This document shows, in pieces, positions 1-44,102 of a DNA stretch of 44,102 nucleotides. The notes beneath the pieces were generated by a model, which was not told where the DNA came from, made no database searches, and was given only the letters and a program-made list of their open reading frames with translations. The translations under genes were made by a program, and so were the position numbers. Numbering within the stretch: position 1 is the first letter of the stretch; the number at the start of each line of letters is the position of its first letter. The DNA comes from a virus. The DNA is taken from UHGV virus genome UHGV-0016039; one strand, 5' to 3'.

Positions 1-20
1 TTTTTTTTTGAAATTAGTTG

Positions 21-50
21 TTGACACCCATCCTGCAACCAATCTATCAT
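21..50 (+). promoter_or_regulatory. sigma70-like promoter (TTGACA-18bp-TATCAT); spacer contains TGCAACCAAT motif
   Basis: TTGACA at 21-26, TATCAT at 45-50, 18 bp spacer; upstream T9 run at 1-9. Confidence 0.5.
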
Positions 51-246
51 TCACTCCGTCGACAGGATGCAGGACGCAAACTGGAGAGGGGCAACGCAGG
101 GGCCGGATCGAAGTGTAAGGATTCCCAACCGTGATTATATAACCAGGTCCACTACCCGAACGGGGGAACGCGTAACCTGGCAATATGTTAAGGCCACCGA
201 CGAAGTTAACTGCCGACACCTAAACTTAACCAATCGGAGATATACC

Positions 247-765
247 ATGTTTGAGCAAATCGTAAACCTGATCACTCGCGGCGTAGTAGCACTGGAAACC
301 ATCGCTAAACATTATGAAACCGTCGGCGCTGCCGTTGGTAAGCAGGAAGACAAGAAGCCGTCTAAGTCCAAAAAAGAAGTTGTCGAAGATGACGACGATG
401 ACGCCGAAGACGAAAAACCGGCTAAATCTAAAAAAGCGCCTGCGAAGGGCAAGGCTAAGAAGGAAGTCGTAGAAGATGACGACGATGAAGAAGCCGAAGA
501 CGAAAAACCGGCTAAGTCTAAAAAAGCCCCGGCTAAAGGCAAAGGCAAGAAAGATGCCGATCCGCTGGCGGAGATGCGCGACGAGATCAAACAGTATGCC
601 GCGATTATTGCCGGTGGTGACGACGACGATGCGAACGACGAATTCGACGACCTGCTGGAATCGTTCGAGATCAAATCAATCGCCAAGCTGGAAGATGACG
701 ACGTCGAAGACTTCCACAAAGAGCTAAAAGAAATCGTCGAAACCTATTTCGAACTGGAAGATTAA
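247..765 (+). CDS. acidic, lysine-rich repeat protein (D/E tracts alternating with PAKSKKAPAKGK repeats); candidate early protein
   Basis: ORF track 67..765; ATG at 247 preceded by GGAGA at 236-240 (6 nt spacing); ATG at 67 has no SD; terminator immediately downstream. Confidence 0.55.
   Translation: MFEQIVNLITRGVVALETIAKHYETVGAAVGKQEDKKPSKSKKEVVEDDDDDAEDEKPAKSKKAPAKGKAKKEVVEDDDDEEAEDEKPAKSKKAPAKGKGKKDADPLAEMRDEIKQYAAIIAGGDDDDANDEFDDLLESFEIKSIAKLEDDDVEDFHKELKEIVETYFELED
343..556 (+). repeat. in-frame tandem repeat (~87-90 bp unit, 2 full copies plus a partial) encoding EDDDD-AEDEKPAKSKKAPAKGK
   Basis: near-identical DNA units starting at ~386 and ~473. Confidence 0.7.
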
Positions 766-771
766 TATTAT

Positions 772-800
772 CCGGCCCGCTAATCTGCGGGCCTATTTTT
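772..800 (+). terminator. rho-independent terminator
   Basis: GC stem ccggcccgc/gcgggcc followed by tattttt. Confidence 0.65.
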
Positions 801-813
801 AGAGGACGAGACA

Positions 814-1065
814 ATGGCACGCTTCACGCTAATCGAGGCGGTGGACTCCCGCGACCAGCGCCCATATTATTGGCTATTCGAACGCATCGGCAACTTTCAG
901 TCGCGAGTTGCCGTAATAGATAAACGCCGCAACACACCCGCGCAAATCAAGCGCACCACCTTTACTAATCCCGACTTTTATCTTTGGGCTGATTCCAATC
1001 TGGAATATGTTCGCTTTGCAGTTGCATCCGAAGCAAGAACAATCGACCGCTGGGAGACGAAATAA
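814..1065 (+). CDS. hypothetical protein (83 aa)
   Basis: ORF track; ATG 814 preceded by AGAGGA; TAATG overlap with next gene. Confidence 0.55.
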   Translation: MARFTLIEAVDSRDQRPYYWLFERIGNFQSRVAVIDKRRNTPAQIKRTTFTNPDFYLWADSNLEYVRFAVASEARTIDRWETK

Positions 1066-1247
1066 TGAAATTCTTCGTGCTGGCAACATGCCATAAGACA
1101 AACGACCATTTCTCTTTTCTTGTTATTAACAAGGACGCCTCTATGTGCTGGGTCGATGCGCAGCATGAAGTGCACCGCCGCGTCGAACAGGCGGGAATGG
1201 CTAATATCTGTAAATATGTAATTGTCCAGTTTACAAGGGTGGAATAA
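1065..1247 (+). CDS. hypothetical protein (60 aa)
   Basis: ORF track; TAATG overlaps at both ends (1063-1067, 1245-1249) suggest translational coupling. Confidence 0.45.
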   Translation: MKFFVLATCHKTNDHFSFLVINKDASMCWVDAQHEVHRRVEQAGMANICKYVIVQFTRVE

Positions 1248-2677
1248 TGGCTATTAAACCAAAGCGCAAAACACAATCAGGAAGCAATACAGAACACTCA
1301 TTACTCGGGCCATCGGGATCTAAAAAATGGATGGGGTGTCCCGCCGCCCTGGTGGTCGAAAAAGATATCCCGAACGAATCCGGGCAAGCTGCGATTAACG
1401 GTACGTGTATGCACACTGTATCGGAGGTCGTGCTAAACCGTATTATTGCCGGTGAGAAGCTGATAACCGCGAAGACGTACAAAGGGTGCTACGTCGAGAA
1501 CGAGGGTAAGGGACCAGTAAAGGCCCACCCGAAAGCACCAAAAGGCGGCGTACTGGTCAACGACGATATGGTGAAACAGTGCGATGCGTACATCGACCAC
1601 TGGCGACCACTCCTCGAGGTGGCGGAGTTTGTTCAGCTTGAGATGCGCGCCGATCTGACCCGCGTCCTTCACTCAGGCTACGAGATCGACGGCAACAGGA
1701 TTAAAACGTTCGGTACTGCCGATATGGTCATGGTCATGAAAAAGACCGATGGGACGTACATGCTGATTGTTGGCGACCTGAAGACCGGGCGGCATAAGGT
1801 CGAGGCGAAAGAGAACAAACAGCTTATGTTGTACGCGATCGGACTGCTGCGCAAGCTGCAAACTATGTACGACATTACGACCGTTCGCCTGGTTATCTTC
1901 CAGCCGTATTGCGGCGGGGCGTCGGAGTGGGATATTTCGGTAGAAGCGCTGGAGATATTCGCGAAGTTTGCATCCAAGCGCGCTATTGCCGCACTGGAGG
2001 CGTATTCCCGAGGCAAGAAGGGACTTACCCGTGCCGACTTCCGTCCCAGCGTTGATGCGTGCCAGTGGTGCCGATTTGCGGATCAGTGTAGTGCCCGCGC
2101 TAAGGCCGCAATCGACACGATGACACCTCCAACGGCAACCGACGAAGACCTGGGCGACGACGTGAGCGTGGCGACCGAGGAAGAATGCGCCAATCACGAC
2201 CGCAATATGGTCCGCGAAGCCCGAAAGGCGGCCCGACGTGCGAAGCGTGGCAAGAAAGAAGCTGCCCCCGGCGCTATGAGCGCTGCGGAACTGCGCAAGG
2301 CTTATGAAGGCCTGGACGCAATGCGCCAGCACATCAAAGCTATCGAGTCCGCGGTATTCAAAGCGGTAATGGCGGGCGATGGCGAATCGCTGGGCCTTAA
2401 GATGGTTGCCGGTAAGGAAGGGATCCGTAAGTGGGCGGACGAGAGCGAAGTTATTGAAATCTTCACGAAGGCCCGGATCAAGCGCGATGTGATGTACAAA
2501 GAAACATTGCTCAGCCCTACGGATGCCGAGAAGGTATTGAAGGACGAGAAGCCGAAAGTGTGGGCGAAGCTGTGTGATAAAATCACGCGCGCACCGGCTA
2601 AACCTGTATTAGCACCCATTGACGACCCGCGTCCTGCGTGGTCCGAAGCTACCGACGAGGACTTAAGTAATGAATAA
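1247..2677 (+). CDS. PD-(D/E)XK nuclease, DUF2800/Cas4-like, with C-terminal Cys cluster
   Basis: N-terminal LLGPSGSKKWMGCPAAL, D..K core (IVGDLKTG), CQWCRF..C cluster; position upstream of SSB-like and PolA genes. Confidence 0.75.
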   Translation: MAIKPKRKTQSGSNTEHSLLGPSGSKKWMGCPAALVVEKDIPNESGQAAINGTCMHTVSEVVLNRIIAGEKLITAKTYKGCYVENEGKGPVKAHPKAPKGGVLVNDDMVKQCDAYIDHWRPLLEVAEFVQLEMRADLTRVLHSGYEIDGNRIKTFGTADMVMVMKKTDGTYMLIVGDLKTGRHKVEAKENKQLMLYAIGLLRKLQTMYDITTVRLVIFQPYCGGASEWDISVEALEIFAKFASKRAIAALEAYSRGKKGLTRADFRPSVDACQWCRFADQCSARAKAAIDTMTPPTATDEDLGDDVSVATEEECANHDRNMVREARKAARRAKRGKKEAAPGAMSAAELRKAYEGLDAMRQHIKAIESAVFKAVMAGDGESLGLKMVAGKEGIRKWADESEVIEIFTKARIKRDVMYKETLLSPTDAEKVLKDEKPKVWAKLCDKITRAPAKPVLAPIDDPRPAWSEATDEDLSNE

Positions 2678-2912
2678 AGTATTCGCAATCTTATTGATGT
2701 TTTTGCTCGGCGCGCTGGGCTTTATCCTGCAGTGCGTGCAAGGCGTGTTAATGGTGGCATGGATGATTCGTCATCCAACCAAATGGCTGGATGACGGTTA
2801 TAGCGAAGTTGCCGTCGATTGGGTGGGGAAGAACATCAACCGCCCGCCGTTAAGCTGGATCGAGAACGCTACCAACTACGTGACCAGAAATCTTTTTAAT
2901 GAAAATGCTTGA
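2670..2912 (+). CDS. small membrane protein (80 aa)
   Basis: ORF track; hydrophobic N-terminus AILLMFLLGALGFIL; overlaps stop of upstream gene. Confidence 0.45.
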   Translation: MNKVFAILLMFLLGALGFILQCVQGVLMVAWMIRHPTKWLDDGYSEVAVDWVGKNINRPPLSWIENATNYVTRNLFNENA

Positions 2913-3002
2913 CCGCTTAGGCGCAACCAAGTAGATTAGCAACCAAGCCGAACGGGGTGGCTTCCAATAACCCCGATACATGTGAAAATGAGGAATTGGA
3001 AA

Positions 3003-3791
3003 ATGGCTAAAGTCAACCTGAAAAATGTGCGCGTATGTTTCCTGAAAATTTGGGAACGTGATACCCCTAAACAGGATGGACAAAAACCGGCATACCGCGC
3101 CGTGATTCTTCTTGATAAAGAAGACCCGCAGGTGGACAAAGTGGAGGCGGCAGCGCGCGCAGTGCTCACCGACAAGCTGAAATCCGAGAAGAATGCCGAT
3201 AAGTGGATGGACCGCCACTACGCCCAGGATTCTAAGGAATGTGCAGTTCGCGACGGCGACGAGCGCGATGAAGTAACCGAAGAGTTCGAAGGCATGTTGT
3301 ACATCAACGCCAAATCGTTCAAACAGCCTAACATCCAAACGTCACTGGGCGAGAAGCAGACCGAGCAAGGTCTGACCGTAGACGGCGACGAGATCGAAGG
3401 CCAGGAGATCTACTCCGGTTGTTATTGCAATGTGTCCCTGGATATTTGGGCGTGGAACAATACCAACGGCAAGGGGCTCGGGGCCGGCTTGCTGGGTCTG
3501 CGATTCCGTGAAGACGGCGAAGCCTTCGGGGGTGGCGGGTCTTCATGTTCTGACGAAGACCTGGACAACGATGACGAAGACGAAAGCCCGCGTAAGTCCA
3601 AAAAGTCAAAACGTCGTGATGACGATGACGAAGACGACAAGCCGCGTAAGTCCAAAAAATCCAAGCGCAGCGATGACGATGACGACGACGACGAAGACGA
3701 AAAGCCTCGCAAACGTCGTAAACCACGCGATGACGAAGATGAGGACGACGAAGACGAAGACGAAGCACCACGCAAACGTCGCCGCCGTTAA
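3003..3791 (+). CDS. DUF2815-type phage ssDNA-binding-like protein with C-terminal D/E-rich and PRKSKK repeat tail
   Basis: ATG 3003 preceded by GAGGAA; N-terminal MAKVNLKNVRV..F motif; gene order DUF2800-DUF2815-PolA. Confidence 0.7.
   Translation: MAKVNLKNVRVCFLKIWERDTPKQDGQKPAYRAVILLDKEDPQVDKVEAAARAVLTDKLKSEKNADKWMDRHYAQDSKECAVRDGDERDEVTEEFEGMLYINAKSFKQPNIQTSLGEKQTEQGLTVDGDEIEGQEIYSGCYCNVSLDIWAWNNTNGKGLGAGLLGLRFREDGEAFGGGGSSCSDEDLDNDDEDESPRKSKKSKRRDDDDEDDKPRKSKKSKRSDDDDDDDEDEKPRKRRKPRDDEDEDDEDEDEAPRKRRRR
3556..3788 (+). repeat. in-frame charged tandem repeats (DDDDEDD-KPRKSKKSKR units) at C-terminus of SSB-like protein
   Basis: repeated gacga(t/c)ga.. and ccgcgtaagtccaaaaa units visible in DNA. 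Confidence 0.65.
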
Positions 3792-3809
3792 GGGCAAAGC
3801 CCACTATTC

Positions 3810-3834
3810 AAGCCCGCTTAATGCGGGCTTTTTA
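3810..3834 (+). terminator. rho-independent terminator
   Basis: stem aagcccgc/gcgggctt followed by ttt. Confidence 0.65.
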
Positions 3835-3849
3835 ATAGGACAATGAAAA

Positions 3850-4020
3850 ATGCGTATTAAAGCCAGCGAAGTAAAAGTCGGAATGCAAGTATGGTCCAAA
3901 TTGCTGGGCGAGTATTTCACCGTTGCCGAGATTCGCAACAACGGCGAGGAGATCACCCTTTCCGACGGTATCTCCTCCATGATCGGCAGCGCTGACGCCG
4001 TAGTGAGGATAAAGCAATGA
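3850..4020 (+). CDS. small hypothetical protein (56 aa), stop overlaps PolA start (ATGA)
   Basis: ATG 3850 to TGA 4018-4020 read by hand; below the ORF-track length cutoff. Confidence 0.35.
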   Translation: MRIKASEVKVGMQVWSKLLGEYFTVAEIRNNGEEITLSDGISSMIGSADAVVRIKQ

Positions 4021-6308
4021 AAGACTTCGAACGCCTATTTCTCGACACAGAGACATTCAGCGATGTGGACCTGAAGAAAGTCGGCGCTTACGCCTACGCA
4101 GAACACCCGTCAACCGAGATTATGATTTGCACCTACGCCATCGACGAGGGCCGCGTGCAGACATGGGACGCCACTGAATCCCCCACGATGCCGCGTGAAC
4201 TACGCAAGGCGCTCCGCCATGTAACCCGCAAAAAAGCAAAAATAGTGATGGCGAACGGCCTCCTGTTTGACCGCCTGGTTATCCGTGAAAAGTGGGGCAT
4301 TGACCTGCCGGTAAGCCAGATCGAAGATACCATGATTATGGCCTTCCGACATGCGCTGCCGGGTGGCCTTGATATGCAATGCCAGGTGCTGGGCGTGGAC
4401 GCAGAGCACGCGAAGGATAAGGCGGGCAAGGCGCTGATTAAACGATTCTGTAAGCCTACCCCTAAGACCTACAAAATCCGCCGCTACACGCGCGAGACTC
4501 ACCCGGAAGAATGGGCTAAATTCCTGCGCTATGCCGCGCTGGATACTATCGCAATGCGTGAAGTCTACTGGCGCATACCGGACTGGGGCAACTCCCCGAA
4601 GGAAGACGAAATCCTGCTTATCGACCAGTTGATTAACGACCGCGGTTTCTATGTGGACGTTGACCTAGCTAACGCCGCGATCAAGGCGGTGCAGGTGCAT
4701 AAAGAAGAATTGAAGGAAGAAGCCTGGGAGCGTTTTGGCGGTAAGCTAACCGGCAACGACTTCCTGCCAATCCTGCGTGATATCGCCCCTGCGTTCACTA
4801 TTCACAACGCGCAGAAATCAACGCTGAATGACTTGCTGGAAGACCCAGACTTCCCCGACGAGGGCAAGGTGCTCATTGAGATGCGCCTCGGTGCGTCATC
4901 AACGGCATCGACTAAGTACAATCCGCTCGTCAATGGCCTGTCCGCCGATGGTCGCCGCCGTGGTTGTCTTCAGTATGGTGGGGCAAAGCGCACGCTACGC
5001 TGGGCCGGTAAAGGCTTTCAACCTCAAAACCTGGCGCGTGGCGAGTACAGCGACGACCACGAAGGGAAGATTAAACGCCGCGAGGGTGAAAGCGACGTCT
5101 CGTTTTGGGTCCGGTCGCACATGCTCACCAACGGCATCAACTCCCTGTTACGCGGGACCGCACACTGGGCGTATGACATATCGAAGCTAACGGCATCGAC
5201 CGTTCGCGGGTGCATTATTCCTGCGAAGGGTAAGAAGTTTGTCGTAGCGGACTACTCCAACGTGGAAGGGCGTGGCCTTGCCTGGATCGCTGGCGAGAAA
5301 ACAGCGCTCATGGTGTTTAAGGCCGGTCGCGATATCTATTGTGAGACTGCCGGTAAGATGTTCGGCCTGGACCCGGACTACATTAAAGCCAACCGCAAGG
5401 ACTTACGCCAGATCGGTAAGGCGTGCGAATTGGGACTGGGCTATGGTGGCGGCGTCGCGGCGTTCTTGCAGTTCGCTAAAAACCTGGGCCTCGACCTTTA
5501 CACTATGGCGGACGTGATGAAAGGCACGTTCCCGGATCACATTTGGGCGGCGGCGAAACGTGGTTATGAGTACGCTCGCATTAACGAAGCGAAGCGCCCG
5601 CCGAAGCCGGGCAAGAAGGACGAGCGCCCAACATACATACTGCCGAAAAACGTATGGCTTACTTGTGACGCAATCAAACGTATGTGGCGTGAGGCTCACC
5701 CGAAGACGGTAGCCTTTTGGGCCGAGCTTGAGGACGCTGTGTTGTGTGCAATCCGCAATCCGGGCAAAGCATACTGGGCTGGCGCGAACGTTCGCCCGGA
5801 CGGTAGAAAAGCGCTCAAGATTGTCCGTACGAAGGCGAAGCACGACCCAACCTTTGACGAGGAGCGCGACGACCCGAACGCCGCGGGGTGGTGGTTGAAA
5901 ATTGAGTTGCCGTCGGGGCGCATCATGAGCTACCCCGGCATCGCGCTGTCTGTCACGACCGAGATTGACGAAGACACCGGCAAGAAGCGCACCAGCACAC
6001 GCATTAAATATCAGGGCGAGAATCAGACGACGCGCCAGTGGGGATTCCAGTATACCTACGGCGGCAAACTGACGGAGAACATCGTACAGGCGTTGTGCCG
6101 CGATATTCTCGCATGGTCCATGCCTGGCGTTGAAGCTGCGGGGTATAAAATCGTCCTGTCGGTGCATGATGAATTGATCACAGAAGTGCCGGACACCGAC
6201 GACTACACTACCGAGGAACTTTGCGCGCTGATGTGCGACCTGCCTATTTGGGCGAAGGGCTTCCCACTTGCCGCCGAAGGCGACATCATGTACAGGTACA
6301 GGAAGTAA
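4017..6308 (+). CDS. DNA polymerase, family A, with 3'-5' exonuclease domain
   Basis: N-terminal LFLDTETFS exo motif; RQIGKACELGLGYGGG (motif B K...YG); VHDELITEV (motif C). Confidence 0.92.
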   Translation: MKDFERLFLDTETFSDVDLKKVGAYAYAEHPSTEIMICTYAIDEGRVQTWDATESPTMPRELRKALRHVTRKKAKIVMANGLLFDRLVIREKWGIDLPVSQIEDTMIMAFRHALPGGLDMQCQVLGVDAEHAKDKAGKALIKRFCKPTPKTYKIRRYTRETHPEEWAKFLRYAALDTIAMREVYWRIPDWGNSPKEDEILLIDQLINDRGFYVDVDLANAAIKAVQVHKEELKEEAWERFGGKLTGNDFLPILRDIAPAFTIHNAQKSTLNDLLEDPDFPDEGKVLIEMRLGASSTASTKYNPLVNGLSADGRRRGCLQYGGAKRTLRWAGKGFQPQNLARGEYSDDHEGKIKRREGESDVSFWVRSHMLTNGINSLLRGTAHWAYDISKLTASTVRGCIIPAKGKKFVVADYSNVEGRGLAWIAGEKTALMVFKAGRDIYCETAGKMFGLDPDYIKANRKDLRQIGKACELGLGYGGGVAAFLQFAKNLGLDLYTMADVMKGTFPDHIWAAAKRGYEYARINEAKRPPKPGKKDERPTYILPKNVWLTCDAIKRMWREAHPKTVAFWAELEDAVLCAIRNPGKAYWAGANVRPDGRKALKIVRTKAKHDPTFDEERDDPNAAGWWLKIELPSGRIMSYPGIALSVTTEIDEDTGKKRTSTRIKYQGENQTTRQWGFQYTYGGKLTENIVQALCRDILAWSMPGVEAAGYKIVLSVHDELITEVPDTDDYTTEELCALMCDLPIWAKGFPLAAEGDIMYRYRK

Positions 6309-6586
6309 TGACACCAGAAGGCAAGATTCAAAGTCACCTGATGAAACGGGTGAAAGAGGTCGGCGGATTCTGCCGCAAACTGGCATGGGAGGGACGCGCA
6401 GGTGCGCCCGACCTGATTATCATAATCAACGGCATCATAGTATTCGTCGAAGTGAAGCGCCCCGGAGGAAAACCGAAGCCACACCAGGTACGTGAGCATG
6501 AGCGAATGGTCCGCCGCGGTGCTGACGTTCGCGTCATCGACAACATATCCGACTGCGATTTATTGGTTGCTGAATTGGTCGCATAG
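6308..6586 (+). CDS. VRR-NUC domain nuclease
   Basis: ATG 6308 overlaps PolA stop (TAATG); GAPDLIII..VFVEVKRPGGKPKPHQ motif. Confidence 0.7.
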   Translation: MTPEGKIQSHLMKRVKEVGGFCRKLAWEGRAGAPDLIIIINGIIVFVEVKRPGGKPKPHQVREHERMVRRGADVRVIDNISDCDLLVAELVA

Positions 6587-6626
6587 CGGTATAGTGTGCC
6601 GGTTAGCCATATCGAGGATTTTAGAG

Positions 6627-6800
6627 ATGATTGAAGAAAAACGTTGTAGTAATTGCGGCTGTGTAAAGCCGCTATCCCAGTTCCACAAATACACCGGTAA
6701 GACTGCGCGCAGTCCAGACGGGTATCGGGCAGAGTGCAAATCGTGCCGCAATAAGAAAGAGCGCGAACGGCAGCGCCGCTACCGTGCAGAACAAAAATAA
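6627..6800 (+). CDS. small zinc-ribbon protein (CxxC...CxxC), basic C-terminus
   Basis: ATG 6627 preceded by GAGG; CSNCGC ... CKSCRNKK. Confidence 0.5.
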   Translation: MIEEKRCSNCGCVKPLSQFHKYTGKTARSPDGYRAECKSCRNKKERERQRRYRAEQK

Positions 6801-6807
6801 TTAATAC

Positions 6808-6830
6808 GGCGGGCTTGTCCCGCCCTTTTT
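6808..6830 (+). terminator. rho-independent terminator
   Basis: stem ggcggg/cccgcc followed by ttttt. Confidence 0.65.
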
Positions 6831-6843
6831 GGGAGACATGACG

Positions 6844-7062
6844 ATGAAAGAACATTACCGACTCACCAAGCTGGGCGAATGTAAACCGGGCGATCGCGTA
6901 TGGTTTATCGCGGGCATGAATGATCCGCTGCCGTTGACGGTGTGCTGGCAAAAATTTAAGAGCTTCCGGGCTACCGGTGTGCACATCGGACACGCCACCA
7001 ACTACGACGCTACAAAAAGGAACTGGAACAGTGAGACTGAAGTCTGGAAAAAGGCGGAATAA
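6844..7062 (+). CDS. hypothetical protein (72 aa)
   Basis: ORF track starts at TTG 6829; ATG 6844 is 8 nt after GGGAG. Confidence 0.5.
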   Translation: MKEHYRLTKLGECKPGDRVWFIAGMNDPLPLTVCWQKFKSFRATGVHIGHATNYDATKRNWNSETEVWKKAE

Positions 7063-7066
7063 CGAC

Positions 7067-8491
7067 ATGGCAAGATTCCGACGCCGCGAATATCAGAAGT
7101 TGATAACCGCGTTCATCCTCAAGCATAAGCGATGTAATATCTGGGCGACAATGGGATCCGGTAAAACCGGCGCGACAATGTGGGCGCTGAATAAAATGTT
7201 CCAGACTGGCGTCCTGTCCCATCATGAGGACCGCGTACTGGTGCTGGCCCCGCTGCGTGTTGCGTCGGGTACATGGCCCCCGGAACAGGAGAAATGGCGG
7301 TTCTCATCCCTGCTGGTCGTAGACGGCACCGGACCGGAGAAGGACCGTATTGCCGCGCTTGAGAGCGACGCTAACGTGGTTTGTGTTAACTACGATGTGG
7401 TTGAGTGGCTGGTCGACTATTACGGCGATGCGTGGCCCTTTACGGTCGTTGTTGCCGATGAATCGACTAAGCTGAAAGGCTATCGAAGCAAGCAGGGGAG
7501 CAAGCGCGCCCGCGCACTGGCAGCGATTGCACATAAACACGTCAAGCGCTGGATTAACCTTACCGGCACACCCGCACCCAACGGGCTGAAAGACTTATGG
7601 GGTCAGACGTGGTTTGTCGACGGTGGCGAACGCCTCGGCAGTAGCTATAAGGCATTTACCGACCGCTGGTTTATTAGCAAGCCTGTTAAGCCTGGCAGCT
7701 TCACTATGCAGCACGCCCCGCTCAAGAACTCCGAGAAGGAGATCCAACAACGCCTGTCTGACGTATCCCTTACCGTTGACGCGGCTGAATACTTCGGATG
7801 TGACAAGCCAATCTATACTCCGGTTGTTGTGGACCTGCCGAAGAAAGCCCGCAAGATTTATGACCAGTTCGAAGCGGAGCTATTTGCCGAACTGGAAAGC
7901 GGAACGGTGGAGGCGGCGAACGCGGCTTCGAAGACTATTAAGTGCCTTCAGCTTGCTTCCGGGGCCGTGTATAAAGTCGACGAAGACGGCGAGCGCACCG
8001 ACGAATGGGTGAAAATCCACGACGCTAAACTGGACGCGCTGGAAAGTATCGTGGAGGAGTTGAACGGCGCACCGTTGCTCGTCGCGTACCAGTACAAGCA
8101 TGACCTGGCGCGTCTCAAGAAGAAATTCCCGCACGGCGTAGCGATGGGTAAGGGTAAGCAAGGCAATAAGGACATGGAAGCGTGGAACAGGGGCGAGATC
8201 CCCATCATGTTCGCACACCCGGCATCGGCGGGTCACGGCCTTAACTTGCAGGATGGCGGACACCACCTTGCCATCTTCTCCGACACCTGGAACTATGAGC
8301 ATTTTTCGCAGATTGTGGAGCGTATCGGGCCGGTTCGCCAGATGCAAGCCGGACACCCTCGTCCGGTATTCGTCTACATTATCCAGGCGCGCGGAACACT
8401 GGACGAACTGGTCGCCGAGCGTCGCGACAGTAAGCGAGATATACAGGACGACTTGATGGAATACATGAAAGCTAAAAAGGCGCGCAAATGA
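7067..8491 (+). CDS. SNF2-family (DEAD/DEAH-box) helicase
   Basis: ATG 7067; Walker A ATMGSGKTG, VVADESTKLKG, LTGTPAPNGLKDLW. Confidence 0.88.
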   Translation: MARFRRREYQKLITAFILKHKRCNIWATMGSGKTGATMWALNKMFQTGVLSHHEDRVLVLAPLRVASGTWPPEQEKWRFSSLLVVDGTGPEKDRIAALESDANVVCVNYDVVEWLVDYYGDAWPFTVVVADESTKLKGYRSKQGSKRARALAAIAHKHVKRWINLTGTPAPNGLKDLWGQTWFVDGGERLGSSYKAFTDRWFISKPVKPGSFTMQHAPLKNSEKEIQQRLSDVSLTVDAAEYFGCDKPIYTPVVVDLPKKARKIYDQFEAELFAELESGTVEAANAASKTIKCLQLASGAVYKVDEDGERTDEWVKIHDAKLDALESIVEELNGAPLLVAYQYKHDLARLKKKFPHGVAMGKGKQGNKDMEAWNRGEIPIMFAHPASAGHGLNLQDGGHHLAIFSDTWNYEHFSQIVERIGPVRQMQAGHPRPVFVYIIQARGTLDELVAERRDSKRDIQDDLMEYMKAKKARK

Positions 8492-9183
8492 TTATCTGGT
8501 CATTATTTGACGGCAGCGGATTGATGATCGAGCGTGCTGCCGAGATGGGGCATAAGTGTTATTGCTTCAACTACTCCGAAGCCGATCACGGGTCTTACCT
8601 GGACTACCGGATCTATGGTCGCGGTATCCGATATCGTAATGAGTTTATCGATCTGGACTTTGTAGACCGCGCGATGAATGGCGATTTCGGTACGCCAGAT
8701 ATCATCTACGCATTCCCGCCGTGTACTGATCTGGCGGTGAGCGGTGCGCCAGCTTTCCCGCGCAAACGCGCCCGCGACCCGGCCTTCCAGCTTAAGGCGG
8801 TGCGCACCGCGAAGATCGCAGCTTACCTGGGTGACTTCTTCGAAGTGCCATATATGATTGAGAATCCGCGCAGTGTGCTTTCCACCCAGTGGCGTAAGCC
8901 GGACCACTCGTTTGATCCGTGGGAGTATGGGGGATATCTGCCGGAGGATGACGTACACCCGCTCTTCCCTGAATACATCAACGCCCGCGATTCATATCCG
9001 AAGCTGACCTGCTTATGGGCCGGCAACGGCTTCCGTATGCCGGAGAAGAAACCTGTTTTCGTTGAAAAAGGGTACTCGAAACAGTATAGTCGCCTCGGTG
9101 GTAAATCCGCTCGTACAAAATTAATCCGGTCGCTCACTCCGCGCGGCTTCGCGATAGCGGTTAACGAGGAAAATTTAAAATGA
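8488..9183 (+). CDS. minimal C5-cytosine methyltransferase-like protein (motif I/IV/VI-like, no obvious target-recognition domain)
   Basis: SLFDGSG (FxGxG-like), FPPCTDLAVSG (PC motif), MIENPRS (ENV-like); ATGA overlap with helicase stop. Confidence 0.45.
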   Translation: MIIWSLFDGSGLMIERAAEMGHKCYCFNYSEADHGSYLDYRIYGRGIRYRNEFIDLDFVDRAMNGDFGTPDIIYAFPPCTDLAVSGAPAFPRKRARDPAFQLKAVRTAKIAAYLGDFFEVPYMIENPRSVLSTQWRKPDHSFDPWEYGGYLPEDDVHPLFPEYINARDSYPKLTCLWAGNGFRMPEKKPVFVEKGYSKQYSRLGGKSARTKLIRSLTPRGFAIAVNEENLK

Positions 9184-9503
9184 ATACTACATTCGACGCC
9201 ATCGACTTTTCAGTGGCAATGACCAATCAGCTTTTTTCCTACGACAGTAAGACCGGCGTCATCCGCCTGAAGTCCACCGGACGCAAAATTGGCAACCTTA
9301 ACACTGCCGATGGCGGAACACGTATCGAATGCAACGGCAAGACGCTGTCCGGCGCACGCGTGGCGTGGATTATTGAGACGGGCAATACAATCCCTCCAGG
9401 CTTCGCCGTTGTGTGCCGCCAGCGCACTCCAGGGCACTACGGCAACCGCATGAGCAACCTGTATCTGGTAGACGTTGCGCGCGACCCAAATTTTTATTCG
9501 TAA
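9180..9503 (+). CDS. HNH_3-like domain protein, catalytic motif apparently degenerate
   Basis: ARVAWIIETGNTIPPGFAV..GHYGNRMSNLYLV resembles HNH_3 pattern but lacks a clear DH..N core; ATGA overlap at 9180. Confidence 0.4.
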   Translation: MNTTFDAIDFSVAMTNQLFSYDSKTGVIRLKSTGRKIGNLNTADGGTRIECNGKTLSGARVAWIIETGNTIPPGFAVVCRQRTPGHYGNRMSNLYLVDVARDPNFYS

Positions 9504-9507
9504 ATTG

Positions 9508-9536
9508 GTTGCACAACCATATTGGTTGCATTATAT
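9508..9536 (+). promoter_or_regulatory. sigma70-like promoter TTGCAC-17bp-TATATT with ATTGGTTGCA elements
   Basis: TTGCAC 9508-9513, TATATT 9531-9536; TTGGTTGCA at 9505 and 9521. Confidence 0.5.
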
Positions 9537-9539
9537 TGA

Positions 9540-9565
9540 GGGTGTCCGGTTTGGACGCCCTTTTT
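9540..9565 (+). terminator. hairpin plus T5 run (terminator for upstream operon or attenuator in 5' leader of gene at 9585)
   Basis: gggtgtccgg ttt ggacgccc followed by ttttt, starting about at the predicted TSS. Confidence 0.45.
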
Positions 9566-9584
9566 AATACCTGGAGACAGTGAT

Positions 9585-9827
9585 ATGAAATCATTATTTT
9601 TCGACTACGACGGCGACCTTCGATTTTGGGTGCTCCTCACCCTCATGATTGCCGGCTGTATTGGCATACCTTCGACGGCTATTTACTACACGGAACGCTA
9701 CGAATGCAAGACCGTGTATGCCGAGCAAACCGGACGCAATACCCAATGGCGCTATGGTGTCTGCTGGGTGGAGATGAACGGTAAATTTATCCCACGCAAT
9801 GAAATCCGCACCACGGAGATTAAATAA
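9585..9827 (+). CDS. small membrane protein (80 aa, one TM helix)
   Basis: ATG 9585 preceded by GGAG; FWVLLTLMIAGCIGIPSTAIYY. Confidence 0.5.
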   Translation: MKSLFFDYDGDLRFWVLLTLMIAGCIGIPSTAIYYTERYECKTVYAEQTGRNTQWRYGVCWVEMNGKFIPRNEIRTTEIK

Positions 9828-10286
9828 GTGAAAATTTTACAAGAAGAGAAAAATTACGGGGCCGCGCAATGCCTCGAAGCCCGCGAACAGGCCGAACGCG
9901 CGAACGCGCTGGCGGACACCTACCTGGCGAGCTATGAAGGCGAGGAGAAGGCGCGCAAGGAATTAGAGGAGCGCTTCGATCTGCTGTATGAGTTGATGGG
10001 TATTATGCAGCGCACCGGATACACCACCACCGTCGCGCTAAACCGCATCACTGCCGAAGGTCTGCGCGAGCATTGCAAACGTGCCGAGGCGTACGTGCGC
10101 CCCAAAGGTCACCAGTCTAAGATCGACCGGAAAGACCTGGTGCTTATGGCGTGGCGCGCAAACGGTAGCTACTACTCCGATTGCCGACCGCTTAGCGTCG
10201 AGGGGGGAAAGCGCCTGCAACGCGTTCTAAACAGTGGTAAGAAAATTGCCCTGTACGCGATAGATCAAGACCATGCAGAAGAGTGA
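9828..10286 (+). CDS. hypothetical protein (152 aa), helical/coiled-coil N-terminus
   Basis: ORF track; GTG start directly after upstream stop. Confidence 0.4.
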   Translation: MKILQEEKNYGAAQCLEAREQAERANALADTYLASYEGEEKARKELEERFDLLYELMGIMQRTGYTTTVALNRITAEGLREHCKRAEAYVRPKGHQSKIDRKDLVLMAWRANGSYYSDCRPLSVEGGKRLQRVLNSGKKIALYAIDQDHAEE

Positions 10287-10758
10287 GCAGAAAGATAGCT
10301 GGCGCACACCGCCAGCTTTATTTAAACCGCTGCGCCGTAAGTTCCGATTCCGTTACGATATGGCGGCAAGCGACGCCAATCATCTGCTACCGCGTTACTT
10401 CACGGCAGAGCACAGCGCGCTTGATGTGGACTGGGCAGAGTTGAAAGGGTGGAAATGGTGCAATCCGCCGTATTCCGATCCGCTGCCGTGGGTGGAATGC
10501 GCAGCGCACGGACGGCGGACTGTCATGCTACTGAATCAGGACACGTCGACTAAGTGGGCGAAGTTGGCCCGGAAGACTGCAAACCTGATAATTCTTCTGG
10601 ACTGGCGGATTAGATTCATTCACGCCGTCACCGGCGAAGTCGGTCCGAGCAATAACAAGTGCCAGCAATTGATAATCTTTGACGAAGCGCCACCCCTCGG
10701 CAGCGCACAAATTGAAATAATGAGCGAAGGAGAACTCCTTGAATATCTTAATCGTTGA
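10273..10758 (+). CDS. dam: DNA N6-adenine methyltransferase (phage Dam-type)
   Basis: WRTPPALF N-terminus and NPPY catalytic motif (WCNPPYSDP). Confidence 0.8.
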   Translation: MQKSEQKDSWRTPPALFKPLRRKFRFRYDMAASDANHLLPRYFTAEHSALDVDWAELKGWKWCNPPYSDPLPWVECAAHGRRTVMLLNQDTSTKWAKLARKTANLIILLDWRIRFIHAVTGEVGPSNNKCQQLIIFDEAPPLGSAQIEIMSEGELLEYLNR

Positions 10759-10963
10759 CCGCGACCCTGCGGTCGTAGACCGAATGCAAAAAGACTACGG
10801 CATTGACCCGCGGCGCAATCATGTGGTGCGCGCATCTCATCCCGGACGCATCATGGGCCTTGACCTCAACGGTTGGCTTGTCATGACTCAGCGTTGCCAT
10901 TTCGTATGCAACTCCTTTACTGCGCGAAGCGCCCGACAGACACTTATTGAGAGCTTAAAATGA
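10739..10963 (+). CDS. hypothetical protein (74 aa)
   Basis: TTG start at 10739, 6 nt after AAGGAG; ATGA overlap with next gene. Confidence 0.4.
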   Translation: MNILIVDRDPAVVDRMQKDYGIDPRRNHVVRASHPGRIMGLDLNGWLVMTQRCHFVCNSFTARSARQTLIESLK

Positions 10964-11430
10964 AATTACTGATTTGCGATTTGGATGGCGTTATTAATGG
11001 TTCAAGCGATGCGCGTGCCGACCTGGTTCCGGGCATAAAAACAAAATCCACCTTCTGGGCGAAGTGGCACAAAGCGCACGTCCGCGAAGACCTGAACATG
11101 GATATGCTGCCGCTGTTGCGCATGTACAAAGAGCAAGGCTTCGAGATCGCGTATCTGACAAACCGGCAGCTAGAATGTTGGGACACCACCGCCGAGCAAT
11201 TGGAGGTCTTCCCGGTAGGCAGGTTATTCATGCGCCACATGCTGGACGACACCCCGCCGCCAGAGTTTAAAGCGTGCGCTGTGTTCAAAATGGTCTGCTA
11301 TGCGGACGTATCGGAACTGGTCATCATTGAAGACTGTCCGAAGAACATCGCGGCAATTCGTCGGGCGTGCAGCGATTTAATCCCGAAAATTTACGCAATA
11401 AACGTTGCAAAATTTACTTGCAACCAATAG
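10960..11430 (+). CDS. HAD-superfamily phosphatase-like protein (possible nucleotidase)
   Basis: motif I LICDLDGVI, motif II AYLTNR, acidic motif IIEDC. Confidence 0.6.
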   Translation: MKLLICDLDGVINGSSDARADLVPGIKTKSTFWAKWHKAHVREDLNMDMLPLLRMYKEQGFEIAYLTNRQLECWDTTAEQLEVFPVGRLFMRHMLDDTPPPEFKACAVFKMVCYADVSELVIIEDCPKNIAAIRRACSDLIPKIYAINVAKFTCNQ

Positions 11431-11441
11431 GTTGGTTGCAG
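11418..11441 (+). promoter_or_regulatory. perfect 10-bp inverted repeat TTGCAACCAA-tagg-TTGGTTGCAg (candidate operator/promoter element)
   Basis: palindrome read directly from sequence, 50 bp upstream of ATG 11493. Confidence 0.45.
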
Positions 11442-11492
11442 TATCTTAATCACGTCGGGGGCAATACCGCCTCCACTAAAAAGGAAAACATC

Positions 11493-12014
11493 ATGAAAGC
11501 ATACGAATACTGCAAAAACGCCGCTACCACTATGGAACAGCGCGGGAAAGAAAACGGCTATGACAACGCGAAAGAAGAACGCAGCGCTAAACAGATCGCC
11601 GCCGTGTTTAACGCGCTTACCGGGCGCGACCTTACCGAGCAAGAAGCCTGGACCTTCCTGATCTGTCTGAAGCTGGTGCGCCAGAACCGTAAGCACCAGG
11701 AAGATAACATCGTGGATCTGGTGGCGTATGCCGCCCTGCTGGGCGAGTCTTACATGACCGTGCATGACGAGATTCAGATCGACACAACGGCAGCGCAATA
11801 CGGCAGCCTAAAAGGTTGGCCCATCGCCACCGCAGGGACGTGGCATCCTTCGTCATCGGTGGGTAAGACTGTCAATGCCGAAATTAGCGGTATTGCGGGT
11901 CAAGAATTCCAGCCTATGGTCGTGCTCACCGGCGAAGACGGATCGAAAATCTGCATGACGCAGGAAGATTTCCGTATCATGGAAAAAACACTGGTGACTA
12001 GTGCACTTAAATAA
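11493..12014 (+). CDS. hypothetical protein (173 aa)
   Basis: ATG 11493 preceded by AAGGAA; ORF track frame 11367..12014. Confidence 0.55.
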   Translation: MKAYEYCKNAATTMEQRGKENGYDNAKEERSAKQIAAVFNALTGRDLTEQEAWTFLICLKLVRQNRKHQEDNIVDLVAYAALLGESYMTVHDEIQIDTTAAQYGSLKGWPIATAGTWHPSSSVGKTVNAEISGIAGQEFQPMVVLTGEDGSKICMTQEDFRIMEKTLVTSALK

Positions 12015-12054
12015 TTTAATCGCGGGCTTCGGCCCGCATCAATGAGGACTCATA

Positions 12055-12630
12055 ATGTACGGCGAATATGAAATAACCGGTAAACAATTCCACCTGGCGG
12101 CAATGATAGCAAGCATCGAGTTTGACCAGTGGCGGTATAAGTCCGACGCGTGCAAGCAAAGCAGACTCGTCGGTGTGCTGGGCGAAATGTTTGCAGGCAT
12201 GTACCTCGAAGGGCAGGCGGGCGGGCGTAGCTGTATCCCGCAAGGTTTGCTAATGCGTACCGGCCTGTTTAGCGCTAACACTATCGACCGCGGCGATATT
12301 ATCATGGTCGGTAAGCGCAAGGTTAAGTCCGGTCCCGACTTCCGGGAACACATGATTGATGCCGTATGGACCTACGAGGTAAAAGCCGCCAGCGGCATCC
12401 GTCGCGGACTTGTCGAGGCACGTTGCGCTCGCGAATATCTATCACGTCGCGTTGCCGGTGTTATCCTGGTGGGGGTGTCGTTAGGGCCGCAAAGCGCGCA
12501 CGGCGTGATTGAGGATATTGCGGAACCGTACGTGATTGTGAACGACTGGCCCTTAGTGGAAGTGGAAGGAAAGGAATATTACGAAAGCCAGCTGGTGCGG
12601 CGCAAAATGGACTGGGAAAACTCAAACTAA
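12055..12630 (+). CDS. hypothetical protein (191 aa)
   Basis: ATG 12055 preceded by GAGGA. Confidence 0.55.
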   Translation: MYGEYEITGKQFHLAAMIASIEFDQWRYKSDACKQSRLVGVLGEMFAGMYLEGQAGGRSCIPQGLLMRTGLFSANTIDRGDIIMVGKRKVKSGPDFREHMIDAVWTYEVKAASGIRRGLVEARCAREYLSRRVAGVILVGVSLGPQSAHGVIEDIAEPYVIVNDWPLVEVEGKEYYESQLVRRKMDWENSN

Positions 12631-12652
12631 AAAGGGGCCGTATGGCCCCTTA
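12629..12652. terminator. bidirectional terminator at convergence of + early block and - tail fiber gene
   Basis: aaaa-aggggcc-gtat-ggcccct; T-run on the - strand side. Confidence 0.6.
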
Positions 12653-12655
12653 GCC

Positions 12656-14416
12656 TTATTGCTTCAGCGCCGCGATCTCGGCTTTCAACGCCTCCACCTG
12701 CTTAATCGTATCTTGCAATGCGCGCATAGTATCAAGTAACAGCGGCGTCGGGTCTAATTCTAACTGGTGCACTAGCGGCCCATTTAATTCCTGGTTGTTA
12801 TACACGCGATGCTTCACGTACAGCGGGTCTATTTCTTCCGCTTCCTGCGCAATAATACCGCGACGCTGCCGTTTCTGTTCATCGTTGTTGAATACGAACG
12901 TACGGAACCGCAAAGCCTTGATATTGTCGTAGGCGGTGCGGCTGGCGTCATCTTCAATATCATGTTTCAGGTTGCGATCCGACGCAGGCACTTGCTGGAA
13001 CGACCCCACGCCCAGTGGCCCACTGTAAGAAATCTGCCCCTGGTCGTCAAAGCGGAAGTGCATATACGTAGCCATATTCCCCTCGGAGTCACGGTCAGTT
13101 GTGCCGATCGAAATCTGTGCCCGAGGCCAGGCTTCGCCCCCAGTCGTCATCATCCCGAACGACACGCCGCCTGCGTATCCTATGCTTTGTGTTACACAAG
13201 CACCGGCGATTAACGACTGAAAGTTTTCCGCGTAGGTCTGCGCTATGTACGGGTCCGCGCGCACAACGGCCTCGGACCATAGCTGATTATACCCCATCGG
13301 TCCTTTAGAGGATTTGAACTGATGGCCTAAAATACGTGAGCGCGTTGCCCAAGTGTCACCGCTCTCGTAATACAGCCATTCAGCCGCATATCCGCCGCTG
13401 CCGTTGCTTTTTCGCACATATAAGCCGGGGTCTGAGTTTCCGTCTGGTGATAGGATAGCTATGGACGCAAAAACCCCCTTACTACCCCAGTTTGACCCGT
13501 CCCACGTGTTTCGACCCGCGGAGATACCACGGGACGTCACCAGGTCCCCTAAGTTAAGAGAGTCGTCAGGCCCGATGCCTAAGTGACTGCGAGCTGCCGC
13601 GGGGTCGGCAACGTCGCTAAGGTTGTTGCCCTTTGCCAGAAATTTCGACGGGTCGATCTCATTCTTGAATTGTTCGGCCTCGTTCCGGTATCCCCGTGCG
13701 GCATCACGGGCGGCTTGCGCGTCAGTCTTCGCCGTATTGGCCTCGTCGCGAATAGCACCGGTTTCAGTCTTGATCTGGTTCGTCTGGTCTTTTATAGCCT
13801 GCGTATCAGACTTAATCTGATCGGTTTGCGTTTTGATGGTATTAGTGGCGTCGTGGACCGCCTGCGTATCCGCCTTAATCTGATTGGTGGCATCGCGAAT
13901 ACCAGCCGTCTCGGTCTTGAAGCCTTCGGCCTCATTGCTAAACCCTTGCGCAGCTGCTTCAGATGCGGCGGCTTGTTGTTGCAGGTTGCGCATCTCAACG
14001 GGGTCGATCTGTTTCATCAACTGCGACAGATAGCCCCATGACATCCCCTGCATAACCTGCCCGTTAGGTAGCGTAATGGTGATTTCTTCAGCGTCGCCGA
14101 AGATTGCACGCCAGTTGTTTTCATCTGCAATCATCAAGCGCAATGCTTTCTGCGCCTGTACTGTAATGCCCATCGTCGCCAGCGACATGGTATCGCGCGC
14201 AACGCCATCCCATGCAAGGCCGGTTGCCGTTGGGCCGTCGAACGGCAGCACCAGAGTAAGCGCGGTGTCGCTATCGACGGACGCGATCGCCACAGTGTAA
14301 GGGACTTGCCCTACTACCAGCGATAAGAAGTCGCCAGCCTTGAACGCGGTAAACGTTGTTCCGACGCCGACAACCGCCTTGCTGTTATTCGTTACGGATA
14401 GAGTACCCGCTGCCAT
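12656..14416 (-). CDS. tail fiber protein with internal heptad-like repeats and C-terminal intramolecular chaperone (S74-type) domain
   Basis: repeated TNQIK.DTQAI units; C-terminal SDRNLKHDIED...ALRFRTFVF motif; ATG 14416 with AAGAGGA. Confidence 0.85.
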   Translation of the reverse strand: MAAGTLSVTNNSKAVVGVGTTFTAFKAGDFLSLVVGQVPYTVAIASVDSDTALTLVLPFDGPTATGLAWDGVARDTMSLATMGITVQAQKALRLMIADENNWRAIFGDAEEITITLPNGQVMQGMSWGYLSQLMKQIDPVEMRNLQQQAAASEAAAQGFSNEAEGFKTETAGIRDATNQIKADTQAVHDATNTIKTQTDQIKSDTQAIKDQTNQIKTETGAIRDEANTAKTDAQAARDAARGYRNEAEQFKNEIDPSKFLAKGNNLSDVADPAAARSHLGIGPDDSLNLGDLVTSRGISAGRNTWDGSNWGSKGVFASIAILSPDGNSDPGLYVRKSNGSGGYAAEWLYYESGDTWATRSRILGHQFKSSKGPMGYNQLWSEAVVRADPYIAQTYAENFQSLIAGACVTQSIGYAGGVSFGMMTTGGEAWPRAQISIGTTDRDSEGNMATYMHFRFDDQGQISYSGPLGVGSFQQVPASDRNLKHDIEDDASRTAYDNIKALRFRTFVFNNDEQKRQRRGIIAQEAEEIDPLYVKHRVYNNQELNGPLVHQLELDPTPLLLDTMRALQDTIKQVEALKAEIAALKQ

Positions 14417-14437
14417 AGCTAAATCCTCTTAAATTGG

Positions 14438-14466
14438 TTGCATTCTTGATCGAGCGGTGTAATACT
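14438..14466 (+). promoter_or_regulatory. promoter TTGCAT-17bp-AATACT with ATTGGTTGCA element, driving + strand lipoprotein operon
   Basis: TTGGTTGCA at 14434; -35/-10 spacing 17. Confidence 0.45.
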
Positions 14467-14496
14467 AAAACTCAACCAAATATAGGAGATGATACC

Positions 14497-14727
14497 ATGA
14501 AAACTTTAATCAAATCTGCAATCATTGCCGTGGTGGTGAGTATGGCCGTTGGTTGCTCTTCTGGCCCGCGTCCGGACGGTTGGTGCGCGACACAAGCAAG
14601 CGGCGTATGTGTAGCTAAATGGAAAGGCGGTGTCGTTGTTCCGGCGGGTGAGGTTGATATCCGTTATGACGGTATTAAAGGGCATAGCGGATCGGTTCGT
14701 GATTATGGGTCCAGGGAGTGGAACTAA
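14497..14727 (+). CDS. small lipoprotein (signal peptide plus lipobox AVGC, 4 Cys); candidate Llp/Cor-like superinfection-exclusion protein
   Basis: [22 protein letters not shown]; AGGAG 8 nt upstream of ATG 14497. Confidence 0.7.
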
Positions 14728-15662
14728 TGGCGCAAGGTATCTTCATCGATCTTAACGACGGGCGTAACCCGATGACAATCACCGCAGGTATGCGCGCCTT
14801 GAATTTCGCGGGGAACTTCAATGTTTCAAGTGGTGGATTTAGTAAGACATTTCCAATTCAAGGTAATGAAGGGGCTTCCAGGTTTATTCTCCCTAACAAC
14901 GGCGCATACTCCTTCGAACTGGACCGTGGTGTTGAGGTTTATTATATAACGGGCTTTTCATCAACAGCATCCAGCGGAACAATTTCTATTGGTTATGAGA
15001 ATGGTTATCCAGACCGCATAACGCAGTTCTCCGGAACTGTAGTAGAGGTTCTTAGGGCATCGACAGGTCAGGGGCTTTACGTTGCCGACAGTACGGATTT
15101 CACATCAATAACCACAACTGACAGGTTGCTTGTCTGCAAATTCGCTCAAACTATAACATTCTATGATAGTTACACCCTTCCGATATACGGCATACCGTTC
15201 GGCAGGTGGGATAATTCCGGTGTTTCTGTTGAGTACGACGGTGTTAATCGGTTGATATGCACAAACATAAACACAAATGATACAGGGCACACGCCAGGAA
15301 GTGTTACTATGGATTTGGTTATTTTCCAGATGGTTGCGCCAGTGCCGGGGCCGGGGTTAAACATATTTAACCACAACGGCGCCTGTACCCTTTCAACAGT
15401 TACCAGACCCCTTGTTGTGTCCGGATTTATAAATCTGTCAGGTAGCAATCAGTATATTGGTGATTCTTACTTCCCAATACTAAGGTGTGGGTTCAACACT
15501 CGGGCCATACCGGCATACAAGGAACTAAGAAACAAAGGCGTAGTTATGAGCGGCGGATATGTAAGGTCGGGAACTGGCTCCCGAATTGTAAGGTACGAAA
15601 TCGGCAACAGACCCGATGTTACTATCCCAACTCCGCTGCCGTACCTCCCCAACATGTATTAA
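14727..15662 (+). CDS. hypothetical protein (311 aa), Ser/Thr/Gly/Asn-rich, co-transcribed with lipoprotein
   Basis: ATG 14727 overlaps lipoprotein stop (TAATG), GGGAG 8 nt upstream. Confidence 0.55.
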   Translation: MAQGIFIDLNDGRNPMTITAGMRALNFAGNFNVSSGGFSKTFPIQGNEGASRFILPNNGAYSFELDRGVEVYYITGFSSTASSGTISIGYENGYPDRITQFSGTVVEVLRASTGQGLYVADSTDFTSITTTDRLLVCKFAQTITFYDSYTLPIYGIPFGRWDNSGVSVEYDGVNRLICTNINTNDTGHTPGSVTMDLVIFQMVAPVPGPGLNIFNHNGACTLSTVTRPLVVSGFINLSGSNQYIGDSYFPILRCGFNTRAIPAYKELRNKGVVMSGGYVRSGTGSRIVRYEIGNRPDVTIPTPLPYLPNMY

Positions 15663-15680
15663 AGCCCCTTACGGGGCTTT
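15662..15680. terminator. bidirectional hairpin terminator between convergent genes
   Basis: aagcccc-ttac-ggggctt. Confidence 0.55.
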
Positions 15681-15684
15681 AGCT

Positions 15685-18600
15685 TCAGAATGTACCTACT
15701 ACAACCCGGCCCCCTCCAGGCAGGTTAACCGTGACCCCATTCCCGTTAATCTGCACGGTGTTATTTTGTCCGTTAAAAGCGAACTCACCACTGTTAGCGT
15801 ACAGCCTGCCGCGTACGGTCACATTGTTGAACTCGGCCCCACCATCCTTCCAGATACGCCAGCCGCGCGACCCTGTAACGAAGTTATTTGATTGCAGCGT
15901 GTCCGTGATCTGTGCGAAGTTGATGGACGCGTTCTTGATGCGTGCCGTGTCAATATACACCTGCCCGCCGTCAACGATAAAAGCGGACGACAGCGACCCA
16001 TTCGACGGGTGCATAATGTAGAACTGGTCCGCCTTGAACGCGATACGTGATTTAACCGCGCCACCTTCGGCCACGACGGAAAGCTGCATACCGGCATCAT
16101 AGTAAGTCCCGTTATACGTCACGCCGGCCTTAAGGCTGTATGTGGCGCTTCCGCCAGCATGGTTAAACGAGGACGTCATCTTCTGCTCTATAGCCGCGGA
16201 CTGCTCCCCGAACTGCGCGGCTACTTGGGTCTTGTACTCCGCCAGCGCGCCCGCTACGTCTGCCGTTGCCGTTTGTGCCTGCTGGATGGCGGCTTCCTGT
16301 TCCCCGAACTTAGCGGCAACAGTTTGTTGGTACTGGGCGAACGCTTGTTCGTGCGTGCTTTGCGCGGTCTGCAACGTGTGGATTGACGCCTCCGCATCAT
16401 CAAGTCGTGTGCCGATCAACGTTTCCAGTTGCGCGACGGCCTTGTGGGCGTCTGCCGCCACGTTATACGCCACCTTGATTTCGGCATAAATCCCTTTGTA
16501 CTCGGCGCGGGCGTTGAATAGCTGCTGGGCATCGGTGAGCATTGACTCATAAATGCCTTGCGGGATCGTGTTAATAGCTTCCTGGAAGTGTTTACCATCC
16601 TCGGAAGTCAGGAACTCGTCATCAAGCCCCTTCATGTACTCGTCAACTTTGTCACTCACCTGCCCTTCAAACGGGTCCGACCAGTCCGATAGGTTGCCGA
16701 TTTTATCCGCTACACGGGCGCGCAACTGCTGATAGATCCCGAACTCCAGCGACGTTTGGGCGTACTCCGCCCCCGGATATGGGACGTTTGTAAGAAATTT
16801 CCATTCCGTTTCCCCTGTCTTACGCACCTCAAGCTCGGTGTACGAAATATCCGTCGCGGCGTTGTTGTGGTTCCACTTCCACAAAATCTGATGGAGGCCA
16901 GAAATCGCGTTGGTGATGATAGGTGCGTTAAGCCCGCCGAGACGACCATCCACCGGCGTGATAGCGGACGATACCCACGGGGACGAAATCTCGCCCATAC
17001 CGATTGCGCGGACGCGTGCCTGGTAGTTACCGGAGAACACGTTAGGGATGTGAGCGCCGTTCGATGCCGTGCGGGGGATGTTCACCCAGTCGTTACCCCA
17101 CTGGATTTCCATATTCTGTAAGCTGGTACGTCGCCACTGGATTTCATACACCACGGCATCCTTCACCGGCGGGAATACAATATCCACGTTGGTGATTAGC
17201 TGGCCTTGCGATGAAATCTGCGACGGGGTGATGGTCACGGACTCCGGCCCCTTCATTACGCCGTCAGGAACTTGCGTAAAGATGCCTGGGTCAAGGCGAG
17301 CGCCATTATCGACGGCATCATATTTGCTATCGTTGTACTCGATCCCGCGCACTGAAAAAGTGCTGGTAGAGTCGTCATATTCCAGGTCGGTGATGCGGAA
17401 CTTCTGCAACTGGATATCGTTGCCATCAACGCAAAACGGCTGGTCTGGAATAGGGTCGGCGTCCAGTGCGGTTTTTAGCGTAACCTTGTTGCCGTTGACG
17501 CTGGCGATCTCGCGAGTCTCCACATTACCGCTATCGGTGCGTACCATGAATTTATCACCGGGGCGGAACGTGATTTCGCTGTCTGTGTTAAGCACCGTCC
17601 GCGTGCCCGGATCTGACAACAGACGACCGCCGCGTGTCTCGAAGCCGCCAGAAATGTTTGTATCGGCGATCGCGACTACGCTACCCGGAATAAAGAATAG
17701 TCCTTCCATGCCCACCTTAAAGCTAACTTGCTGGTCAAGCTGGTTGGAGATTAGCGCCCAGTGACCGCGGCGTTGCGCTTCCGATTCACGCGTACAGCCG
17801 ATCGCCGTAATATCAAGACGGTTAATCTTATGGCGGCGTACCAGTTCGACACGTTGCCCCGTTGCGATGGCATCATCATAGTGGTTTTTCGGGTTGCCGT
17901 ATGCGACCGCGAAAGTTGAATAGCGCGTTTTCTGGCTGCCAGATGCGTAGTCGAATCGACCATCAATAACCGAGGCGTTGGTGATAGTGTGTGACACTGC
18001 CGCGACTGGTTGGTCACTGACGATATTCAACATCTGGTTGCCCCACCAGGTCATTCCGGCGAAGATGGCGGCTAAATCCTTAAGCACGGTCCATGCGTCT
18101 GTCTGCGACTGGATGTACATATCATTCTTGAATCGGATTTCCCGTCCGCCGTTGCCGTCGCTGACCAACTGATCGCAGCGCTGCGCAATCTGGTAGAGCG
18201 CGTATCGGTTCAGCATTTGCGGTTTGATACGCCGACCGAGGCCGAATCGCTCAGTAATACAAATATCATACCAGTGCCACGCAGGGTTATCCGTCCATGC
18301 GCGTTTGAATGTGCCGTCCCAGTCCCCAGAATAAGTATGATTAATCGGGTCGTAGTTGTTCGGTATTAGAACTTTGCGGCCTTTGCACTTGATGGACACG
18401 CGCGGGATGTTCTGGAACGCTTTGGCATCGAACTCCACAAACAACAGCGCGGTTAGCGGGTAACGCAGGCGGGCGTCGATAATCTCAGTGATGGACTGCA
18501 CCCGGATATCATTAACCACTTTCGCCGATGTGGAGTCCGCCGTCGTGCGGTGTACCTCAACTCGCCAGCCGGTATTAGCGTTCGGCGGTAACTCGATGCG

Positions 18601-19137
18601 GTGGTCGCGCTCGTACAGCGACATTGTTTTACCGACGGCAGCGAAGGTAAACTCACGCGGATCCGCGTTATCGGTATACACGACGATTTTATAGTCGATT
18701 CGCCCGCCCACCAGGTCGCCATTGTCTTCGTTAGTGTACAGTGCCGGGATTCCGACTCGAATGCGCACGGCGTCAAGACTGGTGTCGTTAATCTGGCGCA
18801 CCCACGGCGTGCCGTTTTCCAGTTTTACACCCACTGTTTGCTCGCTTTCCACTGCGGAAAATCCGTGGATTACATCCTGGTGCTGTGTGCCTGGGCGGAA
18901 CTCCACGCGCGCGCCGGGGAAGTTTTCGGATCGGTCGGCGTTCTGGATCGGTGTTCCGTCCAGGTATACGCGCTGCCGTAATTCGTTAGGGTCGGTAATG
19001 CCTTCGAACTCACCTTCGCCCAGGGCAAGCAAGATGCGGATTTTAGCCAGCGAATGCAGGCTGTCAGGCGTCTCCTGTGGGGTGTGCTGTTTGCCGCCGC
19101 CGCCTTTATGGCCTGTGACGTCGTAGATAATCGTCAT
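15685..19137 (-). CDS. tail tip / host specificity protein, lambda J-like
   Basis: 1150 aa; YSGDWDGTFKRAW..WHWYD..RYALYQIAQRCDQLV block matches the conserved lambda J core; ATGA overlap with upstream gene. Confidence 0.9.
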   Translation of the reverse strand: MTIIYDVTGHKGGGGKQHTPQETPDSLHSLAKIRILLALGEGEFEGITDPNELRQRVYLDGTPIQNADRSENFPGARVEFRPGTQHQDVIHGFSAVESEQTVGVKLENGTPWVRQINDTSLDAVRIRVGIPALYTNEDNGDLVGGRIDYKIVVYTDNADPREFTFAAVGKTMSLYERDHRIELPPNANTGWRVEVHRTTADSTSAKVVNDIRVQSITEIIDARLRYPLTALLFVEFDAKAFQNIPRVSIKCKGRKVLIPNNYDPINHTYSGDWDGTFKRAWTDNPAWHWYDICITERFGLGRRIKPQMLNRYALYQIAQRCDQLVSDGNGGREIRFKNDMYIQSQTDAWTVLKDLAAIFAGMTWWGNQMLNIVSDQPVAAVSHTITNASVIDGRFDYASGSQKTRYSTFAVAYGNPKNHYDDAIATGQRVELVRRHKINRLDITAIGCTRESEAQRRGHWALISNQLDQQVSFKVGMEGLFFIPGSVVAIADTNISGGFETRGGRLLSDPGTRTVLNTDSEITFRPGDKFMVRTDSGNVETREIASVNGNKVTLKTALDADPIPDQPFCVDGNDIQLQKFRITDLEYDDSTSTFSVRGIEYNDSKYDAVDNGARLDPGIFTQVPDGVMKGPESVTITPSQISSQGQLITNVDIVFPPVKDAVVYEIQWRRTSLQNMEIQWGNDWVNIPRTASNGAHIPNVFSGNYQARVRAIGMGEISSPWVSSAITPVDGRLGGLNAPIITNAISGLHQILWKWNHNNAATDISYTELEVRKTGETEWKFLTNVPYPGAEYAQTSLEFGIYQQLRARVADKIGNLSDWSDPFEGQVSDKVDEYMKGLDDEFLTSEDGKHFQEAINTIPQGIYESMLTDAQQLFNARAEYKGIYAEIKVAYNVAADAHKAVAQLETLIGTRLDDAEASIHTLQTAQSTHEQAFAQYQQTVAAKFGEQEAAIQQAQTATADVAGALAEYKTQVAAQFGEQSAAIEQKMTSSFNHAGGSATYSLKAGVTYNGTYYDAGMQLSVVAEGGAVKSRIAFKADQFYIMHPSNGSLSSAFIVDGGQVYIDTARIKNASINFAQITDTLQSNNFVTGSRGWRIWKDGGAEFNNVTVRGRLYANSGEFAFNGQNNTVQINGNGVTVNLPGGGRVVVGTF

Positions 19138-19745
19138 TCGTTCAAGTCCTCGGTTACGATTCCGGCGGAAATAATAGCGCCGCCGATCTCACGCTCACCC
19201 CATAATACACCAAGTGCCGTACCTTGCGCGGTCGTGTTTACCGGTCCGCCGAACGCATAAGACGCCTTGTTATCCACGTCCTGCCGTGTCTGCAATCCTT
19301 TCGGCTGTGGTGACAGCAATTGCATAACGCCACCCAGCGCCATTGACATCCCGAACGAAAACGTTGCCGTACCGATAGCGGCAGCGGTCGCGGCTGAAGC
19401 TCCGAAAGCGGCAGTAGCAAGCCCGCCGGTGTAGAACGACGCCACCACGATGGCTACGCCCGCCAGTAATTGGCCTAGTCCGCGTTTTGCGCCGGTCATA
19501 ACCGGTGCGATGGTCACTACGCGGTCGCCGTGGAACTCTCCTAACTCGTCGTATCCGGTCATTGTGTGATTGCCTTTGCGCACCTTGAACATAATATTTT
19601 CCAGGTGGGCCGACATTAGAAAGTCCTGTAAGCCAGGTAGCTTCACGCATAGGCCTGTGATACCTTCGCCCGGGGTGAAGCAATCCAGCTTGTGCACTTT
19701 ACCAAAACGACGCCCTAAGACGCCGTATAATTTAAATGTGGTCAT
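19134..19745 (-). CDS. tail assembly protein, lambda I-like
   Basis: position between K and J; C-terminal Gly/Ala hydrophobic segment; ATGA overlap with K stop at 19742-19745. Confidence 0.75.
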   Translation of the reverse strand: MTTFKLYGVLGRRFGKVHKLDCFTPGEGITGLCVKLPGLQDFLMSAHLENIMFKVRKGNHTMTGYDELGEFHGDRVVTIAPVMTGAKRGLGQLLAGVAIVVASFYTGGLATAAFGASAATAAAIGTATFSFGMSMALGGVMQLLSPQPKGLQTRQDVDNKASYAFGGPVNTTAQGTALGVLWGEREIGGAIISAGIVTEDLNE

Positions 19746-20482
19746 TGCCATTCTGTGATATCCCACGGTAAATCTTTATGACGTACCCATTTAACCACAT
19801 TGTCGCGGAAAAATCCTGCCCGGAAGGGGATCACGCTCGACAGGCTGCCGTAGATATGGTGTAGTAGTTGGTTGCCCGGAAGGTAGATTCCGGCATGGTT
19901 AGGCACTGGCGCGCTAATCTGCATGATGACCATCGCCCCAGGCGTATTCTCCTCGCATTCCCTGAAGCCTGCACCGTACCAGTTATCCATGTACAGGTTC
20001 TCCCCAGTCTCCCACCAGTTGTACGGCACGCGGAAGTCTGGCAAATTTACTCCCTGCTTTTTGTGCCAGTCCATAACTAGGCCATAACAATCCGTAATTC
20101 CGAGAACAAATCGGCGGCCTACCAGCGGCGGGTCTTCCGGGTCGATCTCGATAAAGTCGCCATATTCGTTAGTGATGGTCCAGACGACGCCGCTGCCGTT
20201 GCAGCCGTTGACGTCACCCAATGACGGGGTTAACTCGCGCTGACCGGGGTGAGAGTGGACTACGCGCACAACGTCGCCCATATCCTCGGCATCCATCCAG
20301 TCCATATCACTAATCGTGAAAGCGTCTTTGCGTGAGCGCACGCCGGTCGGGTCTTCAAACACGTTAAGGCACGGGACGAATACTTGCTTACGGCCCACCA
20401 TGACAACCAGGCCGCAGGCTTCTTCCGGCAGACATGCCGCGACGTGTGCGGCGATATCGCTTTTAACCTTCTTCGTTAACAT
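19742..20482 (-). CDS. tail tip assembly protein, lambda K-like (MPN/JAMM plus NlpC/P60)
   Basis: HSHP JAMM-like motif and DCYG cysteine motif. Confidence 0.8.
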   Translation of the reverse strand: MLTKKVKSDIAAHVAACLPEEACGLVVMVGRKQVFVPCLNVFEDPTGVRSRKDAFTISDMDWMDAEDMGDVVRVVHSHPGQRELTPSLGDVNGCNGSGVVWTITNEYGDFIEIDPEDPPLVGRRFVLGITDCYGLVMDWHKKQGVNLPDFRVPYNWWETGENLYMDNWYGAGFRECEENTPGAMVIMQISAPVPNHAGIYLPGNQLLHHIYGSLSSVIPFRAGFFRDNVVKWVRHKDLPWDITEWQ

Positions 20483-20484
20483 GA

Positions 20485-21273
20485 CTACCCCTTAATTAAT
20501 CTGGACCCCGGAAAGCCGCCGAAGTCCAGCACCGCCGCTTTCGGGTCCGCAAGCCCTTGCCCAAATCTAAGATAACAGTCGGACAAACAGCCGCCGCATC
20601 GGTCCATGTTCATCGCGATGACTTCGTTTCCGCGTTCGTCGTAATACTTGATGCCAGGCTTCGCAAGGTTCCACGTGCAGCCGTCCCCGCTGGCGTACTT
20701 CCCATTTAACGCCCATTCGCACATGTTCATGATCTGGCGGCGGGGAACTACTTGCCCCTCCATATCAGCGGGTGAGGATAATGCGAAGGTTATTTGCTTG
20801 CCCGGATTGCGCCCGACCTGTGAGTCGATGTAATACTCCTGGACACGTTTTTGCGTCGGGTCTGGGTCCGACCCGTTATCCAGGAACTTAGCAAACGTGT
20901 CGATTATTTCAACCTTCGCGCCAAGTAGCTGGTCATGATTCAACGACAGCCGGGTGATAATGCCGCCAATATCGACGATGGTTAGCTGCGGTTCTGCTGC
21001 CGTTGATGTGGAGAAGTTAAGGCCGGATAGATCGAAGGGCCAGAATTCGAATTCCTGCCCGCCGAAGAAGATGGATTTAGGTTTTAGCTTGTCCTCGTCA
21101 CCGCCTGCGGCGGCAATATCCTCGGCAGTGTGCGGGATAAAGCAATAGTGAAAATAGTGATGACCCGCGCCGATCGCGCCGTCGCCTGGTTCCACGTCCT
21201 GCGCGTCAATGTGAATCAGGCGAACGCGTCCCGATGGGTCAAAGCGCGTCGCCTCACGATATAGTTTATTCAT
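20485..21273 (-). CDS. minor tail protein, lambda L-like
   Basis: position; C-terminal Cys cluster CGGCLSDC. Confidence 0.75.
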   Translation of the reverse strand: MNKLYREATRFDPSGRVRLIHIDAQDVEPGDGAIGAGHHYFHYCFIPHTAEDIAAAGGDEDKLKPKSIFFGGQEFEFWPFDLSGLNFSTSTAAEPQLTIVDIGGIITRLSLNHDQLLGAKVEIIDTFAKFLDNGSDPDPTQKRVQEYYIDSQVGRNPGKQITFALSSPADMEGQVVPRRQIMNMCEWALNGKYASGDGCTWNLAKPGIKYYDERGNEVIAMNMDRCGGCLSDCYLRFGQGLADPKAAVLDFGGFPGSRLIKG

Positions 21274-21869
21274 CTTACGAATCCAATAGCAGTCTTAAGG
21301 GTGGCGGACACCGTTGCCGTGTTATGCCCGTTGTCAGTGTACGACAAGCTCGAACGCTCGACCACGAATAAACCTGTTTCGCCATCCGGTGCTGTGACGA
21401 CAAACGGTTTTACGAAGTGCCCGCGAAGGAAGTTGTAAACCAGTTTAGGGTCGCACCATTTGTCAGTAGTCAGTCCGACGAATTGCACGGGGAACTGTTT
21501 CGTTTCTGCGTTCGGGCCGTCAGCGATGTTCTGTCCGTAGCCATTACCGAATTGCAATTCTTCCGACCGGAAAGCTAACTGCACGTCGCCGCCGCCCTGC
21601 AATTGCATGTGCCAGTAATAGGGCCATTCGTTTGACCGCGGGTCGTGTGCTTCGATTAGCTCATATGCCGCACCGGATTTCGTCGGACCGGCCCAGTTAT
21701 CTTTCAGTGTAATGACCGTGTTCGAGTTGAATGCCGCAATTTTGCCGGTGTAGTCGTTGCCGTCGATGCGGACAAGTACGCGGACCTTCCCGATTTCGCT
21801 CAGGAACGCCGTACCCACGCCCGTGACGGTCTTACTTCCTTTAGTTAGTGTGATTGTACCTTGCGCCAT
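21270..21869 (-). CDS. minor tail protein, lambda M-like
   Basis: position between tape measure and L; ATGA overlap with L. Confidence 0.7.
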   Translation of the reverse strand: MAQGTITLTKGSKTVTGVGTAFLSEIGKVRVLVRIDGNDYTGKIAAFNSNTVITLKDNWAGPTKSGAAYELIEAHDPRSNEWPYYWHMQLQGGGDVQLAFRSEELQFGNGYGQNIADGPNAETKQFPVQFVGLTTDKWCDPKLVYNFLRGHFVKPFVVTAPDGETGLFVVERSSLSYTDNGHNTATVSATLKTAIGFVR

Positions 21870-21905
21870 AAAAAAGCCCCCACGATGGATGTGAGGGCCA
21901 TTTTA

Positions 21906-24548
21906 TCATCGTTTGTAAAGTACACCACCCGGTTTCGTCGCTTTCACGATCTCGGCCTTCACCGCTTCGGTGATTTGCTTGCCGAACGCCTGCGCGGTAC
22001 GGGGGTCCGGCCCGCTGACACTGGTATCTGTTTTACCGGACCCCGTGTAAACGTTAGTCGTCACGACCATACCACCGCCTGCGCCAGACGCGGCAACACC
22101 CAGTTTCCCGTCCGGCCCGCGCTTCAGTGGCATGATGGCCTCGGGTCCAGCCTCGCCCATCAATCCCGCGCCCTTAGCGAACGCCTGGACGCCATAACTG
22201 AAAAAGGTAGGCTGACTTACCACTTTCCCCGAATAGGCCGCGAGATTGCCACCTGCGTACGCGCCGCCGTCCGCATTCTTAGTGAGGCCCGAGAAGATAG
22301 CGCCGAACAATCCGTTTTTGCCGCCGTCGCCACCGAAAGCGCTAACGATGGACTTGAATGCCTGCGATGTAGCCAGCTTGATTAATTCGCTCAGGATGGA
22401 CTTAACCATATCCTTTGCGTTCAGCTTGCCAGTCTCAAAAAACTCGTTCATCGTGTCCTGCATAGCGCTGAACGTGAATTTTGTGAGTGACGCCATCTGC
22501 GTATAGCCGTTACCCATTTCATCCACGCTATCCTTAAGCCCACGGCTGAATCCATCCCATAGTGAGGCGTTAGCACCGGTCTGTGCTTCCTGCACTTCGC
22601 GCAGTTTAGACACCGCCAGATCAATATCGGTATCACTAGCGCCCCCCCGCTTCAGGCGGTCAATTAGCTGCAATTCTTCACGCAGGTTTGCCGCTTCGCG
22701 AGTGGAAAGCGCATAGCCCGCCGCGGTGGCTTTTAGCTCGGCGTTCTGGTTCTTAACGAAGGCGTCGATCTGCGCGTGCGCCTTGACCTGCTTCTCTTTC
22801 GCGTCCAGCAATTTGGCTTCTTCGACGATCTGCTCGCGGACTTCCTTCACGCGCCCGAATTCGACCATCTGCTGCTTTTCTGCTGCCGTTAGTGCCCTTT
22901 CTTTGCTTGCTGCGATTAACTGCTCATTATCCGCGATCAGCTTGTTTAGGGCCGCTTGAGCGCGTTGCGTTCGGGTCTGCGTCGAGGCGTTGGCTTCGAT
23001 CTGCTTTCCAGACTCACGAAGCTGTGCCAGTTCGCTTCGCGCGACTTCCAGCATTTTCAGCCCGGCATCGACTCGAACAGCGGCGGCCTTCTTCGGGGCG
23101 GGGTCTTTGTAACGCTCGTTTACCTGCTTCACCGCCTCGGCAAGCTCTTTCTCGTCAATCACGCCGCGCTTATTAAGCAAATTGAGGCGGGCGATCTCGT
23201 CGGCGCGCCTCTTCGCGTTGGTTGCGTACTCCTTCTCAAACGCGGCGCGGTCGCGGGCGGTGCGGTTGGCCTCTTCGTTCGCCTTTGCTGCTTCTTCCGC
23301 GGCGCTGGCGTTGCCCCGCTCGGCACGGTTGCGCAGGGTGAGCGACGCCACCACCTTCTCCTGGGCGACCAGTTCGCTGTAAAGCATGTTAATACGCGCT
23401 TTCTGCGCTTCGGTCATCACACCACCGGCAGCGTTTACCGCTTTCATCTCGGCATAGTAAGCCGTGGTCAGTCGCTGCAATGATTCACGCGCTTTCATCT
23501 CTGACTCATTCGAGGACTGCGCGCGCCCAACATCCAGGATGGCGTCCCACATAGATTTAGCTGCCGATGTGACGACGTTCATCGAACGCTCAAGCGTACC
23601 CATGTTGGACTTAATATCGTTGGTCATAGTGGTAAACGACGCCGCGGCTGTTTTGTTAGCCAGCGCCACCGCTTCGGTTTCGCGACCCATATCCACAAGC
23701 GACTGTACCTGCTGGATCTGCGCTTCGTTTACGACGTGATACTTATCCGCCAATGCCCGTAAGCCGCCTACTGGGTCGGTTGACAGCTTCGCCACCGCCG
23801 CGACCACATCCTCGATCGGCTGGCTGGACACCTTCGCGAAGTCATTAACTACCTTCGCCAGTGCGCCGAAGTCACCACCCGCTTTCACACCCGCCGCCGC
23901 CAGCGCCTGGATTGTGTCACGCGTCTTGCGGAATGATCCGCCCATGCGCTCGGCGTTCTCGGATAGCACCAGGATCTGGTTTGCAGTTAGGCCTGAAATG
24001 TTACCTGACAGCGCCAGCGTCTTGTTAAGCGCTGCGACTTGGTTCTCTGCGCGGGACGTAATTGCTACGCCAACGCCTAACGTTGCCGTTACCGCGGCGA
24101 GGCCGATCCCTACGGGGCCGAGGAAGCCCGCAACAAAACGCAGCGTGTTTCCCAGTCCGCCAAACGCCCCAGTAAGCTGCGGTAACTGCTGAAGCATAAC
24201 GCGGTGTACCGGCATCCCCATCTCAAGCGTAACTGCGATATCCTGTAACTGGAATGCGGCGTTACGCGAGGCAAAGCCCAGGTTTTTAGTCGACATGCCT
24301 AACCTGTTGGCGAGTCGCTCCTGTTTTGTCATGCCGTCGGCGGCGCGCTGCGATTCAGTCGCTAACTTTTCCATTCCGCCAGCGGCGTCACTCGTCACCT
24401 TTTTGGATTTGCCGAGGGTGTCGTTTAATTTCTTAACCTTGTTTTCTGTGTTCTCGGATTTCTGTGCGAAGGAGTCCAGCACAGTATTTGCCGTTCTGAT
24501 TTGTGCAACATCCGCCTTTAGCGTGATGCCTGCTGCCTGATCTGCCAT
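21906..24548 (-). CDS. tail tape measure protein
   Basis: 880 aa, long helical/coiled-coil region, C-terminal Gly-rich segment; position after G/G-T. Confidence 0.85.
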   Translation of the reverse strand: MADQAAGITLKADVAQIRTANTVLDSFAQKSENTENKVKKLNDTLGKSKKVTSDAAGGMEKLATESQRAADGMTKQERLANRLGMSTKNLGFASRNAAFQLQDIAVTLEMGMPVHRVMLQQLPQLTGAFGGLGNTLRFVAGFLGPVGIGLAAVTATLGVGVAITSRAENQVAALNKTLALSGNISGLTANQILVLSENAERMGGSFRKTRDTIQALAAAGVKAGGDFGALAKVVNDFAKVSSQPIEDVVAAVAKLSTDPVGGLRALADKYHVVNEAQIQQVQSLVDMGRETEAVALANKTAAASFTTMTNDIKSNMGTLERSMNVVTSAAKSMWDAILDVGRAQSSNESEMKARESLQRLTTAYYAEMKAVNAAGGVMTEAQKARINMLYSELVAQEKVVASLTLRNRAERGNASAAEEAAKANEEANRTARDRAAFEKEYATNAKRRADEIARLNLLNKRGVIDEKELAEAVKQVNERYKDPAPKKAAAVRVDAGLKMLEVARSELAQLRESGKQIEANASTQTRTQRAQAALNKLIADNEQLIAASKERALTAAEKQQMVEFGRVKEVREQIVEEAKLLDAKEKQVKAHAQIDAFVKNQNAELKATAAGYALSTREAANLREELQLIDRLKRGGASDTDIDLAVSKLREVQEAQTGANASLWDGFSRGLKDSVDEMGNGYTQMASLTKFTFSAMQDTMNEFFETGKLNAKDMVKSILSELIKLATSQAFKSIVSAFGGDGGKNGLFGAIFSGLTKNADGGAYAGGNLAAYSGKVVSQPTFFSYGVQAFAKGAGLMGEAGPEAIMPLKRGPDGKLGVAASGAGGGMVVTTNVYTGSGKTDTSVSGPDPRTAQAFGKQITEAVKAEIVKATKPGGVLYKR

Positions 24549-24617
24549 TATGCAGTCCCCTTTTTTATGCAGTTGCCGATGGATATTGTATCAGCGATTT
24601 CAAAACAAACCTTATTC

Positions 24618-24932
24618 AGTCTCAGACGAGGGGGGCCATTGACCCCCGTCTAGTCTGAAAGACTGGGGTGCTGTCCCGCTGTCCCGATCGGCTAAAAACC
24701 GCGGCAGCACTGGCGGGGACGGGGTGCTGTCCCGCTTTGTCCCGCCCCTTGTTTGTCCCGCTTTTTGTCCCGCTTACTTTATGCAATAAAACTGCATATA
24801 TATGCGTATTTATGGGGTGAGACAAAACGGGGCGTCCCGCCTGTCCCGTTTTGAGTTTATGCAATGAAAGTGATTAGATATGCGGTTTTACAGAGGCGGG
24901 ACAAAACGGGACGTCCCGCCTGTCCCGCTTCA
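24618..24932. repeat. composite repeat copy A: GC hairpin, GTCCCGC/GCGGGAC iterons, TTTATGCA-N-TGCAT palindromes, internal ~75 bp tandem duplication
   Basis: near-identical to 41078-41260; at least 8 GTCCCGC copies. Confidence 0.7.
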
Positions 24933-25609
24933 TTATGCGGGGTTCTGCTGCGCCATTTCATCAAGCGCGATTCGTTCCATTAGCTTGATATCTTTAAACG
25001 CGCGCTGCTCGTTTTCGATACCGTGCATCTTAAATAACCACTCCAACACGCCGTAGTCGATGCCGTATGCGCCACCAAATCCGGTGCGCCATTGCGTGGC
25101 GCAATCTGTAAAGACTGCGACTACCTTCGCGTTGTCGGGCCATAGCGCAACAGGCGGACAAACATCTTCGGGGGCCGCACCCCATAAACTTGCTGCTAAA
25201 TCTTCGGAGGGGGGCGGCGGGCCATAAAAGCGTCGCGCCGCCTCAATTAGTTTTTTTCACGCAACCCCATCAGTTCGAGATAGTACGACGTGTGGAACAC
25301 ACCGAACGCGCGGGGATAGTTGACCACCAGGCGGCGGACGTTCTCCGCGTTAAATTCGTCCGGCAGATTCCAGCCTTCAGCGACGTGCATGATGGCCTCA
25401 ACCATAACGTTAAAGCCGTCCGGGTCATTGTCGTCATATTCCGATAGCTTTCGTTCGGTGTCCTGCATGGTCTGCGAAAACTCGTCGATAGGTCGGTGGC
25501 GGACGGTAAACGTCATCTTGCCCGGTTCGTTCTCGCCAGGGCGCGGGATCTCAATCGGCAGCTTAAAGGTTGGCTTAGGGTCAAGTGTGAAGAGTGGTGC
25601 TTTAGCCAT
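24933..25609 (-). CDS. tail assembly chaperone G-T fusion, product of predicted -1 ribosomal frameshift (105-aa T extension)
   Basis: slippery A_AAA_AAC at 25250-25256 in G frame; -1 frame open for 105 codons to TAA at 24933-24935. Confidence 0.6.
25247..25609 (-). CDS. tail assembly chaperone, lambda G-like (0-frame product)
   Basis: ATG 25609 (ORF track starts at GTG 25657); acidic protein between major tail and tape measure. Confidence 0.75.
   Translation of the reverse strand: MAKAPLFTLDPKPTFKLPIEIPRPGENEPGKMTFTVRHRPIDEFSQTMQDTERKLSEYDDNDPDGFNVMVEAIMHVAEGWNLPDEFNAENVRRLVVNYPRAFGVFHTSYYLELMGLREKN
25250..25256 (-). other. -1 programmed frameshift slippery heptamer A_AAA_AAC
   Basis: seven consecutive A (T on + strand at 25251-25257) ending G ORF as cgt gaa aaa aac taa. 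Confidence 0.65.
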
Positions 25610-25623
25610 CGTAATATTCTCCA

Positions 25624-25647
25624 ATAAAAAGGGGCCGTGCTGGCCCC
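25624..25647 (-). terminator. rho-independent terminator downstream of major tail protein gene
   Basis: ggggcc-gtgct-ggcccc followed by ttttt on - strand. Confidence 0.5.
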
Positions 25648-25677
25648 ATATTATCACTCGCTATTTAAGCCACCAAA

Positions 25678-26403
25678 TCAAGACAATGCCTCGACCAGAT
25701 CCTTACGGTAGATAACCATATCTGACTGCATGGTCAGAGTAGATTGTACCGTTTCCACGTTGTTTACCTCAGCGGACGGAATCTTCTGGAAGGATACCTT
25801 CGCCGGGTAAATACGAATTTCACCTTTGCCACTTGCTGCCGCTGGGTTAGTGAACTTAATCACAGTGGTTTTCTGTGTATCGTCCAGGTCTTCCAGGATT
25901 GGGCGGATCGGGTCTTCTTCGTCGTGGGTGAAGGTGTAAGTCTGGACCAGCGGGTTTTTCGTGGTGTTCAGACTGATCGCGGTGTTCACCTGCAACGGCT
26001 GGAAGGTAGTCGTCTGCTGGTCGCCACCCGACACGGCAACGTTAGTGATAAACGGAAAGTCGATAAAGTTAGACACCTTCACCACTTCGCCCGGAGTGCC
26101 TACGCCGAAAGCACCGGTCGGGTATTTGGTGGCGTCTTGAGTATCGAAGCGCGCCAGCGTCACGTCGTTCCCAGATACTTTACCAACGATGAACGCGCGG
26201 TTCAGCGCACGGACCCACGGGGTTTTAGTGAACATAACAACGTCGCCAACAACCAGACCGTGAGACTCCGCGCAGGTAATTACGCAACCTTGCGTAAGGT
26301 CAGAGATCGACGCAGCGGCGTTGGTGGCTGCCGTAACCGCGATACCATTACCCAGTACGGACCCAATCTGGACGCTGGACCCGTTAGGAAGTTGATAACC
26401 CAT
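25678..26403 (-). CDS. major tail protein (lambda V-like position)
   Basis: 241 aa; synteny immediately upstream of G/G-T; flanking terminator. Confidence 0.75.
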   Translation of the reverse strand: MGYQLPNGSSVQIGSVLGNGIAVTAATNAAASISDLTQGCVITCAESHGLVVGDVVMFTKTPWVRALNRAFIVGKVSGNDVTLARFDTQDATKYPTGAFGVGTPGEVVKVSNFIDFPFITNVAVSGGDQQTTTFQPLQVNTAISLNTTKNPLVQTYTFTHDEEDPIRPILEDLDDTQKTTVIKFTNPAAASGKGEIRIYPAKVSFQKIPSAEVNNVETVQSTLTMQSDMVIYRKDLVEALS

Positions 26404-26464
26404 AATGAACGCTCCTGTTTAAATATACGGTTTAATGATACAGCACGCGCAGAATTGCGCCAAA

Positions 26465-26890
26465 TCAGGCGCAACAGGTGTAGGGGACTGTAACCACGAT
26501 GCGGGCGCGGTCAACGTCCTCGACCACCGAACTGGTATAAGGCGAGTCCTGAAGCTGGAAGGCCGCTCCGGAAATCCTTACGGCCTGCCATTTATCCGAC
26601 GTCGCGATGGCGTCCGCCAGTTCGCTCGCATACTGTGTACCAGTGCCCGCGGGAAACACTACGGCAACCTGATATACGCCAGCATAGATCCGGCCCTTCT
26701 GCTGGAAGCCAACAAACTGGGTCGGGGCCGGTAGCAGGTACGGCTCCAGGTAGACACCGCTGCCGTTTGCATGGTCGCCGCTCACGTTCTCCCAGTTAAC
26801 CCTAATCGGACGCTGGCTTGTGCTCAGGCTTGCCGATAACTCTTCAACCACGCTGTTAAGCGCTTTGCGGATTAGAGTATTGCTCATCAT
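26465..26890 (-). CDS. tail terminator / tail completion protein (U-like position)
   Basis: synteny; ATGA overlap with upstream gene. Confidence 0.55.
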   Translation of the reverse strand: MMSNTLIRKALNSVVEELSASLSTSQRPIRVNWENVSGDHANGSGVYLEPYLLPAPTQFVGFQQKGRIYAGVYQVAVVFPAGTGTQYASELADAIATSDKWQAVRISGAAFQLQDSPYTSSVVEDVDRARIVVTVPYTCCA

Positions 26891-27480
26891 TTCACCTTCG
26901 AATTAATTTCTGCCGCTACGACGCGAACAATCCCCGCGGGCGCTTGTTTACTCCAACCATACTCCAGTCGCTGCGCGTACGGCACATTGTTCGTAAACCA
27001 GATCGACCCGTATTCGCCAGAATCATAATGCGCCAGCACTTCACGCCCTGCGGCTAATGTTGCCGTTCCGGCCTTATCCACGCGGTCGATAGCGCCTACA
27101 GCCGGACGGTCGAACGTAACCTGCCAGTTTCCCCGGAAGCGTCCGCCGGTGTAATTCTTCGCAGCCCAGCCACGCTGTCGGAACGTGACGTTGCCGTTTT
27201 TAGTCTTGAATGATACCAGCACACTGGCGTGTTTCTTCTGCCCGCGCTTCAGTTTGCCGCCATTCTTGCGACGCTGTGCGGCGTTCACCTTGTTCGCGTG
27301 CTGGCGGGCCATTGCATAAGCCTTGTTAATCTTCCACCGGCGAGGGTCGCCCACCGGGGAGATCTCAACAAGGCGTCCGAGTATTTGCATCCCGTACGCC
27401 CGCACCGCCTTATCGTTGTTCTCCTTCGTCTTATCCACCCACGTAGCAATAGTGGCGGCGAATGAGTAGACTTCAGCCAC
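26887..27480 (-). CDS. tail completion / neck protein (Z-like position)
   Basis: synteny; GTG start with GGGG upstream. Confidence 0.55.
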   Translation of the reverse strand: MAEVYSFAATIATWVDKTKENNDKAVRAYGMQILGRLVEISPVGDPRRWKINKAYAMARQHANKVNAAQRRKNGGKLKRGQKKHASVLVSFKTKNGNVTFRQRGWAAKNYTGGRFRGNWQVTFDRPAVGAIDRVDKAGTATLAAGREVLAHYDSGEYGSIWFTNNVPYAQRLEYGWSKQAPAGIVRVVAAEINSKVK

Positions 27481-27481
27481 G

Positions 27482-27835
27482 TCAGCCCCTTAGCTGTAGT
27501 TGAAACAGCATGGTAGTGCCCGCCGGTTGCAGTGGGTTCGGGTTGACGACCCGGTAGTCAGTGCCGTTCAGGTTAACCAGGTCGCCCACCCGCAATTGCT
27601 CAACCGCCCGACATAAAAACTTCACATCACCGGCAACGATACGCGTTCCGTCGATCTCGCTAGGCTTGTACTCCTCGCGAAGACCGATGACGTCAAACGA
27701 CGTTGGAGGGATTACCACTTCGTCGCCGTCTACACGGTCAACCGATCCCGGACGCGTTACCTTAGCGGTCATGCCGAATTTTTTAATCAGCGGATTAACT
27801 TTCCGCTTTAATCCTGCGTAATTAAAGCCCGCCAT
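27482..27835 (-). CDS. head-tail joining (head closure) protein
   Basis: synteny; ATG 27835 preceded by AGGAG (ORF track starts at GTG 27844). Confidence 0.55.
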   Translation of the reverse strand: MAGFNYAGLKRKVNPLIKKFGMTAKVTRPGSVDRVDGDEVVIPPTSFDVIGLREEYKPSEIDGTRIVAGDVKFLCRAVEQLRVGDLVNLNGTDYRVVNPNPLQPAGTTMLFQLQLRG

Positions 27836-27939
27836 CTTCTTCACTCTCCTGTGCCGGTGGTACTGGTTCTGGCTCCGGTTGTTCTGGTTGCCGTTTAGCG
27901 TTGGCGGCGATTATCGCCGCGAGTAATGCAGGATTCATA

Positions 27940-28449
27940 TTACCCCCTGAATACGTCGAAATTGCCTGCGGCGTTACCGCCAGAATCAACCCAGTGCCCT
28001 AACAAGCCATCCCACCACGGGAACGATACCCCGCTACCAATCGACGCCGGGTCATACTCCATCGTGATCGGGCCAACCGTTTCGCGGATAGTCTCCTTAC
28101 CATCGCCGATCGGAGAAATATCAACATTGTCCGCCACCAGCATCGCCAGCCGGTAAACAGCCTGCTCAACGGCAACGGGGATTGATGCAAAGTCTACGAT
28201 CTGCCCTGCGGGCACTACCGCCACAACTTCAGTAAGCGTGTCTCGCACCGGCTTACCGTCCGACGGGTAATTGATGCGGGGCCATGCGTCGATTCCGGTC
28301 TGGTCCGCTTGTTCGCCGATCCAGTTGATGCCGTTAAGGAAGTCATTAACGACGGTAATGTGACGCGTTGCATAGCCCAGCGTAATTTCAACGCCTCGCG
28401 CAGCGGCATAATCAACAAAGGTTTGCGGGTCGCCATACATTTCATTCAC
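27940..28449 (-). CDS. hypothetical structural protein (head-tail adaptor position)
   Basis: ORF track; lies between capsid terminator and connector genes. Confidence 0.5.
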   Translation of the reverse strand: MNEMYGDPQTFVDYAAARGVEITLGYATRHITVVNDFLNGINWIGEQADQTGIDAWPRINYPSDGKPVRDTLTEVVAVVPAGQIVDFASIPVAVEQAVYRLAMLVADNVDISPIGDGKETIRETVGPITMEYDPASIGSGVSFPWWDGLLGHWVDSGGNAAGNFDVFRG

Positions 28450-28452
28450 TCC

Positions 28453-28484
28453 TATAAAAAAAGGGCGGGCATAAGCCCGCCCCT
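28453..28484 (-). terminator. rho-independent terminator downstream of major capsid gene
   Basis: aggggcgggc-ttat-gcccgccct followed by ttttttt on - strand. Confidence 0.65.
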
Positions 28485-28500
28485 TTGGGATGTGCGCCCG

Positions 28501-29595
28501 TTAAGACGCGGTGGTCGCAGTCAGCGTAACCAGTACGCCCGCCGTTTCCTTGATGTTACGGGTAGGCACTGCCTGCGCGGTCTGCGTACGGCGGCGGCCT
28601 TTAGTATCGCTATCGCCACCAACGTCCTGCACGGTTGCCGGTGCGTTGTCTACTTGGCCCTGGTCCAGTTCCCAGTTAGCGGAAGTGGTGATATCGTCCA
28701 GTTTGAACGAGCGAATACCTTCGACCGGAGTACGAGCGGACGCCTTCAGACGATAGCCTTTAACAGCCACGTTGAAGTCGAACTCGCCCTGCCACCAGCG
28801 CTCAATGTTCTCGTTACCGCCTTTTTCCTGCGCCAGCATATCAAGGCCGTTGGTGGTAACTGCAACCGCGCCAGGGACCAAGCCCAGCATTGTACCCGCG
28901 CCCATTGCATCGGCAGCGGCATCGGAGATAATGAAACGGCGGCCCAGGCCATCGCCCATTACCTGCAGATCGCCGATCGCGAATACCTGCTCGGCAGATG
29001 GAAGCGCCTGGTACGCGATGAAGTTGGCCCAGGTAACGCCGTCCATAAACCAGGATTTAATCAAAGACGCCTGATCGCCGAACTTGGAAGCCGCCAGCGG
29101 GAAGTCTGCCAGGGTCGGGAAGGTACGACCGCCAACTCCATCAACGCGCGCCGGTTGGGTGTATTTTGCCGCTGCGTTGCTCTCGATTGCCGCTTTACTT
29201 GCGCCGATACCCGCTTTCAGGTAGTGCAGCATAATCGCTTGAGTAGCCTGTGCCGCAATCTCAGCCGCAACGCTGTTAACGTTGGTTTCGATTTTAGCCA
29301 TCATAGCCTTAGTGATTGCTACCGGACCCACTTTCGCGGACAGGTTAACCGAGTTGGTCAGCATACGCGCCAGCACTTTTGCGGTCGCCGGAGTACCTAC
29401 GGGGGCGTAGGCGTTACGGTCGGTAACGAGGTTGGCGATCAAGCCTACGGACATTTTTTCTACAACGTCCTTCAGCACTTCACCCGTGCCGAGAACAACA
29501 GCGCCGTTAGCGGCAGCGTTGAACACGTTCAGGTTATCGGGAATCATTTGCGTAACCGCGGTGACGAGTTTACGCTGGAACACTGTTAAAGACAT
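28501..29595 (-). CDS. major capsid protein
   Basis: 364 aa; follows scaffold gene, strong terminator downstream; ATG 29595 with AGGA. Confidence 0.75.
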   Translation of the reverse strand: MSLTVFQRKLVTAVTQMIPDNLNVFNAAANGAVVLGTGEVLKDVVEKMSVGLIANLVTDRNAYAPVGTPATAKVLARMLTNSVNLSAKVGPVAITKAMMAKIETNVNSVAAEIAAQATQAIMLHYLKAGIGASKAAIESNAAAKYTQPARVDGVGGRTFPTLADFPLAASKFGDQASLIKSWFMDGVTWANFIAYQALPSAEQVFAIGDLQVMGDGLGRRFIISDAAADAMGAGTMLGLVPGAVAVTTNGLDMLAQEKGGNENIERWWQGEFDFNVAVKGYRLKASARTPVEGIRSFKLDDITTSANWELDQGQVDNAPATVQDVGGDSDTKGRRRTQTAQAVPTRNIKETAGVLVTLTATTAS

Positions 29596-29695
29596 ATCGA
29601 AATCCTTTGAGTTGTGAGCATTCGCCCAGTACCGTTAATGTTACCTTAGATTTACGCGCTCGCAAAATTGCCCGCTTTCGCGGGCAATGTGCTTA

Positions 29696-30394
29696 CTAGT
29701 CGCCCATTTTAGCGATGATTTCACCAGCCTGTTTCGTCAGATCGGTGATGCCGAAGCTGTGGCCCATAGAGATTTTCGACTTCACATCTTCGACGACCTG
29801 CGTCGGTTTGCTCGGCGCACCACCGGCTGGCGTGCCAGCCAGGACAGATGCAAAATCGGCGTTACTACGGAACTCTTTTTCCAGTTCTTCCATAGTAAGG
29901 GCGGACGGTTTGCCATCCTGCAAAACACGCACTTTCAAGCTGCCGTCTTCGCCGTCTTCCAGCGTCAGGCGGTCCATTACGTGGCGTTGCATGATTCCAG
30001 CATTCTTACCAAACAGCTTCGAGGCCAGGTCTTTGGCAGCGCTGCCGATGGTTAGGTCGTGGATCTGCTTGCGGTAGGCTTCGATTTTTCCCGATGTGTC
30101 TGCTTCGTGTTTTGCAAACTTATCTTTCCAGGACTTGTCGATCGCTTCGAGGTCGCCATTTTTGCGCGCAGCGGCTTCCTCTTTCTCTTTCGCAAGTCGC
30201 TCGGCTTCGGCGCGGCGTTCAGCTTCTGCTTTCTTCTCGCTCACCAGCTTCGCGTTGTTGTCTTTCAGACCCTTGATTTCCGCCTGTACTTCTTCTGCGG
30301 TCATGAAAGTTGATTTATACCCGTCGCCATCGGCAACAAAAAGCGCCTTCATACCTTCCGGCAACGCGTCATATTCTGCTTTAGTAAGTTTCAT
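29696..30394 (-). CDS. capsid scaffolding protein (coiled-coil)
   Basis: ATG 30394 preceded by AGGGGGA; charged helical sequence (KAEAERRAEAERLAKEKEEAAAR). Confidence 0.6.
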   Translation of the reverse strand: MKLTKAEYDALPEGMKALFVADGDGYKSTFMTAEEVQAEIKGLKDNNAKLVSEKKAEAERRAEAERLAKEKEEAAARKNGDLEAIDKSWKDKFAKHEADTSGKIEAYRKQIHDLTIGSAAKDLASKLFGKNAGIMQRHVMDRLTLEDGEDGSLKVRVLQDGKPSALTMEELEKEFRSNADFASVLAGTPAGGAPSKPTQVVEDVKSKISMGHSFGITDLTKQAGEIIAKMGD

Positions 30395-30484
30395 GCTATC
30401 CCCCTGGGATTGTGGCAGAGCAGGCCACCCGCTCGACTTCACGCTTCTAATATTATCAGCGATAAAAATAATCGCAAAATTCGC

Positions 30485-30513
30485 TTGCAATCCTCGTATT
30501 GGTTGCATATATT
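30485..30513 (+). promoter_or_regulatory. sigma70-like promoter TTGCAA-17bp-TATATT with two TTGGTTGCA elements
   Basis: TTGCAA 30485-30490, TATATT 30508-30513; TTGGTTGCA at 30499 and 30513. Confidence 0.5.
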
Positions 30514-30542
30514 GGTTGCACACCAACAACGAGGACACCCAA

Positions 30543-31307
30543 ATGAGACTGACTAAAGTCATTAAAAATCAGATTCTGGCTAACATCCTGCGCGACCACG
30601 AAATAGCGACCAAAGCCAAACTAATAATGATGGACTCGCGTGACTTGGCTTATGCCGTTACGATGGACTGTATGCCGGAAGGCATTCGCACGTTCGCAGC
30701 GCTCCGCGAGCATATCAAGACATTCAGCGGCGACCAGTCGCCGATGTACGGCGTCAGCGTCTACACCAACAAGGCAACATATAGATATGACTCAGGCCTC
30801 CCTAAAGGTATAGGCAGCGTTTATGACGCCACTTTCGAAATAAACGCAGGCGGTAATGTTCGTACCCTATCATTGAGTGGTGACGGTCGGAGATTCCGCC
30901 AACACCGCGGATACTGGGAGGACAAGTATATGAATAAGCTCGCACCGGATCTTAGCGATATTGTTCCTGGGTTTGAAGAAGTTTTGCTGGCGTCAGTGTG
31001 CGAAGTGGACGAGGACGGGAAAGCGTTGCCGATATATCTTCCACGCGGTCGCGCAGATTACCCGGCGGACCATGATTTTTGTAAGCGCCTGGACTGTAAC
31101 GATAAGGCCCGCCGGGAGTTGCGTGCTAAGTATGACGCGTTCAAGTTGACCGTTACCGGTGTGCTGGACCTGCACAATACTGACAAGAAGCTGATTAAGG
31201 CATGGCCTGAAGTTGAGCAATTCATCCCTTACCCGGACAAGCCAAAATCCACGGCGGTGGCGCTGGATGTGAAAACTCTCAACGAGATTTGCGGTATTCC
31301 GCGCTAA
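30543..31307 (+). CDS. hypothetical protein (254 aa) encoded opposite to the flanking head genes (moron-like)
   Basis: ATG 30543 preceded by GAGGA; own promoter upstream and terminator downstream. Confidence 0.6.
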   Translation: MRLTKVIKNQILANILRDHEIATKAKLIMMDSRDLAYAVTMDCMPEGIRTFAALREHIKTFSGDQSPMYGVSVYTNKATYRYDSGLPKGIGSVYDATFEINAGGNVRTLSLSGDGRRFRQHRGYWEDKYMNKLAPDLSDIVPGFEEVLLASVCEVDEDGKALPIYLPRGRADYPADHDFCKRLDCNDKARRELRAKYDAFKLTVTGVLDLHNTDKKLIKAWPEVEQFIPYPDKPKSTAVALDVKTLNEICGIPR

Positions 31308-31309
31308 CG

Positions 31310-31335
31310 AAAAAGGGGCCATTACGGCCCCTTAA
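31310..31335. terminator. bidirectional rho-independent terminator
   Basis: aaaa-aggggcc-atta-cggcccct. Confidence 0.6.
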
Positions 31336-31552
31336 TTATTTGCTGCAACTCCAGGACCTGCGCCCTCAGCTTTGCCCCGCATTCCATATTTTTCACGTCA
31401 ACCATCAAATCCTCGTCGGGGTCTGAGGACGGGTTATCGAACTTGCACGGCGGTCGCAGCGCCGACTCCGTTAGCGGCATCAACGGCGCGTTGCTTGATC
31501 CGCACGCGCTCAGCATCAAAACTACAATCAGGGCGGTTAGGGCGCGTAACAT
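31322..31552 (-). CDS. outer-membrane spanin lipoprotein (Rz1-like), overlapped with Rz
   Basis: MLRALTALIVVLMLSACGSS signal peptide/lipobox, Pro-rich, C-terminal Cys; AGAGG upstream of ATG 31552. Confidence 0.6.
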   Translation of the reverse strand: MLRALTALIVVLMLSACGSSNAPLMPLTESALRPPCKFDNPSSDPDEDLMVDVKNMECGAKLRAQVLELQQIIKGP

Positions 31553-31763
31553 ATTTAACAACCTCTTTCGTGATAGTCCGGTATTCTACGTCGCGGGCCT
31601 GTTCGGCCTGCACGGAGCGCTCAACAACTTTAGTTTGCTGCCGTTGGGCTTGGGCTTGGGCTTCTTGCGCCGCCTCCGCCACTACGCCAGCGCGATAGGA
31701 GTCACCCAGCCAGAATCCCACCGCCAGACCGATAACCAGTCCAATCGCTGCATATTTAATCAC
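31434..31763 (-). CDS. inner-membrane spanin (Rz-like), N-terminal TM plus coiled coil
   Basis: YAAIGLVIGLAVGFWLG TM then AQEAQAQAQRQQ coiled coil; GTG start 31763 assumed (ORF track starts at TTG 31793). Confidence 0.55.
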   Translation of the reverse strand: MIKYAAIGLVIGLAVGFWLGDSYRAGVVAEAAQEAQAQAQRQQTKVVERSVQAEQARDVEYRTITKEVVKYVTRPNRPDCSFDAERVRIKQRAVDAANGVGAATAVQVR

Positions 31764-32859
31764 GCCATAACCCCCGGTTTTTAAGCTGTGCAATAGTCAT
31801 CAGTTCGCCAGAATCGGTAAACATCTTCGGCACTTTCACGCCGCGCATAATCTGGTCGGCGCGTTGCACTCCATATAATTCCTCCAGGATATGGCGCGGC
31901 TGGCGCTGTACCCATGAGAAGAAATCCGTCTGCGCGTCGACCTGCTCACTCAGCAATCTGCCTGCGTCGGCCTTCAGTGCCGGACGCTTACCACTGGGCC
32001 AATCTTCCATACCTTTGACTTTCCACGTCTCCGTCGAGCGGCAGCAATAATGTAGCTTGCCCGGACCAGCGCCATATTGTGATCCCGCCACCACTTTTCC
32101 GCCTCGCTTCCCTTTCGTATCGGGAGTAACATCAACCGGATAAAACAGGCGATCGCGTAGCTGGCACATGGGAGAAGTATGCGTGTCCAATGTAGATAAC
32201 CATTGGCGACCTTCGAGAATATCGTCATTTGCTTTTACCATTAGTTCGCGGGCGGTCGCCGCATAGTGGTTGACTGCGGACTTAACAACGCTTGAGATGG
32301 CTTGCGCACTACGACCGCCTAGCGCGCGCCTCACGTCCGCGATAATTTCCATCGTTGGCTTGCCCTGGATGAATCCTGCGCGCACCTGATTGCCGATCTG
32401 CGTCCTGGTCCACTCAGAAAGTGAGTCAGGCCATTGCATCATCGTATTACCCTGGAACGGGTTTTTCATTGCCGTCGCTGCGATCTGCGCACCTGTCACT
32501 ACGCCAACCACCTCGACCGCCGGTACGGCGACCACCGGCTGGATCGCTGCCGTTAATGTGTCGGCGAGATAATCGGCCTCGGTGTCGGCAAACTCCTGAA
32601 GGCTTTCCGCCAGTACCTTAAACTCGGTGCGCAGTTCCGTTTTTACGGTCTTGTCGAGTTGCGTTAACAACGTGGTAAGTGCCTTGTTGTTCATGGACTT
32701 TTTTCCATCAAGTAACTCGGTCAGCTTACCCAGTAACGTGGGCCGGAACTTCTCCCACATAGCCAGCACCCTCCGCGCCTGGTCATTACTCAGGCGCTGG
32801 GTGAAGATGTGACGGCGAATCATTCGATCCGCCATATATTGATTAATTGTCTTCGCCAT
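31756..32859 (-). CDS. head morphogenesis protein (Mu F / SPP1 gp7-like)
   Basis: position directly downstream of portal; 367 aa. Confidence 0.65.
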   Translation of the reverse strand: MAKTINQYMADRMIRRHIFTQRLSNDQARRVLAMWEKFRPTLLGKLTELLDGKKSMNNKALTTLLTQLDKTVKTELRTEFKVLAESLQEFADTEADYLADTLTAAIQPVVAVPAVEVVGVVTGAQIAATAMKNPFQGNTMMQWPDSLSEWTRTQIGNQVRAGFIQGKPTMEIIADVRRALGGRSAQAISSVVKSAVNHYAATARELMVKANDDILEGRQWLSTLDTHTSPMCQLRDRLFYPVDVTPDTKGKRGGKVVAGSQYGAGPGKLHYCCRSTETWKVKGMEDWPSGKRPALKADAGRLLSEQVDAQTDFFSWVQRQPRHILEELYGVQRADQIMRGVKVPKMFTDSGELMTIAQLKNRGLWRD

Positions 32860-34363
32860 TGTCCGCTACCTCGTCCGGGGCTTCTTCGGTCGATTCTACC
32901 GCATCCAGGGACATTTGAGGCAATGGATTCTGATTTCGCAGTTCGTCTTCCACCTGCTCGACGGTTTGCGAGTCATCAATAACACCCTGGGCCATCATCC
33001 ACTTGATAAAGTCCGCCAGACGGACCGTACCGGTCTGCACACCCGCCATCATTGCGGTCATAAGCTGTGCGTCAACCGTGATTTCGGTGTAGAACTTATT
33101 CAGCGTTACGCGTTGATCTGCGGTGTCGCCCGTGAACAGCTTGACGATTTGCAGCGCACGGTTGAAAGCCTTCTCGACGTTACCGGCAATCAGTGACAGG
33201 ATACTGTTATCAGTCTGTGCATCATAGGCCGCCTCGGTTGCCGTCTTAGGTGCGGTCCCCTTCTCGACCAGGGCCGCGCCCAGTTTAGCCATTTGCAATT
33301 CGCGGCGCTCACACAGTGCAACAGACAAGTTGCGCTCCTCCGCCTGAAGCAGTTTGGCGTCCATGTTCTGACCCAGGATAACGCCCTTAGTCGCGCCGAG
33401 AGCAATGCCGCCCTTCAGGTTTTTGTCCGCCCATGATTGAGTCAGGCCCGTAGCAACGAGGGTTGGCTGGCCCACAATGTGCGCGATCTCGGCAACGTCC
33501 GCTTCGGCGTTGTAGTGCTTAATGTTGATGGACGCAATATCCGCCAGCGGAGCGGCGTCAGGAGATGCGTTGTTGTCCACCGCACCGCACCAGCAAAATG
33601 GCAGTTGCGTAAGCGCGCCACCGGCTGCGTCCACCAACGGTACAAGGTCGGTGCGGGTGAAGCCCCGCGGCAAGTCCATTTGCACCTCGGACGTGTCAGC
33701 GTTGTAAAACCAGCGGCGGGCGTGTGCCTTGCCGTCAATCATGCGAAGCTCGGTCCAGATGGTTACTTCGTGGTTTGCGAAGTCGTCCGGGTCTTCGGTG
33801 CTGATTTCGTCCGTTTCCTTCAGCACGATCAGCGTATCGACCCCGTGGGTCTGCCGCCAGTTGATAATCTGCTCCGCCGTGTACAGGCGGATAAGCGGGC
33901 GGTGTGACGCCATCTCAGCGGCTGTCTGCGGCACTACGTTACCCAGTTCATCAAAATGCGCCTGGCGATCGTAGTCCACCATAAAGCCTGCACGACCTGA
34001 TTGCAGCACTTCCGACATAGCACCGCGCAGGAGTTGCGGCAGCGGCATACCACTGCCGTCTACGTCGTCAATCAGGTCAGCCATCGCCCCGGAAAGGTCC
34101 AGACTTACCGGCTTCGCAAAGGCAACGCCTAACAGCGCGTTTAGTGTGCGGGCGGTGGCGTTCAGGAATACAGCGCGTTGCTTATATGCTTTATACCGCG
34201 CCCGCGATTTAGGGTCGGTGTTGTCCCCGCTGGCTGGGTGTGGCAGGTACAATGGCCCGCACGCCTTCACGGCGCGCTCCCCTGCTACGCAGTCACGGAT
34301 CATTTTCCACTCTGGCGCGATGCGCGCATAGAGCGGGTGCTGGTTGTCAACGTTAACGGTCAT
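32843..34363 (-). CDS. portal protein
   Basis: 506 aa, acidic C-terminus; synteny TerL-portal-MuF. Confidence 0.75.
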   Translation of the reverse strand: MTVNVDNQHPLYARIAPEWKMIRDCVAGERAVKACGPLYLPHPASGDNTDPKSRARYKAYKQRAVFLNATARTLNALLGVAFAKPVSLDLSGAMADLIDDVDGSGMPLPQLLRGAMSEVLQSGRAGFMVDYDRQAHFDELGNVVPQTAAEMASHRPLIRLYTAEQIINWRQTHGVDTLIVLKETDEISTEDPDDFANHEVTIWTELRMIDGKAHARRWFYNADTSEVQMDLPRGFTRTDLVPLVDAAGGALTQLPFCWCGAVDNNASPDAAPLADIASINIKHYNAEADVAEIAHIVGQPTLVATGLTQSWADKNLKGGIALGATKGVILGQNMDAKLLQAEERNLSVALCERRELQMAKLGAALVEKGTAPKTATEAAYDAQTDNSILSLIAGNVEKAFNRALQIVKLFTGDTADQRVTLNKFYTEITVDAQLMTAMMAGVQTGTVRLADFIKWMMAQGVIDDSQTVEQVEDELRNQNPLPQMSLDAVESTEEAPDEVADNGEDN

Positions 34364-34374
34364 GGTCGGTTTCC

Positions 34375-35760
34375 TTAGTAGAAGTCTACGGTAGGAACAG
34401 CGGCTATTGGACGAATCACAGGGAACAGGTGCGCAATAGGGTAGCCCGCCGCGTCATTCATGTGGTCCACACCGGCAGTTTTATCCGGTTCGCCTTTCTT
34501 AAGGTCGTACACCTGCTGTTCCAGACATTTCGCTAGTGTAGGGCATTTATCCAGGTTGACAAAATACTGGCGCACGCCCTTCGAGTTGCACATCATCGTA
34601 TTCATCGCGATCAATCGGTCTTTCACAGGTGGGTTAACGCTGTCATATTCCACCTCGAAGCCAGCGTCTTCTAGTTGTGCGATATCGGACGACGACGCGT
34701 TGACCGTCTTGCGGGATTTGCCGCTGCTGTCCGGGTAAACGACAACACGACCGGCAGCGCAATGCTCGGGGTATCGCTCCTCGATCGCTTCAATCATAGC
34801 TGGGGTGTCAAACAGGTCCACAAATTCATCCACTGCGTGAATCTCGTCGCGGAACTCTTTGTTCTCCGTGATGCGCTGCCGTCTTACATACACGACCGCC
34901 GCCATTTTCGTGACGTTAAAGTCCATACCGATAATCAGCGTGTCTTCCGGCTGCACTTCTTCGGTGCTGGCATTCTCCTCGCGATTAAACATCTTGTACA
35001 CCGCGCCCGACGTAAGGTTAACAAACAGGCCGTTCAGGTACGCATCAATCAGGTTAGCCGGGTACTGACTGCGAAGCGTGTCGATAAAGTCTGCCGGTAA
35101 ATGGTGGTTGTCCGTGGTCTTCGCCCGGATCAACCGTTTTTGGTTATCCTTCTCCACTTCGAAAATCTGGTACATCGCCCGGAAGCCTTCAGGCGTGGAC
35201 ACGATGACAAACTGGCGGACCAGGCCCGCACGCAGACGACCGAGCAATTTGTGATATGCCGCCATTGCAACGTCTTGCTTCGTGGTGTCGAACTCGTCGG
35301 CAACAATCCACGCGGCGTTAACCCCGATCAAGCGGGTGTAGTTCTCCATTGACTCACAGATAACGCGTGTCCATTTGCCTTTCACCAGCACACTATAAAT
35401 CTTGTCCTGCTTGTTGAACTTCCACCGGAATCCAGCCTCGTCGAAAGCCTTCTCAAGCTCCGGGTACATGATTTTAACCAGGAGCGGAATGGTCGGTTCT
35501 GTCACGATGCCGTCATGGCCGGGGTTAAGTGTGAGAAGCTGGATGACCTTGCGTGCCGCAACCCACGACTTGCCGCCACCGAAGCCGGAGCAAAGGCCGA
35601 GGATTTTGGTCTTCGTGTCGCGCAGTAGTTCTACCTGGTGCGGGAGACAATCAGGCTGATACAGGCGGACGGCCTGCGCAACGCGTGTAGGGCGTGGCGG
35701 TCGGTTTCGCTTTGCGATCGCGCGTTCAAGTGCGCGGTGTTCTGCCGCATAGTTACGCAT
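34375..35760 (-). CDS. terminase large subunit
   Basis: Walker A LCSGFGGGKS; 461 aa; TAATG overlap with small subunit. Confidence 0.88.
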   Translation of the reverse strand: MRNYAAEHRALERAIAKRNRPPRPTRVAQAVRLYQPDCLPHQVELLRDTKTKILGLCSGFGGGKSWVAARKVIQLLTLNPGHDGIVTEPTIPLLVKIMYPELEKAFDEAGFRWKFNKQDKIYSVLVKGKWTRVICESMENYTRLIGVNAAWIVADEFDTTKQDVAMAAYHKLLGRLRAGLVRQFVIVSTPEGFRAMYQIFEVEKDNQKRLIRAKTTDNHHLPADFIDTLRSQYPANLIDAYLNGLFVNLTSGAVYKMFNREENASTEEVQPEDTLIIGMDFNVTKMAAVVYVRRQRITENKEFRDEIHAVDEFVDLFDTPAMIEAIEERYPEHCAAGRVVVYPDSSGKSRKTVNASSSDIAQLEDAGFEVEYDSVNPPVKDRLIAMNTMMCNSKGVRQYFVNLDKCPTLAKCLEQQVYDLKKGEPDKTAGVDHMNDAAGYPIAHLFPVIRPIAAVPTVDFY

Positions 35761-36311
35761 TACTCACCCTGGCCTTTGCCGGTAGGTTCGACAACGACGT
35801 CGCCGTTATCATCTTCGTCGTCATCCAGCGGAGCATCGTCTCGAATGCCGTGGTTGGCTTTAAGCAGGAACGTAGCGAAGCCCGCCGCGATGGTCACGCC
35901 GCCAGCTTCCATCAGGAAAGTTTTCTGCAACTCCATAGCGTCCGCCATCGCTTCGGCGAACTCCTCATGTGCGCGCGCCCAGCGGTACAGGCAGGCAACG
36001 CCCACGCCAATTTCTGCGGCAAAACGACCAAAGGTCGGCATCTTGTTTCGAGGTATGACTTGCGCAGCGCCCTTGTCGGAGTAGTTGATCTGCCAGGCTA
36101 CGGCATCGGCGAAATAGCGACGAAGCTGGTCGCAATACACGGTGCGGTAGTCGGTCGGGCGTCCACATTTGCCGCCTTTACGGCGCTTGCCGTATTCGAT
36201 CTCAGGTCCGAGATTGGTATGTTCGGTTTGCTCGCCTGGTTTACGGCGCGGGGTAACTGCTACTCGTCCGTCCAGTTTGGCACGACGGCCCTTAACTTTG
36301 ATTTCTGCCAT
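35760..36311 (-). CDS. terminase small subunit (start uncertain: 36311 or 36332)
   Basis: HTH-like segment FGRFAAEIGVGVACLYRWAR, acidic C-terminus; position upstream of TerL. Confidence 0.55.
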   Translation of the reverse strand: MAEIKVKGRRAKLDGRVAVTPRRKPGEQTEHTNLGPEIEYGKRRKGGKCGRPTDYRTVYCDQLRRYFADAVAWQINYSDKGAAQVIPRNKMPTFGRFAAEIGVGVACLYRWARAHEEFAEAMADAMELQKTFLMEAGGVTIAAGFATFLLKANHGIRDDAPLDDDEDDNGDVVVEPTGKGQGE

Positions 36312-36428
36312 GATATAAGCCCTTTTATGCATATGCGCCGACCATCGGCAACATAGGAGACGGCCCAGCCATCTAAGGGGGATTATAACAGGCACAAAAA
36401 AGCCCACCAAATCGGCGGGCTGGGTGGG

Positions 36429-36641
36429 TTAAACGGCGCGACCGTAGTATCTGGTCAACATGCTTTCTACTTCGCTTATAGCGCCTTCTGTGTAGCGTAT
36501 TTGCGATAGTATCTCGATCCGCTCGCTAATAGACATGCCTATTGCCGCTGCCGTTCGCTCGAATCGGCGCAAGCCTTCAAGCTGTTTGCGTAGCTCTTTC
36601 AGGCGGGTGGCCTGCGTGCTCATGAATACTTGTCTGATCAT
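36429..36641 (-). CDS. hypothetical protein (70 aa)
   Basis: ATGA overlap with upstream phosphoesterase gene. Confidence 0.45.
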   Translation of the reverse strand: MIRQVFMSTQATRLKELRKQLEGLRRFERTAAAIGMSISERIEILSQIRYTEGAISEVESMLTRYYGRAV

Positions 36642-37780
36642 TTCAACATTTCCGGGCTAATGGTTAAGCGCGCTACTTCGCCGTAGTTGGCGCTATAGGT
36701 GATGACGTTTGCACTGCGACCGGACATCCAACCGCCACGGCTTGCATATGCATCTTTCGCGGCAAGCGTCCGGTGCTGTTCAACAATCATGTTGCGGGAT
36801 TCAACAATCTTCTGGTGGTGCAAGTGGCCTACGTGCGCGTAGCTGTACTCACTTGACCCGAAAGCCTGTCTGAATTTAGAAATCATGACAGGCTCGATGG
36901 CGTCAAATCGTGCTTTATGTCCGTGGTGGAAGAACAGCGTTGTTTTACCGTGCTGCACCATTTTGTAGACGTCCGGGGATGTGTCCACATCAACGCGCGG
37001 CTCGTTCTCGTACAGGGTATTGAACATCTCAGCCAGCCAAATCATACCGGACTCGTCATGATTACCCTGGACGATTAGTAGTTTGACCTTATGGTGTTTT
37101 TGCAGCGCCAGTTCAACCACGTTTCGCACCATGCGAATCATGTAGCGGACCAACTTCTGGTAGCGGGTATCGGCATCCAGTACGTGACCGCTGGCAGGGG
37201 TAACGGCATCGAGGCTGTCAAAGTGGGCCATATCACCGAGGATATTGATTACGGCAGTGCCCGCGTCCGGCGCGCGTGCGAAGGCTTCGACAAACCAGCG
37301 GTAGAACAGGTCTTCGGCGATTGCCATATCCCAGTCCTCGCCAGTCTCCTCGCCCCATGCCAACATGCCCAGGTGGAAGTCTGACACGGTGTACAGGTTG
37401 AGCAAATCAAGCGCCTGGATCGGTACTGGCGAGGCTTTTACTGGCGCTGCCGGTGTGATTTCGCTGTTCATACCCTCGACAACAGCGCGCATAGCTTCAA
37501 GCTGGCGCTCCTTGTCCTGCTCAGTGATGACCCAGGACATGACCTCTTCGCCATTGCCGCGCACCAGGGCCGATACGCGCTTAACCCCAAAGCCATCGGC
37601 AACTCGCTTGCGGATTACGGCATCGTTGCCGTGTCCAATGCCTTTTTTCGCCAGGCGGGCTTTCCGCATATAGACATTGCGTAGGGCAATCCCGTATTTC
37701 TTCGCAATATCTTTCGAGGTAGTGCCGGATTGTAATTCAGCAATCAATTGCTCGTCTGTGATTTTAGTTTGCGGGTGCAT
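36638..37780 (-). CDS. calcineurin-like metallophosphoesterase (SbcD/Mre11-like motifs) with N-terminal HTH
   Basis: VSDFHLG, GDMAHFD, GNHDE, HHGH motifs; N-terminal TTSKDIAKKYGIALRNVYMRKARL; ATG 37780 with AGGAAG. Confidence 0.7.
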   Translation of the reverse strand: MHPQTKITDEQLIAELQSGTTSKDIAKKYGIALRNVYMRKARLAKKGIGHGNDAVIRKRVADGFGVKRVSALVRGNGEEVMSWVITEQDKERQLEAMRAVVEGMNSEITPAAPVKASPVPIQALDLLNLYTVSDFHLGMLAWGEETGEDWDMAIAEDLFYRWFVEAFARAPDAGTAVINILGDMAHFDSLDAVTPASGHVLDADTRYQKLVRYMIRMVRNVVELALQKHHKVKLLIVQGNHDESGMIWLAEMFNTLYENEPRVDVDTSPDVYKMVQHGKTTLFFHHGHKARFDAIEPVMISKFRQAFGSSEYSYAHVGHLHHQKIVESRNMIVEQHRTLAAKDAYASRGGWMSGRSANVITYSANYGEVARLTISPEMLK

Positions 37781-37813
37781 ATTAATTAACTTCCTGGTTA
37801 TTGGTCCGAGGAC

Positions 37814-37837
37814 AATATACCACGGTCCCAAGTCAAG
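37814..37837 (-). promoter_or_regulatory. possible extended -10 promoter (TGgTATATT) for phosphoesterase gene
   Basis: rc of 37814-37822 is TGGTATATT; TTGACT-like -35 only 11 bp upstream. Confidence 0.3.
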
Positions 37838-37839
37838 AA

Positions 37840-37867
37840 ATAAAAAAGCCCGGAATTAACCGGGCTT
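37840..37867 (-). terminator. rho-independent terminator ending lysis-region transcript
   Basis: agcccgg-aattaa-ccgggct followed by tttttt on - strand. Confidence 0.55.
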
Positions 37868-37873
37868 GTTAGT

Positions 37874-38035
37874 TTACTCTTCTGGCTCTGCAGGCGGTGG
37901 CGGACTCGGCAGCTTCGCGTCAAAGACGCCTGCATGGCTGATAGTGTCCGCGATGATAGCGCGTGCGCCAGGGTCTTCGGTTTTAGCCAGCGCGGCGAGC
38001 GCGTCAGCGTTATGATCAAGAATGCTTTTTAACAT
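37874..38035 (-). CDS. small hypothetical protein (53 aa, Pro-rich C-terminus)
   Basis: ATG 38035 preceded by GAGGT; read by hand, below ORF-track cutoff. Confidence 0.35.
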   Translation of the reverse strand: MLKSILDHNADALAALAKTEDPGARAIIADTISHAGVFDAKLPSPPPPAEPEE

Positions 38036-38051
38036 ACTGTGTTACCTCGTA

Positions 38052-38543
38052 TTATGCTGCGTTACGCCCGATTCGCTCGGCAACGTCCCACTGCTTACCA
38101 TCAAACAACGCCTGTCTGCCGATTGCACGGCGTACAAGACCCTTCAGCACTTCCCCGCCTTGCTTGCGGAACTGCGGCAGAGTAGTACGGACCTTCGCCC
38201 AGTCTCCCAGTCGCACCGCGTCATCGAAATCATTCGCGACGTCATCCGGTACGATCGGGCCAGGACCGGCATTGATTACCAGGTCCACCAGCGCATCGAA
38301 TTGCGCCTGATTGATACTAGGGTGTGCGTACTTGTTCACCCAGTTCTCGGCATATGCCACATCTCGCTTGAGCAGTTCCAGCGCTTCCGCGCGGGTAATG
38401 CTCCGCGGCGGGTTCGTGCCTGTATGCCCATAGCCCCAGGTGTACAGGCCGCGGGCCTGCTCTTTCTTAGTCGCGAAATACGGCACTGGGCTGAATTGCT
38501 CCCATGCTGCCGTAAATCTTAGACCGTTGTCACTGAATCGCAT
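38052..38543 (-). CDS. endolysin, GH24 lysozyme-like
   Basis: N-terminal SDNGL..E.F...PY....GLYTWGYGHTG pattern typical of P22/T4-type lysozymes. Confidence 0.78.
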   Translation of the reverse strand: MRFSDNGLRFTAAWEQFSPVPYFATKKEQARGLYTWGYGHTGTNPPRSITRAEALELLKRDVAYAENWVNKYAHPSINQAQFDALVDLVINAGPGPIVPDDVANDFDDAVRLGDWAKVRTTLPQFRKQGGEVLKGLVRRAIGRQALFDGKQWDVAERIGRNAA

Positions 38544-38775
38544 GTTTTACCCCATTCAAAACAGCATTACGCAGCGTGCGCAATGCAAACAGCCAGATTA
38601 ACGCGGTCCAGGTGGCGTCAGATACGTCTCCCGTTTGCAACAGACCGACAATACAGGTCATTGCCGTTAGCAGATATAACACCCGACCGAAGAAGCCATC
38701 CTGGACGGACGGCGCATACACGTTAAACAGGGACGACGCCCCGATAATCACAAACAACAGGACGGTGATAATCAT
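38530..38775 (-). CDS. small membrane protein (holin/antiholin-like, ~3 TM)
   Basis: hydrophobic segments; ATGA overlap with upstream holin. Confidence 0.5.
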   Translation of the reverse strand: MIITVLLFVIIGASSLFNVYAPSVQDGFFGRVLYLLTAMTCIVGLLQTGDVSDATWTALIWLFALRTLRNAVLNGVKHAIQ

Positions 38776-39062
38776 TTTGCGCCCCCCGGAAGGTGTAGCG
38801 TCGCAATTGTCTCCCGGATCCGGTCAGCGATTGGCATCCAGAAGATGGCAGTTACGAAGCCCAAACCGGCAACAGTGCGCTCACCAGACAAACCAGACCA
38901 CTCGGCAATAGCTGGTGCCCCAAATATGGCACACAGGAAGCCAACAACGACATATAAAACGAAGTTCAACGGCCCTTTCGTTGCCTCGCCATGAATGCGT
39001 GCGCCTACGAATCCACCAGCAAGACACGCAAGGGCGAATAACCACTCGTTAAGCTTATCCAT
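38772..39062 (-). CDS. putative holin (3 TM segments)
   Basis: 96 aa with three hydrophobic helices; immediately upstream of endolysin cassette. Confidence 0.6.
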   Translation of the reverse strand: MDKLNEWLFALACLAGGFVGARIHGEATKGPLNFVLYVVVGFLCAIFGAPAIAEWSGLSGERTVAGLGFVTAIFWMPIADRIRETIATLHLPGGAK

Positions 39063-39096
39063 AAAAAAGTCCCAGTAAGTTTTATCTCACTGGGAC
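39063..39096 (-). terminator. hairpin plus T6 directly 5' of holin start codon
   Basis: perfect 9-bp stem agtcccagt/actgggact; T-run on - strand abuts ATG 39062. Confidence 0.5.
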
Positions 39097-39114
39097 TATA
39101 TCACGCTTGCATAA

Positions 39115-39402
39115 TTAATCGAAAATGGACCACTTGCCGACGCCTTTCCACTCCCACCCGGATGATCGGACGGCTTCGAATGTTCGCCCGCCTATCATAT
39201 CCCGATACCACAGCCACCACATGCGCAACCTGGTCGGGTGCTCCGCGATTCCACGGCGCTTGTATATCTCGAACGTCATGCGGGTAATGCTGGCGGCTTC
39301 CACCGCGGGCCAAATCAGGAAGACCCACACCAACAGCGCCAGCACCGCAACAAAGAGTGACGCGCACCCCAATCCAAACCAATAAATCACATCGTGTAAC
39401 AT
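39115..39402 (-). CDS. membrane protein (95 aa)
   Basis: ATG 39402 preceded by AGAGGGGG; hydrophobic N-terminus. Confidence 0.5.
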   Translation of the reverse strand: MLHDVIYWFGLGCASLFVAVLALLVWVFLIWPAVEAASITRMTFEIYKRRGIAEHPTRLRMWWLWYRDMIGGRTFEAVRSSGWEWKGVGKWSIFD

Positions 39403-39527
39403 CGAATTGCCCCCTCTGGTTTGCCGATATGGCGCGCCCATGCACGCGCCACGAAGTAATTGCGGAACACTCGCCCGCCTATCTCAAAGCGGTTATGCAC
39501 CAACAAATCACGGATAGTTGCGCTCAT
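39387..39527 (-). CDS. small hypothetical protein (46 aa)
   Basis: ATGA overlap with upstream gene stop; read by hand. Confidence 0.3.
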   Translation of the reverse strand: MSATIRDLLVHNRFEIGGRVFRNYFVARAWARHIGKPEGAIRCYTM

Positions 39528-40141
39528 TTCAGTATTACCGATTGCGGGTCGATGGCTGTCATGCTGCCGTCACGTTCGACACGGATGAATCCAACGCCAT
39601 ATTCCTGCGCGTGGCGCTGTGCATTCGTCACGGCATCAAAGCGATTGACTATCTCTCGCGTGGCCTGGCGGATCGGCTCCATCACTTTGCTCGCGTCGTA
39701 GGAGGCATACGCGGGCTGCGACTTGCGGAACTCGACGCGCGTCTTCTGTGCAACCTCACGCGTTACGCGGTTAACGGCGTCCACTATGGCGTTCGCTTGC
39801 TCATGCGGCCGGCGATCACGGAGGCTGTATTTGCGCCCCACGCGCTCGTAGTGGATTAGCCCGAAGTACGACATACCCGCTACGCCATCCTTGCGGTTCT
39901 GCATACGCAGGCCATGAAGCCCGACATACTCGACGACCCACATACTACCGTCGCGAATATCACGCAGCACATCGCCGCGCTCAATATCGTGTGTGAGAAT
40001 ATCGCAGTCTTCATGCAGCTTGTCTTTCTTCGCCCACCACACCCGATTTCCTGCCGCGTTTTGCAAGCGTACGTGTGAATCCAGGGTCTGTATCGGCTTC
40101 AGGATGCGCCCGTCCGATTTGCGGCGGAATAGTAATTTCAT
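39524..40141 (-). CDS. hypothetical protein (205 aa)
   Basis: ATG 40141 preceded by GAGGAG. Confidence 0.6.
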   Translation of the reverse strand: MKLLFRRKSDGRILKPIQTLDSHVRLQNAAGNRVWWAKKDKLHEDCDILTHDIERGDVLRDIRDGSMWVVEYVGLHGLRMQNRKDGVAGMSYFGLIHYERVGRKYSLRDRRPHEQANAIVDAVNRVTREVAQKTRVEFRKSQPAYASYDASKVMEPIRQATREIVNRFDAVTNAQRHAQEYGVGFIRVERDGSMTAIDPQSVILK

Positions 40142-40281
40142 TGCTCAGTCTCCTCAATCTCATCGGCAGTTTTCGTGTCGGCATCGCATACCGTAGCGAT
40201 GCCGTCAATCTCATAATCTGCTAAGCAGGCATCAACAGAAATAAACTTCTGCGAGAATCCTGCCATTAGTGCTGGTGTCAT
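40138..40281 (-). CDS. small acidic hypothetical protein (47 aa)
   Basis: ATGA overlaps at both ends; GGAG upstream. Confidence 0.4.
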   Translation of the reverse strand: MTPALMAGFSQKFISVDACLADYEIDGIATVCDADTKTADEIEETEQ

Positions 40282-40547
40282 TTGCTCAGTCTCCAGTGTT
40301 TGCCTACCCGCTCAACGGCGGGCTTCCGGCGTAATGTAATACGTATTCCCATTGGTTGCAAGGAAGTCCGCACCCTGAAATCGTGTTGTGCTGCGAACTG
40401 GTGCAAGTAGCGAGTCTGCGTCAGTGGCTTTACATCATCGCGATAGCTCCAGTACACAGAATCGCCTTCAGTCGCATTCTTAGCCCATATTCGTATGCAG
40501 TGAAGGGGAATACGCCATGAAAGCTGTTTAGCGCGCCTACGGCTCAT
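40278..40547 (-). CDS. hypothetical basic protein (89 aa)
   Basis: ORF track; ATG 40547 with AAGGG. Confidence 0.5.
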   Translation of the reverse strand: MSRRRAKQLSWRIPLHCIRIWAKNATEGDSVYWSYRDDVKPLTQTRYLHQFAAQHDFRVRTSLQPMGIRITLRRKPAVERVGKHWRLSK

Positions 40548-40555
40548 TTTGGCCC

Positions 40556-40861
40556 TTATTTCGCAAGCTGGGCGAATAGTTCACGCTGGGCTTTAATCCG
40601 GGCGACGTTTGTCACTGCCGTCTCACCGATCCCGAAGCGATACGCCAGGCGCTCACTGGCAAAAGCCATCGCATATTCGCAGATTGCCACGCGCAGCGGT
40701 TCCAGTTCGTCCAGGCTGGCAAACATATCGTCGAACGCGTCCATGATTCCCTGCTGGGCCAGGATAACAACCTGGCGCGCGTCGTCTGCGTTGCCGTTTG
40801 TGTGCTTCGCTTCGTACAGCTTCGCCACCGCCATTGTGTAATTCCAGATTAATGCTCTCAT
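40556..40861 (-). CDS. hypothetical protein (101 aa)
   Basis: ATG 40861 preceded by GAGGAC; conserved promoter upstream. Confidence 0.55.
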   Translation of the reverse strand: MRALIWNYTMAVAKLYEAKHTNGNADDARQVVILAQQGIMDAFDDMFASLDELEPLRVAICEYAMAFASERLAYRFGIGETAVTNVARIKAQRELFAQLAK

Positions 40862-40889
40862 CGTTCAGTCCTCATATTGGTGTGCAACC

Positions 40890-40918
40890 AATATAGCCAG
40901 GTGCCAGGCTGAATGCAA
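40890..40918 (-). promoter_or_regulatory. sigma70-like promoter TTGCAT-17bp-TATATT (- strand) with overlapping palindrome ATTGGT-gtgc-AACCAAT
   Basis: rc of 40913-40918 is TTGCAT, rc of 40890-40895 is TATATT; palindrome 40875-40894. Confidence 0.5.
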
Positions 40919-41077
40919 CCAATATTAATCACGCGTATGAAAAAGTTGATCGCTATCTGCTGAATCTGCAAACCGCATTTTTCACTTTCCATTCTGCAAC
41001 TCGCATTGGTTGCCGAGTTCATCGACGACCGCAATTTGCATCATGTTGCCGTGCGGTATGCAATCCTGGATTTTATG

Positions 41078-41260
41078 CAGTCTCAGACGAGGGGGGTGCC
41101 AGACCCCCCGTCTAGTCTGAAAGACTGGGGTGCCGTCCCGCTGTCCCGCTCCTCTGGAAGCCGCGTCATCCGGGGCGGGACGGGGGTGCTGTCCCGCTTT
41201 GTCCCGCCTCTGGTCTGTCCCGCCTTTTGTCCCGCTTGTTTTATGCAGTAAAATTGCATA
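41078..41260. repeat. composite repeat copy B (hairpin, GTCCCGC iterons, ATGCA-N7-TGCAT palindrome)
   Basis: near-identical to 24618-24800 except for a 35-bp substituted core. Confidence 0.7.
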
Positions 41261-41341
41261 ACTATTCACTATATCCACACTACACGGCAACCAATGCGAC
41301 CGACTAAAAGCACTCAAAATGGCAACCAATGCGCGCAGAAT

Positions 41342-43606
41342 TTAGTCTTTTAAGTCGTCATCGGTCGCAGAAAGCGTGGTGGGTATATTCGTTTTGATGA
41401 CGATATTCGACGACCCATAGATGGCCCCGGTGTGTGGGTCTGTATAAAAGCCGAGTACGCCGCGCTCCACCATATCGTCGATTGCCTTCGTCGATGTGCC
41501 ACCTTTTGCCAATCCCGCCTGGCGGACAATTGCCGATTTACTGAATCCGGTATGGTCCGGGTTATCTTCCATCAGTTTTTCCAGCGCCGCATAAAGCACT
41601 TTCTCTTTTTCGTTGCGCGGGCCTGCGGCGTTCTCGTCCTTAACTGCTGCCTTGCCCGCGGACTTCGCCTGCTCAATGGCGAACGGTGCCAGGGCAACTG
41701 GTACGAGGTAGAGAGTCTCGTCGCGTGGCGTGGATGCGATTGGCTTGACGTCCCAACCGGCAACCACATCGCCGAAGTCCGGCCCGGTGCTGGTGGACTG
41801 GTGGGCTTCGAACGCTTCGGACTTGCGGAGATCCACCTTAACCTTGCACTTGAGCAGGACGAAGCCGCGTGGCGCTTGCTTGATGCCGTTACGTGCCTTT
41901 TCGTGATACAGGTTCAATTGGCCTGGTTGGTTGTCGTCCGGCTGTTCCAGGAAGAACGCGGAATCAACAGCACCATGAAGCGCGCCGGACCCGCGTGGCG
42001 TTCTGCTGCCGTTTGCACCTTTCGCCGGGTGGTGGATGACGCCCGCACTGCCGCCTGTATTTTCCGCAATGGCTTTCAGCGCTTTGACCACTTCACCCAT
42101 ATCGCTGGCGTTGTTCTCGTCAAACGGTTTAGCATCGGCGGACCGCAGCGCAACAGTCTGGTTGAGGGAGTCGAACGCCACCAGGCCCACCGGTTCGCCG
42201 TTAGCGGTGCGGTTGATGAAGCTGATAACTTCACGCAAGCCGGATTTGCTGGTGATATCCCAGCCGCGAGATTGCAGGTCGATAATGTGCAGCTTGTCCA
42301 GGTCGTGCTCATATTTGATCTGCAGTGCTTCCTTACGCTGGTTGGAGGCTTCGCCACCTTCCGCATCGAAATAGAAGTTGTGGCACTGGACGACCTTCGC
42401 CCCGCCAAACGGAATACCGGCAGATACTGACGCCATCTGGCCCAGCACGTAGAACGACTTGCCGATGTTCGACTCACCGGCGAGATACCAGGTCGATTTG
42501 AAGTTGACCAGGCCTTCGATGATCGGGTCGTGCTTACTGAACAGTGCGACCGGCTCGTTGTCCAGGTCTGCATCAGTACACACGCCGTACTCGTCGCCGT
42601 CGCCAACCGCATCAACGATATGTTCATAGCAGGATTCCACTTCCTCGTCGTCCAGTCCCGGAAGGATGGCGGCGATTTGCTTACGTGACATGTTGTGCGG
42701 TTCGACGTTCAGGTGGTCCGGGATCCCGATAAGACGTAGCGCCAGGTGCTGGTGTCTGTTCAGTTCGGAACAGCACTCGTTTCCGGTGTGCATACACTTG
42801 AAACGGATCTCGCCATCCTTGACCATGATAGCGGTGGACCCTTCGCCGCTGTGCAGGTGTTCGTTCGGGCACGGCACTTCATAGCCCCGACCGGACGACA
42901 GCGGTTCGAATCCTGCCTTGAAGCACCAATCCAGAATACCGTCCGCCACGCCGTCATCGCCCTGGGTCAGTTCGCGGCGGACTTCCTCTTTCTCAACTCC
43001 CAGCTTGTCCGCCAGGCGGAGCAGACGGCGGACGCGGGCGCGCTTGCCGTAGTGGCACTTAATAACAGACTGCTGGTGTGGCAGGTACATCAGGCGGTTT
43101 GTGTCTTTCGTGCAGTCGTCGAAGTCCACATCTGACAGGCCCAGTTGGTGTAATAGCGCATACTGGACACGCCCCAGGTCTTCAGCCGGTACAGGCTTGT
43201 CGGTCAACACCAGGAAGCGAGCGCAACGCGTTCCACCTTTCAGTGGGTGACGGTCGCCGGTTGTGGTGTGAAATACGTGTTCCAGACCCGAGTCAATGAA
43301 CGCCTTACGGCAGCGGCGTAGGGTGCGGGTGTCGGTACGGTCAATATCGAAGAACAGGATCGAGCGGTCCACCGCGCTGGTCTTGCGACGTAAGCCGTCA
43401 CTGGTATAAGCCACAATGCCATCGGCCTTACGCTTGCGGCGCGCATACTCCGCTTTATCTTCCGTCTTGTTGATATGCACCGAGGATATTTCTTTCGCAT
43501 CATTAATAAATTCGAAAAACTCATCAGTGGTCATCTGGAAGTTTTCCGCCCTGGCTTTTTCGCCTTTTTTAGCGGGTCTTGTTACTGCGAATTTAATTAA
43601 GCTCAT
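41342..43606 (-). CDS. DNA primase / RecA-like (DnaB/RepA-type) helicase fusion protein
   Basis: Walker A AGESNIGKS, Walker B-like VAFDSLNQ, Cys/His cluster, 754 aa. Confidence 0.8.
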   Translation of the reverse strand: MSLIKFAVTRPAKKGEKARAENFQMTTDEFFEFINDAKEISSVHINKTEDKAEYARRKRKADGIVAYTSDGLRRKTSAVDRSILFFDIDRTDTRTLRRCRKAFIDSGLEHVFHTTTGDRHPLKGGTRCARFLVLTDKPVPAEDLGRVQYALLHQLGLSDVDFDDCTKDTNRLMYLPHQQSVIKCHYGKRARVRRLLRLADKLGVEKEEVRRELTQGDDGVADGILDWCFKAGFEPLSSGRGYEVPCPNEHLHSGEGSTAIMVKDGEIRFKCMHTGNECCSELNRHQHLALRLIGIPDHLNVEPHNMSRKQIAAILPGLDDEEVESCYEHIVDAVGDGDEYGVCTDADLDNEPVALFSKHDPIIEGLVNFKSTWYLAGESNIGKSFYVLGQMASVSAGIPFGGAKVVQCHNFYFDAEGGEASNQRKEALQIKYEHDLDKLHIIDLQSRGWDITSKSGLREVISFINRTANGEPVGLVAFDSLNQTVALRSADAKPFDENNASDMGEVVKALKAIAENTGGSAGVIHHPAKGANGSRTPRGSGALHGAVDSAFFLEQPDDNQPGQLNLYHEKARNGIKQAPRGFVLLKCKVKVDLRKSEAFEAHQSTSTGPDFGDVVAGWDVKPIASTPRDETLYLVPVALAPFAIEQAKSAGKAAVKDENAAGPRNEKEKVLYAALEKLMEDNPDHTGFSKSAIVRQAGLAKGGTSTKAIDDMVERGVLGFYTDPHTGAIYGSSNIVIKTNIPTTLSATDDDLKD

Positions 43607-43616
43607 TGCCGTGGCC

Positions 43617-43946
43617 TTACTTAAAAGTTTTATTATTGCGTACCCAGGAGCGCACTGTGCTCTGATTAATTCCGGTCAACTCGGCAATCATCGCCCACGA
43701 TTTTCCCTCGTCGCGCAAACGTATAACCTGCTTTTTGTATTCTTCCATTTCTTCATTGTGCTTTTGCAGCTTGCTCGCGGCCGTGCCGTTGAGCAATTCC
43801 AGCCTGGCGCGTAATTCTTTCTCGACACTGCGCAGTCGTTCGATTTCAAATAACACCGCCCCCACGGCATCTGTATAAGCCCATGACCGGCTTGTCTCAC
43901 TGCAAACAGTCTTCGTTAACATTTCGATTGCGCCGTTTACATTCAT
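43617..43946 (-). CDS. HTH DNA-binding protein (109 aa)
   Basis: C-terminal HTH-like WAMIAELTGINQSTVRSWVRNN; ATG 43946 with GAGGG. Confidence 0.55.
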   Translation of the reverse strand: MNVNGAIEMLTKTVCSETSRSWAYTDAVGAVLFEIERLRSVEKELRARLELLNGTAASKLQKHNEEMEEYKKQVIRLRDEGKSWAMIAELTGINQSTVRSWVRNNKTFK

Positions 43947-44102
43947 TGCTCTGCCCTCAGTTGGTTAATGACCAACGAAACTACACCCAAAACCGCACGG
44001 TGTCAAATCCTTTGGATATTGAAACGGGCGCGCACGCGTGTAATAATAATTCCCGTCTCATTGTCTCTTATTGGTTAGCGCCGTCGCATTTTGCCTCGGC
44101 GC

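Follow-up and report, generated by a model that had tools for sequence, protein, structure and literature searches.

A strongly acidic protein held in the replication module of Dhillonvirus and Guernseyvirinae phages, a candidate accessory factor of phage DNA replication

Small acidic proteins are known from several phage systems. Ocr (T7 gp0.3) and ArdA are small, helical, very acidic and strongly expressed proteins of phages or plasmids, and DNA mimics are not known to share a fold. Beside exonuclease and annealing-protein genes, small acidic proteins are encoded in T7 (gp5.9) and lambda (Gam). Both are RecBCD inhibitors within replication/recombination modules, and in lambda gam-bet-exo the inhibitor gene lies beside those for the exonuclease and the annealing protein. 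Acidic, aromatic-ended tips are also found on the tails of T7 gp2.5 and E. coli SSB. In T7 gp2.5, Enc34 ORF6 and bacterial SSBs the tail is a disordered segment followed by an acidic end with an aromatic residue, the phage proteins belonging to T7-like replication modules, and for the acidic tails of the Enc34 and T7 SSBs contacts with polymerase and helicase, as well as competition with DNA at basic surfaces, have been proposed (PMC5686142). Enc34, of the Casjensviridae (Chi-like phages), has a regulator and a primase gene reading divergently from ORF3, ORF4, exonuclease, SSB and polymerase, and in its ORF3 a Lys/Thr-rich linker joins an N-terminal helix to a helical, acidic-ended C-terminal domain.

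The protein described here is encoded in UHGV-0016039, analysed over its full 44,102 bp (the window), the complete genome of a Dhillonvirus, an HK578/SO-1-like siphovirus of E. coli and Shigella. The first 3 kb are about 93 % identical to StarDew, ZCEC10-12 and others. From base 1 the plus strand carries the acidic-protein gene, two small ORFs, and the genes for exonuclease, SSB and DNA polymerase I, and the helicase-primase and HTH genes form the divergent operon (Table 1). The names 'transposase' and 'Gam' that have been propagated for the HTH gene are uninformative. We consider the acidic protein to be, with a probability of roughly 40 %, a non-enzymatic, abundant accessory protein of the phage DNA replication/recombination module, the acidic head of which would act as an electrostatic adaptor.

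Table 1 Features of the window that bear on the acidic-protein gene
Feature	Position	Strand	Remarks
Sigma-70-type promoter	21..50	+	TTGACA, 18 nt spacer, TATCAT; 11/12 matches; rightward replication/recombination operon
Structured RNA element	58..217	+	about 160 nt, in the 5' leader; independent of the protein family; present in some Dhillonviruses, absent from others
Ribosome-binding site	236..240	+	GGAGA, 6 nt before ATG 247; conserved in 8/8 aligned genomes
CDS of the acidic protein	247..765	+	172 aa (phrog_3127); ATG 247, stop TAA 763-765
N-terminal amphipathic helix	247..324	+	residues 1-26; AF2 helix 2-26, pLDDT 56-65
Disordered linker	325..558	+	residues 27-104; acidic blocks alternate with basic ones; carries the KSKK and D-rich repeats; pLDDT <50 for residues 23-100
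90-nt tandem repeat	369..551	+	2.1 copies by repeat detection; encodes EVVEDDDD..AEDEKPAKSKKAPAKGK(A/G)KK
C-terminal acidic three-helix bundle	559..762	+	residues 105-172; net charge -20; AF2 helices 106-123, 127-139 and 150-168, pLDDT 84-92
Intrinsic terminator-like hairpin	774..803	+	GGCCCGC, loop, GCGGGCC (7-bp all-G+C stem) and T-run; separates the gene from the rest of the operon
DUF2800 / PD-(D/E)XK (Cas4-like) exonuclease	1247..2677	+	syntenic across all loci
gp2.5/Enc34-type SSB	2982..3791	+	real start probably ATG 3003
DNA polymerase I	4017..6308	+	
Helicase-primase (AAA_25)	41342..43606	-	part of divergent operon 41342..43946
HTH protein (HTH_23/HTH_28)	43617..43946	-	part of divergent operon 41342..43946

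The preliminary description had placed the gene directly downstream of the leftmost promoter. A sigma-70-type promoter is present and its -35 and -10 hexamers are conserved in eight Dhillonviruses, including two without the leader insert, but a leader of about 190 nt lies between it and ATG 247. Because the record was opened inside the divergent intergenic region, 'leftmost promoter' and 'first gene' reflect only the cut point of the record and no physical end. A cos end near the gene was considered and rejected: the cos of Dhillonvirus EE09, ATCTTAAGGG, has no exact match in the window, and its two one-mismatch matches are at chance level. The PhageTerm call for EE09 lies within the tail genes. 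The same description had reported a terminator after the gene, and this was borne out by a hairpin with a T-run, the stem of which is kept and the loop of which is variable across eight Dhillonvirus genomes. A hairpin with a T-run was found after 19 of 72 family genes, largely confined to Dhillonvirus.

Several GenBank records begin the gene at the in-frame ATG 67, giving a protein of 232 aa (range 207-239 aa). This upstream start was rejected, since bases 63-213 are absent from the Dhillonviruses LM40P1 and 'rolling', in which the promoter, the ribosome-binding site and ATG 247 are retained; the difference is an indel in the leader. The widespread mis-annotation of the start codon is thus corrected from 232 to 172 aa.

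The gene is real, as is evident from its ribosome-binding site, from purifying selection and from the detection of an orthologue by mass spectrometry. Selection is strong: in 21 Dhillonvirus genes pN/pS was 0.135 for the N-terminal helix and 0.058 for the C-terminal domain. In cells infected with EE09 only four phage proteins were detected by mass spectrometry at 25 min, CDS56 and CDS61 among them (PMC10673088). CDS56 measures 699 nt when counted from the upstream ATG, follows the 'transposase' HTH gene and precedes genes of 252, 189 and 1434 nt. On these criteria of position and length it corresponds to the acidic protein, and CDS61 (801 nt) corresponds to the SSB by the same comparison of position and gene lengths. 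A strong promoter, together with a terminator directly after the gene, fits a high expression of the acidic protein compared to the downstream enzymes in Dhillonvirus.

The leader contains an RNA element with an occurrence of its own. Outside Dhillonvirus, homologous copies were seen in Drexlerviridae (slyngel and other Hanrivervirus), HeidiAbel Bas97 and Sortsnevirus-like phages. There they occupy intergenic gaps of about 130-240 nt away from the acidic-protein gene, and their orientation is always that of the flanking genes. As RNAalifold on a MAFFT alignment misaligned the variable helices, these were checked by anchoring on the conserved blocks that flank them. Compensatory changes were observed in helices P5, P6, P4 and P1. 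In P5 the pairs were CCAGG/CCUGG, CCUGG/CCAGG, CCCGG/CCGGG, CUAUC/GAUAG, CGCAC/GUGCG, CAUUGG/CCAAUG and CGCUGG/CCAGUG, and in P6 the hairpins were CCC-GAAC-GGG, GCC-ACCA-GGC, CCG-GAAA-CGG and GCC-GCAA-GGC; the changes in P4 and in the closing helix P1 were consistent with pairing. Cognate P4/P5 strands averaged -10.4 kcal/mol compared to -5.5 between groups, whereas P1 was weakly or not discriminated by the same control. Single-sequence folding of the leader gave no unusual stability (z=+0.87), and in a search of Rfam 15 (E up to 1) with four phage contexts no family matched the element. It had no match in E. coli genomes, and its core 17-mer matched GTDB genomes 36 times, compared to about 70 matches expected by chance, with no sign of the element in bacterial genomes.

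The 172-aa protein contains 53 D/E (30.8 %) and 30 K/R residues (17.4 %) and has a pI of 4.46 and a net charge of -23. Its description as strongly acidic, with D/E runs alternating with KSKK repeats, was therefore correct, and the motifs quoted are present: EDDDDDAEDE at residues 47-56, PAKSKKAPAKGK at 58-69 and again at 88-99, and GGDDDDANDEFDD at 123-135. Alignments of 24, 59 and 36 homologues and two AlphaFold2 (AF2) models all agreed on an architecture of N-terminal helix, linker and C-terminal domain, which is common to the 24 full-length members examined, a few of them with a duplicated C-terminal domain. The helix, which AF2 predicts with moderate confidence at best, has a continuous hydrophobic stripe and the family consensus ML(E/D)KFLxLLERFVVAHELIAANS, in which R11, V13, A15, E17 and A20 are invariant. 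In the AF2 model of a natural short variant (115 aa) the pLDDT of the helix was about 50 and the pTM 0.49, and no docking of the helix onto the bundle was supported.

The linker is the changeable part of the protein. In 21 Dhillonvirus genes it varies by whole repeat units, one copy giving 142 aa and two copies about 172 aa, and in some metagenomic variants of 115-124 aa it is almost wholly lost (family proteins in the alignment are 115-180 aa). Residues 32-104 carry a net charge of -2 and are thus about neutral, and across 72 family members the net charge between residue 26 and the C-terminal domain ranges from -15 to +5, neutral to negative in nearly all. The preliminary description had seen in the repeats a histone-H1-like, possibly nucleoid-interacting factor, and Lys/Ala/Pro-rich repeats are indeed a feature of H1-type tails and of bacterial tails of the HupB/AlgP type, which the PAKSKKAPAKGK repeats resemble; basic patches are also present in the linker of all family members. 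The KSKK repeats are, however, the least conserved part of the protein, and a conserved net-basic repeat region was not found in the family, the region ranging from nearly absent to about 80 residues. Repeats that occur in one, two or nearly no copies, in a linker close to neutral charge, argue against both a nucleoid-binding role and a conserved DNA-binding repeat, and the net charge of -23 of the whole protein likewise speaks against stable DNA binding. We regard a nucleoid-associated protein that binds DNA through these repeats as highly improbable.

The C-terminal domain has 26 acidic and 6 basic residues in 68 and, like Ocr, a high density of surface carboxylates. All 72 distinct family members have a net negative domain (-7 to -21) and, within the last eight residues, an aromatic residue or pair (YF, YY, FY), which in 71 of them is followed by an acidic end. 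Typical tips are YFELED, KYYELED, EEFYDAE and NKYFEEE, the window protein ending in ...ETYFELED; the lone exception terminates in YF. A conserved acidic C-terminus with an aromatic residue after a disordered segment, as in SSB-type tips, is therefore found in this family. As modelled, the domain appears to be a generic three-helix bundle without a diagnostic homologue.

Homology searches assigned the protein to a family but to no function. The profile of phrog_3127, a function-unassigned family of PHROGs, was matched over its full length, residues 1-172 aligning with positions 1-178 of 178 (E=1.9e-53). Among 1.84 billion representative proteins a profile of the C-terminal domain found only 39, of which 32 were 115-212 aa long; the remaining matches, of 31-89 aa, look like fragments. 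Pfam, PADLOC and NCBI-style scans with the protein and 59 family members (Pfam E up to 1) gave only sub-threshold compositional matches (BUD22, DUF6669, DDRGK, Sigma70_ner), and a PDB profile search gave a sole compositional match to a nucleoplasmin acidic/basic tail (E=6). BFVD returned family members only, including Gp46 of Edwardsiella phage eiAU, the '13.88 kDa late protein' of Salmonella phage MB78 and a protein of St162. The eiAU and MB78 (UniProt Q9T1Z8) proteins are the named members of phrog_3127. The MB78 name has been copied onto Jerseyvirus homologues with the same gene order, but 'late protein' is a legacy label only and the propagated name is uninformative. Within phrog_3127 the charged linker is longest and most repetitive in the Dhillonvirus version, whose C-terminal domain is also the most acidic. 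Two described proteins were considered as identities and rejected: Ksap1, the trigger of KpAvs2 (PMC11564622), and the anti-Tmn protein ORF35 (PMC11846954), the described residues and folds of which are unlike those of the acidic protein.

The genomic context is the strongest line of evidence on the acidic protein. The order helicase-primase, acidic-protein gene, (orf83), DUF2800 exonuclease, SSB and Pol I was found in 61 of 61 loci retrieved with the protein, all of them viral contigs of 40-47 kb, a homologue of orf83 being often but not always present. This order is kept even where the helicases are about 30 % and the exonucleases about 45 % identical. When the search was reversed and started from the SSB, 80 loci were obtained, of which 72 had enough upstream DNA, and the gene was present in all 72 and lacking in none. 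The module is common to Dhillonvirus, Guernseyvirinae (Jerseyvirus, Kagunavirus), Sortsnevirus-like and related 40-47 kb siphoviruses. Since the gene is never lost from the module at such depth, it behaves as a core module gene rather than as an accessory anti-defence gene. It had been proposed from the early position of the gene that the product is an anti-restriction protein. This reasoning does not hold: the gene is fixed in the replication module, and in the most distant group, the Jerseyvirus-like phages, a co-directional helicase gene lies upstream, so that the acidic-protein gene is not the first of the operon.

Its constant immediate neighbour is the helicase-primase gene, divergent in Dhillonvirus and directly upstream in Jerseyvirus-like phages. 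This adjacency, and a protein that is small, acidic and half disordered, would suit a role in helicase loading or primosome organisation, in which the protein brings the replicative helicase-primase to DNA as SPP1 G39P does; G39P is itself small, acidic and partly unfolded. No sequence similarity to any loader in the PDB was found, however, and a high abundance is more in keeping with stoichiometric binding than with catalytic loading. Helicase-primases fused in this way are also generally regarded as self-loading, and a loader function seems improbable to us.

The position of the gene also bears on whether the protein could bind the host RNA polymerase or a sigma factor and redirect transcription to phage promoters, in the manner of sigma-70 region 1.1, T7 Gp2 or T4 AsiA/gp33. 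In Dhillonvirus no other gene comes between it and a strong sigma-70 promoter, and its product has an acidic helical bundle; there were weak, sub-threshold compositional matches to the sigma-70 non-essential region and a Foldseek match to the RNA polymerase beta-flap chain of a T4 gp33 complex (E=2.4). All these matches are insignificant, the gene belongs to the replication and not to a regulatory module, and it is not promoter-proximal in the Jerseyvirus-like relatives, which makes such a regulator very doubtful. The loader, RNA-polymerase-binding and H1-like roles are progressively less supported, in that order.

The foremost alternative is that the acidic bundle imitates DNA and blocks RecBCD or a type I restriction enzyme, protecting the linear replicating phage DNA. 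The C-terminal domain, with its 26 D/E residues in 68 and net charge of -20, would suit nucleic-acid mimicry, and its charge density lies above that of typical DNA mimics. The protein is promoter-proximal and abundant, its gene adjoins those for an exonuclease and a gp2.5-type annealing protein, like lambda gam-bet-exo, and a RecBCD inhibitor could itself be a conserved core gene. The Ocr/ArdA-like form of this idea fared less well, as searches of Pfam, PADLOC and the PDB and the Foldseek/BFVD fold searches linked the protein neither by sequence nor by fold to Ocr, ArdA, Gam, gp5.9 or any solved structure. Structure prediction, proposed earlier as a check, gave the AF2 three-helix bundle, for which no fold similarity to DNA mimics was found. 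Given that DNA mimics lack a common fold, the C-terminal domain may be a mimic even without fold matches. The acidic protein is, however, absent among the Dhillonvirus anti-defence or trigger genes of PMC11846954, PMC11564622, the escape screen of 10.1101/2022.08.27.505566 and the RAZR study PMC13017515. An invariant N-terminal helix and strict co-inheritance with the module are also foreign to known DNA mimics. It seems to us that a mimic has a real though minor chance of being correct, and overall the interpretation as an Ocr/ArdA-like protein or nucleoid factor is partly supported. Should the protein be a DNA mimic, it would represent a new fold class of these.

The SSB encoded in the same module has an unusual tail. 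In every phage group examined an Arg-rich basic block lies at, or at most 6 residues from, the C-terminus, with tips such as APRKRRRR, ERPRRRRR and APRRERRRR (tails ...DEDEAPRKRRRR, ...EEEERPRRRRR and ...EDEAPRRERRRR). The window SSB tail contains D-rich/KPRKSKKSKR repeats before its Arg-rich tip ...DEDEAPRKRRRR. In Dhillonvirus the module ED(E/D)KP(A/R)KSKK recurs in the linker and in the SSB tail, which show 46 % amino acid identity across 72 residues and 77 % nucleotide identity across 74 nt; as the sequence is of low complexity, the similarity need not reflect common descent. From the Arg-rich SSB tips, the universally acidic and aromatic-ended C-terminal domain and the shared linker/SSB-tail module we infer an electrostatic adaptor role for the acidic protein.

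According to this proposal, the acidic head, being nucleic-acid-like or SSB-tail-like, would bind a basic surface of the replication machinery, most plausibly the C-terminus of the co-encoded gp2.5-type SSB, where in these phages an Arg-rich tip replaces the canonical acidic one. The acidic 'tail' function, which T7 gp2.5 and bacterial SSBs carry in cis, would then be supplied in trans by the phage. The N-terminal helix may dock on another replisome component (helicase-primase, polymerase or exonuclease) or self-associate, and the linker would be an expendable disordered spacer, its length set by gain and loss of tandem repeats. In Dhillonvirus, the strong promoter and the terminator would let the acidic protein accumulate far beyond the downstream enzymes. 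Its co-occurrence with a basic-tipped SSB comes from one related phage supergroup with about five sub-lineages and is not phylogenetically independent. Enc34-type phages, which have an acidic SSB tail, carry ORF3, of similar layout, at the same position, so a gene of this kind may do without a basic SSB tip. A DNA-binding protein of the host is an equally conceivable target of the acidic protein. A further extension of the adaptor proposal is that the acidic protein and the 'charge-inverted' SSB, with its acidic blocks and Arg-rich tip, are a charge-complementary pair that organises replication by multivalent electrostatic assembly of matching disordered segments, up to a condensate-like compartment, tuned by repeat copy number; we give this only a slim chance.

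Dhillonviruses and Guernseyvirinae (Jerseyvirus, Kagunavirus) rank with the commonest isolates of coliphage and Salmonella phage, and therapy and biocontrol work makes use of them. Replication proteins of such phages are sensed by defence systems, the SSB by Retron-Eco8 and Hachiman and the polymerase by Borvo (10.1101/2022.08.27.505566). A universally conserved, abundant and uncharacterised component of the replication module, beside an SSB of reversed tail chemistry, raises the concrete question of how T7-type replisomes are wired in these phages.

Compared to the described systems, the acidic protein differs from each in a particular way. It belongs to no Pfam family and has no PDB sequence match that would connect it to Ocr, and its model lacks the elongated, all-helical fold of that bent-B-DNA mimic. 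Likewise, neither a Pfam or PADLOC match to ArdA nor the three-domain ArdA fold was found. Half of the acidic protein is disordered, with basic blocks, and its gene is fixed in the replication module, unlike the leading-end or accessory genes of Ocr and ArdA. With T7 gp5.9 and lambda Gam it shares the neighbourhood but neither sequence nor fold, and its succession of N-terminal helix, disordered linker and three-helix bundle sets it apart. Enc34 ORF3 resembles it in layout and gene order, but the C-terminal domain of ORF3 is only mildly acidic and the Enc34 SSB tail is conventionally acidic. Homology with ORF3 was not supported, the hhalign probability being 9.7 % and confined to the N-terminal helix. 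In the acidic SSB tails the acidic element is the end of the SSB itself, whereas here a separate polypeptide, which also has an N-terminal helix, supplies it as a folded three-helix bundle, and the tip of the co-encoded SSB is Arg-rich. A functional link between the acidic protein and these SSB-tail systems is proposed.

The 5' leader of the acidic-protein gene contains an RNA element, structured and about 160 nt long, which looks like an undescribed phage RNA motif. Its conserved blocks are GGAGAGGNGCAACGCAGGGGC, GAUCGAAGUGUCAGGAUUCCCAACCGUGA, ACACU, AGAACGC and GAGGCYRCCGACGAAG, and covariation was found in helices P5, P6, P4 and P1, the last of which was at best weakly discriminated in the pairing control. 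A search of Rfam with the element gave no match, and it was not found in the E. coli genomes searched. It is also present in unrelated phages (Drexlerviridae, HeidiAbel Bas97 and Sortsnevirus-like phages), while some Dhillonviruses are without it; possibly it is a mobile phage motif.

In several GenBank and RefSeq Dhillonvirus records an in-frame ATG upstream of the real start was chosen as the start codon of the acidic-protein gene, giving proteins of 207-239 aa, and these extended gene models read across the RNA element. That the extension is coding was ruled out by an indel in phages LM40P1 and 'rolling'. Public records also give the divergently transcribed 109-aa gene the names 'transposase' or 'DNA recombination nuclease inhibitor gamma', both of which look like annotation errors. 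Its product is an HTH_23/HTH_28/sigma-70-region-4-like DNA-binding protein, and probably serves the divergent promoter region, either as its regulator or as an origin-binding protein.

Features discussed, with their coordinates (L001, L003 and L005, database Dhillonvirus records; L210, Hafnia phage Enc34)
Feature	Sequence	Coordinates	Strand	Remark
Structured RNA element	window	58-217	+	in 5' leader
Upstream extension	window	67-246	+	from public records
Records with upstream start	L001	4047-4673
	L003	667-1275
	L005	666-1388
orf83	window	814-1065	+	phrog_4965
orf60	window	1065-1247	+	phrog_9934
SSB, gp2.5/Enc34-type	window	2982-3791	+	tail ~3540-3791
54-nt tandem repeat	window	3568-3692		in SSB tail
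HTH gene	window	43617-43946	-	109 aa
Enc34 ORF3	L210	3681-4055

Two small ORFs, orf83 and orf60, are located between the terminator and the exonuclease gene. Many distant relatives have a homologue of orf83 (27-35 % identity) in this place, and therefore orf83 may be a second conserved uncharacterised gene of the replication/recombination module. In the tail of the SSB, KPRKSKKSKR repeats alternate with D-rich blocks, and the module ED(E/D)KP(A/R)KSKK is common to the tail repeats and the linker of the acidic protein. The C-terminal tip is Arg-rich (APRKRRRR), in contrast to the canonical acidic tip, and an Arg-rich block was found at the SSB C-terminus or at most 6 residues from it in all related phage groups examined.

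Chi-like/Enc34-like phages encode a protein of 124-135 aa, represented by ORF3 of Hafnia phage Enc34, at the equivalent position of the module. The name 'RecT protein', under which it appears in some UniRef entries, is implausible for a protein of this size. Sequence comparison did not demonstrate homology between the ORF3 type and the acidic family. The layout of the ORF3-type proteins, with an N-terminal helix, a Lys/Thr-rich linker and a helical C-terminal domain with an acidic end, resembles that of the acidic family.

Follow-up and report, generated by a model that had tools for sequence, protein, structure and literature searches.

A charge-segregated repeat tail on a Dhillonvirus single-stranded DNA-binding protein and a co-varying motif in the adjacent exonuclease

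The SSB gene and its charged tail

UHGV-0016039 is the genome of a Dhillonvirus (coliphage), and the window, the whole stretch of 44,102 nt analysed here, carries a predicted gene for an Enc34 / T7 gp2.5-type ssDNA-binding and annealing protein (SSB) at positions 3003–3791 (plus strand; 262 aa and a stop codon). It lies between its partner gene, encoding a DUF2800 / PD-(D/E)XK (Cas4-like) exonuclease (1247–2677, plus strand; PF10926, E 4.9e-66, and PF12705), and the gene of a family A DNA polymerase (4017–6308). This is the order of the conserved duf2800-gp2.5-polA module (PMC8093625), and we found it again in the distant phage loci that were fetched, where these genes carry annotation; the papers we found that name DUF2800 and DUF2815 together give gene order only. 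An SNF2 helicase is encoded at 6977–8491. The SSB reading frame starts at ATG 3003, 9 nt 3′ of GAGGA, with GTG 2982 and ATG 2988 as longer options. A consensus scan gave a weak sigma-70-like promoter match (9/12) 5′ of the gene (2909–2937, plus strand). A GC-rich hairpin followed by a T-run lies 3′ of the stop codon (3810–3834, plus strand); read from the sequence, it is a probable intrinsic terminator, and the homologous site is labelled 'terminator' in LR999870.1, while the output of the scan that gave the promoter match does not contain it.

A preliminary description of this DNA had called the product an SSB-like DUF2815 protein, and profile and structure matches bear this out. Residues 3–193 match Pfam PF10991 (Enc34_ssDNA-bd, formerly DUF2815; E 6.3e-32) with 111.1 bits against a curated cut-off of 26, and the protein also matches phrog_112 (E 1e-51) and the PDB entries 4klk, 4jg2 and 5odj/5odk. 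When the AF2 model was used as a Foldseek query, it matched 4klk and 5odl (E 2e-12, TM to target 0.70–0.76) and, with the homologous fold, T7 gp2.5 (1je5, E 1e-6). The OB-fold domain (aa 1–181; 3003–3545, plus strand) is modelled confidently to about residue 175, pLDDT being 94–98 at aa 1–170 and falling to 74 at aa 171–180, and its strands and helices form the OB-fold variant of Enc34 ORF6 and the other solved PF10991 members. The gene is predicted to encode a Gp2.5/Enc34-type SSB and annealing protein that would bind ssDNA preferentially, as has been demonstrated for Enc34 ORF6 only (PMC5686142).

The last 82 residues (aa 181–262) are predicted to be disordered, with an AF2 pLDDT of about 50–55 compared with >94 in the OB fold. 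Charged residues (38 D/E and 27 K/R) make up 79% of this tail and are sorted into 8 runs, with a kappa of about 0.64; in 20,000 shuffled versions the number of runs was 32.6±3.9 and never below 18. The tail is therefore a strongly charge-segregated polyampholyte, intrinsically disordered according to the prediction. Its sole predicted secondary structure is a helix at aa 184–187 (block pLDDT 69). The helix sits in the motif S-D-E-D-L-D-N (aa 183–189; 3549–3569, plus strand), which falls inside the Pfam match and which we propose, from the AF2 model, the Pfam match, its conservation and its likeness to, and co-variation with, the nuclease C-terminus, to be a docking peptide.

Four tandem units, each an acidic run followed by a P-R-K basic run, make up the tail, all on the plus strand. 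Sequence and repeat search define unit 1 (DEDLDNDDEDE + SPRKSKKSKRR, aa 184–205; 3552–3617), and unit 2 is a 54-nt copy (DDDDEDD + KPRKSKKSKRS, aa 206–223; 3618–3671) that is 83% identical to the DNA of unit 1. Unit 3 (DDDDDDDEDE + KPRKRRKPR, aa 224–242; 3672–3728) rests on the repeat search and the alignment of relatives, and that alignment also delimits unit 4 (DDEDEDDEDEDE + APRKRRRR, aa 243–262; 3729–3788) and the basic tip at its end, APRKRRRR (3765–3788, plus strand). At the DNA level the repeats measure 54–63 nt: the repeat search found four copies in register, with starts at 3554, 3608, 3671 and 3734, and TRF reported a tandem repeat at 3568–3692 (period 54, 2.3 copies, 87% matches), so that the range first given for the array, 3556–3788, was right. 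The preliminary description had also read the tail as tandem DDDDEDD-KPRKSKKSKR units; the tandem charged repeats stand, but a single uniform unit does not, because two subtypes occur (PRKSKKSKR twice and PRKRR twice).

A second protein with charged repeats is encoded upstream (phrog_3127; 247–765, plus strand). It consists of an N-terminal helix, a variable acid/basic repeat linker and an acidic helical C-terminal domain; it has no Pfam match, its PHROG entry carries no function, and its AF2 model is poor (pLDDT 47). The DNA repeat initially placed at 343–556 does exist in this gene, with a TRF range of 369–551 (90 nt, 2.1 copies), and the expected expansion and contraction are seen in a linker length of 115 to 179 aa among relatives. 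The two proteins have a local 'ED-E/D-KP-x-KSKK' pattern in common. We considered homology of the two arrays and rejected it, since the likeness vanishes under composition-corrected BLASTP; the original wording, that the arrays are related in composition, is therefore accurate.

Tails across the SSB family

SSB C-terminal tails are hubs that organise replication and recombination proteins, and by the accepted rule they are acidic and end in a hydrophobic tip. We surveyed the family with an unbiased search that used the OB fold only (135 representatives). A pattern search with the full-length protein was swamped by the low-complexity tail (600 stretches matched, 7 of them relatives), and a match of the tail to phrog_15004 (E 9e-5) was likewise taken as a low-complexity match; the OB-only alignment was too divergent for patterns, and relatives were instead collected by tblastn against phage genomes, among which the SSB is present in 990 records. 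The usual family tail is about 25 aa long and purely acidic with a hydrophobic tip: 107 of the 135 representatives have no basic block and 98 end in an acidic and hydrophobic stretch, while a basic tip was found in one. The window tail is atypical of its family, its 27 K/R residues forming four blocks and its end reading ...EAPRKRRRR instead of an acidic-aromatic tip of the DDDIPF or DGDF type. What it retains is the proximal element (acidic-acidic-F/L-x-D-L/I), SDEDLDN aligning with the SADDFDDL or SEDEFEDL of typical members.

In the close clade, tails carry 1–9 basic blocks, and related basic tips recur (e.g., RPRRRRR, APRRERRRR). Mixed-charge tails are found throughout this clade and in a few scattered lineages, falling into 6 separate groups of an NJ tree; the finding that would have counted against the tail in the preliminary description, its absence from all homologues together with dispensability, was thus not what we observed. 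In the distant relatives P0113 and P0120, mixed-charge repeats are followed by ...DDEIPF or ...DDDDLPF. The clade, which includes abundant coliphages and Salmonella phages, therefore breaks the accepted SSB rule, and our literature search for polyampholyte SSB tails found no paper.

How does this tail compare with known ones? Like the window protein, E. coli SSB combines an OB fold, a low-complexity linker of variable length and a terminal interaction peptide, and its linker tunes cooperativity and condensation; however, that linker is Gly/Gln/Pro-rich, nearly uncharged and followed by a DDDIPF tip. In T4 gp32, a basic N-terminal 'LAST' motif (KRKST) mediates SSB-SSB cooperativity and an acidic segment binds partners. 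The PRKSKKSKR blocks resemble this basic peptide in composition, but gp32 belongs to an unrelated fold family, carries its basic and acidic elements at opposite ends and has no tandem repeats. The tail of T7 gp2.5 lacks basic blocks and has an essential aromatic end (...DEDGDF), whereas the window tail has both basic blocks and a basic end. Closest is Enc34 ORF6, the PF10991 founder from an Enterobacter/Hafnia phage (5odj, 5odk, 5odl), which has the same Pfam family, OB-fold variant and duf2800-SSB-polA context, and in which the disordered tail likewise starts straight after a conserved ...DGExFGG. In crystals of Enc34 ORF6 and related proteins, the proximal tail motif packs against the concave beta-sheet of an adjacent SSB molecule, burying 842 Å2, and ORF6 without its tail binds dsDNA, so the tail gives selectivity for ssDNA over dsDNA (PMC5686142). 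The Enc34 tail is purely acidic (about 21–29 aa, 16/29 D/E) and ends ...WDEDEV, in contrast to the 82 aa, four basic blocks and RKRRRR end found here.

A peptide common to the SSB and the exonuclease

The exonuclease ends in T-D-E-D-L-S-N-E (2651–2674, plus strand), a copy of the SSB proximal motif that lies beyond the end of the Pfam domain (aa 463). An internal copy, T-D-E-D-L-G (2138–2155, plus strand), lies in the inter-domain linker, ahead of an acidic stretch and, after that, a basic one (REARKAARRAKRGKK). Among all ORFs of the window, in six frames, the motif appears 3 times, with two copies in the nuclease and one in the SSB; this count should be read knowing that the pattern was fixed after the sequences had been viewed. 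This does not affect a permutation test across 17 divergent phages: cognate pairs of nuclease C-terminus and SSB motif scored 27.7 compared with 19.2±4.8 for non-cognate pairs, and none of 100,000 permutations reached the observed cognate sum (p≤1e-5). Caulobacter phage Jess A, for example, has VDDFEDL in both exonuclease and SSB, and the pair of another locus (L007) reads DDSDAWD and DDSDIWD. What is new here, judging from these sequences, is that the proximal motif of the SSB matches the C-terminus of the adjacent exonuclease and co-varies with it, which suggests a docking peptide common to both proteins.

With the same peptide at the exonuclease C-terminus, the two proteins are likely to compete for a single docking site or to pass it from one to the other; this site may lie on the SSB itself or on a partner of both, for example the polymerase. 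T7 offers a precedent in the similar tails of gp4 and gp2.5: the gp2.5 tail, which binds polymerase and helicase, also competes for the cleft with ssDNA, and the acidic tails of gp2.5 and gp4 compete for the same polymerase patches. Here, however, the shared peptide is proximal rather than terminal in the SSB, and its second carrier is an exonuclease, not the helicase gp4. An exonuclease gene also adjoins an annealing or SSB gene in lambda Exo-Red beta and RecE-RecT, where cognate exonuclease-annealase pairs interact specifically, and a peptide co-varying within each phage fits such specific pairing. Those pairs belong to other protein families and use domain-domain contacts, whereas the putative DUF2800/DUF2815 contact would be of a peptide, tail-mimic type. 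The co-varying peptide offers a testable idea for how the halves of the very common duf2800-gp2.5 recombination module find each other, which is relevant to recombineering tools.

Tail variation and possible roles

The preliminary description had supposed that the repeats might expand and contract. Consistent with this, we counted 1, 2, 3 or 4 units across 16 Dhillonvirus sequences, with junctions in frame and within GAYGAMGAAGAYGAA repeats; unit 2 is missing from several 3-unit isolates, and the D/E runs differ by small indels of whole codons. The 4-unit form is the majority (about 30 of 38 sampled records), and the P0001 cluster has 537 members. From these sequences, the tail appears still to be resized through slippage or unequal recombination between the 54–63-nt units. 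Several features do not vary: (i) the proximal SDEDL…DDEDE segment is present in all Dhillonvirus variants; (ii) the tip APRKRRRR is invariant among the intact Dhillonvirus sequences aligned, that of SECphi4 reading KPRKRRRR; and (iii) intact genes stay in frame and alternate strictly between acidic and basic runs. Within the tail, synonymous differences (0.20) exceed non-synonymous ones (0.08), and third codon positions are more diverse there (0.26) than in the OB fold (0.18). The synonymous sites of the tail thus vary freely, and it is the protein rather than the DNA that is under selection. Compared with the OB fold, the tail nonetheless shows three times the non-synonymous change, which fits relaxed constraint.

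What could such a tail do? The reading that we favour, while holding it at a little under an even chance, is a tail of three modules: a proximal docking motif, a variable polyampholyte spacer and an Arg-rich tip. The first, SDEDLDN, would be the family-wide 'DDF/LxDL' tail motif, a single hydrophobic residue in an acidic context. The second would consist of zero to three extra units of an acidic and a Pro-Arg/Lys run, produced by tandem duplication of a 54–63-nt unit. Its acidic runs may, in the usual way, shield the OB cleft by mimicking DNA, and its basic runs may pair with the acidic runs of neighbours or with nucleic acid, tuning cooperativity or self-association; the number of units would not be critical for viability. 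In the third, the Arg-rich tip APRKRRRR would take the place of the canonical acidic-aromatic SSB tip in this clade, a role that we can at present only conjecture. The natural 1-, 2-, 3- and 4-unit alleles form a ready test series for charge patterning in an SSB.

An extended version, which seems to us possible but doubtful, makes the exonuclease C-terminal peptide a mimic of the SSB proximal tail that docks on the SSB or a shared hub, a co-evolving 'address code' of the duf2800-gp2.5-polA module. In the Dhillonvirus/Guernseyvirinae clade, the multivalent charge-block tail with its Arg-rich tip, together with the acid/basic segments of the exonuclease linker and of the phrog_3127 protein, would then drive an electrostatic, condensate-like clustering of replication and recombination proteins.

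Alternatively, the internal repeats may be slippage products tolerated in a disordered tail, an inert spacer at most, with the proximal acidic motif alone of consequence. Cultured phages do span 1 to 4 units, and because the cultured phage welsh keeps a single one, internal units look dispensable for plaque formation and the repeats may contribute little. The indels in the D/E runs and the raised non-synonymous divergence point the same way, as does the complete loss of the analogous phrog_3127 linker in P0349 and P0365. Against such neutrality stand the frame and charge alternation held by intact genes, the excess of synonymous change, the predominance of the 4-unit form, the basic tip seen in every intact Dhillonvirus tail examined and widely in the clade, and the recurrence of mixed-charge tails in separate lineages. 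We regard this explanation as unlikely, though a serious rival to the three-module tail.

Could host immunity drive the variability instead, length and charge variants evading defence systems that sense the SSB? The Dhillonvirus SSB (SECphi4/6/18) is a known trigger of Retron-Eco8, the near-identical SECphi4 protein being called a predicted SSB in that work; Hachiman and ShosTA repeatedly target replication proteins, and both charged proteins are highly polymorphic in length. However, the SECphi escape mutations seen so far alter the OB fold (T56P) or the promoter, SECphi4 mutants mapping to the intergenic region 5′ of the SSB gene, and the part of the supplementary table that was covered yielded no link between the tail and Retron-Eco8 escape. 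On these mutations, published genetics does not yet point to the tail. The C-tail of T7 gp2.5 is not required for Retron-Eco8 activation, and nothing ties tail variants to host range. We consider immune evasion improbable, but which parts of this trigger are constrained and which variable bears on studies of phage defence.

It is very unlikely that the repeats are a DNA-level element within the coding sequence, such as origin iterons, in the manner of the lambda origin in gene O, or a recombination or packaging signal. Tandem DNA repeats do lie inside two replication-module genes, and the coding strand is purine-rich (64% purines). Yet unit number and spacing vary in a way not expected of iterons, the protein pattern persists in distant homologues whose DNA is unrelated, neither inverted repeats nor an A+T-rich flank turned up, and we rejected the origin reading on the codon-position diversity given above. 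Least credible of all is programmed frameshifting into the +1 frame that runs through the repeats (ORF 3430–3846). Two database proteins, P0005 (phage vB_EcoS-22664B1) and P0008, do have their tails in this frame, but they do not shift at the same place, and the product of the shifted frame lacks conservation. Neither a slippery site nor a stimulatory structure was seen, and both entries are better explained by an error of sequencing or assembly, or by a null-tail mutation.

The ORFs that overlie the repeats (3328–3804 and 3422–3775 on the minus strand, 3430–3846 on the plus strand) were set aside as by-products of the repeats. ORF 3430–3846 is what the frameshifted database entries translate, and both repeat regions, in the SSB and in the phrog_3127 gene, cause genes in public phage records to be annotated out of frame or on the wrong strand.

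The SSB and its charged tail

The SSB gene (3003-3791, + strand; ATG 3003 lies 9 nt after GAGGA) encodes 262 aa, of which residues 3-193 match the Pfam family PF10991 (Enc34_ssDNA-bd, formerly DUF2815; E 6.3e-32). Its nearest solved relatives are 4klk, 4jg2 and Enc34 ORF6 (5odj/5odk/5odl). An AlphaFold2 model based on 79 homologues reached a pLDDT of 94-98 over residues 1-170, and Foldseek retrieved 4klk and 5odl (E 2e-12) and T7 gp2.5 (E 1e-6) with it. In the tail the pLDDT was ~50-55 and residues 184-187 (D-E-D-L) formed the sole secondary structure, a single helical turn.

The sequence of the tail (residues 181-262) is SCSDEDLDNDDEDE-SPRKSKKSKRR-DDDDEDD-KPRKSKKSKRS-DDDDDDDEDE-KPRKRRKPR-DDEDEDDEDEDE-APRKRRRR, with 38 D/E and 27 K/R residues (79% charged, net -11) and a kappa of ~0.64. 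These charges fall into 8 runs, against 32.6±3.9 in 20,000 shuffles (minimum 18). In the DNA, TRF detected a tandem repeat at 3568-3692 (period 54, 2.3 copies, 87% matches), and a repeat search placed four in-register units at 3554, 3608, 3671 and 3734, with 83% identity both between units 1 and 2 and between units 3 and 4. Thus, the tandem charged tail reported in the preliminary description is real, but the repeat of one acidic run plus KPRKSKKSKR proposed there is not uniform and comprises two unit subtypes.

The repeat tail is not confined to the window. A full-length search, which the repeats bias, found relatives down to ~30% identity with alternating blocks (e.g., DDDLDDDDE-KPSK.KRR-SRDEDDEEE-RPRRRRR) and 1-9 basic blocks each. 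When the OB fold by itself was used to search 1.84 billion representatives exhaustively, 2175 proteins passed E≤1e-3, and 135 of the best 150 representatives could be scored for their tails. The typical tail among these 135 is ~27 aa long and purely acidic, with a hydrophobic or aromatic end (...DDDIPF, ...DDLL); a basic block was absent in 107, 98 ended in acidic residues plus a hydrophobic one, and a single one had a basic tip. The family founder, Enc34 ORF6, differs from the window SSB in its short, purely acidic tail (16/29 residues D/E). In a rough, indicative NJ tree of 141 OB domains, mixed-charge tails formed six separate groups, the window lying in the largest. In a few distant members (P0113, P0120), mixed repeats lead into a canonical tip, ...DDEIPF or ...DDDDLPF. 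Because Guernseyvirinae have a one-unit form (SETP3 ...SVDDLEDDEDETPRRERRRNR, K1H ...SVNDLEDDEEDEAPRRERRRR), the acidic run plus Arg-rich tip looks, by sequence, ancestral for this clade and multiplied in Dhillonvirus. The window SSB belongs to a known SSB family and has a non-canonical tail, a polyampholyte repeat that ends in a basic tip and is naturally polymorphic in copy number. We found no description of such a tail in the literature searched.

Unit number and selection

We found 157 phage records matching the region with 80-99% identity; nearly all are Escherichia/Shigella phages from the genus Dhillonvirus (HK578 / SSL-2009a type). Matches to the tail plus flanks differed in span from the window by ~-180 to +40 nt. 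The suspicion that the arrays expand and contract was borne out when we compared 13 fetched Dhillonvirus genomes and 3 IMG/VR contigs. Four units occur in the window, Shigella 1b, SECphi18, Kente, Haito, BEK2-2 and SO-1; three in GeorgBuechner (exactly -54 nt), EK99P-1, LM40P1 and CHD5UKE2, as well as in SECphi4 according to a published table; two in P-GXEC-L2P5; and one in phage welsh, whose 202-aa SSB ends ...SDEDLDNDDEDEAPRKRRRR. The four-unit length accounted for ~30 of 38 Dhillonvirus records in a spread sample of tail-query matches. The proximal SDEDL(D/G)(N/D)DDEDE and terminal APRKRRRR were retained in all intact versions aligned; the published table gives KPRKRRRR, not APRKRRRR, for SECphi4.

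The upstream gene (247-765, +), encoding a phrog_3127 protein, has a 90-nt repeat of 2.1 copies at 369-551 (TRF), so that both arrays are visible as DNA tandem repeats, as first described. Its linker has 7 charge runs against 23.5±3.3 in shuffles. The relatedness claimed for the two arrays holds for composition only: they share composition and ED-E/D-KP-x-KSKK, and no composition-corrected similarity between them was found. Between a conserved N-terminal helix and an acidic C-terminal domain, the phrog_3127 linker varies from no acidic block to three (total length 115-179 aa), and this protein is even more plastic than the SSB tail.

What maintains the repeats? Deletion junctions fall within repeated GAYGAMGAAGAYGAA stretches with the frame preserved, and codon-sized indels are common in the D/E runs; that the internal units are a neutral slippage spacer is plausible, if doubtful. 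Diversification driven by SSB-sensing defence systems is unlikely: Retron-Eco8 is triggered by Dhillonvirus SSB, but the escape mutants covered carry either promoter changes or T56P, a substitution at Thr56 in the near-identical SSBs of SECphi4 and SECphi18, and activation of Retron-Eco8 by T7 does not require the tail. The window SSB keeps the wild-type LTDKL context at T56 (within 3003-3545). In a codon alignment of 16 Dhillonvirus SSB genes, the three codon positions (1/2/3) had a pairwise diversity of 0.045/0.025/0.259 for the tail against 0.025/0.008/0.179 for the OB fold, and synonymous/non-synonymous codon differences were 0.20/0.08 and 0.17/0.027, respectively. The protein pattern of the tail is thus under purifying, more relaxed selection. 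Judged by their third-position and synonymous diversity, silent sites vary freely in the tail, which speaks against iterons or some other element in the DNA and makes a DNA-level role of the repeats highly improbable. We give still less credence to a programmed frameshift through the repeats. The frameshifted database entries, P0005 and P0008, have the appearance of errors or null alleles.

In phage vB_EcoS-22664B1 (L014, 3243-4052) and protein P0008, the SSB reading frame moves to +1 either within the repeats or ahead of them and gives a basic MTKMK...-type tail overrunning the normal stop; such genes are either sequencing errors or natural tail-null alleles.

A peptide shared by exonuclease and SSB

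The first tail residues, S-D-E-D-L-D-N (3549-3569), reappear at the very C-terminal end of the neighbouring DUF2800 exonuclease (1247-2677, +) as ...WSEATDEDLSNE* (2651-2674), beyond the Pfam domain end at aa 463; a further copy, TATDEDLGDD, lies in its inter-domain linker (2138-2155). Elsewhere in the window's six-frame ORFs ≥50 aa, we found no [ST][DE][DE]D[LF][DGSNE], a pattern defined after seeing the sequences. Other phages have their own pairs (SSB, nuclease): L004 (QQDFEAIDDD, ENDFEALD*), L005 (MKDFDEGEEK, ERDFSDGNK*), L007 (DDSDAWDD, LDDSDIWD*), Phocaeicola BV741P2 (SIDDFDAL, LNDFDKL*), Bacillus Wes44 (ADFDGEDFEI, SDFEDEEFDV*), Caulobacter Jess A (VDDFEDLS, VDDFEDLT), Klebsiella N133 (DEDDYLDDLG, DEDDFSDLIG) and SETP3 (VDDLEDD, TEDDLE*). 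We scored the best ungapped BLOSUM62 segment that aligns the last 22 aa of the nuclease with the 24 aa opening the SSB tail in 17 divergent phages (loci including L004-L007 and L021-L032). The mean score was 27.7 in cognate and 19.2±4.8 in non-cognate pairs; when the pairing was permuted 100,000 times, the observed sum was never reached (p≤1e-5). By these sequence comparisons, the two peptides change together among phages. Of everything the follow-up yielded, we regard this shared, co-varying peptide as the most interesting, and it lends itself to direct testing.

In Enc34 ORF6, both structural-genomics DUF2815 proteins and T7 gp2.5, the proximal tail lies on the neighbour's concave beta-sheet, the largest crystal interface (842 Å2; PMC5686142). 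In T7, the acidic tails of gp2.5 and of the helicase gp4 are similar and compete for shared patches on the polymerase. The simplest reading is that exonuclease and SSB may use one and the same docking peptide for a single site, which would be either the SSB OB sheet or a common partner. This reading fits the conserved duf2800-gp2.5-polA gene module (PMC8093625). Here the replication/recombination module (247-765, 814-1065, 1247-2677, 2670-2912, 3003-3791, 3850-4020, 4017-6308 and onward) runs from the phrog_3127 protein through small proteins, the DUF2800 PD-(D/E)XK nuclease, SSB, a 56-aa protein and family A DNA polymerase to a VRR-NUC-type endonuclease and SNF2 helicase.

We infer a tail of three modules. 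The proximal peptide would serve docking, SSB-SSB contact and coupling to the exonuclease. In the internal units, acidic runs would act as a DNA-mimicking shield, which in Enc34 ORF6 prevents dsDNA binding (PMC5686142), and basic runs could pair with neighbours' acidic runs or touch nucleic acid, yielding a multivalent tail; unit number would tune this module without being essential, since natural 1-4-unit alleles exist. The Arg-rich tip takes the place of the acidic-aromatic tip and would engage a putative receptor. Because the linkers of the exonuclease (TDEDLGDD...REARKAARRAKRGKK) and of the phrog_3127 protein also have this acid-then-base pattern, we speculate that all three proteins of the module may assemble in a common electrostatic manner.

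Other features of the locus

A near-consensus sigma-70 promoter match (21-50, TTGACA-18-TATCAT, 11/12) lies ~190 nt 5' of the likely phrog_3127 start, ATG 247; a longer ORF from ATG 67 is unsupported, as the PHROG profile begins at MFEQ. A terminator-like GC-rich hairpin (774-793) directly follows the gene. The invariant NDEFDDLLE of the protein resembles the family-typical SSB tail motif. The repeat region of the phrog_3127 gene causes annotation problems in public records: in Haito (Haito_Bas83, L020 517-1011) it is called on the opposite strand as an antisense low-complexity ORF; in P-GXEC-L2P5 (L011 476-797) the coding sequence is itself frameshifted and is split into short separate ORFs; and in welsh (L009 379-1018) the annotation adds a small ORF (905-1018) downstream of the gene. 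The P-GXEC-L2P5 record (PQ843332.1) is 88.6 kb, ~2x a Dhillonvirus genome, and in it the SSB 3' end and terminator are partially duplicated, probably an assembly artefact.

The 56-aa protein directly 3' of the SSB gene is phrog_10102 (3850-4020); the escape-mutant table of bioRxiv 10.1101/2022.08.27.505566 lists an E21fs frameshift in it for one SECphi18 mutant. The DNA polymerase genes of Sodalis phage SO-1 (L016 4259-7447) and P-GXEC-L2P5 (4317-7505) are ~900 nt longer than that of the window (4017-6308). For SO-1, the annotation includes a group I intron with an HNH endonuclease, and the window polymerase gene has no such insert. Finally, the motif TGTCCCGC(C)TTT(T) is repeated in clusters at two distant places (24670-24927 and 41135-41235), including a 79-nt tandem repeat (TRF); these clusters may be regulatory or protein-binding sites.

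What the first reader, a model, noticed from the sequence alone, without database searches (positions are those of the whole stretch)
8488..11430. Cluster of DNA-modification-type genes
Within 3 kb lie a 231-aa protein with C5-methyltransferase motifs I/IV/VI but too short for a canonical target-recognition domain, an HNH_3-like protein whose catalytic motif looks degenerate, a Dam-type N6-adenine methyltransferase (NPPY) and a HAD-like phosphatase. This could mean multiple methylation or a non-canonical base modification, with the truncated C5-MTase fold and HNH-like protein acting as specificity or DNA-binding partners.
Basis: partly seen in the sequence, partly recalled or inferred. Interest (0 to 1): 0.6.

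Follow-up and report, generated by a model that had tools for sequence, protein, structure and literature searches.

The report
Ordinary phage methyltransferase gene cluster
This is the standard early-gene block of a Dhillonvirus coliphage, carrying two independent stand-alone DNA methyltransferases, a catalytically dead HNH-type remnant and an end-healing-type phosphatase; it is already annotated in about 150 phage genomes and shows no sign of an exotic DNA-modification pathway.

Summary
The window is a Dhillonvirus (HK578-like) E. coli siphophage. The 3-kb block is found at 80-95% identity in about 150 deposited phages, where it is already labelled Dcm-like C5-MTase, homing endonuclease, Dam-like MTase and phosphatase.

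- **107-aa protein:** an I-HmuI-like His-Me finger domain that lacks the catalytic His. It is under purifying selection. In relatives that lack both methyltransferases it still sits after the SNF2 helicase, so it is not a methyltransferase partner.
- **161-aa protein:** a PF05869 Dam, the family I recall as holding the GATC-specific M.EcoVT2Dam.
- **156-aa protein:** a PNKP-type HAD phosphatase.
- **74-aa ORF between the last two:** a homolog of Ksap1, the known KpAvs2 trigger.

Double methylation (m5C plus m6A) is likely. A non-canonical base modification, or a role for the HNH-like protein as a specificity partner, is not supported. Verdict: already known, low interest.

The parts
7067..8491 (+). 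SNF2-family DNA helicase (context gene). Its stop codon overlaps the C5-MTase start (ATGA).
   Evidence: PF00176, E 2.2e-10. Annotated as a 1425-bp 'DNA helicase' in Oekolampad, BF9 and SSL-2009a. Overlap seen.
8488..9183 (+). Minimal (231-aa) DNA cytosine-C5 methyltransferase of the phage 'Dcm-like' family (phrog_757). Catalytic Cys79, Glu125.
9180..9503 (+). 107-aa HNH_3/I-HmuI-like His-Me finger domain without the catalytic His and without a C-terminal DNA-binding domain. Probably not a nuclease.
9585..9827 (+). 80-aa protein of unknown function (phrog_18961).
   Evidence: dN/dS 0.11-0.27.
9828..10286 (+). 152-aa protein of unknown function. The database label 'DNA ligase' is unsupported.
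   Evidence: phrog_10530 carries the label. No Pfam or NCBIfam match. One depositor wrote 'Possible DNA ligase but no evidence'.
10273..10758 (+). 161-aa Dam-type N6-adenine DNA methyltransferase (PF05869, NPPY motif).
   Evidence: PF05869, 1.8e-35. TIGR01712 scores 86.5 bits, below its cut-off. 37% identity to the methyltransferase of Stx-converting phages. M.EcoVT2Dam is reported to target GATC (PMC6602927). dN/dS 0.03-0.09.
10739..10963 (+). 74-aa homolog of Ksap1, the Dhillonvirus protein that activates the K. pneumoniae Avs2 defence.
   Evidence: 79.7% identity over 74 aa to SECphi18. The paper describes Ksap1 as 74 aa and located between a methyltransferase gene and a phosphatase gene (PMC11564622).
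10960..11430 (+). 156-aa stand-alone HAD phosphatase of the PNKP-phosphatase type (motif I DLDGV).
   Evidence: phrog_415, 1.2e-36. 38% identity to a protein hitting PF25109 HAD_PNKP at 8e-12. 27% identity to the KarlJaspers 'putative polynucleotide kinase', which hits PF25109 at 2e-22. dN/dS 0.02-0.04.

Best explanation
The region is the accessory part of the early (replication and nucleic-acid metabolism) operon of a Dhillonvirus. It encodes independent, self-sufficient enzymes rather than one pathway.

The 231-aa protein is a minimal SAM-dependent DNA cytosine-C5 methyltransferase. Cys79 attacks C6 of a flipped-out cytosine and Glu125 protonates N3. Its recognition element is very short, conserved and DNMT3-like, so it probably works as a dimer. 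It makes 5-methylcytosine on phage and host DNA, possibly at CCWGG.

The 161-aa Dam makes N6-methyladenine, probably at GATC.

Both act after replication. They give partial protection against restriction enzymes whose sites overlap theirs. The cost is that they can set off methylation-sensing defences such as retron Eco1/Ec86.

The 107-aa protein is a domesticated, nuclease-dead His-Me finger domain. Its conserved neighbour is the SNF2 helicase, not the methyltransferase. The HAD protein is a PNKP-type phosphatase, acting on 3'-phosphate ends or on nucleotides. The 74-aa ORF is Ksap1.

Shown here: fold, motifs, homology, selective constraint and gene context. Shown elsewhere for homologs: 5mC formation and GATC specificity. 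Inferred: activity and specificity of these particular proteins, dimerisation, and the role of the HNH-like protein.
For: Genome identity: 144 phage records cover at least 80% of the block at 80-95% identity, and all are Dhillonvirus-like. Depositors' annotations agree with this reading.

C5-MTase:
- Motifs I, IV and VI and a C-terminal PRGF motif are invariant.
- The model has pLDDT 90.
- It is 53% identical, E 1e-85, to KarlJaspers Bas06 Dcm. Residues C82, E128 and K175 of that protein align with C79, E125 and K172 here.
- The K42 ortholog (711 bp) raised 5mC in msDNA by LC-MS when expressed alone. A C82A/E128A/K175A/K176A mutant did not.
- A later paper restates this (PMC12916289).

Dam: PF05869, 1.8e-35. 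It is related to the Stx-phage methyltransferase. M.EcoVT2Dam is reported as GATC-specific.

No site avoidance: CCWGG occurs 144 times against 69 expected, and GATC 147 times against 167 expected.

Independence of the parts:
- Neighbours of the short MTase differ in Drexlerviridae, Vequintavirus, Sashavirus and a Vibrio phage.
- HNH-like relatives follow the helicase in contigs L010 and L011, which lack both methyltransferases.

Purifying selection acts on all four genes.
Against: - No experiment exists on this phage's own proteins.
- The CCWGG specificity of the family is assumed rather than mapped. In the preprint, dcm+ MG1655 carrying the empty vector showed only low msDNA methylation, so the phage enzyme may differ from host Dcm in site or substrate preference.
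- The 231-aa protein has no significant sequence similarity to E. coli Dcm and no Pfam PF00145 hit.
- The Dam scores below the TIGR01712 equivalog cut-off.
- The HNH-like protein keeps a conserved His84 in an inserted 'PGHY' segment, so residual nuclease activity cannot be excluded.
- Its start codon overlaps the stop codon of the MTase gene, which allows translational coupling.
Confidence: 0.8

Rival explanations
1. One reading: the cluster is one composite system that installs a non-canonical base modification. The short C5-MTase fold and the HNH-like protein would serve as specificity or DNA-binding subunits, and the HAD would process an intermediate.
For: The genes are adjacent, and the helicase, MTase and HNH-like genes are chained by ATGA overlaps. 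The MTase has an unusually small recognition region. The HNH-like protein is nuclease-dead yet constrained.
Against: The homolog makes 5mC on its own. The components do not co-occur outside this genus. No accessory modification enzymes were seen among the window ORFs scanned. The HAD is of the PNKP type. Dhillonviruses are described as restriction-sensitive compared with truly hypermodified phages.
Confidence: 0.04
2. The short enzyme transfers a carboxymethyl group from host-made Cx-SAM, as CmoX does, giving 5-carboxymethylcytosine in addition to or instead of 5mC.
Against: CmoX is defined by an SPPC motif plus a phage CmoA neighbour. Here the motif is FPPC and no CmoA-like gene was seen. The homolog's product co-migrated with a 5mC standard. 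From memory, DNMT3A also has Arg at this motif-X position and uses SAM. The residue equivalence was not mapped here.
Confidence: 0.03
3. The 231-aa protein is not an active DNA methyltransferase in this phage. It would be, for example, a binding-only or regulatory protein, or an RNA methyltransferase like DNMT2.
Against: Every catalytic residue is invariant and dN/dS is 0.01-0.04. It is 53% identical to an enzyme with demonstrated DNA 5mC activity.
Confidence: 0.07
4. The 107-aa HNH-like protein is still an active nicking or homing endonuclease that uses alternative residues such as His84.
For: His84 is conserved in the closest relatives P0126-P0128. The overall fold is that of the I-HmuI catalytic domain. 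Depositors label it HNH or homing endonuclease.
Against: The canonical general-base His, the preceding Asp and the distal Asn are all replaced. There is no DNA-binding C-terminal domain. The gene has a fixed position and is under purifying selection across the genus, unlike a mobile homing gene.
Confidence: 0.15

Closest known systems
Phage K42 / KarlJaspers (Bas06) 'Dcm', the trigger of retron Ec86 (Retron-Eco1)
   Same: Same family and architecture: about 231-236 aa, 53% identity end to end, identical spacing of the catalytic Cys and Glu, and the same C-terminal GGKS...IRSLTPRGFA motif.
   Different: It comes from a different phage family (Drexlerviridae) with different neighbouring genes. 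K176 of K42 is Leu173 here. Activity and retron triggering have not been tested for the Dhillonvirus protein.
DNMT3A/DNMT3B catalytic domain
   Different: Only 13-17% identity. DNMT3 enzymes are eukaryotic, multidomain, and work as DNMT3L-assisted tetramers on CpG. No oligomer prediction was made here.
E. coli Dcm / M.EcoRII-type CCWGG methyltransferases
   Same: Same chemistry and fold superfamily. The homolog is proposed to act on a CCTGG site.
   Different: Half the size (231 against 472 aa). No significant profile similarity beyond motif IV. No Vsr partner gene.
M.EcoVT2Dam / PF05869 phage Dam family
   Same: The 161-aa protein hits PF05869 at 1.8e-35, carries NPPY, and is 37% identical to the Stx-phage enzyme.
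   Different: It scores below the TIGR01712 equivalog cut-off. GATC specificity is inferred, not tested. That M.EcoVT2Dam belongs to PF05869 is from my memory.
I-HmuI and HNH_3 homing endonucleases
   Different: It lacks the catalytic His and the distal Asn, and lacks the C-terminal AP2/NUMOD-type DNA-binding part. It is not mobile within the genus.
CmoX DNA cytosine C5-carboxymethyltransferase (Synechococcus phage S-B43)
   Different: No SPPC motif, no CmoA and no CmoY ligase.
T4-type PNKP phosphatase domain (PF25109 HAD_PNKP)
   Same: HAD motif I DxDG, and homology by transitivity to PF25109 members.
   Different: It is stand-alone, with no kinase domain. It does not itself reach a PF25109 hit. 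The substrate is unknown.

Membership tests
DNA cytosine-C5 methyltransferase superfamily | Class I SAM-MTase fold that superposes specifically on C5-MTases | tested here: met
DNA cytosine-C5 methyltransferase superfamily | Motif I FxGxG, motif IV Pro-Cys nucleophile, motif VI ENV-like Glu | tested here: met
   F7-x-G9-x-G11, P78-C79 and E125-N126-P127 are invariant in 33 homologs.
DNA cytosine-C5 methyltransferase superfamily | Match to Pfam PF00145 at its gathering score | tested here: not met
   No Pfam hit even at E up to 10. A few homologs carry a precomputed PF00145 hit. A profile search against PDB gives only M.HaeIII at E 0.62.
DNA cytosine-C5 methyltransferase superfamily | Sizeable, variable target-recognition domain between motifs VIII and IX | tested here: not met
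   231 aa in total, of which about 180-186 align to the core. The intervening residues 143-186 are as conserved (0.78) as the catalytic motifs.
DNA cytosine-C5 methyltransferase superfamily | Formation of 5-methylcytosine in DNA | not testable with these tools
   Shown by LC-MS for the 53%-identical K42 homolog.
Phage short 'Dcm-like' family (phrog_757; K42 Dcm) | Full-length homology at about 225-250 aa | tested here: met
   phrog_757 at 9e-82. BLASTP at 1e-85 with 53% identity. 2212 homologs, mostly of about 225-250 aa.
Phage short 'Dcm-like' family (phrog_757; K42 Dcm) | Residues mutated in the inactive K42 control (C82, E128, K175, K176) | tested here: met
   C79, E125 and K172 are conserved. 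K176 is Leu173 here.
Phage short 'Dcm-like' family (phrog_757; K42 Dcm) | CCWGG target | not testable with these tools
   Only inferred in the preprint, from msDNA site mutants. The window has 144 CCWGG sites, with no avoidance.
E. coli Dcm / EcoRII methyltransferase family | Sequence homology to Dcm across motifs and the recognition domain | tested here: not met
   hhalign probability 0.35%, with only 25 columns aligned around motif IV.
CmoX carboxymethyltransferases | SPPC motif | tested here: not met
   The sequence reads AFPPC. The criterion is from PMC12783734.
CmoX carboxymethyltransferases | Arg replacing HhaI Asn304 in motif X | tested here: inconclusive
   Arg219 is invariant in PRGF, but no residue-level superposition was available.
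CmoX carboxymethyltransferases | Phage-encoded CmoA (and usually a CmoY ligase) in the genome | tested here: not met
   None was seen among the ORFs scanned across the window or in the annotations of relatives. Not every small ORF was scanned.
PF05869 phage Dam | Pfam gathering score and the (D/N)PPY motif | tested here: met
   122.6 bits against a cut-off of 28.1. The motif reads WCNPPYSD.
PF05869 phage Dam | NCBIfam TIGR01712 equivalog cut-off | tested here: not met
   86.5 bits against a cut-off of 97.05.
HNH_3 / I-HmuI-type HNH endonucleases | Beta-beta-alpha-Me fold | tested here: met
HNH_3 / I-HmuI-type HNH endonucleases | Catalytic His (in 'DH') and the distal metal-binding Asn or His | tested here: not met
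   'IDHxN...DNR..NLR...EN' in canonical relatives reads 'VVCRQ...GNR..NLY...RD' here.
HNH_3 / I-HmuI-type HNH endonucleases | Pfam PF13392 match | tested here: not met
   No Pfam hit at E up to 10.
HAD superfamily, PNKP-phosphatase type | Motif I DxDx(T/V) and homology to PF25109 members | tested here: inconclusive
   DLDGV is present. There is no direct PF25109 hit. The protein is 38% identical (E 5e-34) to a PF25109 member and matches phrog_415 at 1e-36.

The most novel reading that the evidence does not exclude
The very short, invariant recognition region and the motif-X Arg of this phage-wide C5-MTase family could give it a behaviour unlike host Dcm. Possibilities are a different or much shorter target than CCWGG, action on hairpin or single-stranded DNA, or occasional use of host Cx-SAM to make 5-carboxymethylcytosine. 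Separately, the His-less HNH domain could be a DNA-binding accessory factor of the SNF2 helicase.
Probability: 0.07. Interest if true: 0.5.

Novelty: already known. Interest (0 to 1): 0.15.

Why it matters
It matters little as a discovery. The block is a conserved, already annotated feature of a well-sampled coliphage genus, and its most unusual gene belongs to a family whose activity has been published.

It has practical value for predicting phage-defence interactions. The short C5-MTase family triggers retron Eco1/Ec86, and the embedded 74-aa gene is the Ksap1 trigger of KpAvs2. This 3-kb stretch therefore holds at least two known defence triggers.

Two modest questions remain open: the true recognition sequence of the minimal C5-MTase family, and the role of the constrained, nuclease-dead HNH domain.

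Tried and rejected
- Pfam and NCBIfam gave nothing for the 231-aa and 107-aa proteins, even at E up to 10.
- phmmer against PDB sequences gave nothing for either protein. A family profile gave only M.HaeIII at E 0.62.
- hhalign of the family profile against E. coli Dcm was not significant, so the 'Dcm-like' label cannot be justified by sequence.
- PDB sequence searches for the HAD and the Dam gave only chance-level hits.
It was rerun without that row.
- Look-up of P0127 found no contig.
- The idea that site avoidance might reveal specificity was dropped. CCWGG is over-represented and GATC is close to expectation, which says nothing about specificity.
- I considered treating the HNH-like gene as a decaying homing-endonuclease pseudogene. 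I rejected that because dN/dS is 0.04-0.10 and its length is conserved.
- I considered CmoX membership and rejected it on the SPPC and CmoA criteria.
- The promoter and terminator scan gave nothing beyond chance that bears on the question.
- No residue-level structural superposition was available. The equivalence of Arg219 to DNMT3A Arg891, HhaI Asn304 and CmoX Arg350 rests on remembered sequences and is only a lead.


Full report
**What the window is.** The 2943-bp finding matches 158 phage records by megablast. Of these, 144 cover at least 80% of it at 80-95% identity, and nearly all are Escherichia or Shigella phages of the genus Dhillonvirus. The best match is phage BF9 at 92%. The rest of the window fits this assignment. 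It encodes a DUF2800/PD-(D/E)XK nuclease, an Enc34-type SSB, a family-A DNA polymerase, an SNF2 helicase and an AAA_25 primase-helicase. It also encodes terminase, portal, tail and lysozyme genes. In BASEL phage Oekolampad the same genes are annotated as 'Dcm-like C5 cytosine methyltransferase', 'putative homing endonuclease', 'Dam-like N6-adenine methyltransferase' and 'putative phosphatase'.

**Check of the observation.** The ORFs lie exactly at the stated coordinates. Pairwise Nei-Gojobori dN/dS against Oekolampad, BF9, mckay and SSL-2009a is as follows:

| Gene | dN/dS |
|---|---|
| 231-aa C5-MTase | 0.01-0.04 |
| 107-aa HNH-like | 0.04-0.10 |
| Dam | 0.03-0.09 |
| HAD | 0.02-0.04 |

All four are real genes under selective constraint.

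**The 231-aa protein.**
- *Sequence searches.* Pfam and NCBIfam find nothing. PHROG 757 'DNA methyltransferase' matches at 9e-82. The large protein database returns 2212 homologs, mostly of about 225-250 aa. tblastn finds the family in 1512 phage records from Escherichia, Klebsiella, Salmonella, Vibrio and other hosts.
- *Motifs.* In an alignment of 33 homologs (57-84% identity to the window protein) the invariant residues are F7/G9/G11 (motif I), P77-P78-C79 (motif IV), E125-N126-P127 (motif VI) and a C-terminal GGK...TK.IRSL.PRG motif.
The stretch that replaces it (residues 143-186) is as conserved as the catalytic motifs, at 0.78 mean column identity. This suggests one fixed specificity across the whole family.
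- *The 'Dcm-like' label.* A profile comparison with E. coli Dcm aligns only motif IV and is not significant. The label describes chemistry, not sequence kinship.

**What is known about this family.** A bioRxiv paper (10.1101/2023.08.16.553469) isolated mutants of phage K42 that escape retron Ec86. K42 is 95.4% identical in genome to KarlJaspers Bas06. All the escapers disrupted a 711-bp dcm gene. Expression of that gene alone from pBAD raised 5mC in the retron msDNA, as measured by LC-MS. A C82A/E128A/K175A/K176A mutant did not. Mutating the CCTGG site in the msDNA stem abolished defence. A 2026 paper restates this as accepted (PMC12916289).

I fetched KarlJaspers. Its 711-bp 'Dcm-like' CDS has C82, E128, K175 and K176 at exactly those positions. 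It is 53% identical (E 1e-85) to the window protein over the whole length, aligning with C79, E125 and K172. The short enzyme is therefore very probably an active, self-sufficient 5mC methyltransferase.

The CCWGG assignment is weaker. The authors assumed it by analogy with host Dcm. In their dcm+ MG1655 background the empty-vector msDNA showed only low methylation, so the phage enzyme may differ from host Dcm in site or substrate preference.

**The 107-aa protein.**
- *Relatives.* It is nearly confined to this genus. The indexed search found 5 clusters, and the exhaustive search of 1.8 billion representatives found 16 hits.
- *Motif.* Aligned with canonical HNH_3 relatives, the motif '...HR.aW...IDH.N...DNR..NLR...EN' becomes '...AR.AW...VVCRQRTPGHYGNRMSNLYLVDVARD'. 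The general-base His, the preceding Asp and the distal Asn are all gone, and the C-terminal AP2-like domain is missing.
The constraint on the gene argues for a domesticated, probably non-catalytic function rather than a decaying homing gene.

**Is it a partner of the methyltransferase?** Two tests say no.
1. The short MTase has different neighbours elsewhere. In KarlJaspers it sits among small hypothetical genes, with the Dam 7 kb away. In a Vequintavirus it is next to an AAA ATPase. In Sashavirus it is next to a GTP-binding-domain protein. In a Vibrio phage it is next to a thymidylate-synthase-like gene.
2. The closest relatives of the HNH-like protein outside the genus occur without any methyltransferase. 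In contig L010 the gene directly follows the SNF2 helicase gene. In L011 the order is helicase, DUF7167, HNH-like, two small ORFs, HAD_PNKP and then tail genes, with no C5-MTase and no Dam.

The conserved backbone is therefore helicase, HNH-like and HAD, and the two methyltransferases are accessory insertions into it. The ATGA overlaps that chain helicase, MTase and HNH-like genes are ordinary phage gene packing.

**Dam and HAD.** The 161-aa protein hits PF05869 at 1.8e-35 and carries NPPY. It is 37% identical to the methyltransferase of Stx-converting phages. M.EcoVT2Dam of such a phage is reported to target GATC (PMC6602927). That M.EcoVT2Dam belongs to PF05869 is from my memory.

The 156-aa HAD protein has motif I DLDGV. 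It is 38% identical to a protein that hits PF25109 (PNKP phosphatase domain) at 8e-12. It is 27% identical to the KarlJaspers 'putative polynucleotide kinase', which hits PF25109 at 2e-22. This is an end-healing or nucleotidase type of enzyme, not one known from base-modification pathways.

**Hypermodification.** No CmoA, CmoY-type ligase or nucleotide-level modification enzyme was seen among the window ORFs I scanned. CmoX enzymes are defined by an SPPC motif, an Arg replacing HhaI Asn304, and a phage CmoA (PMC12783734). The window protein has FPPC and no CmoA. It does have an invariant Arg219 in 'PRGF', which may sit at the motif-X position. From memory, DNMT3A also has an Arg there and uses SAM, so this is only a lead. 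The BASEL paper describes Dhillonviruses as comparatively sensitive to restriction-modification systems, unlike the deazaguanine-modified Queuovirinae. The window shows no avoidance of CCWGG (144 sites against 69 expected) or of GATC (147 against 167).

**Other content of the block.** The 74-aa ORF between the Dam and the HAD is 79.7% identical to the corresponding SECphi18 ORF. It matches the published description of Ksap1 as 74 aa and located between a methyltransferase gene and a phosphatase gene. Ksap1 is the protein that KpAvs2 binds in order to sense Dhillonviruses (PMC11564622).

**Verdict.** The 'multiple methylation' reading is likely. The 'non-canonical modification with partner subunits' reading is not supported. 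The block is an already known and annotated feature of a well-sampled phage genus, so interest is low. Two questions remain: the real target sequence of the minimal C5-MTase family, and the function of the nuclease-dead HNH domain that travels with the SNF2 helicase.

Noticed in passing
window 10739-10963 (+): The 74-aa ORF between the Dam and the HAD is the Ksap1 homolog, the activator of K. pneumoniae Avs2. It is 79.7% identical to SECphi18. Across Dhillonviruses it varies far more (54-97% identity) than its flanking genes. The window copy has Val30 and Met39, as in the non-activating SECphi6-type variant, but keeps Phe60, Leu47 and Thr50.
   Followed up: partly
window 9828-10286 (+): This 152-aa protein carries a propagated 'DNA ligase' label (phrog_10530, RefSeq SSL-2009a). 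It has no Pfam or NCBIfam support, and one depositor wrote 'no evidence'. It is the least constrained gene of the block (dN/dS 0.2-0.4).
   Followed up: partly
L008 (phage mckay) 1601-2296; L009 (SSL-2009a) 2293-2628: The mckay C5-MTase gene has a 1-nt deletion at nt 578 that removes the invariant C-terminal motif. The SSL-2009a HNH-like gene is frameshifted at about codon 74. Truncated MTase clusters (148-195 aa) also occur in metagenomes. These are either natural loss, which would fit escape from retron Eco1, or sequencing errors.
   Followed up: partly
L010 271-612; L011 1513-4682: In relatives that lack both methyltransferases, the HNH-like gene still follows the SNF2 helicase gene (69-78% identical helicase). 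This hints at a functional link between the dead HNH domain and the helicase.
   Followed up: partly
window 11367-12014 (+), likely start 11493: This DUF6378 protein (PF19905, 1.5e-09) carries PHROG labels of 'phosphofructokinase', which look doubtful. Its orthologs in the four compared phages all differ by indels.
   Followed up: no
whole window: CCWGG occurs 144 times against 69 +/- 9 expected from dinucleotide-preserving shuffles, a two-fold excess. GATC is slightly below expectation (147 against 167).
   Followed up: no
L005 (Vibrio phage SUMAE) 3983-6009: There the short C5-MTase homolog sits directly upstream of a 406-aa 'thymidylate synthase'-annotated gene. This pairing could be worth checking for pyrimidine hypermodification.
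   Followed up: no
window 10297-10317: A perfect 8-bp GC-rich hairpin (AGCTGGCG...CGCCAGCT) lies just inside the start of the Dam gene, next to its overlap with the preceding ORF. It was flagged as terminator-like on both strands.
   Followed up: no

Follow-up and report, generated by a model that had tools for sequence, protein, structure and literature searches.

Mycobacteriophage L5 is temperate; its repressor gp71 keeps lysogeny, and the gp71 sites mostly share one orientation and function within transcription units. These 'stoperators' were reportedly described together with gp71 by Brown and colleagues in 1997. The operators of lambda Cro are ∼17-bp palindromes in one control region, bound by a dimeric XRE-type protein, and the phi29 p4, Mu Mor/C and T4 MotA systems use one fixed site at promoters without a usable −35. 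In T4 middle promoters, the MotA box is centred near −30 in place of the −35, and MotA acts there together with AsiA.

The DNA analysed here (UHGV virus genome UHGV-0016039, 44,102 nucleotides, hereafter the window) carries a word that resembles the L5 sites: it is asymmetric, falls in the same ∼10–13 bp range, is present in many genome copies, at least one of them over a promoter −35, and would serve one small helix-turn-helix (HTH) protein predicted to bind it and silence many units. It differs from them in that the sites lie in core promoters (15 of 18) and in both orientations, rather than in a single orientation within units. The phage group also appears strictly virulent, and no relative of the HTH protein was found in 185,579 bacterial genomes. 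Early-promoter turn-down and autoregulation, the roles proposed below, recall lambda Cro; unlike the dyad operators of Cro and CI, a single asymmetric word is spread here over at least 10 promoters, and the protein matches Pfam HTH_23, HTH_28 and Sigma70_r4_2, not HTH_3 or Cro. Cro/XRE-type early regulators of related virulent siphophages share its genomic slot, as exemplified by gp54 of Salmonella phage Shemara, whose gene likewise heads the leftward early operon, next to that of the helicase-primase and transcribed away from the rightward early operon. In contrast to p4, Mor/C and MotA, the copies occupy variable positions between −40 and +4, forward as well as reversed and with usable hexamers, and a Pfam and PHROG scan of 30 small or unassigned ORFs detected no AsiA-like or MotA-like partner.

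The window is a complete, circularly permuted genome of a Dhillonvirus, an E. coli phage. When its two ends are joined, the resulting stretch runs unbroken in relatives (100% over 130 bp); the window therefore represents the whole permuted genome, and enrichment within it is genome-wide. No Rfam families or tRNAs were found in the window. The phage collection searched contains about 160 Dhillonvirus records, members of the BASEL collection included.

An asymmetric word enriched across the genome

The 9-mer TTGGTTGCA and its reverse complement occur in 11 exact copies against 0.32 expected, a count reached by none of 100 dinucleotide shuffles; whole-genome counting thus bears out the initial annotation, which had claimed enrichment over about 0.3 chance copies. 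The copies start at 34(−), 9505, 9522, 11419(−), 11432, 14434, 30499, 30512, 40352, 40883(−) and 40914(−). Most of these positions had been listed correctly, and 9521, 30513 and 40342 were off by 1–10 bases (correctly 9522, 30512 and 40352). One extra base on the upstream side belongs to the word: ATTGGTTGC was found 14 times, where an order-3 Markov model predicts 0.41, and the 10-mer ATTGGTTGCA 10 times against 0.05. TTGGTTGCC variants start at 41006(+), 41286(−) and 41321(−), and further pairs with one mismatch at 2922/2938(−) and 6563/6575(+). The overall set comprises 14 ATTGGTTGC copies and at least four variants at 11 loci.

The unvarying core of the word is (A)TTGGTTGC. The core is asymmetric and is found in both orientations. 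Its most conserved portion, ATTGG, is not a polymerase contact. No conserved symmetric partner was found beside the copies; most sites are single and asymmetric, and the spacing within pairs varies from 12 to 35 bp in this genome. TTGGT-N5-ACCAA palindromes occur only three times in the genome.

Several trivial or alternative identities were considered and discarded. Chance and composition were ruled out by the dinucleotide shuffles and order-3 Markov simulations. A coding artefact was dismissed for this genome, as 11 of the 14 ATTGGTTGC copies lie within intergenic DNA (7.2% of the genome), and in the VRR-NUC pair the synonymous positions are preserved, with variation at the degenerate ninth base. 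A hairpin or terminator role was rejected for the 11419/11432 pair and for the CAACCA after 9505, where the partner arm is not kept from genome to genome; an RNA-level element was rejected on the lack of Rfam and tRNA matches and on the location of most copies upstream of the expected start. A sigma54 promoter (TGGCAC-N5-TTGCA) has GG and GC 10 bp apart, compared with 4 bp in TTGGTTGCA, and tandem pairs never restore the −24/−12 arrangement. CytR (GTTGCATT) and NtrC-like readings misfit in spacing and in the conserved ATTGG. We know of no E. coli regulator with the consensus of the word.

Placement of the copies in predicted promoters

With a core promoter defined as TTGnnn-16..18-nAnnnT and at least 8 of 12 matches, the 15 copies that overlap a sigma70-like core compare with 0.78 expected at random positions (maximum 5 in 2000 trials). 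The cores are predicted to be host sigma70-type promoters, with hexamers 16–18 bp apart and directed toward the downstream gene, and are presumably active (Table 1). Nearly all of the phage's predicted early and middle promoters contain the word.

Table 1. Predicted promoters, copies of the word and related features of the window (promoter positions relative to the predicted start).
Feature	Position	Strand	Description
P1, rightward early promoter	21–50	+	TTGACA-N18-TATCAT, 11 of 12 to consensus; downstream of a terminator and a T9 run
Copy at P1	34–43	−	ATTGGTTGCA, reversed, in the 18-bp spacer (−23 to −14)
P2909, promoter of SSB-like gene	2909–2947	+	TTGACC-N17-TAGATT
Reversed variants at P2909	2922–2931; 2938–2947	−	CTTGGTTGCG, spacer; CTTGGTTGCT, −6 to +4
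P6566, promoter of Lar-like gene (6627–6800)	6562–6595	+	TTGCTG-N17-TATAGT
Copies at P6566	6562–6571; 6574–6583	+	ATTGGTTGCT, provides −35; ATTGGTCGCA, spacer
P9508, locus of the initial annotation	9504–9537	+	TTGCAC-N17-TATATT
Copies at P9508	9504–9513; 9521–9530	+	−40 to −31, provides −35; −23 to −14, spacer
Promoter with inverted pair	11418–11447	+	TTGCAA-N18-TATCTT
Copies at inverted pair	11419–11428; 11431–11440	−; +	reversed, overlaps −35; forward GTTGGTTGCA, −23 to −14
P14438, promoter of lipoprotein (Cor-like) gene	14433–14466	+	TTGCAT-N17-AATACT
Copy at P14438	14433–14442	+	single copy, provides −35
P30485, promoter of Nmad5 gene	30485–30526	+	TTGCAA-N17-TATATT
Copies at P30485	30498–30507; 30511–30520	+	−22 to −13; −9 to +1
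Late terS promoter (contrast)	36382–36390	−	extended −10, TGTTATAAT, straight after a terminator; no copy
Intragenic copy	40351–40360	+	orthologous position kept in 6 of 6 full genomes
P40918, head of leftward small-gene/lysis unit	40877–40923	−	TTGCAT-N17-TATATT (40918–40890)
Copies at P40918	40914–40923; 40883–40892	−	provides −35; −9 to +1
Variant copy	41005–41014	+	ATTGGTTGCC, downstream side of origin-like iteron region
Two variant copies	41286–41330	−	ATTGGTTGCC at 41321–41330 and 41286–41295, between helicase-primase stop codon and origin-like iterons
109-aa HTH protein	43617–43946	−	first gene of leftward early operon, directly upstream of helicase-primase gene
Promoter of HTH gene	43961–44006	−	TTGACA-N17-TAGTTT (44006–43978)
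Predicted −10 hexamers	50, 2937, 6595, 9537, 11447, 14466, 30513, 40890(−)		

The copies occupy −40 to −31, −28 to −13, −9 to +1 and −6 to +4, with −40 to −31, −23 to −13 and −9 to +1 recurring; relative to local transcription, 12 are forward and 6 reversed. The initial annotation had offered two readings of the word, a phage-specific class of promoters bearing an upstream element and a regulator-binding site. The proposed TTGCAn-17-TATATT/AATACT layout is present at 9509–9537, 14438–14466 and 40918–40890(−); at 30485, the −35 TTGCAA lies outside any copy. The link to promoters is strongly supported, and the first reading fits a minority of the copies: only 3 of the 11 exact copies have a −10 at 16–18 bp from their own TTGCA, the rest lying in the spacer, at −9 to +1, or reversed. 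A regulator-binding site accommodates every copy and is the interpretation we favor. P1, P2909 and P30485 have their own −35 hexamers and copies confined to the spacer or start site, a geometry expected to block polymerase.

Local arrangements elaborate this pattern. The inverted repeat TTGCAACCAA-TAGG-TTGGTTGCA, noted earlier, was confirmed at 11418–11440. The second P30485 copy is the left half of a palindrome, TTGGTTGCACACCAA (30512–30526), and the 40883–40892 copy at P40918 forms part of a TTGGT-N5-ACCAA palindrome (40877–40891). At the HTH gene promoter, the palindrome TTGGTCATTAACCAA at about +3 to +17, which combines two partial copies, is probably an autoregulatory site; other Dhillonviruses share this palindromic form. 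Both copies at the Lar-like promoter sit in the final codons (LLVAELVA*) of the VRR-NUC gene, and the intragenic copy overlaps, on the opposite strand, the −35 of a TTGCAA-N17-TACATT element (40361–40333). The ATTGGTTGCC copies flanking the origin-like region form a distinct subclass of the word.

Conservation of the word and of a candidate binder

Purifying selection acts on the word. Among Dhillonviruses, its columns are 98.7% identical, compared with 87.4% for other intergenic positions and 91% for promoter hexamers (p = 9e-11). At P9508, the bases separating the two copies differ across genomes and the copies themselves are unchanged. Conservation extends deeper: in five divergent metagenomic relatives (L021, L023, L026, L027 and L028), ATTGGTTGC ranks first among the 9-mers, alone or in a tie. 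The same promoters bear it there, and the position of the second copy shifts by lineage. In all five, the P1 spacer is filled by two tandem reversed copies, TTGGTTGCC pairs equivalent to the 41286/41321 pair are present, and a full reversed copy, GCAACCAA, lies ∼9 nt past the −10 of the HTH gene; L021 and L023 also keep the Lar-like promoter arrangement. The late terS promoter is without the word in all lineages examined and is kept as TGATATACT or TGTTATACT in L021, L023, L026 and L047.

Two outgroup phages show where the word is missing or differently used. The orthologous SSB promoter is intact without a copy in Shemara and in Serratia phage Otaku (TTGACA-17-TATAGT and TAAATT, respectively), and the word would therefore be an add-on to promoters. 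Shemara has ATTGGTTGC once in 27 kb. In Otaku, (G)TTGGTTGC is over-represented (12 copies, with 1.9 expected), as is GTTGGTTGC (9 against 0.7). Four of the Otaku copies immediately precede origin-like iterons, in the 3′ end of the helicase-primase gene and in two reading frames; two copies were discounted as explained by a repeated FVGC peptide.

The candidate binder is the 109-aa HTH protein, the only one of the 30 scanned ORFs with a recognised DNA-binding domain. It consists of a variable N-terminus, a predicted long helix (residues 21–79) that suggests a dimer, at odds with sites that are mostly single and asymmetric, and a C-terminal helix-turn-helix (residues 84–108); the AF2 model has a pLDDT of 88, and a structure search returned generic three-helix HTH matches only. 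Residues 47–106, which contain the recognition helix STVRSWVRN, hardly vary among 19 aligned members, in which the N-terminus is hypervariable, and the DNA-binding half is unvarying wherever the word occurs, an invariance that matches that of the DNA word. The protein is common to the window, L021 and L023; it is not in Shemara, and no homologue was detectable in Otaku. Many phage proteins of unknown function co-occur with the word, so the phyletic argument for this protein, based on two outgroup genomes, is weak. The family is closed (25 clusters): profile searches covering 5.8 billion proteins and the PDB sequences turned up relatives only within the phage group and gave no sign of homology to gp71. 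P0026, a lone weaker match, proved to be an unrelated chromosomal gene adjoining trmD. Residue 95 (Q or V) was also compared with the ninth base of the word, and no clear pattern of co-variation emerged.

Proposed action and competing readings

We infer that the HTH protein is the binder and repression the effect, and we give an even chance to the reading in which the word is a multi-copy operator through which this protein represses by promoter occlusion, in a Cro-like role. (A)TTGGTTGC(A) would then be an asymmetric operator placed inside the cores of the phage's −35-dependent sigma70 promoters, whose transcripts are predicted to start ∼7 nt downstream of the −10 hexamers. As the HTH protein accumulates, it would occupy copies on the −35 hexamer, in the −35/−10 spacer or over −9 to +1, preventing polymerase binding or opening; the copies do lie over the predicted −35, spacer, −10 or +1 elements that occlusion would involve. 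Early and middle units, namely the replication genes, the Cor-like lipoprotein, Nmad5 and the small-gene unit, would be damped or shut, and the protein would lower its own synthesis through the site just past its −10, a putative site present at the regulator's own promoter in the window and in relatives. The promoters with copy-free cores (the extended −10 terS promoter and the scaffold and capsid promoters) would escape. The element could thus contribute to the early-to-late shift, a Cro-like role exerted through dispersed, L5-stoperator-like sites. Full repression of P40918 would also close the downstream lysis/small-gene unit, and the timing role is therefore not settled.

This is most likely a genetic switch of a known type that has not yet been described for this phage group. 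Searches of the literature for Dhillonvirus transcription and promoters, HK578, SO-1 and the motif sequence returned nothing relevant, and the GenBank annotations examined held nothing on Dhillonvirus transcription. Few E. coli siphophages are isolated as often as Dhillonviruses, which are used in defence-system studies and phage engineering. The analysis provides a testable wiring diagram with about ten operator-bearing early/middle promoters, operator-free late ones and one candidate master regulator. If confirmed, it would explain gene timing in a virulent phage without its own polymerase and make defined promoters and a transferable repressor/operator pair available to engineering, although the mechanism type is familiar and of specialist interest rather than a surprise.

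Other readings assign the same copies a different effect or reader. The HTH protein might be a dual switch, repressing promoters that have their own TTGACn −35 and a reversed spacer copy (P1, P2909 and its own promoter) and activating, by polymerase contact, those in which a forward copy at −40 to −31 replaces a good −35 (P6566, P9508, P14438 and P40918), by analogy with phi29 p4, PhoB or Mu Mor/C. The −35 hexamers of the forward-copy promoters (TTGCAn, TTGCTG) are indeed weaker than those of the reversed-copy ones (TTGACA, TTGACC), and invariance of residues 47–66, outside the HTH, could reflect contact with a conserved partner, for instance host polymerase. The forward copy is always 17 bp from the −10, in the four promoters and in all divergent lineages, but this distance simply follows from the copy containing the −35 hexamer. 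Moreover, TTGCAn-17-TATATT/TATAGT scores 8 of 12 to consensus and should function unaided, and three of the four promoters have a second copy in the spacer or at −9 to +1 that would block polymerase; we consider the dual switch unlikely. Recognition by polymerase itself, with the word as an extended −35 or upstream element of a phage promoter class and no dedicated binding protein, would account for TTGCA serving as a −35 at 17 bp from a good −10 in three to four promoters (27% of copies, compared with 4.5% of other TTGCA occurrences, p = 0.02). It is nevertheless extremely improbable: two thirds of the copies are away from the −35, some of them reversed, in the spacer or after the −10; the most conserved part, ATTGG, makes no polymerase contact; and the copy-free orthologous promoter in relatives appears to rely on standard hexamers alone. 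The lambda Q-binding element lies between −35 and −10 of one late promoter, ahead of a sigma-dependent pause and a terminator, and several copies here lie within that spacer, in a terminator-rich genome where the terminators at 39068–39097 (before the holin gene) and 37846–37867 and the post-capsid terminator lead promoterless genes. The HTH protein, loaded at the word, could join the transcription complex and read through intrinsic terminators. Against such a Q-like role, which we judge very improbable, copy position and orientation are variable; most of the copy-bearing promoters control short units, such as the Cor-like lipoprotein and Nmad5, in which no terminator stands in the way, and many with spacer copies have none downstream; and the bare 109-aa HTH protein has no similarity to Q proteins. 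The hairpin after P9508 starts 6 nt before transcription is expected to begin; P9508 transcripts would lack its 5′ arm, so the hairpin would be the terminator of the upstream unit.

The reader of the word could instead be the helicase-primase or another phage or host protein, with an origin role primary and the promoter copies secondary. Five copies flank the origin-like region of the window (40883–41330), and HTH-less Otaku, with a helicase-primase of 47% identity, is enriched for GTTGGTTGC and has its four copies beside iterons; at least in Otaku, therefore, another factor can read the word. Yet Shemara has a homologous helicase-primase and is not enriched. The word was also rejected as an origin iteron in its own right: it is dispersed, the second iteron region (24600–24940) has no copy, and most copies are kilobases from both iteron regions, inside promoters. 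The iterons are lineage-specific, being GCGGGACA in the window, L023 and L028, GGTGCCA in L021 and L026, GGTGTGGCA in L027 and TTCCGCACA in Otaku, and TTGGTTGC is invariant across these lineages, so it does not co-vary with an initiator. We regard another reader as rather improbable. Quite improbable, too, is the further proposal that the 109-aa protein, rather than simply repressing, acts as a coupling device that ties replication to the early-to-late switch. In that event, residues 47–106 would recognise the word at each of the −35-dependent promoters as well as on either side of the origin, and the protein would also contact a conserved partner, either host RNA polymerase or the product of the next gene, the helicase-primase. 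As a sigma-region-4-like surrogate at TTGCA-containing −35 sites, it would re-programme sigma70 and gate transcription into the origin, and the word beside the origin of HTH-less Otaku would point to an older, origin-linked function.

The repeated word and its place in promoter cores

The window is matched along most of its length, at 86-92% identity, by about 160 records of Dhillonvirus, a group of E. coli siphophages (HK578, SSL-2009a and YD-2008.s type). Its final 60 bases joined to its first 70 are contiguous in relatives (100% identity over 130 bp), which indicates that the window is an entire, circularly permuted genome 44,102 bp long and that counts made in it apply genome-wide. The gene map was built from open reading frames and the annotations of related phages (L001, L002 and L004-L006).

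The whole genome contains 11 copies of TTGGTTGCA against 0.32 expected, which bears out the enrichment over chance reported in the initial annotation; three of the positions listed there were slightly off and are corrected to 9522, 30512 and 40352. Alignment of the copies revealed one further conserved base upstream (A, 10 of 11) and none downstream, and ATTGGTTGC has 14 copies, where an order-3 Markov model predicts 0.41. The word is asymmetric. Its core, invariant across lineages, is TTGGTTGC, with position -1 more often A than G; the ninth base is free: Dhillonviruses favour A there, divergent relatives G, A or C. Copies with a single mismatch (2922, 2938, 6574 and 11431) are each paired with other copies and kept in relatives. 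Eleven of the 14 ATTGGTTGC copies are intergenic (7.2% of the genome), and the remaining three occupy the last codons of two genes and the inside of one small gene. The pair at 6562-6586 (+) falls in the final eight codons of the VRR-NUC nuclease gene (LLVAELVA before the stop), where the same bases serve as coding sequence and regulatory word; in L021 and L023 the helicase-primase C-terminus likewise encodes ELVA through a motif copy.

All motif clusters except those at 41005 and 41321 coincide with a sigma70-like core promoter directed at the next gene, accepted at ≥8 of 12 matches to the consensus. A TTGnnn-16..18-nAnnnT core is overlapped by 15 of 18 copies, compared with a mean of 0.78 and a maximum of 5 for random positions (2000 trials). 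This supports the earlier link to promoters, but the idea of a promoter class defined by the word covers a minority of copies, since a -10 lies at the proper distance from the copy's own TTGCA in just 3 of the 11 exact copies; such pairing is commoner in exact copies than in other TTGCA occurrences (4.5%, p=0.02). A site merely required to overlap the polymerase footprint would cover them all.

Gene blocks, candidate late promoters and placement of motif copies. Copy positions are numbered with the -10 hexamer at -12..-7; P with a number denotes a predicted promoter near that position, and P1 is the rightward early promoter (21..50).
Feature	Position	Strand or orientation	Description
Replication/early block	about 247-12630	rightward	
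Leftward block	to 15685	leftward	HTH gene (43946-43617), helicase-primase (43606-41342), then small genes, lysis, packaging, head and tail genes
Tail fibre gene		against the flow	
Cor-like lipoprotein/DUF6453 unit	14497-15662	against the flow	
Nmad5 gene	30546-31307	+, against the flow	253 aa; Pfam Nmad5 (nucleotide modification associated domain 5), E=2.8e-55
terS candidate late promoter	36382-36421	-	terminator hairpin and T-run, then perfect extended -10 TGTTATAAT (36390-36382)
Scaffold promoter	30477-30450	-	TTGCGA-16-TGaTAATAT
Capsid promoter	about 29660	-	promoter-like sequence
Copy over -35	-40..-31	forward	TTGCA of the word is the -35 hexamer; P6566, P9508, P14438, P40918
Copy in spacer	-28..-13	either	P1, P2909, P6566, P9508, P11418, P30485
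Copy near start	-9..+1 or -6..+4		P30485, P40918, P2909
Copy over -35, preceded by T	-35..-26	reversed	TTGCAA is the -35; P11418, intragenic promoter at 40361

The orthologous SSB promoter of the Guernseyvirinae phages Shemara (Salmonella) and Otaku (Serratia) is TTGACA-17-TATAGT or TAAATT, with no copy in the spacer and with the same 5' hairpin downstream as in the window. The motif appears to be an add-on to working promoters. At P9508, a strong 10-bp hairpin (9538-9567, +; -17.2 kcal/mol, z = -4.0, U5 tail) begins right after the -10 and is kept in L023 with compensatory changes (-20.3 kcal/mol). Transcripts from P9508 would miss its 5' arm and upstream read-through would terminate, a compact terminator/promoter overlap.

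Conservation in relatives and mode of action

Among 20 Dhillonvirus loci, identity is 98.7% in motif columns, 87.4% in other intergenic columns of the same regions and 91% in promoter hexamers (motif-column difference, Mann-Whitney p=9e-11). At the 9505/9522 pair, both copies and their 17-bp spacing are fixed among genomes in which the bases between them vary (CAACCAT, TAATCAT, TAATTAG and others), and this variation rules out the apparent hairpin there.

Stronger evidence comes from five divergent metagenomic relatives (L021, L023, L026, L027 and L028), whose proteins are only 40-85% identical to those of the window and whose intergenic sequences are no longer alignable. In each of the five, ATTGGTTGC is the most frequent or tied-most-frequent 9-mer and the motif occupies the same promoters. 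Their rightward early promoter reads TTGACGCAACCAA(C/T)GCAACCAATCTAnTAT, its spacer filled by two reversed copies, and copies are retained at the SSB, Lar-like and ligase-side promoters and at the promoter after the origin region. At the last of these the second copy is shifted relative to the -10, lying 13, 16 or 31 bp from the first. Retention of a site while its position turns over would be tolerated by an occluding operator and not by a position-dependent activator site.

Plain occlusion is the mechanism favoured by this arrangement: a protein sitting on these sites would keep polymerase out or obstruct the start. At P1, P2909, P30485 and the HTH gene's own promoter, copies are found only where binding would have such an effect; the remaining promoters carry a copy over the -35, usually with a second over the spacer or start site. 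Because the copies always fall at occluding places, one rule would explain every site. A dual switch with activation from the copies at -40..-31 is less probable but more interesting in view of the invariance of residues 47-66 of the HTH protein, which is otherwise unexplained. As a MotA-box or Mor/C-type activation site the word fails the fixed-position test, and as a sigma54 promoter the spacing test.

A helix-turn-helix protein as candidate reader

The 109-aa product of 43617-43946 (-) is, judged from sequence, the best candidate reader of the word. Among 30 small or unassigned ORFs scanned, it alone has a recognised DNA-binding domain, with Pfam matches to HTH_23, HTH_28 and Sigma70_r4_2 over residues 65-107; its AF2 model (pLDDT 88) contains a short helix, a long helix (21-79) and a C-terminal helix-turn-helix. 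The family is closed: its 25 clusters are all of this phage group, and none was found in 185,579 bacterial genomes. The first 45 residues can hardly be aligned, but residues 47-106 are nearly invariant, including the recognition helix STVRSWVRN, an invariance that mirrors that of the DNA word in the same lineages. Among window proteins it is also the DNA-binding candidate that L021 and L023 have and Otaku and Shemara lack; the word is not enriched in Shemara. GenBank records examined label the protein 'transposase', 'resolvase' or 'Gam'.

The HTH gene heads the leftward early operon, a slot that holds a Cro/XRE-type regulator in Shemara and Otaku. Its own strong promoter in the window is TTGACA-17-TAGTTT. 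All five divergent lineages carry a full reversed copy about 9 nt after the -10, and Dhillonviruses have at the same spot TTGGTCATTAACCAA, a palindrome of two partial copies. The genome has three TTGGT-N5-ACCAA sites (0.02 expected), all just after a -10 (P30485, P40918 and the HTH gene's promoter), which suggests that a dimer could use two TTGGT half-sites one helical turn apart.

The main caveat comes from Otaku (L048; Guernseyvirinae), in which neither tblastn nor a profile search found an HTH homologue and TTGGTTGC has 12 copies against 1.9 expected, mostly as GTTGGTTGC (9 against 0.7). Two copies are explained by a repeated peptide. Four, split between two reading frames, lie within 120 bp (26646-26767) at the helicase-primase gene's 3' end, directly preceding the Otaku iterons (TTCCGCACA); two more (24856, 24931) make up an inverted pair between genes nearby, and a further copy (29422) lies in the divergent early region. 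A copy pair also precedes origin-like iterons in Dhillonvirus-like lineages, always as the ATTGGTTGCC variant. Use of the word beside the origin, at least, therefore predates the HTH family or does not depend on it, and in Otaku another protein can read the word; this lowers confidence in the HTH protein as the binder to a moderate level. The word itself is unlikely to be an origin iteron here, since iterons change with lineage while TTGGTTGC is constant, the second iteron region (24600-24940) holds no copy and most copies are far from either region.

That region (-) and 41040-41240 (-) are paralogous, origin-like regions and correspond to 'region A'/'region B' of the Sodalis phage SO-1 record. 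Both contain many GCGGGACA repeats, direct and inverted, and a conserved hairpin (CCCAGTCTTTCAGACTAGACGGGGG...CCCCCCTCGTCTGAGACTG) preceded by ATGCA(G/A)TTTTA(T/C)TGCATAAA. Relatives keep this architecture with a changed repeat: GGTGCCA (L021/L026), GGTGTGGCA (L027) or the Otaku iteron. The paired regions resemble the ori/crr pair of phage P4, and these features suggest that the helicase-primase reads lineage-specific iterons.

Functionally, the system resembles Cro in its slot, early shut-off and autoregulation, as far as these roles can be read from sequence; its site architecture resembles the L5 gp71 operator/stoperator set in being asymmetric, with many copies and one small HTH protein. 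It belongs to neither type, because most sites lack dyad symmetry and the protein lies outside the XRE fold family, unlike Cro, and because the copies face either way and sit in promoter cores, unlike L5 stoperators. Profile searches of 5.8 billion proteins and of PDB sequences detected no homology to any characterised regulator. Phage regulators whose operators sit in host-type promoters are familiar; what is new here is the particular design and the orphan regulator. No description of the motif, the promoters or the protein's function was found in the searchable literature, and the GenBank records examined do not annotate them.

Promoters without the motif and neighbouring units

Three promoter-like sequences before late genes (terS, scaffold and capsid) have a core without a copy. 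The terS promoter also lacks a -35; its extended -10 is conserved as TGATATACT or TGTTATACT in L021, L023, L026 and L047, and the terminator/extended -10 arrangement is also found in L001 and L003. The scaffold and capsid promoters share the 10-mer AATTTTGCGA (30472-30481 and 29660-29669, -), whose TTGCGA is the -35; it occurs nowhere else in the genome and could mark late promoters. Relative to the scaffold promoter, the two motif copies at 30498-30520 fall at -55..-77. The genome thus appears to split into -35-dependent early/middle promoters with an operator and late promoters without one. An operator-free extended -10 promoter should be constitutive, and intrinsic terminators that no promoter follows in this genome directly precede the start codon of the holin gene (39068-39097), the exonuclease gene (37846-37867) and the gene next after that for the major capsid protein (28467-28482, all -). 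Late-gene timing would therefore have to depend in part on read-through control or gene dosage.

A motif-bearing promoter (TTGACGTGCAACCAA...AATACT) precedes the exonuclease gene in L001, L003, L004 and L006 and in the divergent L021 and L023; the window phage has lost it. The Nmad5 gene is a counter-oriented cassette within the head-gene block, with a promoter predicted to be motif-controlled. Other Dhillonvirus records differ at this locus, some with an extra 109-aa ORF and others with a RusA-like gene annotated 'DNA pol III beta'.

Between the HTH-gene promoter and P1 lies a short transcription unit (44019-44102 into 1-9, +), which has no match in Rfam. Its promoter, TTGAAA-N17-AATAAT (with TG), is followed about 30 nt on by a hairpin (44079-44102, -14.8 kcal/mol) and a T9 run, predicting an RNA of about 55 nt. 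All divergent relatives have this layout with different hairpin sequences, and the terminator is annotated in vB_EcoS_WF5505. For the first rightward early gene (67-765, +) the probable start is M61 (position 247), which is also where the gene begins in L021, L023 and L027. A terminator (774-793) lies after the gene, and in the window and L027 about 150 nt of additional leader precede it. Its product, of PHROG 3127 (function unknown), is strongly acidic with lysine-rich repeats (KPAKSKKAPAKGK / EDDDD).

Follow-up and report, generated by a model that had tools for sequence, protein, structure and literature searches.

The stretch of DNA analysed here (virus genome UHGV-0016039, 44,102 nucleotides; hereafter the window) is the genome-length sequence of a Dhillonvirus, a virulent siphovirus that infects E. 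coli and has a genome of ~44 kb. Over the 2.4 kb between positions 8400 and 10800, it shares 91–93% identity with the phages BF9, Sponge, and Oekolampad (Bas18). Compared with the Oekolampad genome, the window is circularly permuted, and its cut point lies inside a terminator. The gene annotation was carried over from Oekolampad by tblastn, which assigned positions 1–12630 of the plus strand to the replication and DNA-modification (“early”) region. Intergenic DNA makes up 6.2% of the genome. The gap examined here comprises 81 bases (9504–9584) between an HNH homing-endonuclease-like gene, whose TAA stop codon occupies 9501–9503, and a small membrane-protein gene, which is followed by genes for a 152-aa protein (hyp33), a Dam-like methylase, a 74-aa protein, and a phosphatase. 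The coordinates of all features are collected in Table 1.

Table 1. Features of the 81-base gap, of the related promoter-like sites, and of the early units in the window. Promoters, operators, and start sites are predictions.
Feature	Position	Strand	Details
Upstream gene, HNH homing-endonuclease-like	9180–9503	+	Last of a helicase / Dcm-like methylase / HNH run
10-mer copy 1, ATTGGTTGCA, putative operator	9504–9513	+	Last five bases are the TTGCA of the −35
−35-like hexamer TTGCAC	9509–9514	+	3/6 to consensus; TTGCAT in most relatives
10-mer copy 2, ATTGGTTGCA	9521–9530	+	Fills the promoter spacer, ends 1 nt before the −10
−10 hexamer TATATT	9532–9537	+	5/6 to consensus; TATCTT in some relatives
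Terminator hairpin	9540–9560	+	GGGTGTCC (9540–9547), loop GGTTT, GGACGCCC (9553–9560)
Predicted transcription start, G	9544	+	Within the hairpin's 5′ arm, 7 nt downstream of the −10
T tract TTTTT	9561–9565	+	Directly after the stem; 5–6 T in all 15 aligned relatives
Shine-Dalgarno GGAG	9573–9576	+	8 nt before the ATG at 9585
Downstream gene, 80-aa membrane protein	9585–9827	+	Present or absent among relatives
Promoter TTGACA-18-TATCAT	21–50	+	10-mer at 34–43 (−), reversed, in the spacer
Promoter TTGACC-17-TAGATT	2909–2937	+	Upstream of the SSB gene; motif reversed, in the spacer and at +1
Degenerate copies TTGGTTGCG, TTGGTTGCT	2922–2946	−	At promoter 2909–2937
Promoter with −10 TATAGT (6590–6595)	6567–6595	+	Degenerate copies at 6562–6583, 12 bp apart, form −35 and spacer
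Promoter with −10 TATCTT (11442–11447)	11418–11447	+	Inverted pair TGCAACCAA-tagg-TTGGTTGCA at 11419–11440, ending 1 nt before the −10
Promoter upstream of a Cor-like lipoprotein gene	about 14438–14466	+	Single copy at 14433–14442, at the −35
Promoter upstream of the Nmad5 gene	30485–30513	+	Two direct copies at 30498–30520, 13 bp apart
Promoter with −10 TATATT (40895–40890)	40918–40890	−	Two direct copies at 40883–40923, 31 bp apart
Promoter-like site	about 41330–41270	−	Degenerate copies
Exact 10-mer inside a coding sequence (40278–40547, −)	40351–40360	+	Kept in relatives, no promoter around
Candidate motif binder, 109-aa HTH protein	43617–43946	−	Long helix and C-terminal helix-turn-helix
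Early unit 1			Promoter 21–50, one gene, terminator, promoter-less genes
Early unit 2			Promoter 2909–2937, SSB gene, terminator, polymerase block
Early unit 3			Promoter 6567–6595, 57-aa gene, terminator, helicase/Dcm/HNH
Early unit 4			Promoter and terminator overlapping at 9509–9565, then the next block

A sequence-only reading of this DNA had placed a hairpin at 9540–9560 followed by TTTTT, and both were found at that position. The stem consists of 8 pairs (6 G-C, 1 G-T, and 1 A-T), has a folding energy of −14.4 kcal/mol as RNA, and is located on the coding strand in intergenic DNA, 37 nt past the upstream stop codon. The 97-nt region around the hairpin contains more structure than its shuffled versions (z = −2.7). 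The window was further scanned for stems of at least 6 bp with at least 5 G-C pairs followed by at least 4 T, using 100 dinucleotide shuffles as the control. This strict scan gave 12 sites, including 9540–9560, versus 1.09 ± 1.19 in the shuffles, and all 12 are intergenic and located on the coding strand. The combination of the hairpin and T tract at 9540–9565 is beyond chance. The built-in terminator scan, on the other hand, did not list this hairpin. A longer fold of the same region has 10 pairs, adding A9539–T9561 and G9538–T9562; the miss is presumably ascribed to greedy extension of the stem to this fold, which uses two T of the tract and leaves too few for detection.

Homologous regions were collected from IMG/VR contigs and GenBank phages, and 15 of them were aligned. 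Seven sequence variants of the hairpin occur among these relatives, including forms extended to 9 bp by one additional base per arm, with a GAAG loop, as well as A-T to G-T changes. Each variant was folded on its own instead of being evaluated by pair counts in the alignment, because a 1-nt indel shifts the stem register in the MAFFT alignment, and all of them fold with energies between −11.7 and −16.1 kcal/mol. The homologous hairpin is annotated as a “putative transcriptional terminator” in the phages PTXU06 (MK373789) and WF5505 (NC_073060), one of these records naming ARNold. Like the Rho-independent terminators that ARNold annotation gave in Dhillonvirus records, the hairpin in the window has a G+C-rich stem of 8–9 bp, a loop of 4–5 nt, and 5–6 U. 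It differs from the PTXU06 and WF5505 records, in which no promoter or operator is annotated, in that a predicted promoter overlaps it, with the −10 ending 2 nt before the stem. The conservation and composition of 9540–9560 point to a conserved intrinsic (Rho-independent) terminator, which would end transcription in cells.

The same alignment revealed the footprint of the whole gap. The strings TAA-ATTGGTTGCA and ATTGGTTGCA-T-TAT(A/C)TT, the T tract, and the ends of the stem (GGGTG at the start, CGCCC or TGCCC at the end) are invariant in the 15 relatives, and copy 2 of the 10-mer has one mismatch in HK578. The 8 nt between the two 10-mer copies are nearly free, with at least seven forms in the aligned relatives, including CAACCATA, TAATCATA, TAATTAGA, TAACCGTA, TAAGCCTA, TTGCAAGA, and GTACGGGA. 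Three spacings are fixed in all relatives: 8 nt separate the two copies, a single nucleotide separates copy 2 from the −10, and the −10 is followed by the stem after 2 nt; indels were seen in the loop and the T tract, never in these spacings. The conservation of both hexamers beside a variable spacer fits what is expected of a sigma-70 promoter. Since the inter-copy 8 nt vary freely, the palindrome TGGTTG-CA-CAACCA and the small hairpin at 9514–9528 of the window were regarded as incidental; they are absent from the relatives.

The promoter TTGCAC-17-TATATT proposed in the sequence-only reading is present at 9509–9537, where a 17-nt spacer separates the two hexamers and the hairpin lies two bases past TATATT. 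It is oriented toward the downstream gene, of which the Shine-Dalgarno sequence and ATG are located 36–48 nt downstream. The hexamers alone are no better than chance. The consensus scan scored this promoter at 9/12, in another register, and promoters of such quality were detected 12 times in 12 kb versus 8.9 ± 3.0 times in the shuffles. Transcription from sigma-70 promoters usually starts 7 nt after the −10 hexamer with a preference for a purine, and this usual distance predicts a start at G9544. When RNAs with different 5′ ends were folded, the RNA from 9544 retained only a GUCC/GGAC remnant of 4 bp (−5.4 kcal/mol) that ends 4 nt before the U tract, and essentially no hairpin was left in RNAs from 9545 or later. 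With only 2 nt between the end of the −10 and the hairpin, the start would fall inside the 5′ arm and the transcripts of this promoter would escape termination. That the −10 and the stem are always 2 nt apart would fit a constraint that keeps the start inside the 5′ arm.

The start site is the main uncertainty of this assignment, because a weaker overlapping −10, CATTAT at 9529–9534, would move the start to near G9541 and leave a hairpin that might still terminate transcription or stabilise the 5′ end. A promoter of this kind, starting at 9540–9542, would place a near-complete hairpin on its own RNA, so that either most transcripts end after about 20 nt, as constitutive damping, or the hairpin stabilises the 5′ end of the mRNA. 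The RNA from 9541 indeed forms a 7-bp hairpin of −11.7 kcal/mol and that from 9542 still folds with −8.4 kcal/mol, and one relative (L013) has a similar arrangement. Leader hairpins were also found at two other promoters carrying the 10-mer, those with the −10 at 11442 (−11.4 kcal/mol, from +1) and at 2932 (−9.9 kcal/mol), but neither is followed by a U tract. Moreover, each of the other early promoters has a terminator past a single gene, so the absence of any gene between promoter and terminator at 9509–9565 could represent deliberate damping instead of escape. Against this, the better hexamer pair is the one with TATATT and a 17-nt spacer, from which G9544 is predicted; starting at 9541 or earlier would leave a distance of only 3–4 nt to TATATT; and it seems wasteful for a strong, operator-controlled promoter to be terminated at once. 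Self-attenuation from such an upstream start is hence judged unlikely.

These observations bear on the two alternatives left by the sequence-only reading, in which the hairpin was either the terminator of the upstream operon overlapping the next promoter or an attenuator in a leader, by which the membrane-protein gene at 9585 would be controlled. The former is favoured by the conservation of the hairpin and T tract through seven variants, by the place of the hairpin in the coding-strand intergenic terminator set, by its annotation in two relatives, and by the membership of the promoter in a conserved motif family described below. The latter fares poorly, as the predicted start inside the 5′ arm leaves only the 4-bp remnant and about half of the relatives lack the putative target gene but retain the region. 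No conserved antiterminator pairing was found in the leader among the 15 relatives, the lone upstream hairpin CAACCA/TGGTTG (9514–9528) being lost in them. The 41-nt leader contains no start codon and thus encodes no leader peptide. A search of Rfam gave no match for the whole window at the gathering score, nor for 9350–9750 at E ≤ 1.

The turnover of the downstream gene was evident from the records of related phages. A query including the membrane-protein gene (243 bp) was covered by 78 of 158 related records, and most of the other records listed match in two pieces, skipping this 243-bp gene. In relatives without it, the intergenic region and its Shine-Dalgarno sequence run into the next gene (MKILQEE…, a homologue of hyp33), while in HK578 the region runs directly into the Dam methylase gene; the GGAG is kept even where the downstream gene is different. 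An attenuator dedicated to one gene is not supported by this, as any of three genes, for the membrane protein, the hyp33 homologue, or the Dam methylase, may follow the region across the genus.

The predicted promoter at 9509–9537 is embedded in two exact direct copies of ATTGGTTGCA, a repeat that the sequence-only reading had missed, and it belongs to a family of such sites. The 10-mer occurs in 10 exact copies in the window versus 0.04 expected, and its 9-mer core in 11 exact copies, of which 9 fall within the small intergenic fraction. Almost all copies of ATTGGTTGCA are located at promoter-like sites, and degenerate copies mark three more intergenic regions. Altogether, the motif defines about nine promoter-like sites, each pointing toward the adjacent downstream gene, and the same sites carry the exact motif in the four complete genomes of Oekolampad, PTXU06, Envy, and HK578. 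The copies at 30498–30520 flank and overlap the −10 TATATT (30508–30513), occupying the spacer and the −10/+1 region, and those at 40883–40923 sit at the −35 and over the −10/+1 of the minus-strand promoter. The motif thus varies in orientation (both are found), occupies three different places with respect to the −10, and forms pairs spaced by 12, 13, 16, 17, 31, and 35 bp. This promoter family, conserved across the genus, is a more informative result than the gap itself. Our literature search for the motif in either orientation found no description of such a promoter family, and that on promoters, terminators, and transcriptomes of Dhillonvirus or HK578 found nothing relevant. Viral contigs containing motif pairs were essentially only Dhillonvirus-sized contigs together with a few chance matches.

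Such variability in orientation, position, and pair spacing suggests that the 10-mer behaves as a protein-binding site rather than a recognition element of the polymerase. The 10-mer covers the −35, the spacer, or the start, even at the near-consensus promoter 21–50, so the most economical reading would be a repressor-type action of its putative binder; the choice of a repressor over an activator or an antiterminator is suggested only by the positions of the sites. Dyad symmetry is absent from the 10-mer, and the partial palindrome at copy 1 of the window is not conserved. A symmetric form, TTGGT-N5-ACCAA, is present at only 3 sites; in bacterial genomes, this palindromic form occurred in scattered, unrelated taxa among the matches listed, which is uninformative regarding a host factor.

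Several known systems were compared with the motif. In T4, the MotA box is a phage-specific element of 9–10 bp with a fixed position (about −30) and a fixed orientation. The resemblance to T4 middle promoters lies in the ability of a phage-specific element to stand in for a poor −35 where the sigma-70 −10 is good, but a MotA-type box was rejected, as the 10-mer is also found in the spacer, over +1, and reversed. Sigma-54 promoters are spaced as GG-N10-GC (−24/−12), and they were rejected since the GG and GC are separated by 2 nt within a copy and by 14–19 nt between paired copies. The PdhR/GntR-type operator is ATTGGT-N3-ACCAAT, whereas most sites here contain only the left half ATTGGT and the three palindromic sites have a 5-nt centre. 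FNR and CytR sites were ruled out on spacing, orientation, or the conserved TGCA.

The position of the motif copies also bears on whether the gap contains a promoter at all. The hexamers might be inactive, with the hairpin acting as a terminator only, the downstream genes being expressed by leakage, and the 10-mers binding a protein that serves, for instance, as a roadblock, in genome organisation, or in controlling read-through. This is consistent with the chance-level promoter match and its −35 of 3/6, with the gene blocks elsewhere in the early region that have no promoter of their own and depend on terminator read-through, and with the one exact 10-mer that lies inside a gene without a promoter around it. 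However, a TA---T hexamer is kept 1 nt from copy 2, both here and at the homologous site type at 11432, every motif site with a −10 points toward its downstream gene, and the spacer between the copies varies freely, as a promoter spacer would. We therefore regard a terminator without a promoter as distinctly unlikely.

Taking these lines together, the 81-bp gap is best explained as a terminator combined with a sigma-70 restart promoter that starts within the stem and is covered by repressor-type operators, for which a candidate HTH regulator is encoded near the end of the window; this combined reading is judged somewhat more likely than not. According to it, the hairpin at 9540–9560 and its T5 would stop the incoming helicase / Dcm-like methylase / HNH transcripts at about 9562–9567, probably only in part, since merely five U follow the stem. 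The host sigma-70 promoter TTGCAC-17-TATATT would then restart transcription of the block for the membrane protein, hyp33, the Dam-like methylase, and the phosphatase, with transcripts beginning at ~G9544 inside the 5′ arm and reading through into 9585. The terminator would thus sort transcripts by their start point, blocking those from upstream and letting its own promoter's pass. The downstream block would be insulated from upstream transcription and left to a promoter with two operators, at which a phage-encoded DNA-binding protein may compete with RNA polymerase for the 10-mer.

Such an arrangement can be compared with the operators of lambda, in which the repressor sites overlap the −35 and −10 of PR and PL. 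Similarly to OR/PR and OL/PL, repeated short sites are located over the core promoter, in multiple copies and at many promoters, and a small HTH protein is encoded beside a divergent promoter region in the window. Unlike the lambda operators, the 10-mers have no dyad, occur singly or as direct or inverted pairs with spacings of 12–35 bp, and belong to a virulent phage. The gap is a control region of an ordinary kind, and general principles are unchanged by the finding. Dhillonviruses, which are common among E. coli phages, feature in the BASEL collection, in studies of defence systems, and among candidates for therapy. If the reading is true, it would provide a map of about nine regulated promoter-like sites together with the terminators that partition the early region, as well as an operator sequence and a candidate regulator open to testing. 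It would also describe a small natural module whose terminator blocks incoming transcription while RNA made from the overlapping promoter escapes by starting within the stem, which would be useful for phage engineering, for the choice of gene-insertion sites, and for insulator design.

The gap was next placed in the layout of the early region. Plus-strand terminators are located at 774–793, 3812–3828, 6808–6824, and 9540–9560, for all of which homologous terminators are annotated in PTXU06, and a terminator-like hairpin at about 12632–12651 closes the region. The segment 9509–9565 is one node of this regular early pattern and differs from the others by having zero genes between the promoter and the terminator. 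The early layout of lambda consists of a promoter, one gene, a terminator, and distal genes. The four early units found here likewise comprise a promoter, one gene or none, a terminator, and promoter-less genes, as in PL-N-tL1 and PR-cro-tR1. Read-through in lambda is achieved by N at RNA nut sites.

This layout raises another reading, in which the 10-mer loads a phage factor that renders RNA polymerase resistant to terminators, as in the logic of lambda Q or AlpA. In the absence of the factor, transcription would stop at the terminator after 0–1 gene, and in its presence the distal genes would be expressed. AlpA and Q recognise a DNA element between the −35 and −10 and bypass a downstream intrinsic terminator, and AlpA reads its element by a C-terminal HTH (PMC9371919). 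The recurrence of promoter, 0–1 gene, terminator, and promoter-less genes four times in the window and its conservation in PTXU06 are consistent with such loading, as is the location of copy 2 in the promoter spacer, at −22 to −14 with G9544 taken as +1. A promoter-embedded element and a downstream intrinsic terminator are likewise shared with lambda Q, 21Q, 82Q, and AlpA (PMC9371919; see also PMC6606751). Those systems differ from the present sites, however, where no pause element was seen, the terminator begins before +1, the geometry of the element is variable, and no sequence or fold similarity was detected. More specifically, the 10-mer may be reversed in the spacer, at the −35, or over +1, which fits poorly to a fixed loading geometry. 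No −10-like pause element was read between 9544 and 9560, and the hairpin spans −4 to +17, so that a sigma-dependent pause could not be accommodated ahead of termination at +17 to +22. Among about 30 small proteins scanned with Pfam, no Q-like or AlpA-like family was found, and the fold matches of the HTH protein were generic only. It is hence very unlikely, in our estimate, that the ATTGGTTGCA sites are loading sites for a small phage HTH antiterminator and that the unit at 9504–9565 is silent until such a factor is made. If true, this virulent siphovirus would have a new family of antiterminators that, unlike Q, tolerates a flexible site geometry, and the factor would turn “first-gene-only” transcripts into full operon transcripts.

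For the preferred reading, in which the 10-mers are operators, a candidate binder was sought among the phage proteins. The product of 43617–43946, a small coiled-coil protein, was the sole HTH protein among the about 30 small proteins examined by the Pfam scans, matching HTH_23 (5e-7) and Sigma70_r4_2 (4.8e-6). Its gene comes first on the leftward transcript that arises from the divergent promoters located at the ends of the window, and its homologues are named “transposase,” “resolvase,” “Gam,” or “HTH protein” in GenBank. A single-sequence AlphaFold (AF2) model (pLDDT 83) consists of a long helix (residues 21–79) and, at its C terminus, an HTH of three helices. PDB sequence and fold searches with this protein gave only generic HTH matches (LuxR/GerE, resolvase, and IstA types). 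Both the protein and the motif are confined to the genus, and the motif is invariant. This protein is speculated to be the most likely candidate binder, a circumstantial link that consists in its being the only HTH protein found. The HTH residues RLRxEGxSWxxIAExTGINxSTxRxW are kept in the 37%-identical homologue of HK578, which uses the same motif, and the promoter of the HTH gene itself carries the related palindrome TTGGT-N5-ACCAA (43961–43975) at its start site.

The window is a circular permutation whose cut point lies within a terminator, and the strongest promoter, TTGACA(21)-18-TATCAT, is located 11 nt downstream of this terminator split by the window ends. On the plus strand of the early region, each promoter was followed by exactly one gene and then by an intrinsic terminator, as listed in the table below. 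This layout implies that the promoter-less distal genes must depend on read-through. The consensus terminator scan overlooked the clear terminator at 9540-9560, presumably because it extended the stem greedily into the T tract, so that fewer than five T remained in its tail window.

Terminator at the window ends and single-gene units of the early region
Feature	Position	Strand
Terminator GCGCCG…CGGCGC, then T9	44078-44102 and 1-9	
Promoter, gene for acidic 232-aa protein, intrinsic terminator	21-793	+
Promoter, SSB gene, intrinsic terminator	2909-3828	+
Promoter, gene for 57-aa Lar-like protein, intrinsic terminator	6567-6824	+

The 80-aa membrane-protein gene (9585-9827) following the studied gap is variably present among relatives, and it is inserted precisely after a conserved SD and before the first codon of the next gene, which in the window begins with GTG at 9828, immediately 3' of the membrane-protein TAA. 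Upstream of the studied region in the relative PTXU06 (31986-34059), a pair of genes, one methylase-like and one small and gp31-like, occurs twice in tandem.

The putative operator motif also occurs at other sites. At L013:4359-4446, on a 44-kb IMG/VR contig from a relative, two direct copies of its 9-mer core are placed 17 bp apart, as at the studied site (9504-9530), and are followed by a longer leader hairpin lacking a U tract. Judged by the shared TATCTTAATC, this site appears equivalent to 11419-11447 of the window, where the pair is inverted rather than direct. An Nmad5-domain gene (30543-31307; Pfam, 4e-56), which lies antisense inside the structural-gene operon, has its own promoter with two putative operators. 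Furthermore, an exact ATTGGTTGCA was found at 40351-40360 within a minus-strand coding sequence (40278-40547), on the opposite strand, and this intragenic copy is kept at the same place in Oekolampad, PTXU06 and HK578.

Three perfect TTGGT-N5-ACCAA palindromes were detected, one of which (43961-43975) is positioned where the HTH gene's own promoter is predicted to start transcription, while those at 30512-30526 and 40877-40891 each overlap the second 10-mer copy of a different promoter. These palindromes may represent a second, dimeric binding mode.

In the gap adjoining the helicase-primase gene, a cluster of five iterons, TGTCCCGC(T/C)T, was observed at 41123-41237, which includes an imperfect 35-nt repeat (41123-57 and 41179-213) and overlaps an ORF carried in the annotations of relatives. 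This cluster is probably the replication origin.

Follow-up and report, generated by a model that had tools for sequence, protein, structure and literature searches.

A Dhillonvirus lateral tail fibre with a heptad-repeat shaft and a C-terminal chaperone of the self-cleaving type

A tail-fibre gene in which imperfect tandem repeats are combined with the C-terminal signature of a self-cleaving chaperone raises two questions, namely whether the protein is likely to mature by autoproteolysis, and whether the repeats provide a substrate for slippage or recombination that may alter the length or the specificity of the fibre. Such a gene was described by a first-pass annotation, made from the letters alone, in the virus genome UHGV-0016039, a stretch of 44,102 nt (the window). 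Taking into account sequence, structure predictions and the alleles found in related phages, the gene very probably encodes a Dhillonvirus lateral fibre composed of an anchor, a coil shaft, a collar, a distal domain and a predicted self-cleaving S74 chaperone, with a heptad array that changes by whole heptads.

The gene, its setting and the anchor of the fibre

The complete coding sequence (12656..14416) lies on the minus strand, which the first-pass annotation left unmentioned; so do all the features described below unless otherwise stated. As confirmed by the list of open reading frames, it consists of a single frame of 586 codons plus the stop codon, with a computed mass of the precursor of 63.4 kDa. 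A Shine-Dalgarno element, AAGAGGA (14424..14430), can be read in the sequence 7 nt upstream of the ATG. Directly after the stop codon, inside the 25-nt gap that separates the convergent genes, an intrinsic-terminator-like hairpin (12632..12651; 8 pairs, 6 of which G-C) is followed by the T-rich tail TTTAGTTT. An antisense open reading frame of 152 amino acids on the plus strand (13583-14041), opposite the repeats, was set aside because it is without any support, and is attributed to the repetitive nature of the coding strand.

The assignment as a tail fibre was borne out by a profile search (PHROG 1980, ‘tail fiber protein’, E 5.6e-138) and by the records of the relatives: 150 phage records match, nearly all of them of Escherichia Dhillonvirus, and the gene is labelled in them as tail fibre or lateral tail fibre. 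The genes that adjoin it encode a J-like tip protein with GpJ domains, a DUF6453 protein and a phage lipoprotein (PF24052), the fibre gene being located beside that of the lipoprotein and downstream of the J-like gene, in an order also found in Bas84 and NJ01. The genome backbone of the whole window is nearest to those of TheodorHerzl and HK578, and an identical 586-residue protein is already public (NCBI/ENA/Logan). The phage is a Dhillonvirus coliphage (an HK578-like siphovirus), and the gene product an ordinary side (lateral) tail fibre.

The closest named full-length relatives are the fibres of Gluttony, Lust, Pride and Bas83-85 (Haito, JohannBuxtorf and RuthEpting), which have the same architecture throughout, are 81-85% identical at the nucleotide level over the full length, and are encoded at the same place in the genome, beside the lipoprotein gene and after the J-like one. 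At the protein level, the identity with this group is 93-95% in the N-terminus, 79-86% in the coil and 89-94% in the chaperone, while the group differs in having a C-terminus longer by 6 residues and a different arrangement of the heptads.

Most likely, the fibre would be a homotrimer of five modules. The first one, the anchor (aa 1-138, 14003..14416), is a conserved virion-attachment module that would dock on the tail. It is 91-95% identical even to the corresponding region of fibres with unrelated distal halves, it holds most of the invariant columns of the alignment of the homologues, and its dN/dS is 0.06-0.11; residues 1-72 resemble the N-terminus of PDB 23gd_B.

Collar, distal domain and receptor

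The shaft, to which we return below, leads to a short collar or linker, the third module (aa 254-300, 13517..13657), which contains a NNLSDVADPAAARSHLG motif that matches the repeated units of the short tail fibre gp92 (PDB 9zd7). It is in the collar or close to it that DNA similarity to relatives stops: of the 31 partial megablast matches listed, 30 end at gene nt 743-850 and one reaches nt 932.

The fourth module, the beta-rich distal domain (aa 301-478, 12983..13516), is the presumed receptor-binding domain and gives matches to C-terminal tail-fibre PHROGs. It is the most divergent segment of the protein (71-75% amino acid identity to Gluttony and Bas83-85, and 17-19% to other alleles), with a dN/dS of 0.24-0.33. 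Beta strands are modelled at aa 397-473 by AlphaFold, in a monomer model with a mean pLDDT of 59.9 that does not resolve the N-terminal domain and aa 258-389; the Foldseek matches outside the chaperone are noise.

With respect to the receptor, the lateral fibres of Bas83-85 were reported to use the O16 O-antigen, with a porin as the terminal receptor (PMC11990801). By analogy, the divergent tip formed by the distal domain of the present fibre would most likely bind, as its first and reversible receptor, a surface glycan of the O-antigen type, which may differ from O16 because the identity to the O16-binding relatives in this domain is limited to the values given above. The L-shaped fibre of T5 and DT57C (pb1, LtfA) is similar in being a siphovirus side fibre for which the O-antigen is a dispensable first receptor, and the fibre of JLBYU60 has been described as a carbohydrate-binding domain with an autocatalytic intramolecular chaperone (PMC12309495).

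The protein could instead be an enzymatic tailspike that degrades polysaccharides (a depolymerase), and not a fibre that only binds them. Endosialidases are the proteins on which S74 chaperones were discovered, and the halo plaques of another Dhillonvirus, UDS3lw, have been ascribed to its tail fibre with the help of a depolymerase predictor (PMC13348001). However, the similarity of the UDS3lw fibre to the one described here is limited to the N-terminal half, the distal domain, with approximately 180 residues, is small for a catalytic beta-helix, and the BASEL study treats Dhillonvirus fibres as lateral ones, as opposed to the glycan-targeting tailspikes of LPS-dependent siphoviruses (PMC11990801). 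The depolymerase reading is rejected, and considered highly improbable, because no enzymatic domain was found, the Pfam and PDB sequence searches having returned no hydrolase, lyase or beta-helix domain.

The S74 chaperone and the predicted self-cleavage

Fibres ending in an S74 chaperone, as those of T5 and K1F, are textbook knowledge. The first-pass annotation was right in recognizing a terminal chaperone of the self-cleaving type, a feature that is already known for such fibres, and the signature on which it relied is present as quoted, with SDRNLKHDIED starting at aa 479 and ALRFRTFVF following it. The Peptidase_S74 intramolecular chaperone, the fifth module, corresponds to the last 108 residues (aa 479-586, 12.6 kDa; 12659..12982) and ends in a helix (residues 556-585). 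The domain search found Pfam PF13884 at aa 479-534 well above the curated cut-off (E 1.4e-11, 45 bits versus 22), covering positions 1-57 of the 58 of the profile. In the AlphaFold monomer the domain is modelled with pLDDT values of 83-92 and has the make-up typical of the family, a mixed alpha/beta unit with a helix at its C-terminal end, and Foldseek retrieved the MyRF ICA (7dc3; E 1e-4, TMt 0.61-0.63), the GA-1 chaperone (3gud; TMt 0.55) and the K1F chaperone (3gw6), with probabilities of 0.94-1.0 for the three. Thus, the domains of the K1F endosialidase (3GW6), the GA-1 neck appendage (3GUD) and MyRF (7DC3) share the Peptidase_S74 family and fold with the present one, at a sequence identity of 8-20%. 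Their clients differ: those of the K1F and GA-1 chaperones are triple beta-helix spikes and that of MyRF is a eukaryotic transcription factor, whereas here it would be a small fibre tip.

T5 pb1 likewise ends in an S74 chaperone, which has the Ser...Lys(+5) pair and a trimerizing helix at its end (PDB 4UW8 per PMC4690869; 8hqz_d), the T5-like L-shaped fibre in 8hqz_d matching the present chaperone with an E value of 2e-11. The sequence similarity is confined to the chaperone. Moreover, pb1 is 1396 residues long, its chaperone has 133 residues as opposed to 108, its shaft is built otherwise than as a simple coil of heptads, and it attaches through an unrelated N-terminus. In the fibre under study, the predicted nucleophile is Ser479 (codon at 12980..12982) and the predicted general base is Lys484 (codon at 12965..12967), five residues further on, which correspond to Ser1264 and Lys1269 of T5 pb1, where the S1264A substitution blocks cleavage (PMC4690869). 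Among 78 aligned homologues, which represent more than 10 unrelated types of distal domain, both residues are invariant (78/78) and their neighbours vary, and the domain is under strong constraint, as indicated by its dN/dS of 0.07-0.09. The chaperone would trimerize through the terminal helix, act as a template for the folding of the distal domain and then cut itself off at the predicted scissile bond, Ala478-Ser479, leaving a mature fibre of 50.9 kDa and freeing a 12.6-kDa fragment.

Two details depart from the well-studied systems and would suit a different outcome, in which the S74 domain would remain attached after maturation and serve as a structural cap or form part of the receptor-binding tip. 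The residue that precedes the catalytic serine is Ala, rather than Thr as in T5 pb1, and no counterpart was located of the Arg/Asp ‘folding sensor’ that a neighbouring subunit supplies upstream of the site in K1F and T5: R455 and D457/D458 are found 21-24 residues upstream of Ser479, with a spacing unlike that of Arg1250/Asp1239 in T5, and none of the columns upstream of Ser479 reached 85% conservation across distal-domain types. However, retention would hardly account for the invariance of the Ser/Lys pair amid varying residues or for the low dN/dS, and the homologous domain is cleaved off in T5 pb1, as has been likewise reported for K1F endoNF, GA-1 and phi29 (PMC4690869). A retained domain is therefore considered unlikely, and self-cleavage remains the preferred reading. 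A search of the literature on Dhillonvirus fibres found no experimental evidence of cleavage; in a published proteomics study of the Dhillonvirus EE09 the fibre was detected with 14 peptides (34% coverage) in a lysate, as opposed to purified virions.

The heptad-repeat shaft and its length among relatives

The second module (aa 139-259) is predicted to form the shaft, a trimeric coiled coil of alpha-helices with about 16 heptads and a length of approximately 17 nm. AlphaFold predicts a long single alpha-helix at aa 139-253 (13658..14002), with pLDDT values of 80-93 across aa 170-240, and the shaft matches weakly the trimeric Lpp coiled coil in a PDB sequence search. Pfam matches to Med9, COG3, Syntaxin and others (E 0.02-0.8, all below the cut-offs) were discarded as generic coiled-coil similarity. 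The heptad array itself (aa 148-259, 13640..13975) comprises 16 uninterrupted units of 7 residues, or 21 nt, of the type xTxxIKx, with Ala or Thr at position 2 and Ile, Phe, Val, Ala or Tyr at position 5. The repeats that had been noticed at DNA 13700-13900 are real and encode aa 173-239, inside this array; the most similar ones (aa 169-231, 13724..13912) are of the xTNQIKx and DTQAIxD types, with 63-nt copies that are 60-71% identical.

At the DNA level, however, the array is visible solely by a register-aware analysis. Nucleotide self-identity at lags of 21, 42 and 63 nt is 0.39, 0.46 and 0.44, respectively, versus 0.30 ± 0.03 in 5000 codon shuffles (z 3.6-5.9), and protein identity at lag 7 is 0.29 versus 0.09, with the 21-nt periodicity limited to gene nt ~300-650. 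Tandem Repeats Finder, applied to positions 12000-15000 with a minimum score of 30, reported no repeats. No two heptad units are more than 76% identical, the longest exact repeat within the array is 11 nt, and the long, nearly identical head-to-tail DNA repeats expected of a slippage-prone locus are absent in this allele. Codon choice between the repeats of this allele gave no sign of recent duplication: identical residues in register use the same codon with a frequency of 0.37-0.41, as compared with 0.41 expected from codon usage. As this frequency does not exceed the expectation, active slippage is unsupported in this allele, the repeats of which are old, degenerate at the DNA level and a poor substrate for it.

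These data lend weight to the view that the repeats are a by-product of the coiled-coil structure rather than a mutable element, the 21-nt periodicity arising solely because each heptad needs similar residues, and that differences in length go back to infrequent, old events or to recombination among alleles, as opposed to slippage. The silence of Tandem Repeats Finder, the short exact repeats and the codon frequencies are all as this view would have them. Its merits are best judged on the relatives, where repeat number could be compared between isolates. In a survey of 118 homologues carrying both anchor motifs, the distance between the motifs is 138 aa in 89 cases and differs by -35, -28, -14, -7 or +7 aa in 28, the remaining one being the coil-less fibre of phage jat (-117 aa), so that shaft length varies in whole heptads (-5, -4, -2, -1, 0 or +1 in 117/118). 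NJ01 has two additional heptads and Shigella phage 1b two fewer. The single modal length in 75% of the homologues suggests stabilizing selection, in agreement with the by-product view, and viable insertions and deletions must be whole heptads to keep the register, whatever the mechanism. On the other hand, fresh exact tandem duplications are present in the arrays of Bas84 (45 nt, with a 42-nt spacing), NJ01 (38 nt, with 42- and 105-nt spacing) and Shigella phage 1b (19 nt, with a 21-nt spacing), and shaft lengths are mixed within 7 of the 17 distal-domain clusters; events that change the length must therefore recur. On balance, the by-product view is regarded as a serious possibility, although one that falls short of being probable.

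In the preferred reading, the array would gain and lose whole heptads in the gene family by in-frame duplication and deletion, with consequent changes in fibre length. The long, nearly identical repeats expected of a slippage substrate, as initially proposed, are present in the relatives Bas84 (45 nt) and NJ01 (38 nt), whereas this allele, with its exact repeats of 11 nt or less, would be a poor one. Similarly, an effect of the repeats on length is supported by the heptad insertions and deletions of the relatives, while one on specificity is not, as specificity most likely lies in aa 301-478 and not in the repeats.

A larger event is suggested by a 10-nt direct repeat, AGATCGACCC, encompassing codons of Q-I-D-P, the two copies of which (upstream, 14001..14010; downstream, 13650..13659; gene nt 407 and 758, with a spacing of 351 nt) bracket the coil: the fibre of jat is without exactly the 117 residues between them. 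A second coil-less allele is without the distal anchor motif and, therefore, outside the set of 118.

Whole-heptad insertions and deletions, together with complete coil loss by recombination between the AGATCGACCC copies, may recur within single receptor-binding types, and the heptad array may then be an evolvable length ruler, an idea that we put forward as speculative and rather doubtful. A literature search on variation of heptad or repeat number in the side fibres of (small) siphoviruses found no relevant paper.

The importance of the chaperone as a discovery is small, as it has already been noted for Dhillonvirus and the exact protein is public. Its practical use is for those who annotate or engineer such fibres: residues 1-478 are best annotated as the mature fibre, swaps for retargeting are best made at the collar (around aa 250-300), and a transplanted distal domain would probably need its own chaperone. 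The polymorphism of shaft length in whole heptads, natural coil-less alleles included, is a modest new point. If the length-ruler idea were true, the reach of the fibre tip could be tuned to the thickness of the O-antigen or capsule of the host, and the polymorphism provides a simple system in which to ask whether the length of the fibre affects passage through the O-antigen layer.

The fibre gene and its genomic setting

At the coordinates given in the first-pass annotation (12656-14416), the fibre is encoded by a single 586-aa open reading frame, with the qualification that the gene lies on the minus strand. The residues quoted there were also found (SDRNLKHDIED from aa 479, ALRFRTFVF further on). 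On the same strand, a Shine-Dalgarno sequence (AAGAGGA) can be read 7 nt 5' of the ATG, and a G+C-rich hairpin with a T-rich tail (12632-12651, minus) occupies the 25-nt gap that separates the gene from a convergent downstream 191-aa ORF (12055-12630). The hairpin is a perfect 8 bp stem, AAGGGGCC-ATAC-GGCCCCTT, and the T-rich tail is present on the minus strand only.

The assignment as tail fibre was borne out by a PHROG search, in which PHROG 1980 ('tail fiber protein') matched along the entire length (E 5.6e-138). Megablast of the gene against phages returned 150 records, nearly all from Dhillonvirus phages of Escherichia, with full-length matches at 81-85% identity in nine of them (Gluttony, Lust, Pride, Bas83-85, SP1, P-GXEC-L2P5). 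In the remaining 31 rows among the matches listed, similarity was restricted to the 5' part of the gene; its end falls between gene nt 743 and 850 in 30 of them, and the other one extends to nt 932. This part codes for the N-terminal domain and the repeats, and the longer matches also reach the start of the collar. A protein identical to the window fibre is present in NCBI, ENA and Logan (contigs of ~44 kb). Over its first 72 residues (14201-14416, minus), the fibre is similar to the N-terminal part of 'Distal tail protein gp20' (PDB 23gd_B, E 1.6e-4) as well as to several PHROG families labelled 'minor tail protein', a likeness that suggests a common docking module.

The gene is flanked by those of a phage lipoprotein (PF24052), a DUF6453 protein and a 1150-aa J-like tip protein, in an order common to the window, Bas84 and NJ01. 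The 76-aa lipoprotein (14497-14727, plus; E 3e-33) is divergent from the fibre gene, and its counterparts in relatives are annotated as Cor-type superinfection exclusion protein or lipoprotein. The DUF6453 protein (314 aa, 14718-15662, plus; E 6e-123) lies between the J-like and fibre genes on the opposite strand. In relatives this locus carries one of two alternative cassettes, namely DUF6453 and lipoprotein in Bas84 and NJ01, or two small same-strand genes in Gluttony and Shigella phage 1b, with an additional annotated cor gene in Gluttony. According to the BASEL papers, the DUF6453 locus is the module determining terminal-receptor (porin) specificity (PMC11990801).

Over the surrounding 12 kb (10000-22000), identity to known Dhillonviruses is 88-92%, and no phage in the August 2025 collection reaches 95%. 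The nearest backbones are those of TheodorHerzl and HK578 (about 91-92%), and for the fibre's distal half Gluttony and Bas83-85 are nearest; thus, the fibre locus is mosaic. Among the related records, 'Acinetobacter phage NJ01' is a Dhillonvirus, with its fibre at 3501-5291 of OQ221563.1 (L004) and an N-terminal half whose DNA is 87% identical to the window coliphage gene. PQ843332.1 (88,607 bp), matched by the fibre gene at two places, has the appearance of two 44-kb genome copies joined head to tail.

The C-terminal S74 chaperone

The domain search identified Peptidase_S74 (PF13884) at aa 479-534, well above the curated Pfam cut-off (45 versus 22 bits; E 1.4e-11); by sequence, the best solved relative was 8hqz_d (E 2e-11), the C-terminal end of an L-shaped, T5-like tail fibre. 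Ser479, Lys484, Gly520 and Asp555 are invariant among 78 aligned homologues carrying more than 10 unrelated distal-domain types, with variable flanking residues. The Ser...Lys(+5) spacing is that of Ser1264/Lys1269 in T5 pb1, which is cut between Thr1263 and Ser1264 and in which autoproteolysis is blocked by S1264A (PMC4690869). In a comparison by motif and identity, the NJ01 C-terminus showed no such pair and shared just 15% identity with the window S74 domain.

In an AlphaFold2 monomer model that is poor overall (pLDDT 59.9), aa 479-586 were confidently modelled (pLDDT 83-92), with a terminal helix at aa 556-585. The top Foldseek matches in the PDB were intramolecular-chaperone structures only, including the MyRF ICA (7dc3, E 1e-4, TMt 0.61-0.63), K1F endosialidase (3gw6) and GA-1 (3gud). 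An upstream Arg/Asp folding sensor, as in K1F and T5, was sought in the window fibre and could not be placed. The dN/dS of the chaperone is 0.07-0.09 (window gene versus four relatives), as low as that of the N-terminal anchor, so the domain is functional and no relic. From this very well supported homology we infer that the fibre would cleave itself; a cut at the predicted Ala478-Ser479 bond would release a 12.6-kDa fragment from a 63.4-kDa precursor and leave a fibre of 50.9 kDa (computed masses).

The heptad shaft and its DNA repeat

The region described initially as repetitive DNA (13700-13900, aa 173-239) belongs to an uninterrupted array of 16 heptads (aa 148-259, laid out in sevens), with Ala or Thr at position 2 and Ile, Phe, Val, Ala or Tyr at position 5. 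AlphaFold predicted a single helix at aa 139-253 (pLDDT up to 93), the trimeric Lpp coiled coil gave weak matches consistent with a coiled-coil reading, and the array is, as modelled, a coiled-coil shaft of ~17 nm. The 21-nt/7-aa periodicity is statistically real: nucleotide self-identity at lags 21, 42 and 63 was 0.39, 0.46 and 0.44 versus 0.30 ± 0.03 in codon shuffles (z 3.6-5.9), lag-7 protein identity was 0.29 versus 0.09, and the signal is limited to the repeat part of the gene.

As DNA, however, the repeat is weak. TRF reported no tandem repeat; heptad units are at most 76% identical, the best 63-nt copies 71%, and the longest exact repeat within the array is 11 nt. In-register identical residues share a codon in 37-41% of pairs versus 41% expected from the codon usage of the gene. 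By codon identity and exact repeats, no sign of recent duplication or homogenization was found in the window allele; the protein heptad repeat thus accounts fully for its DNA repeat, which is a poor substrate for the slippage initially proposed. An antisense ORF opposite the array (152 aa, 13583-14041, plus) probably exists only because the coding strand is repetitive.

Shaft length and specificity among relatives

Repeat number does differ between phages. Shaft length, taken from the conserved N-terminal motif WGYL to the collar motif NL[SATN][DGS][VLI], was obtained for 118 of 120 homologous protein clusters. It is 138 aa, as in the window, in 89 (the modal length, kept in 75%), and differs by −7 aa in 18 clusters, −14 in five, −28 in two, −35 in three and +7 in one, all whole heptads. 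The exception is the coil-less fibre of Escherichia phage jat (cluster P0022, 476 aa; −117 aa), which lacks exactly the 117 aa between two copies of the 10-nt direct repeat AGATCGACCC (in the window at 14001-14010 and 13650-13659, minus; spacing 351 nt) that bracket the whole coiled coil. Outside the 118, the coil is also missing from cluster P0012 (451 aa), a second such allele that lacks the collar motif as well and has a junction different from that of jat; one other cluster gave no anchor-motif match by script. Counted directly, Shigella phage 1b has two heptads fewer than the window and NJ01 two more, and the order of heptad unit types varies from phage to phage. Exact, fresh duplications are present in the arrays of Bas84 (45 nt, 42-nt spacing), NJ01 (38 nt, 42- and 105-nt spacing) and Shigella phage 1b (19 nt, 21-nt spacing), and length changes recur, as judged from mixed shaft lengths inside 7 of 17 distal-domain clusters.

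Compared with Gluttony and Bas83-85, amino acid identity is 93-95% in the N-terminus, 79-86% in the coil, 73-85% in the collar, 71-75% in the distal domain (aa 301-478) and 89-94% in the chaperone; other fibre types retain 91-95% in the N-terminus versus only 17-19% in the distal domain. The dN/dS is 0.24-0.37 in collar and distal domain versus 0.06-0.11 in anchor and chaperone. Given whole-heptad variation and divergence located in the distal domain, the proposal that the repeats change fibre length or specificity stands for length, without a link to specificity. In the model published for these phages, O-antigen is bound by the lateral fibre as a means of crossing this layer, and the central fibre then engages a porin; O16 is the reported target of Bas83-85, which GtrABS glucosylation is reported to block (PMC11990801; PMC8594841). 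A carbohydrate-binding tip together with an autocatalytic intramolecular chaperone is already on record for the fibre of JLBYU60 (PMC12309495).

Overall, the observation and interpretation of the first-pass annotation both hold, with qualifications on strand, repeat nature and self-cleavage. The window fibre is an ordinary phage tail fibre of a kind described before, and the sole modestly new observation is that shaft length is polymorphic by whole heptads, coil-less alleles included.
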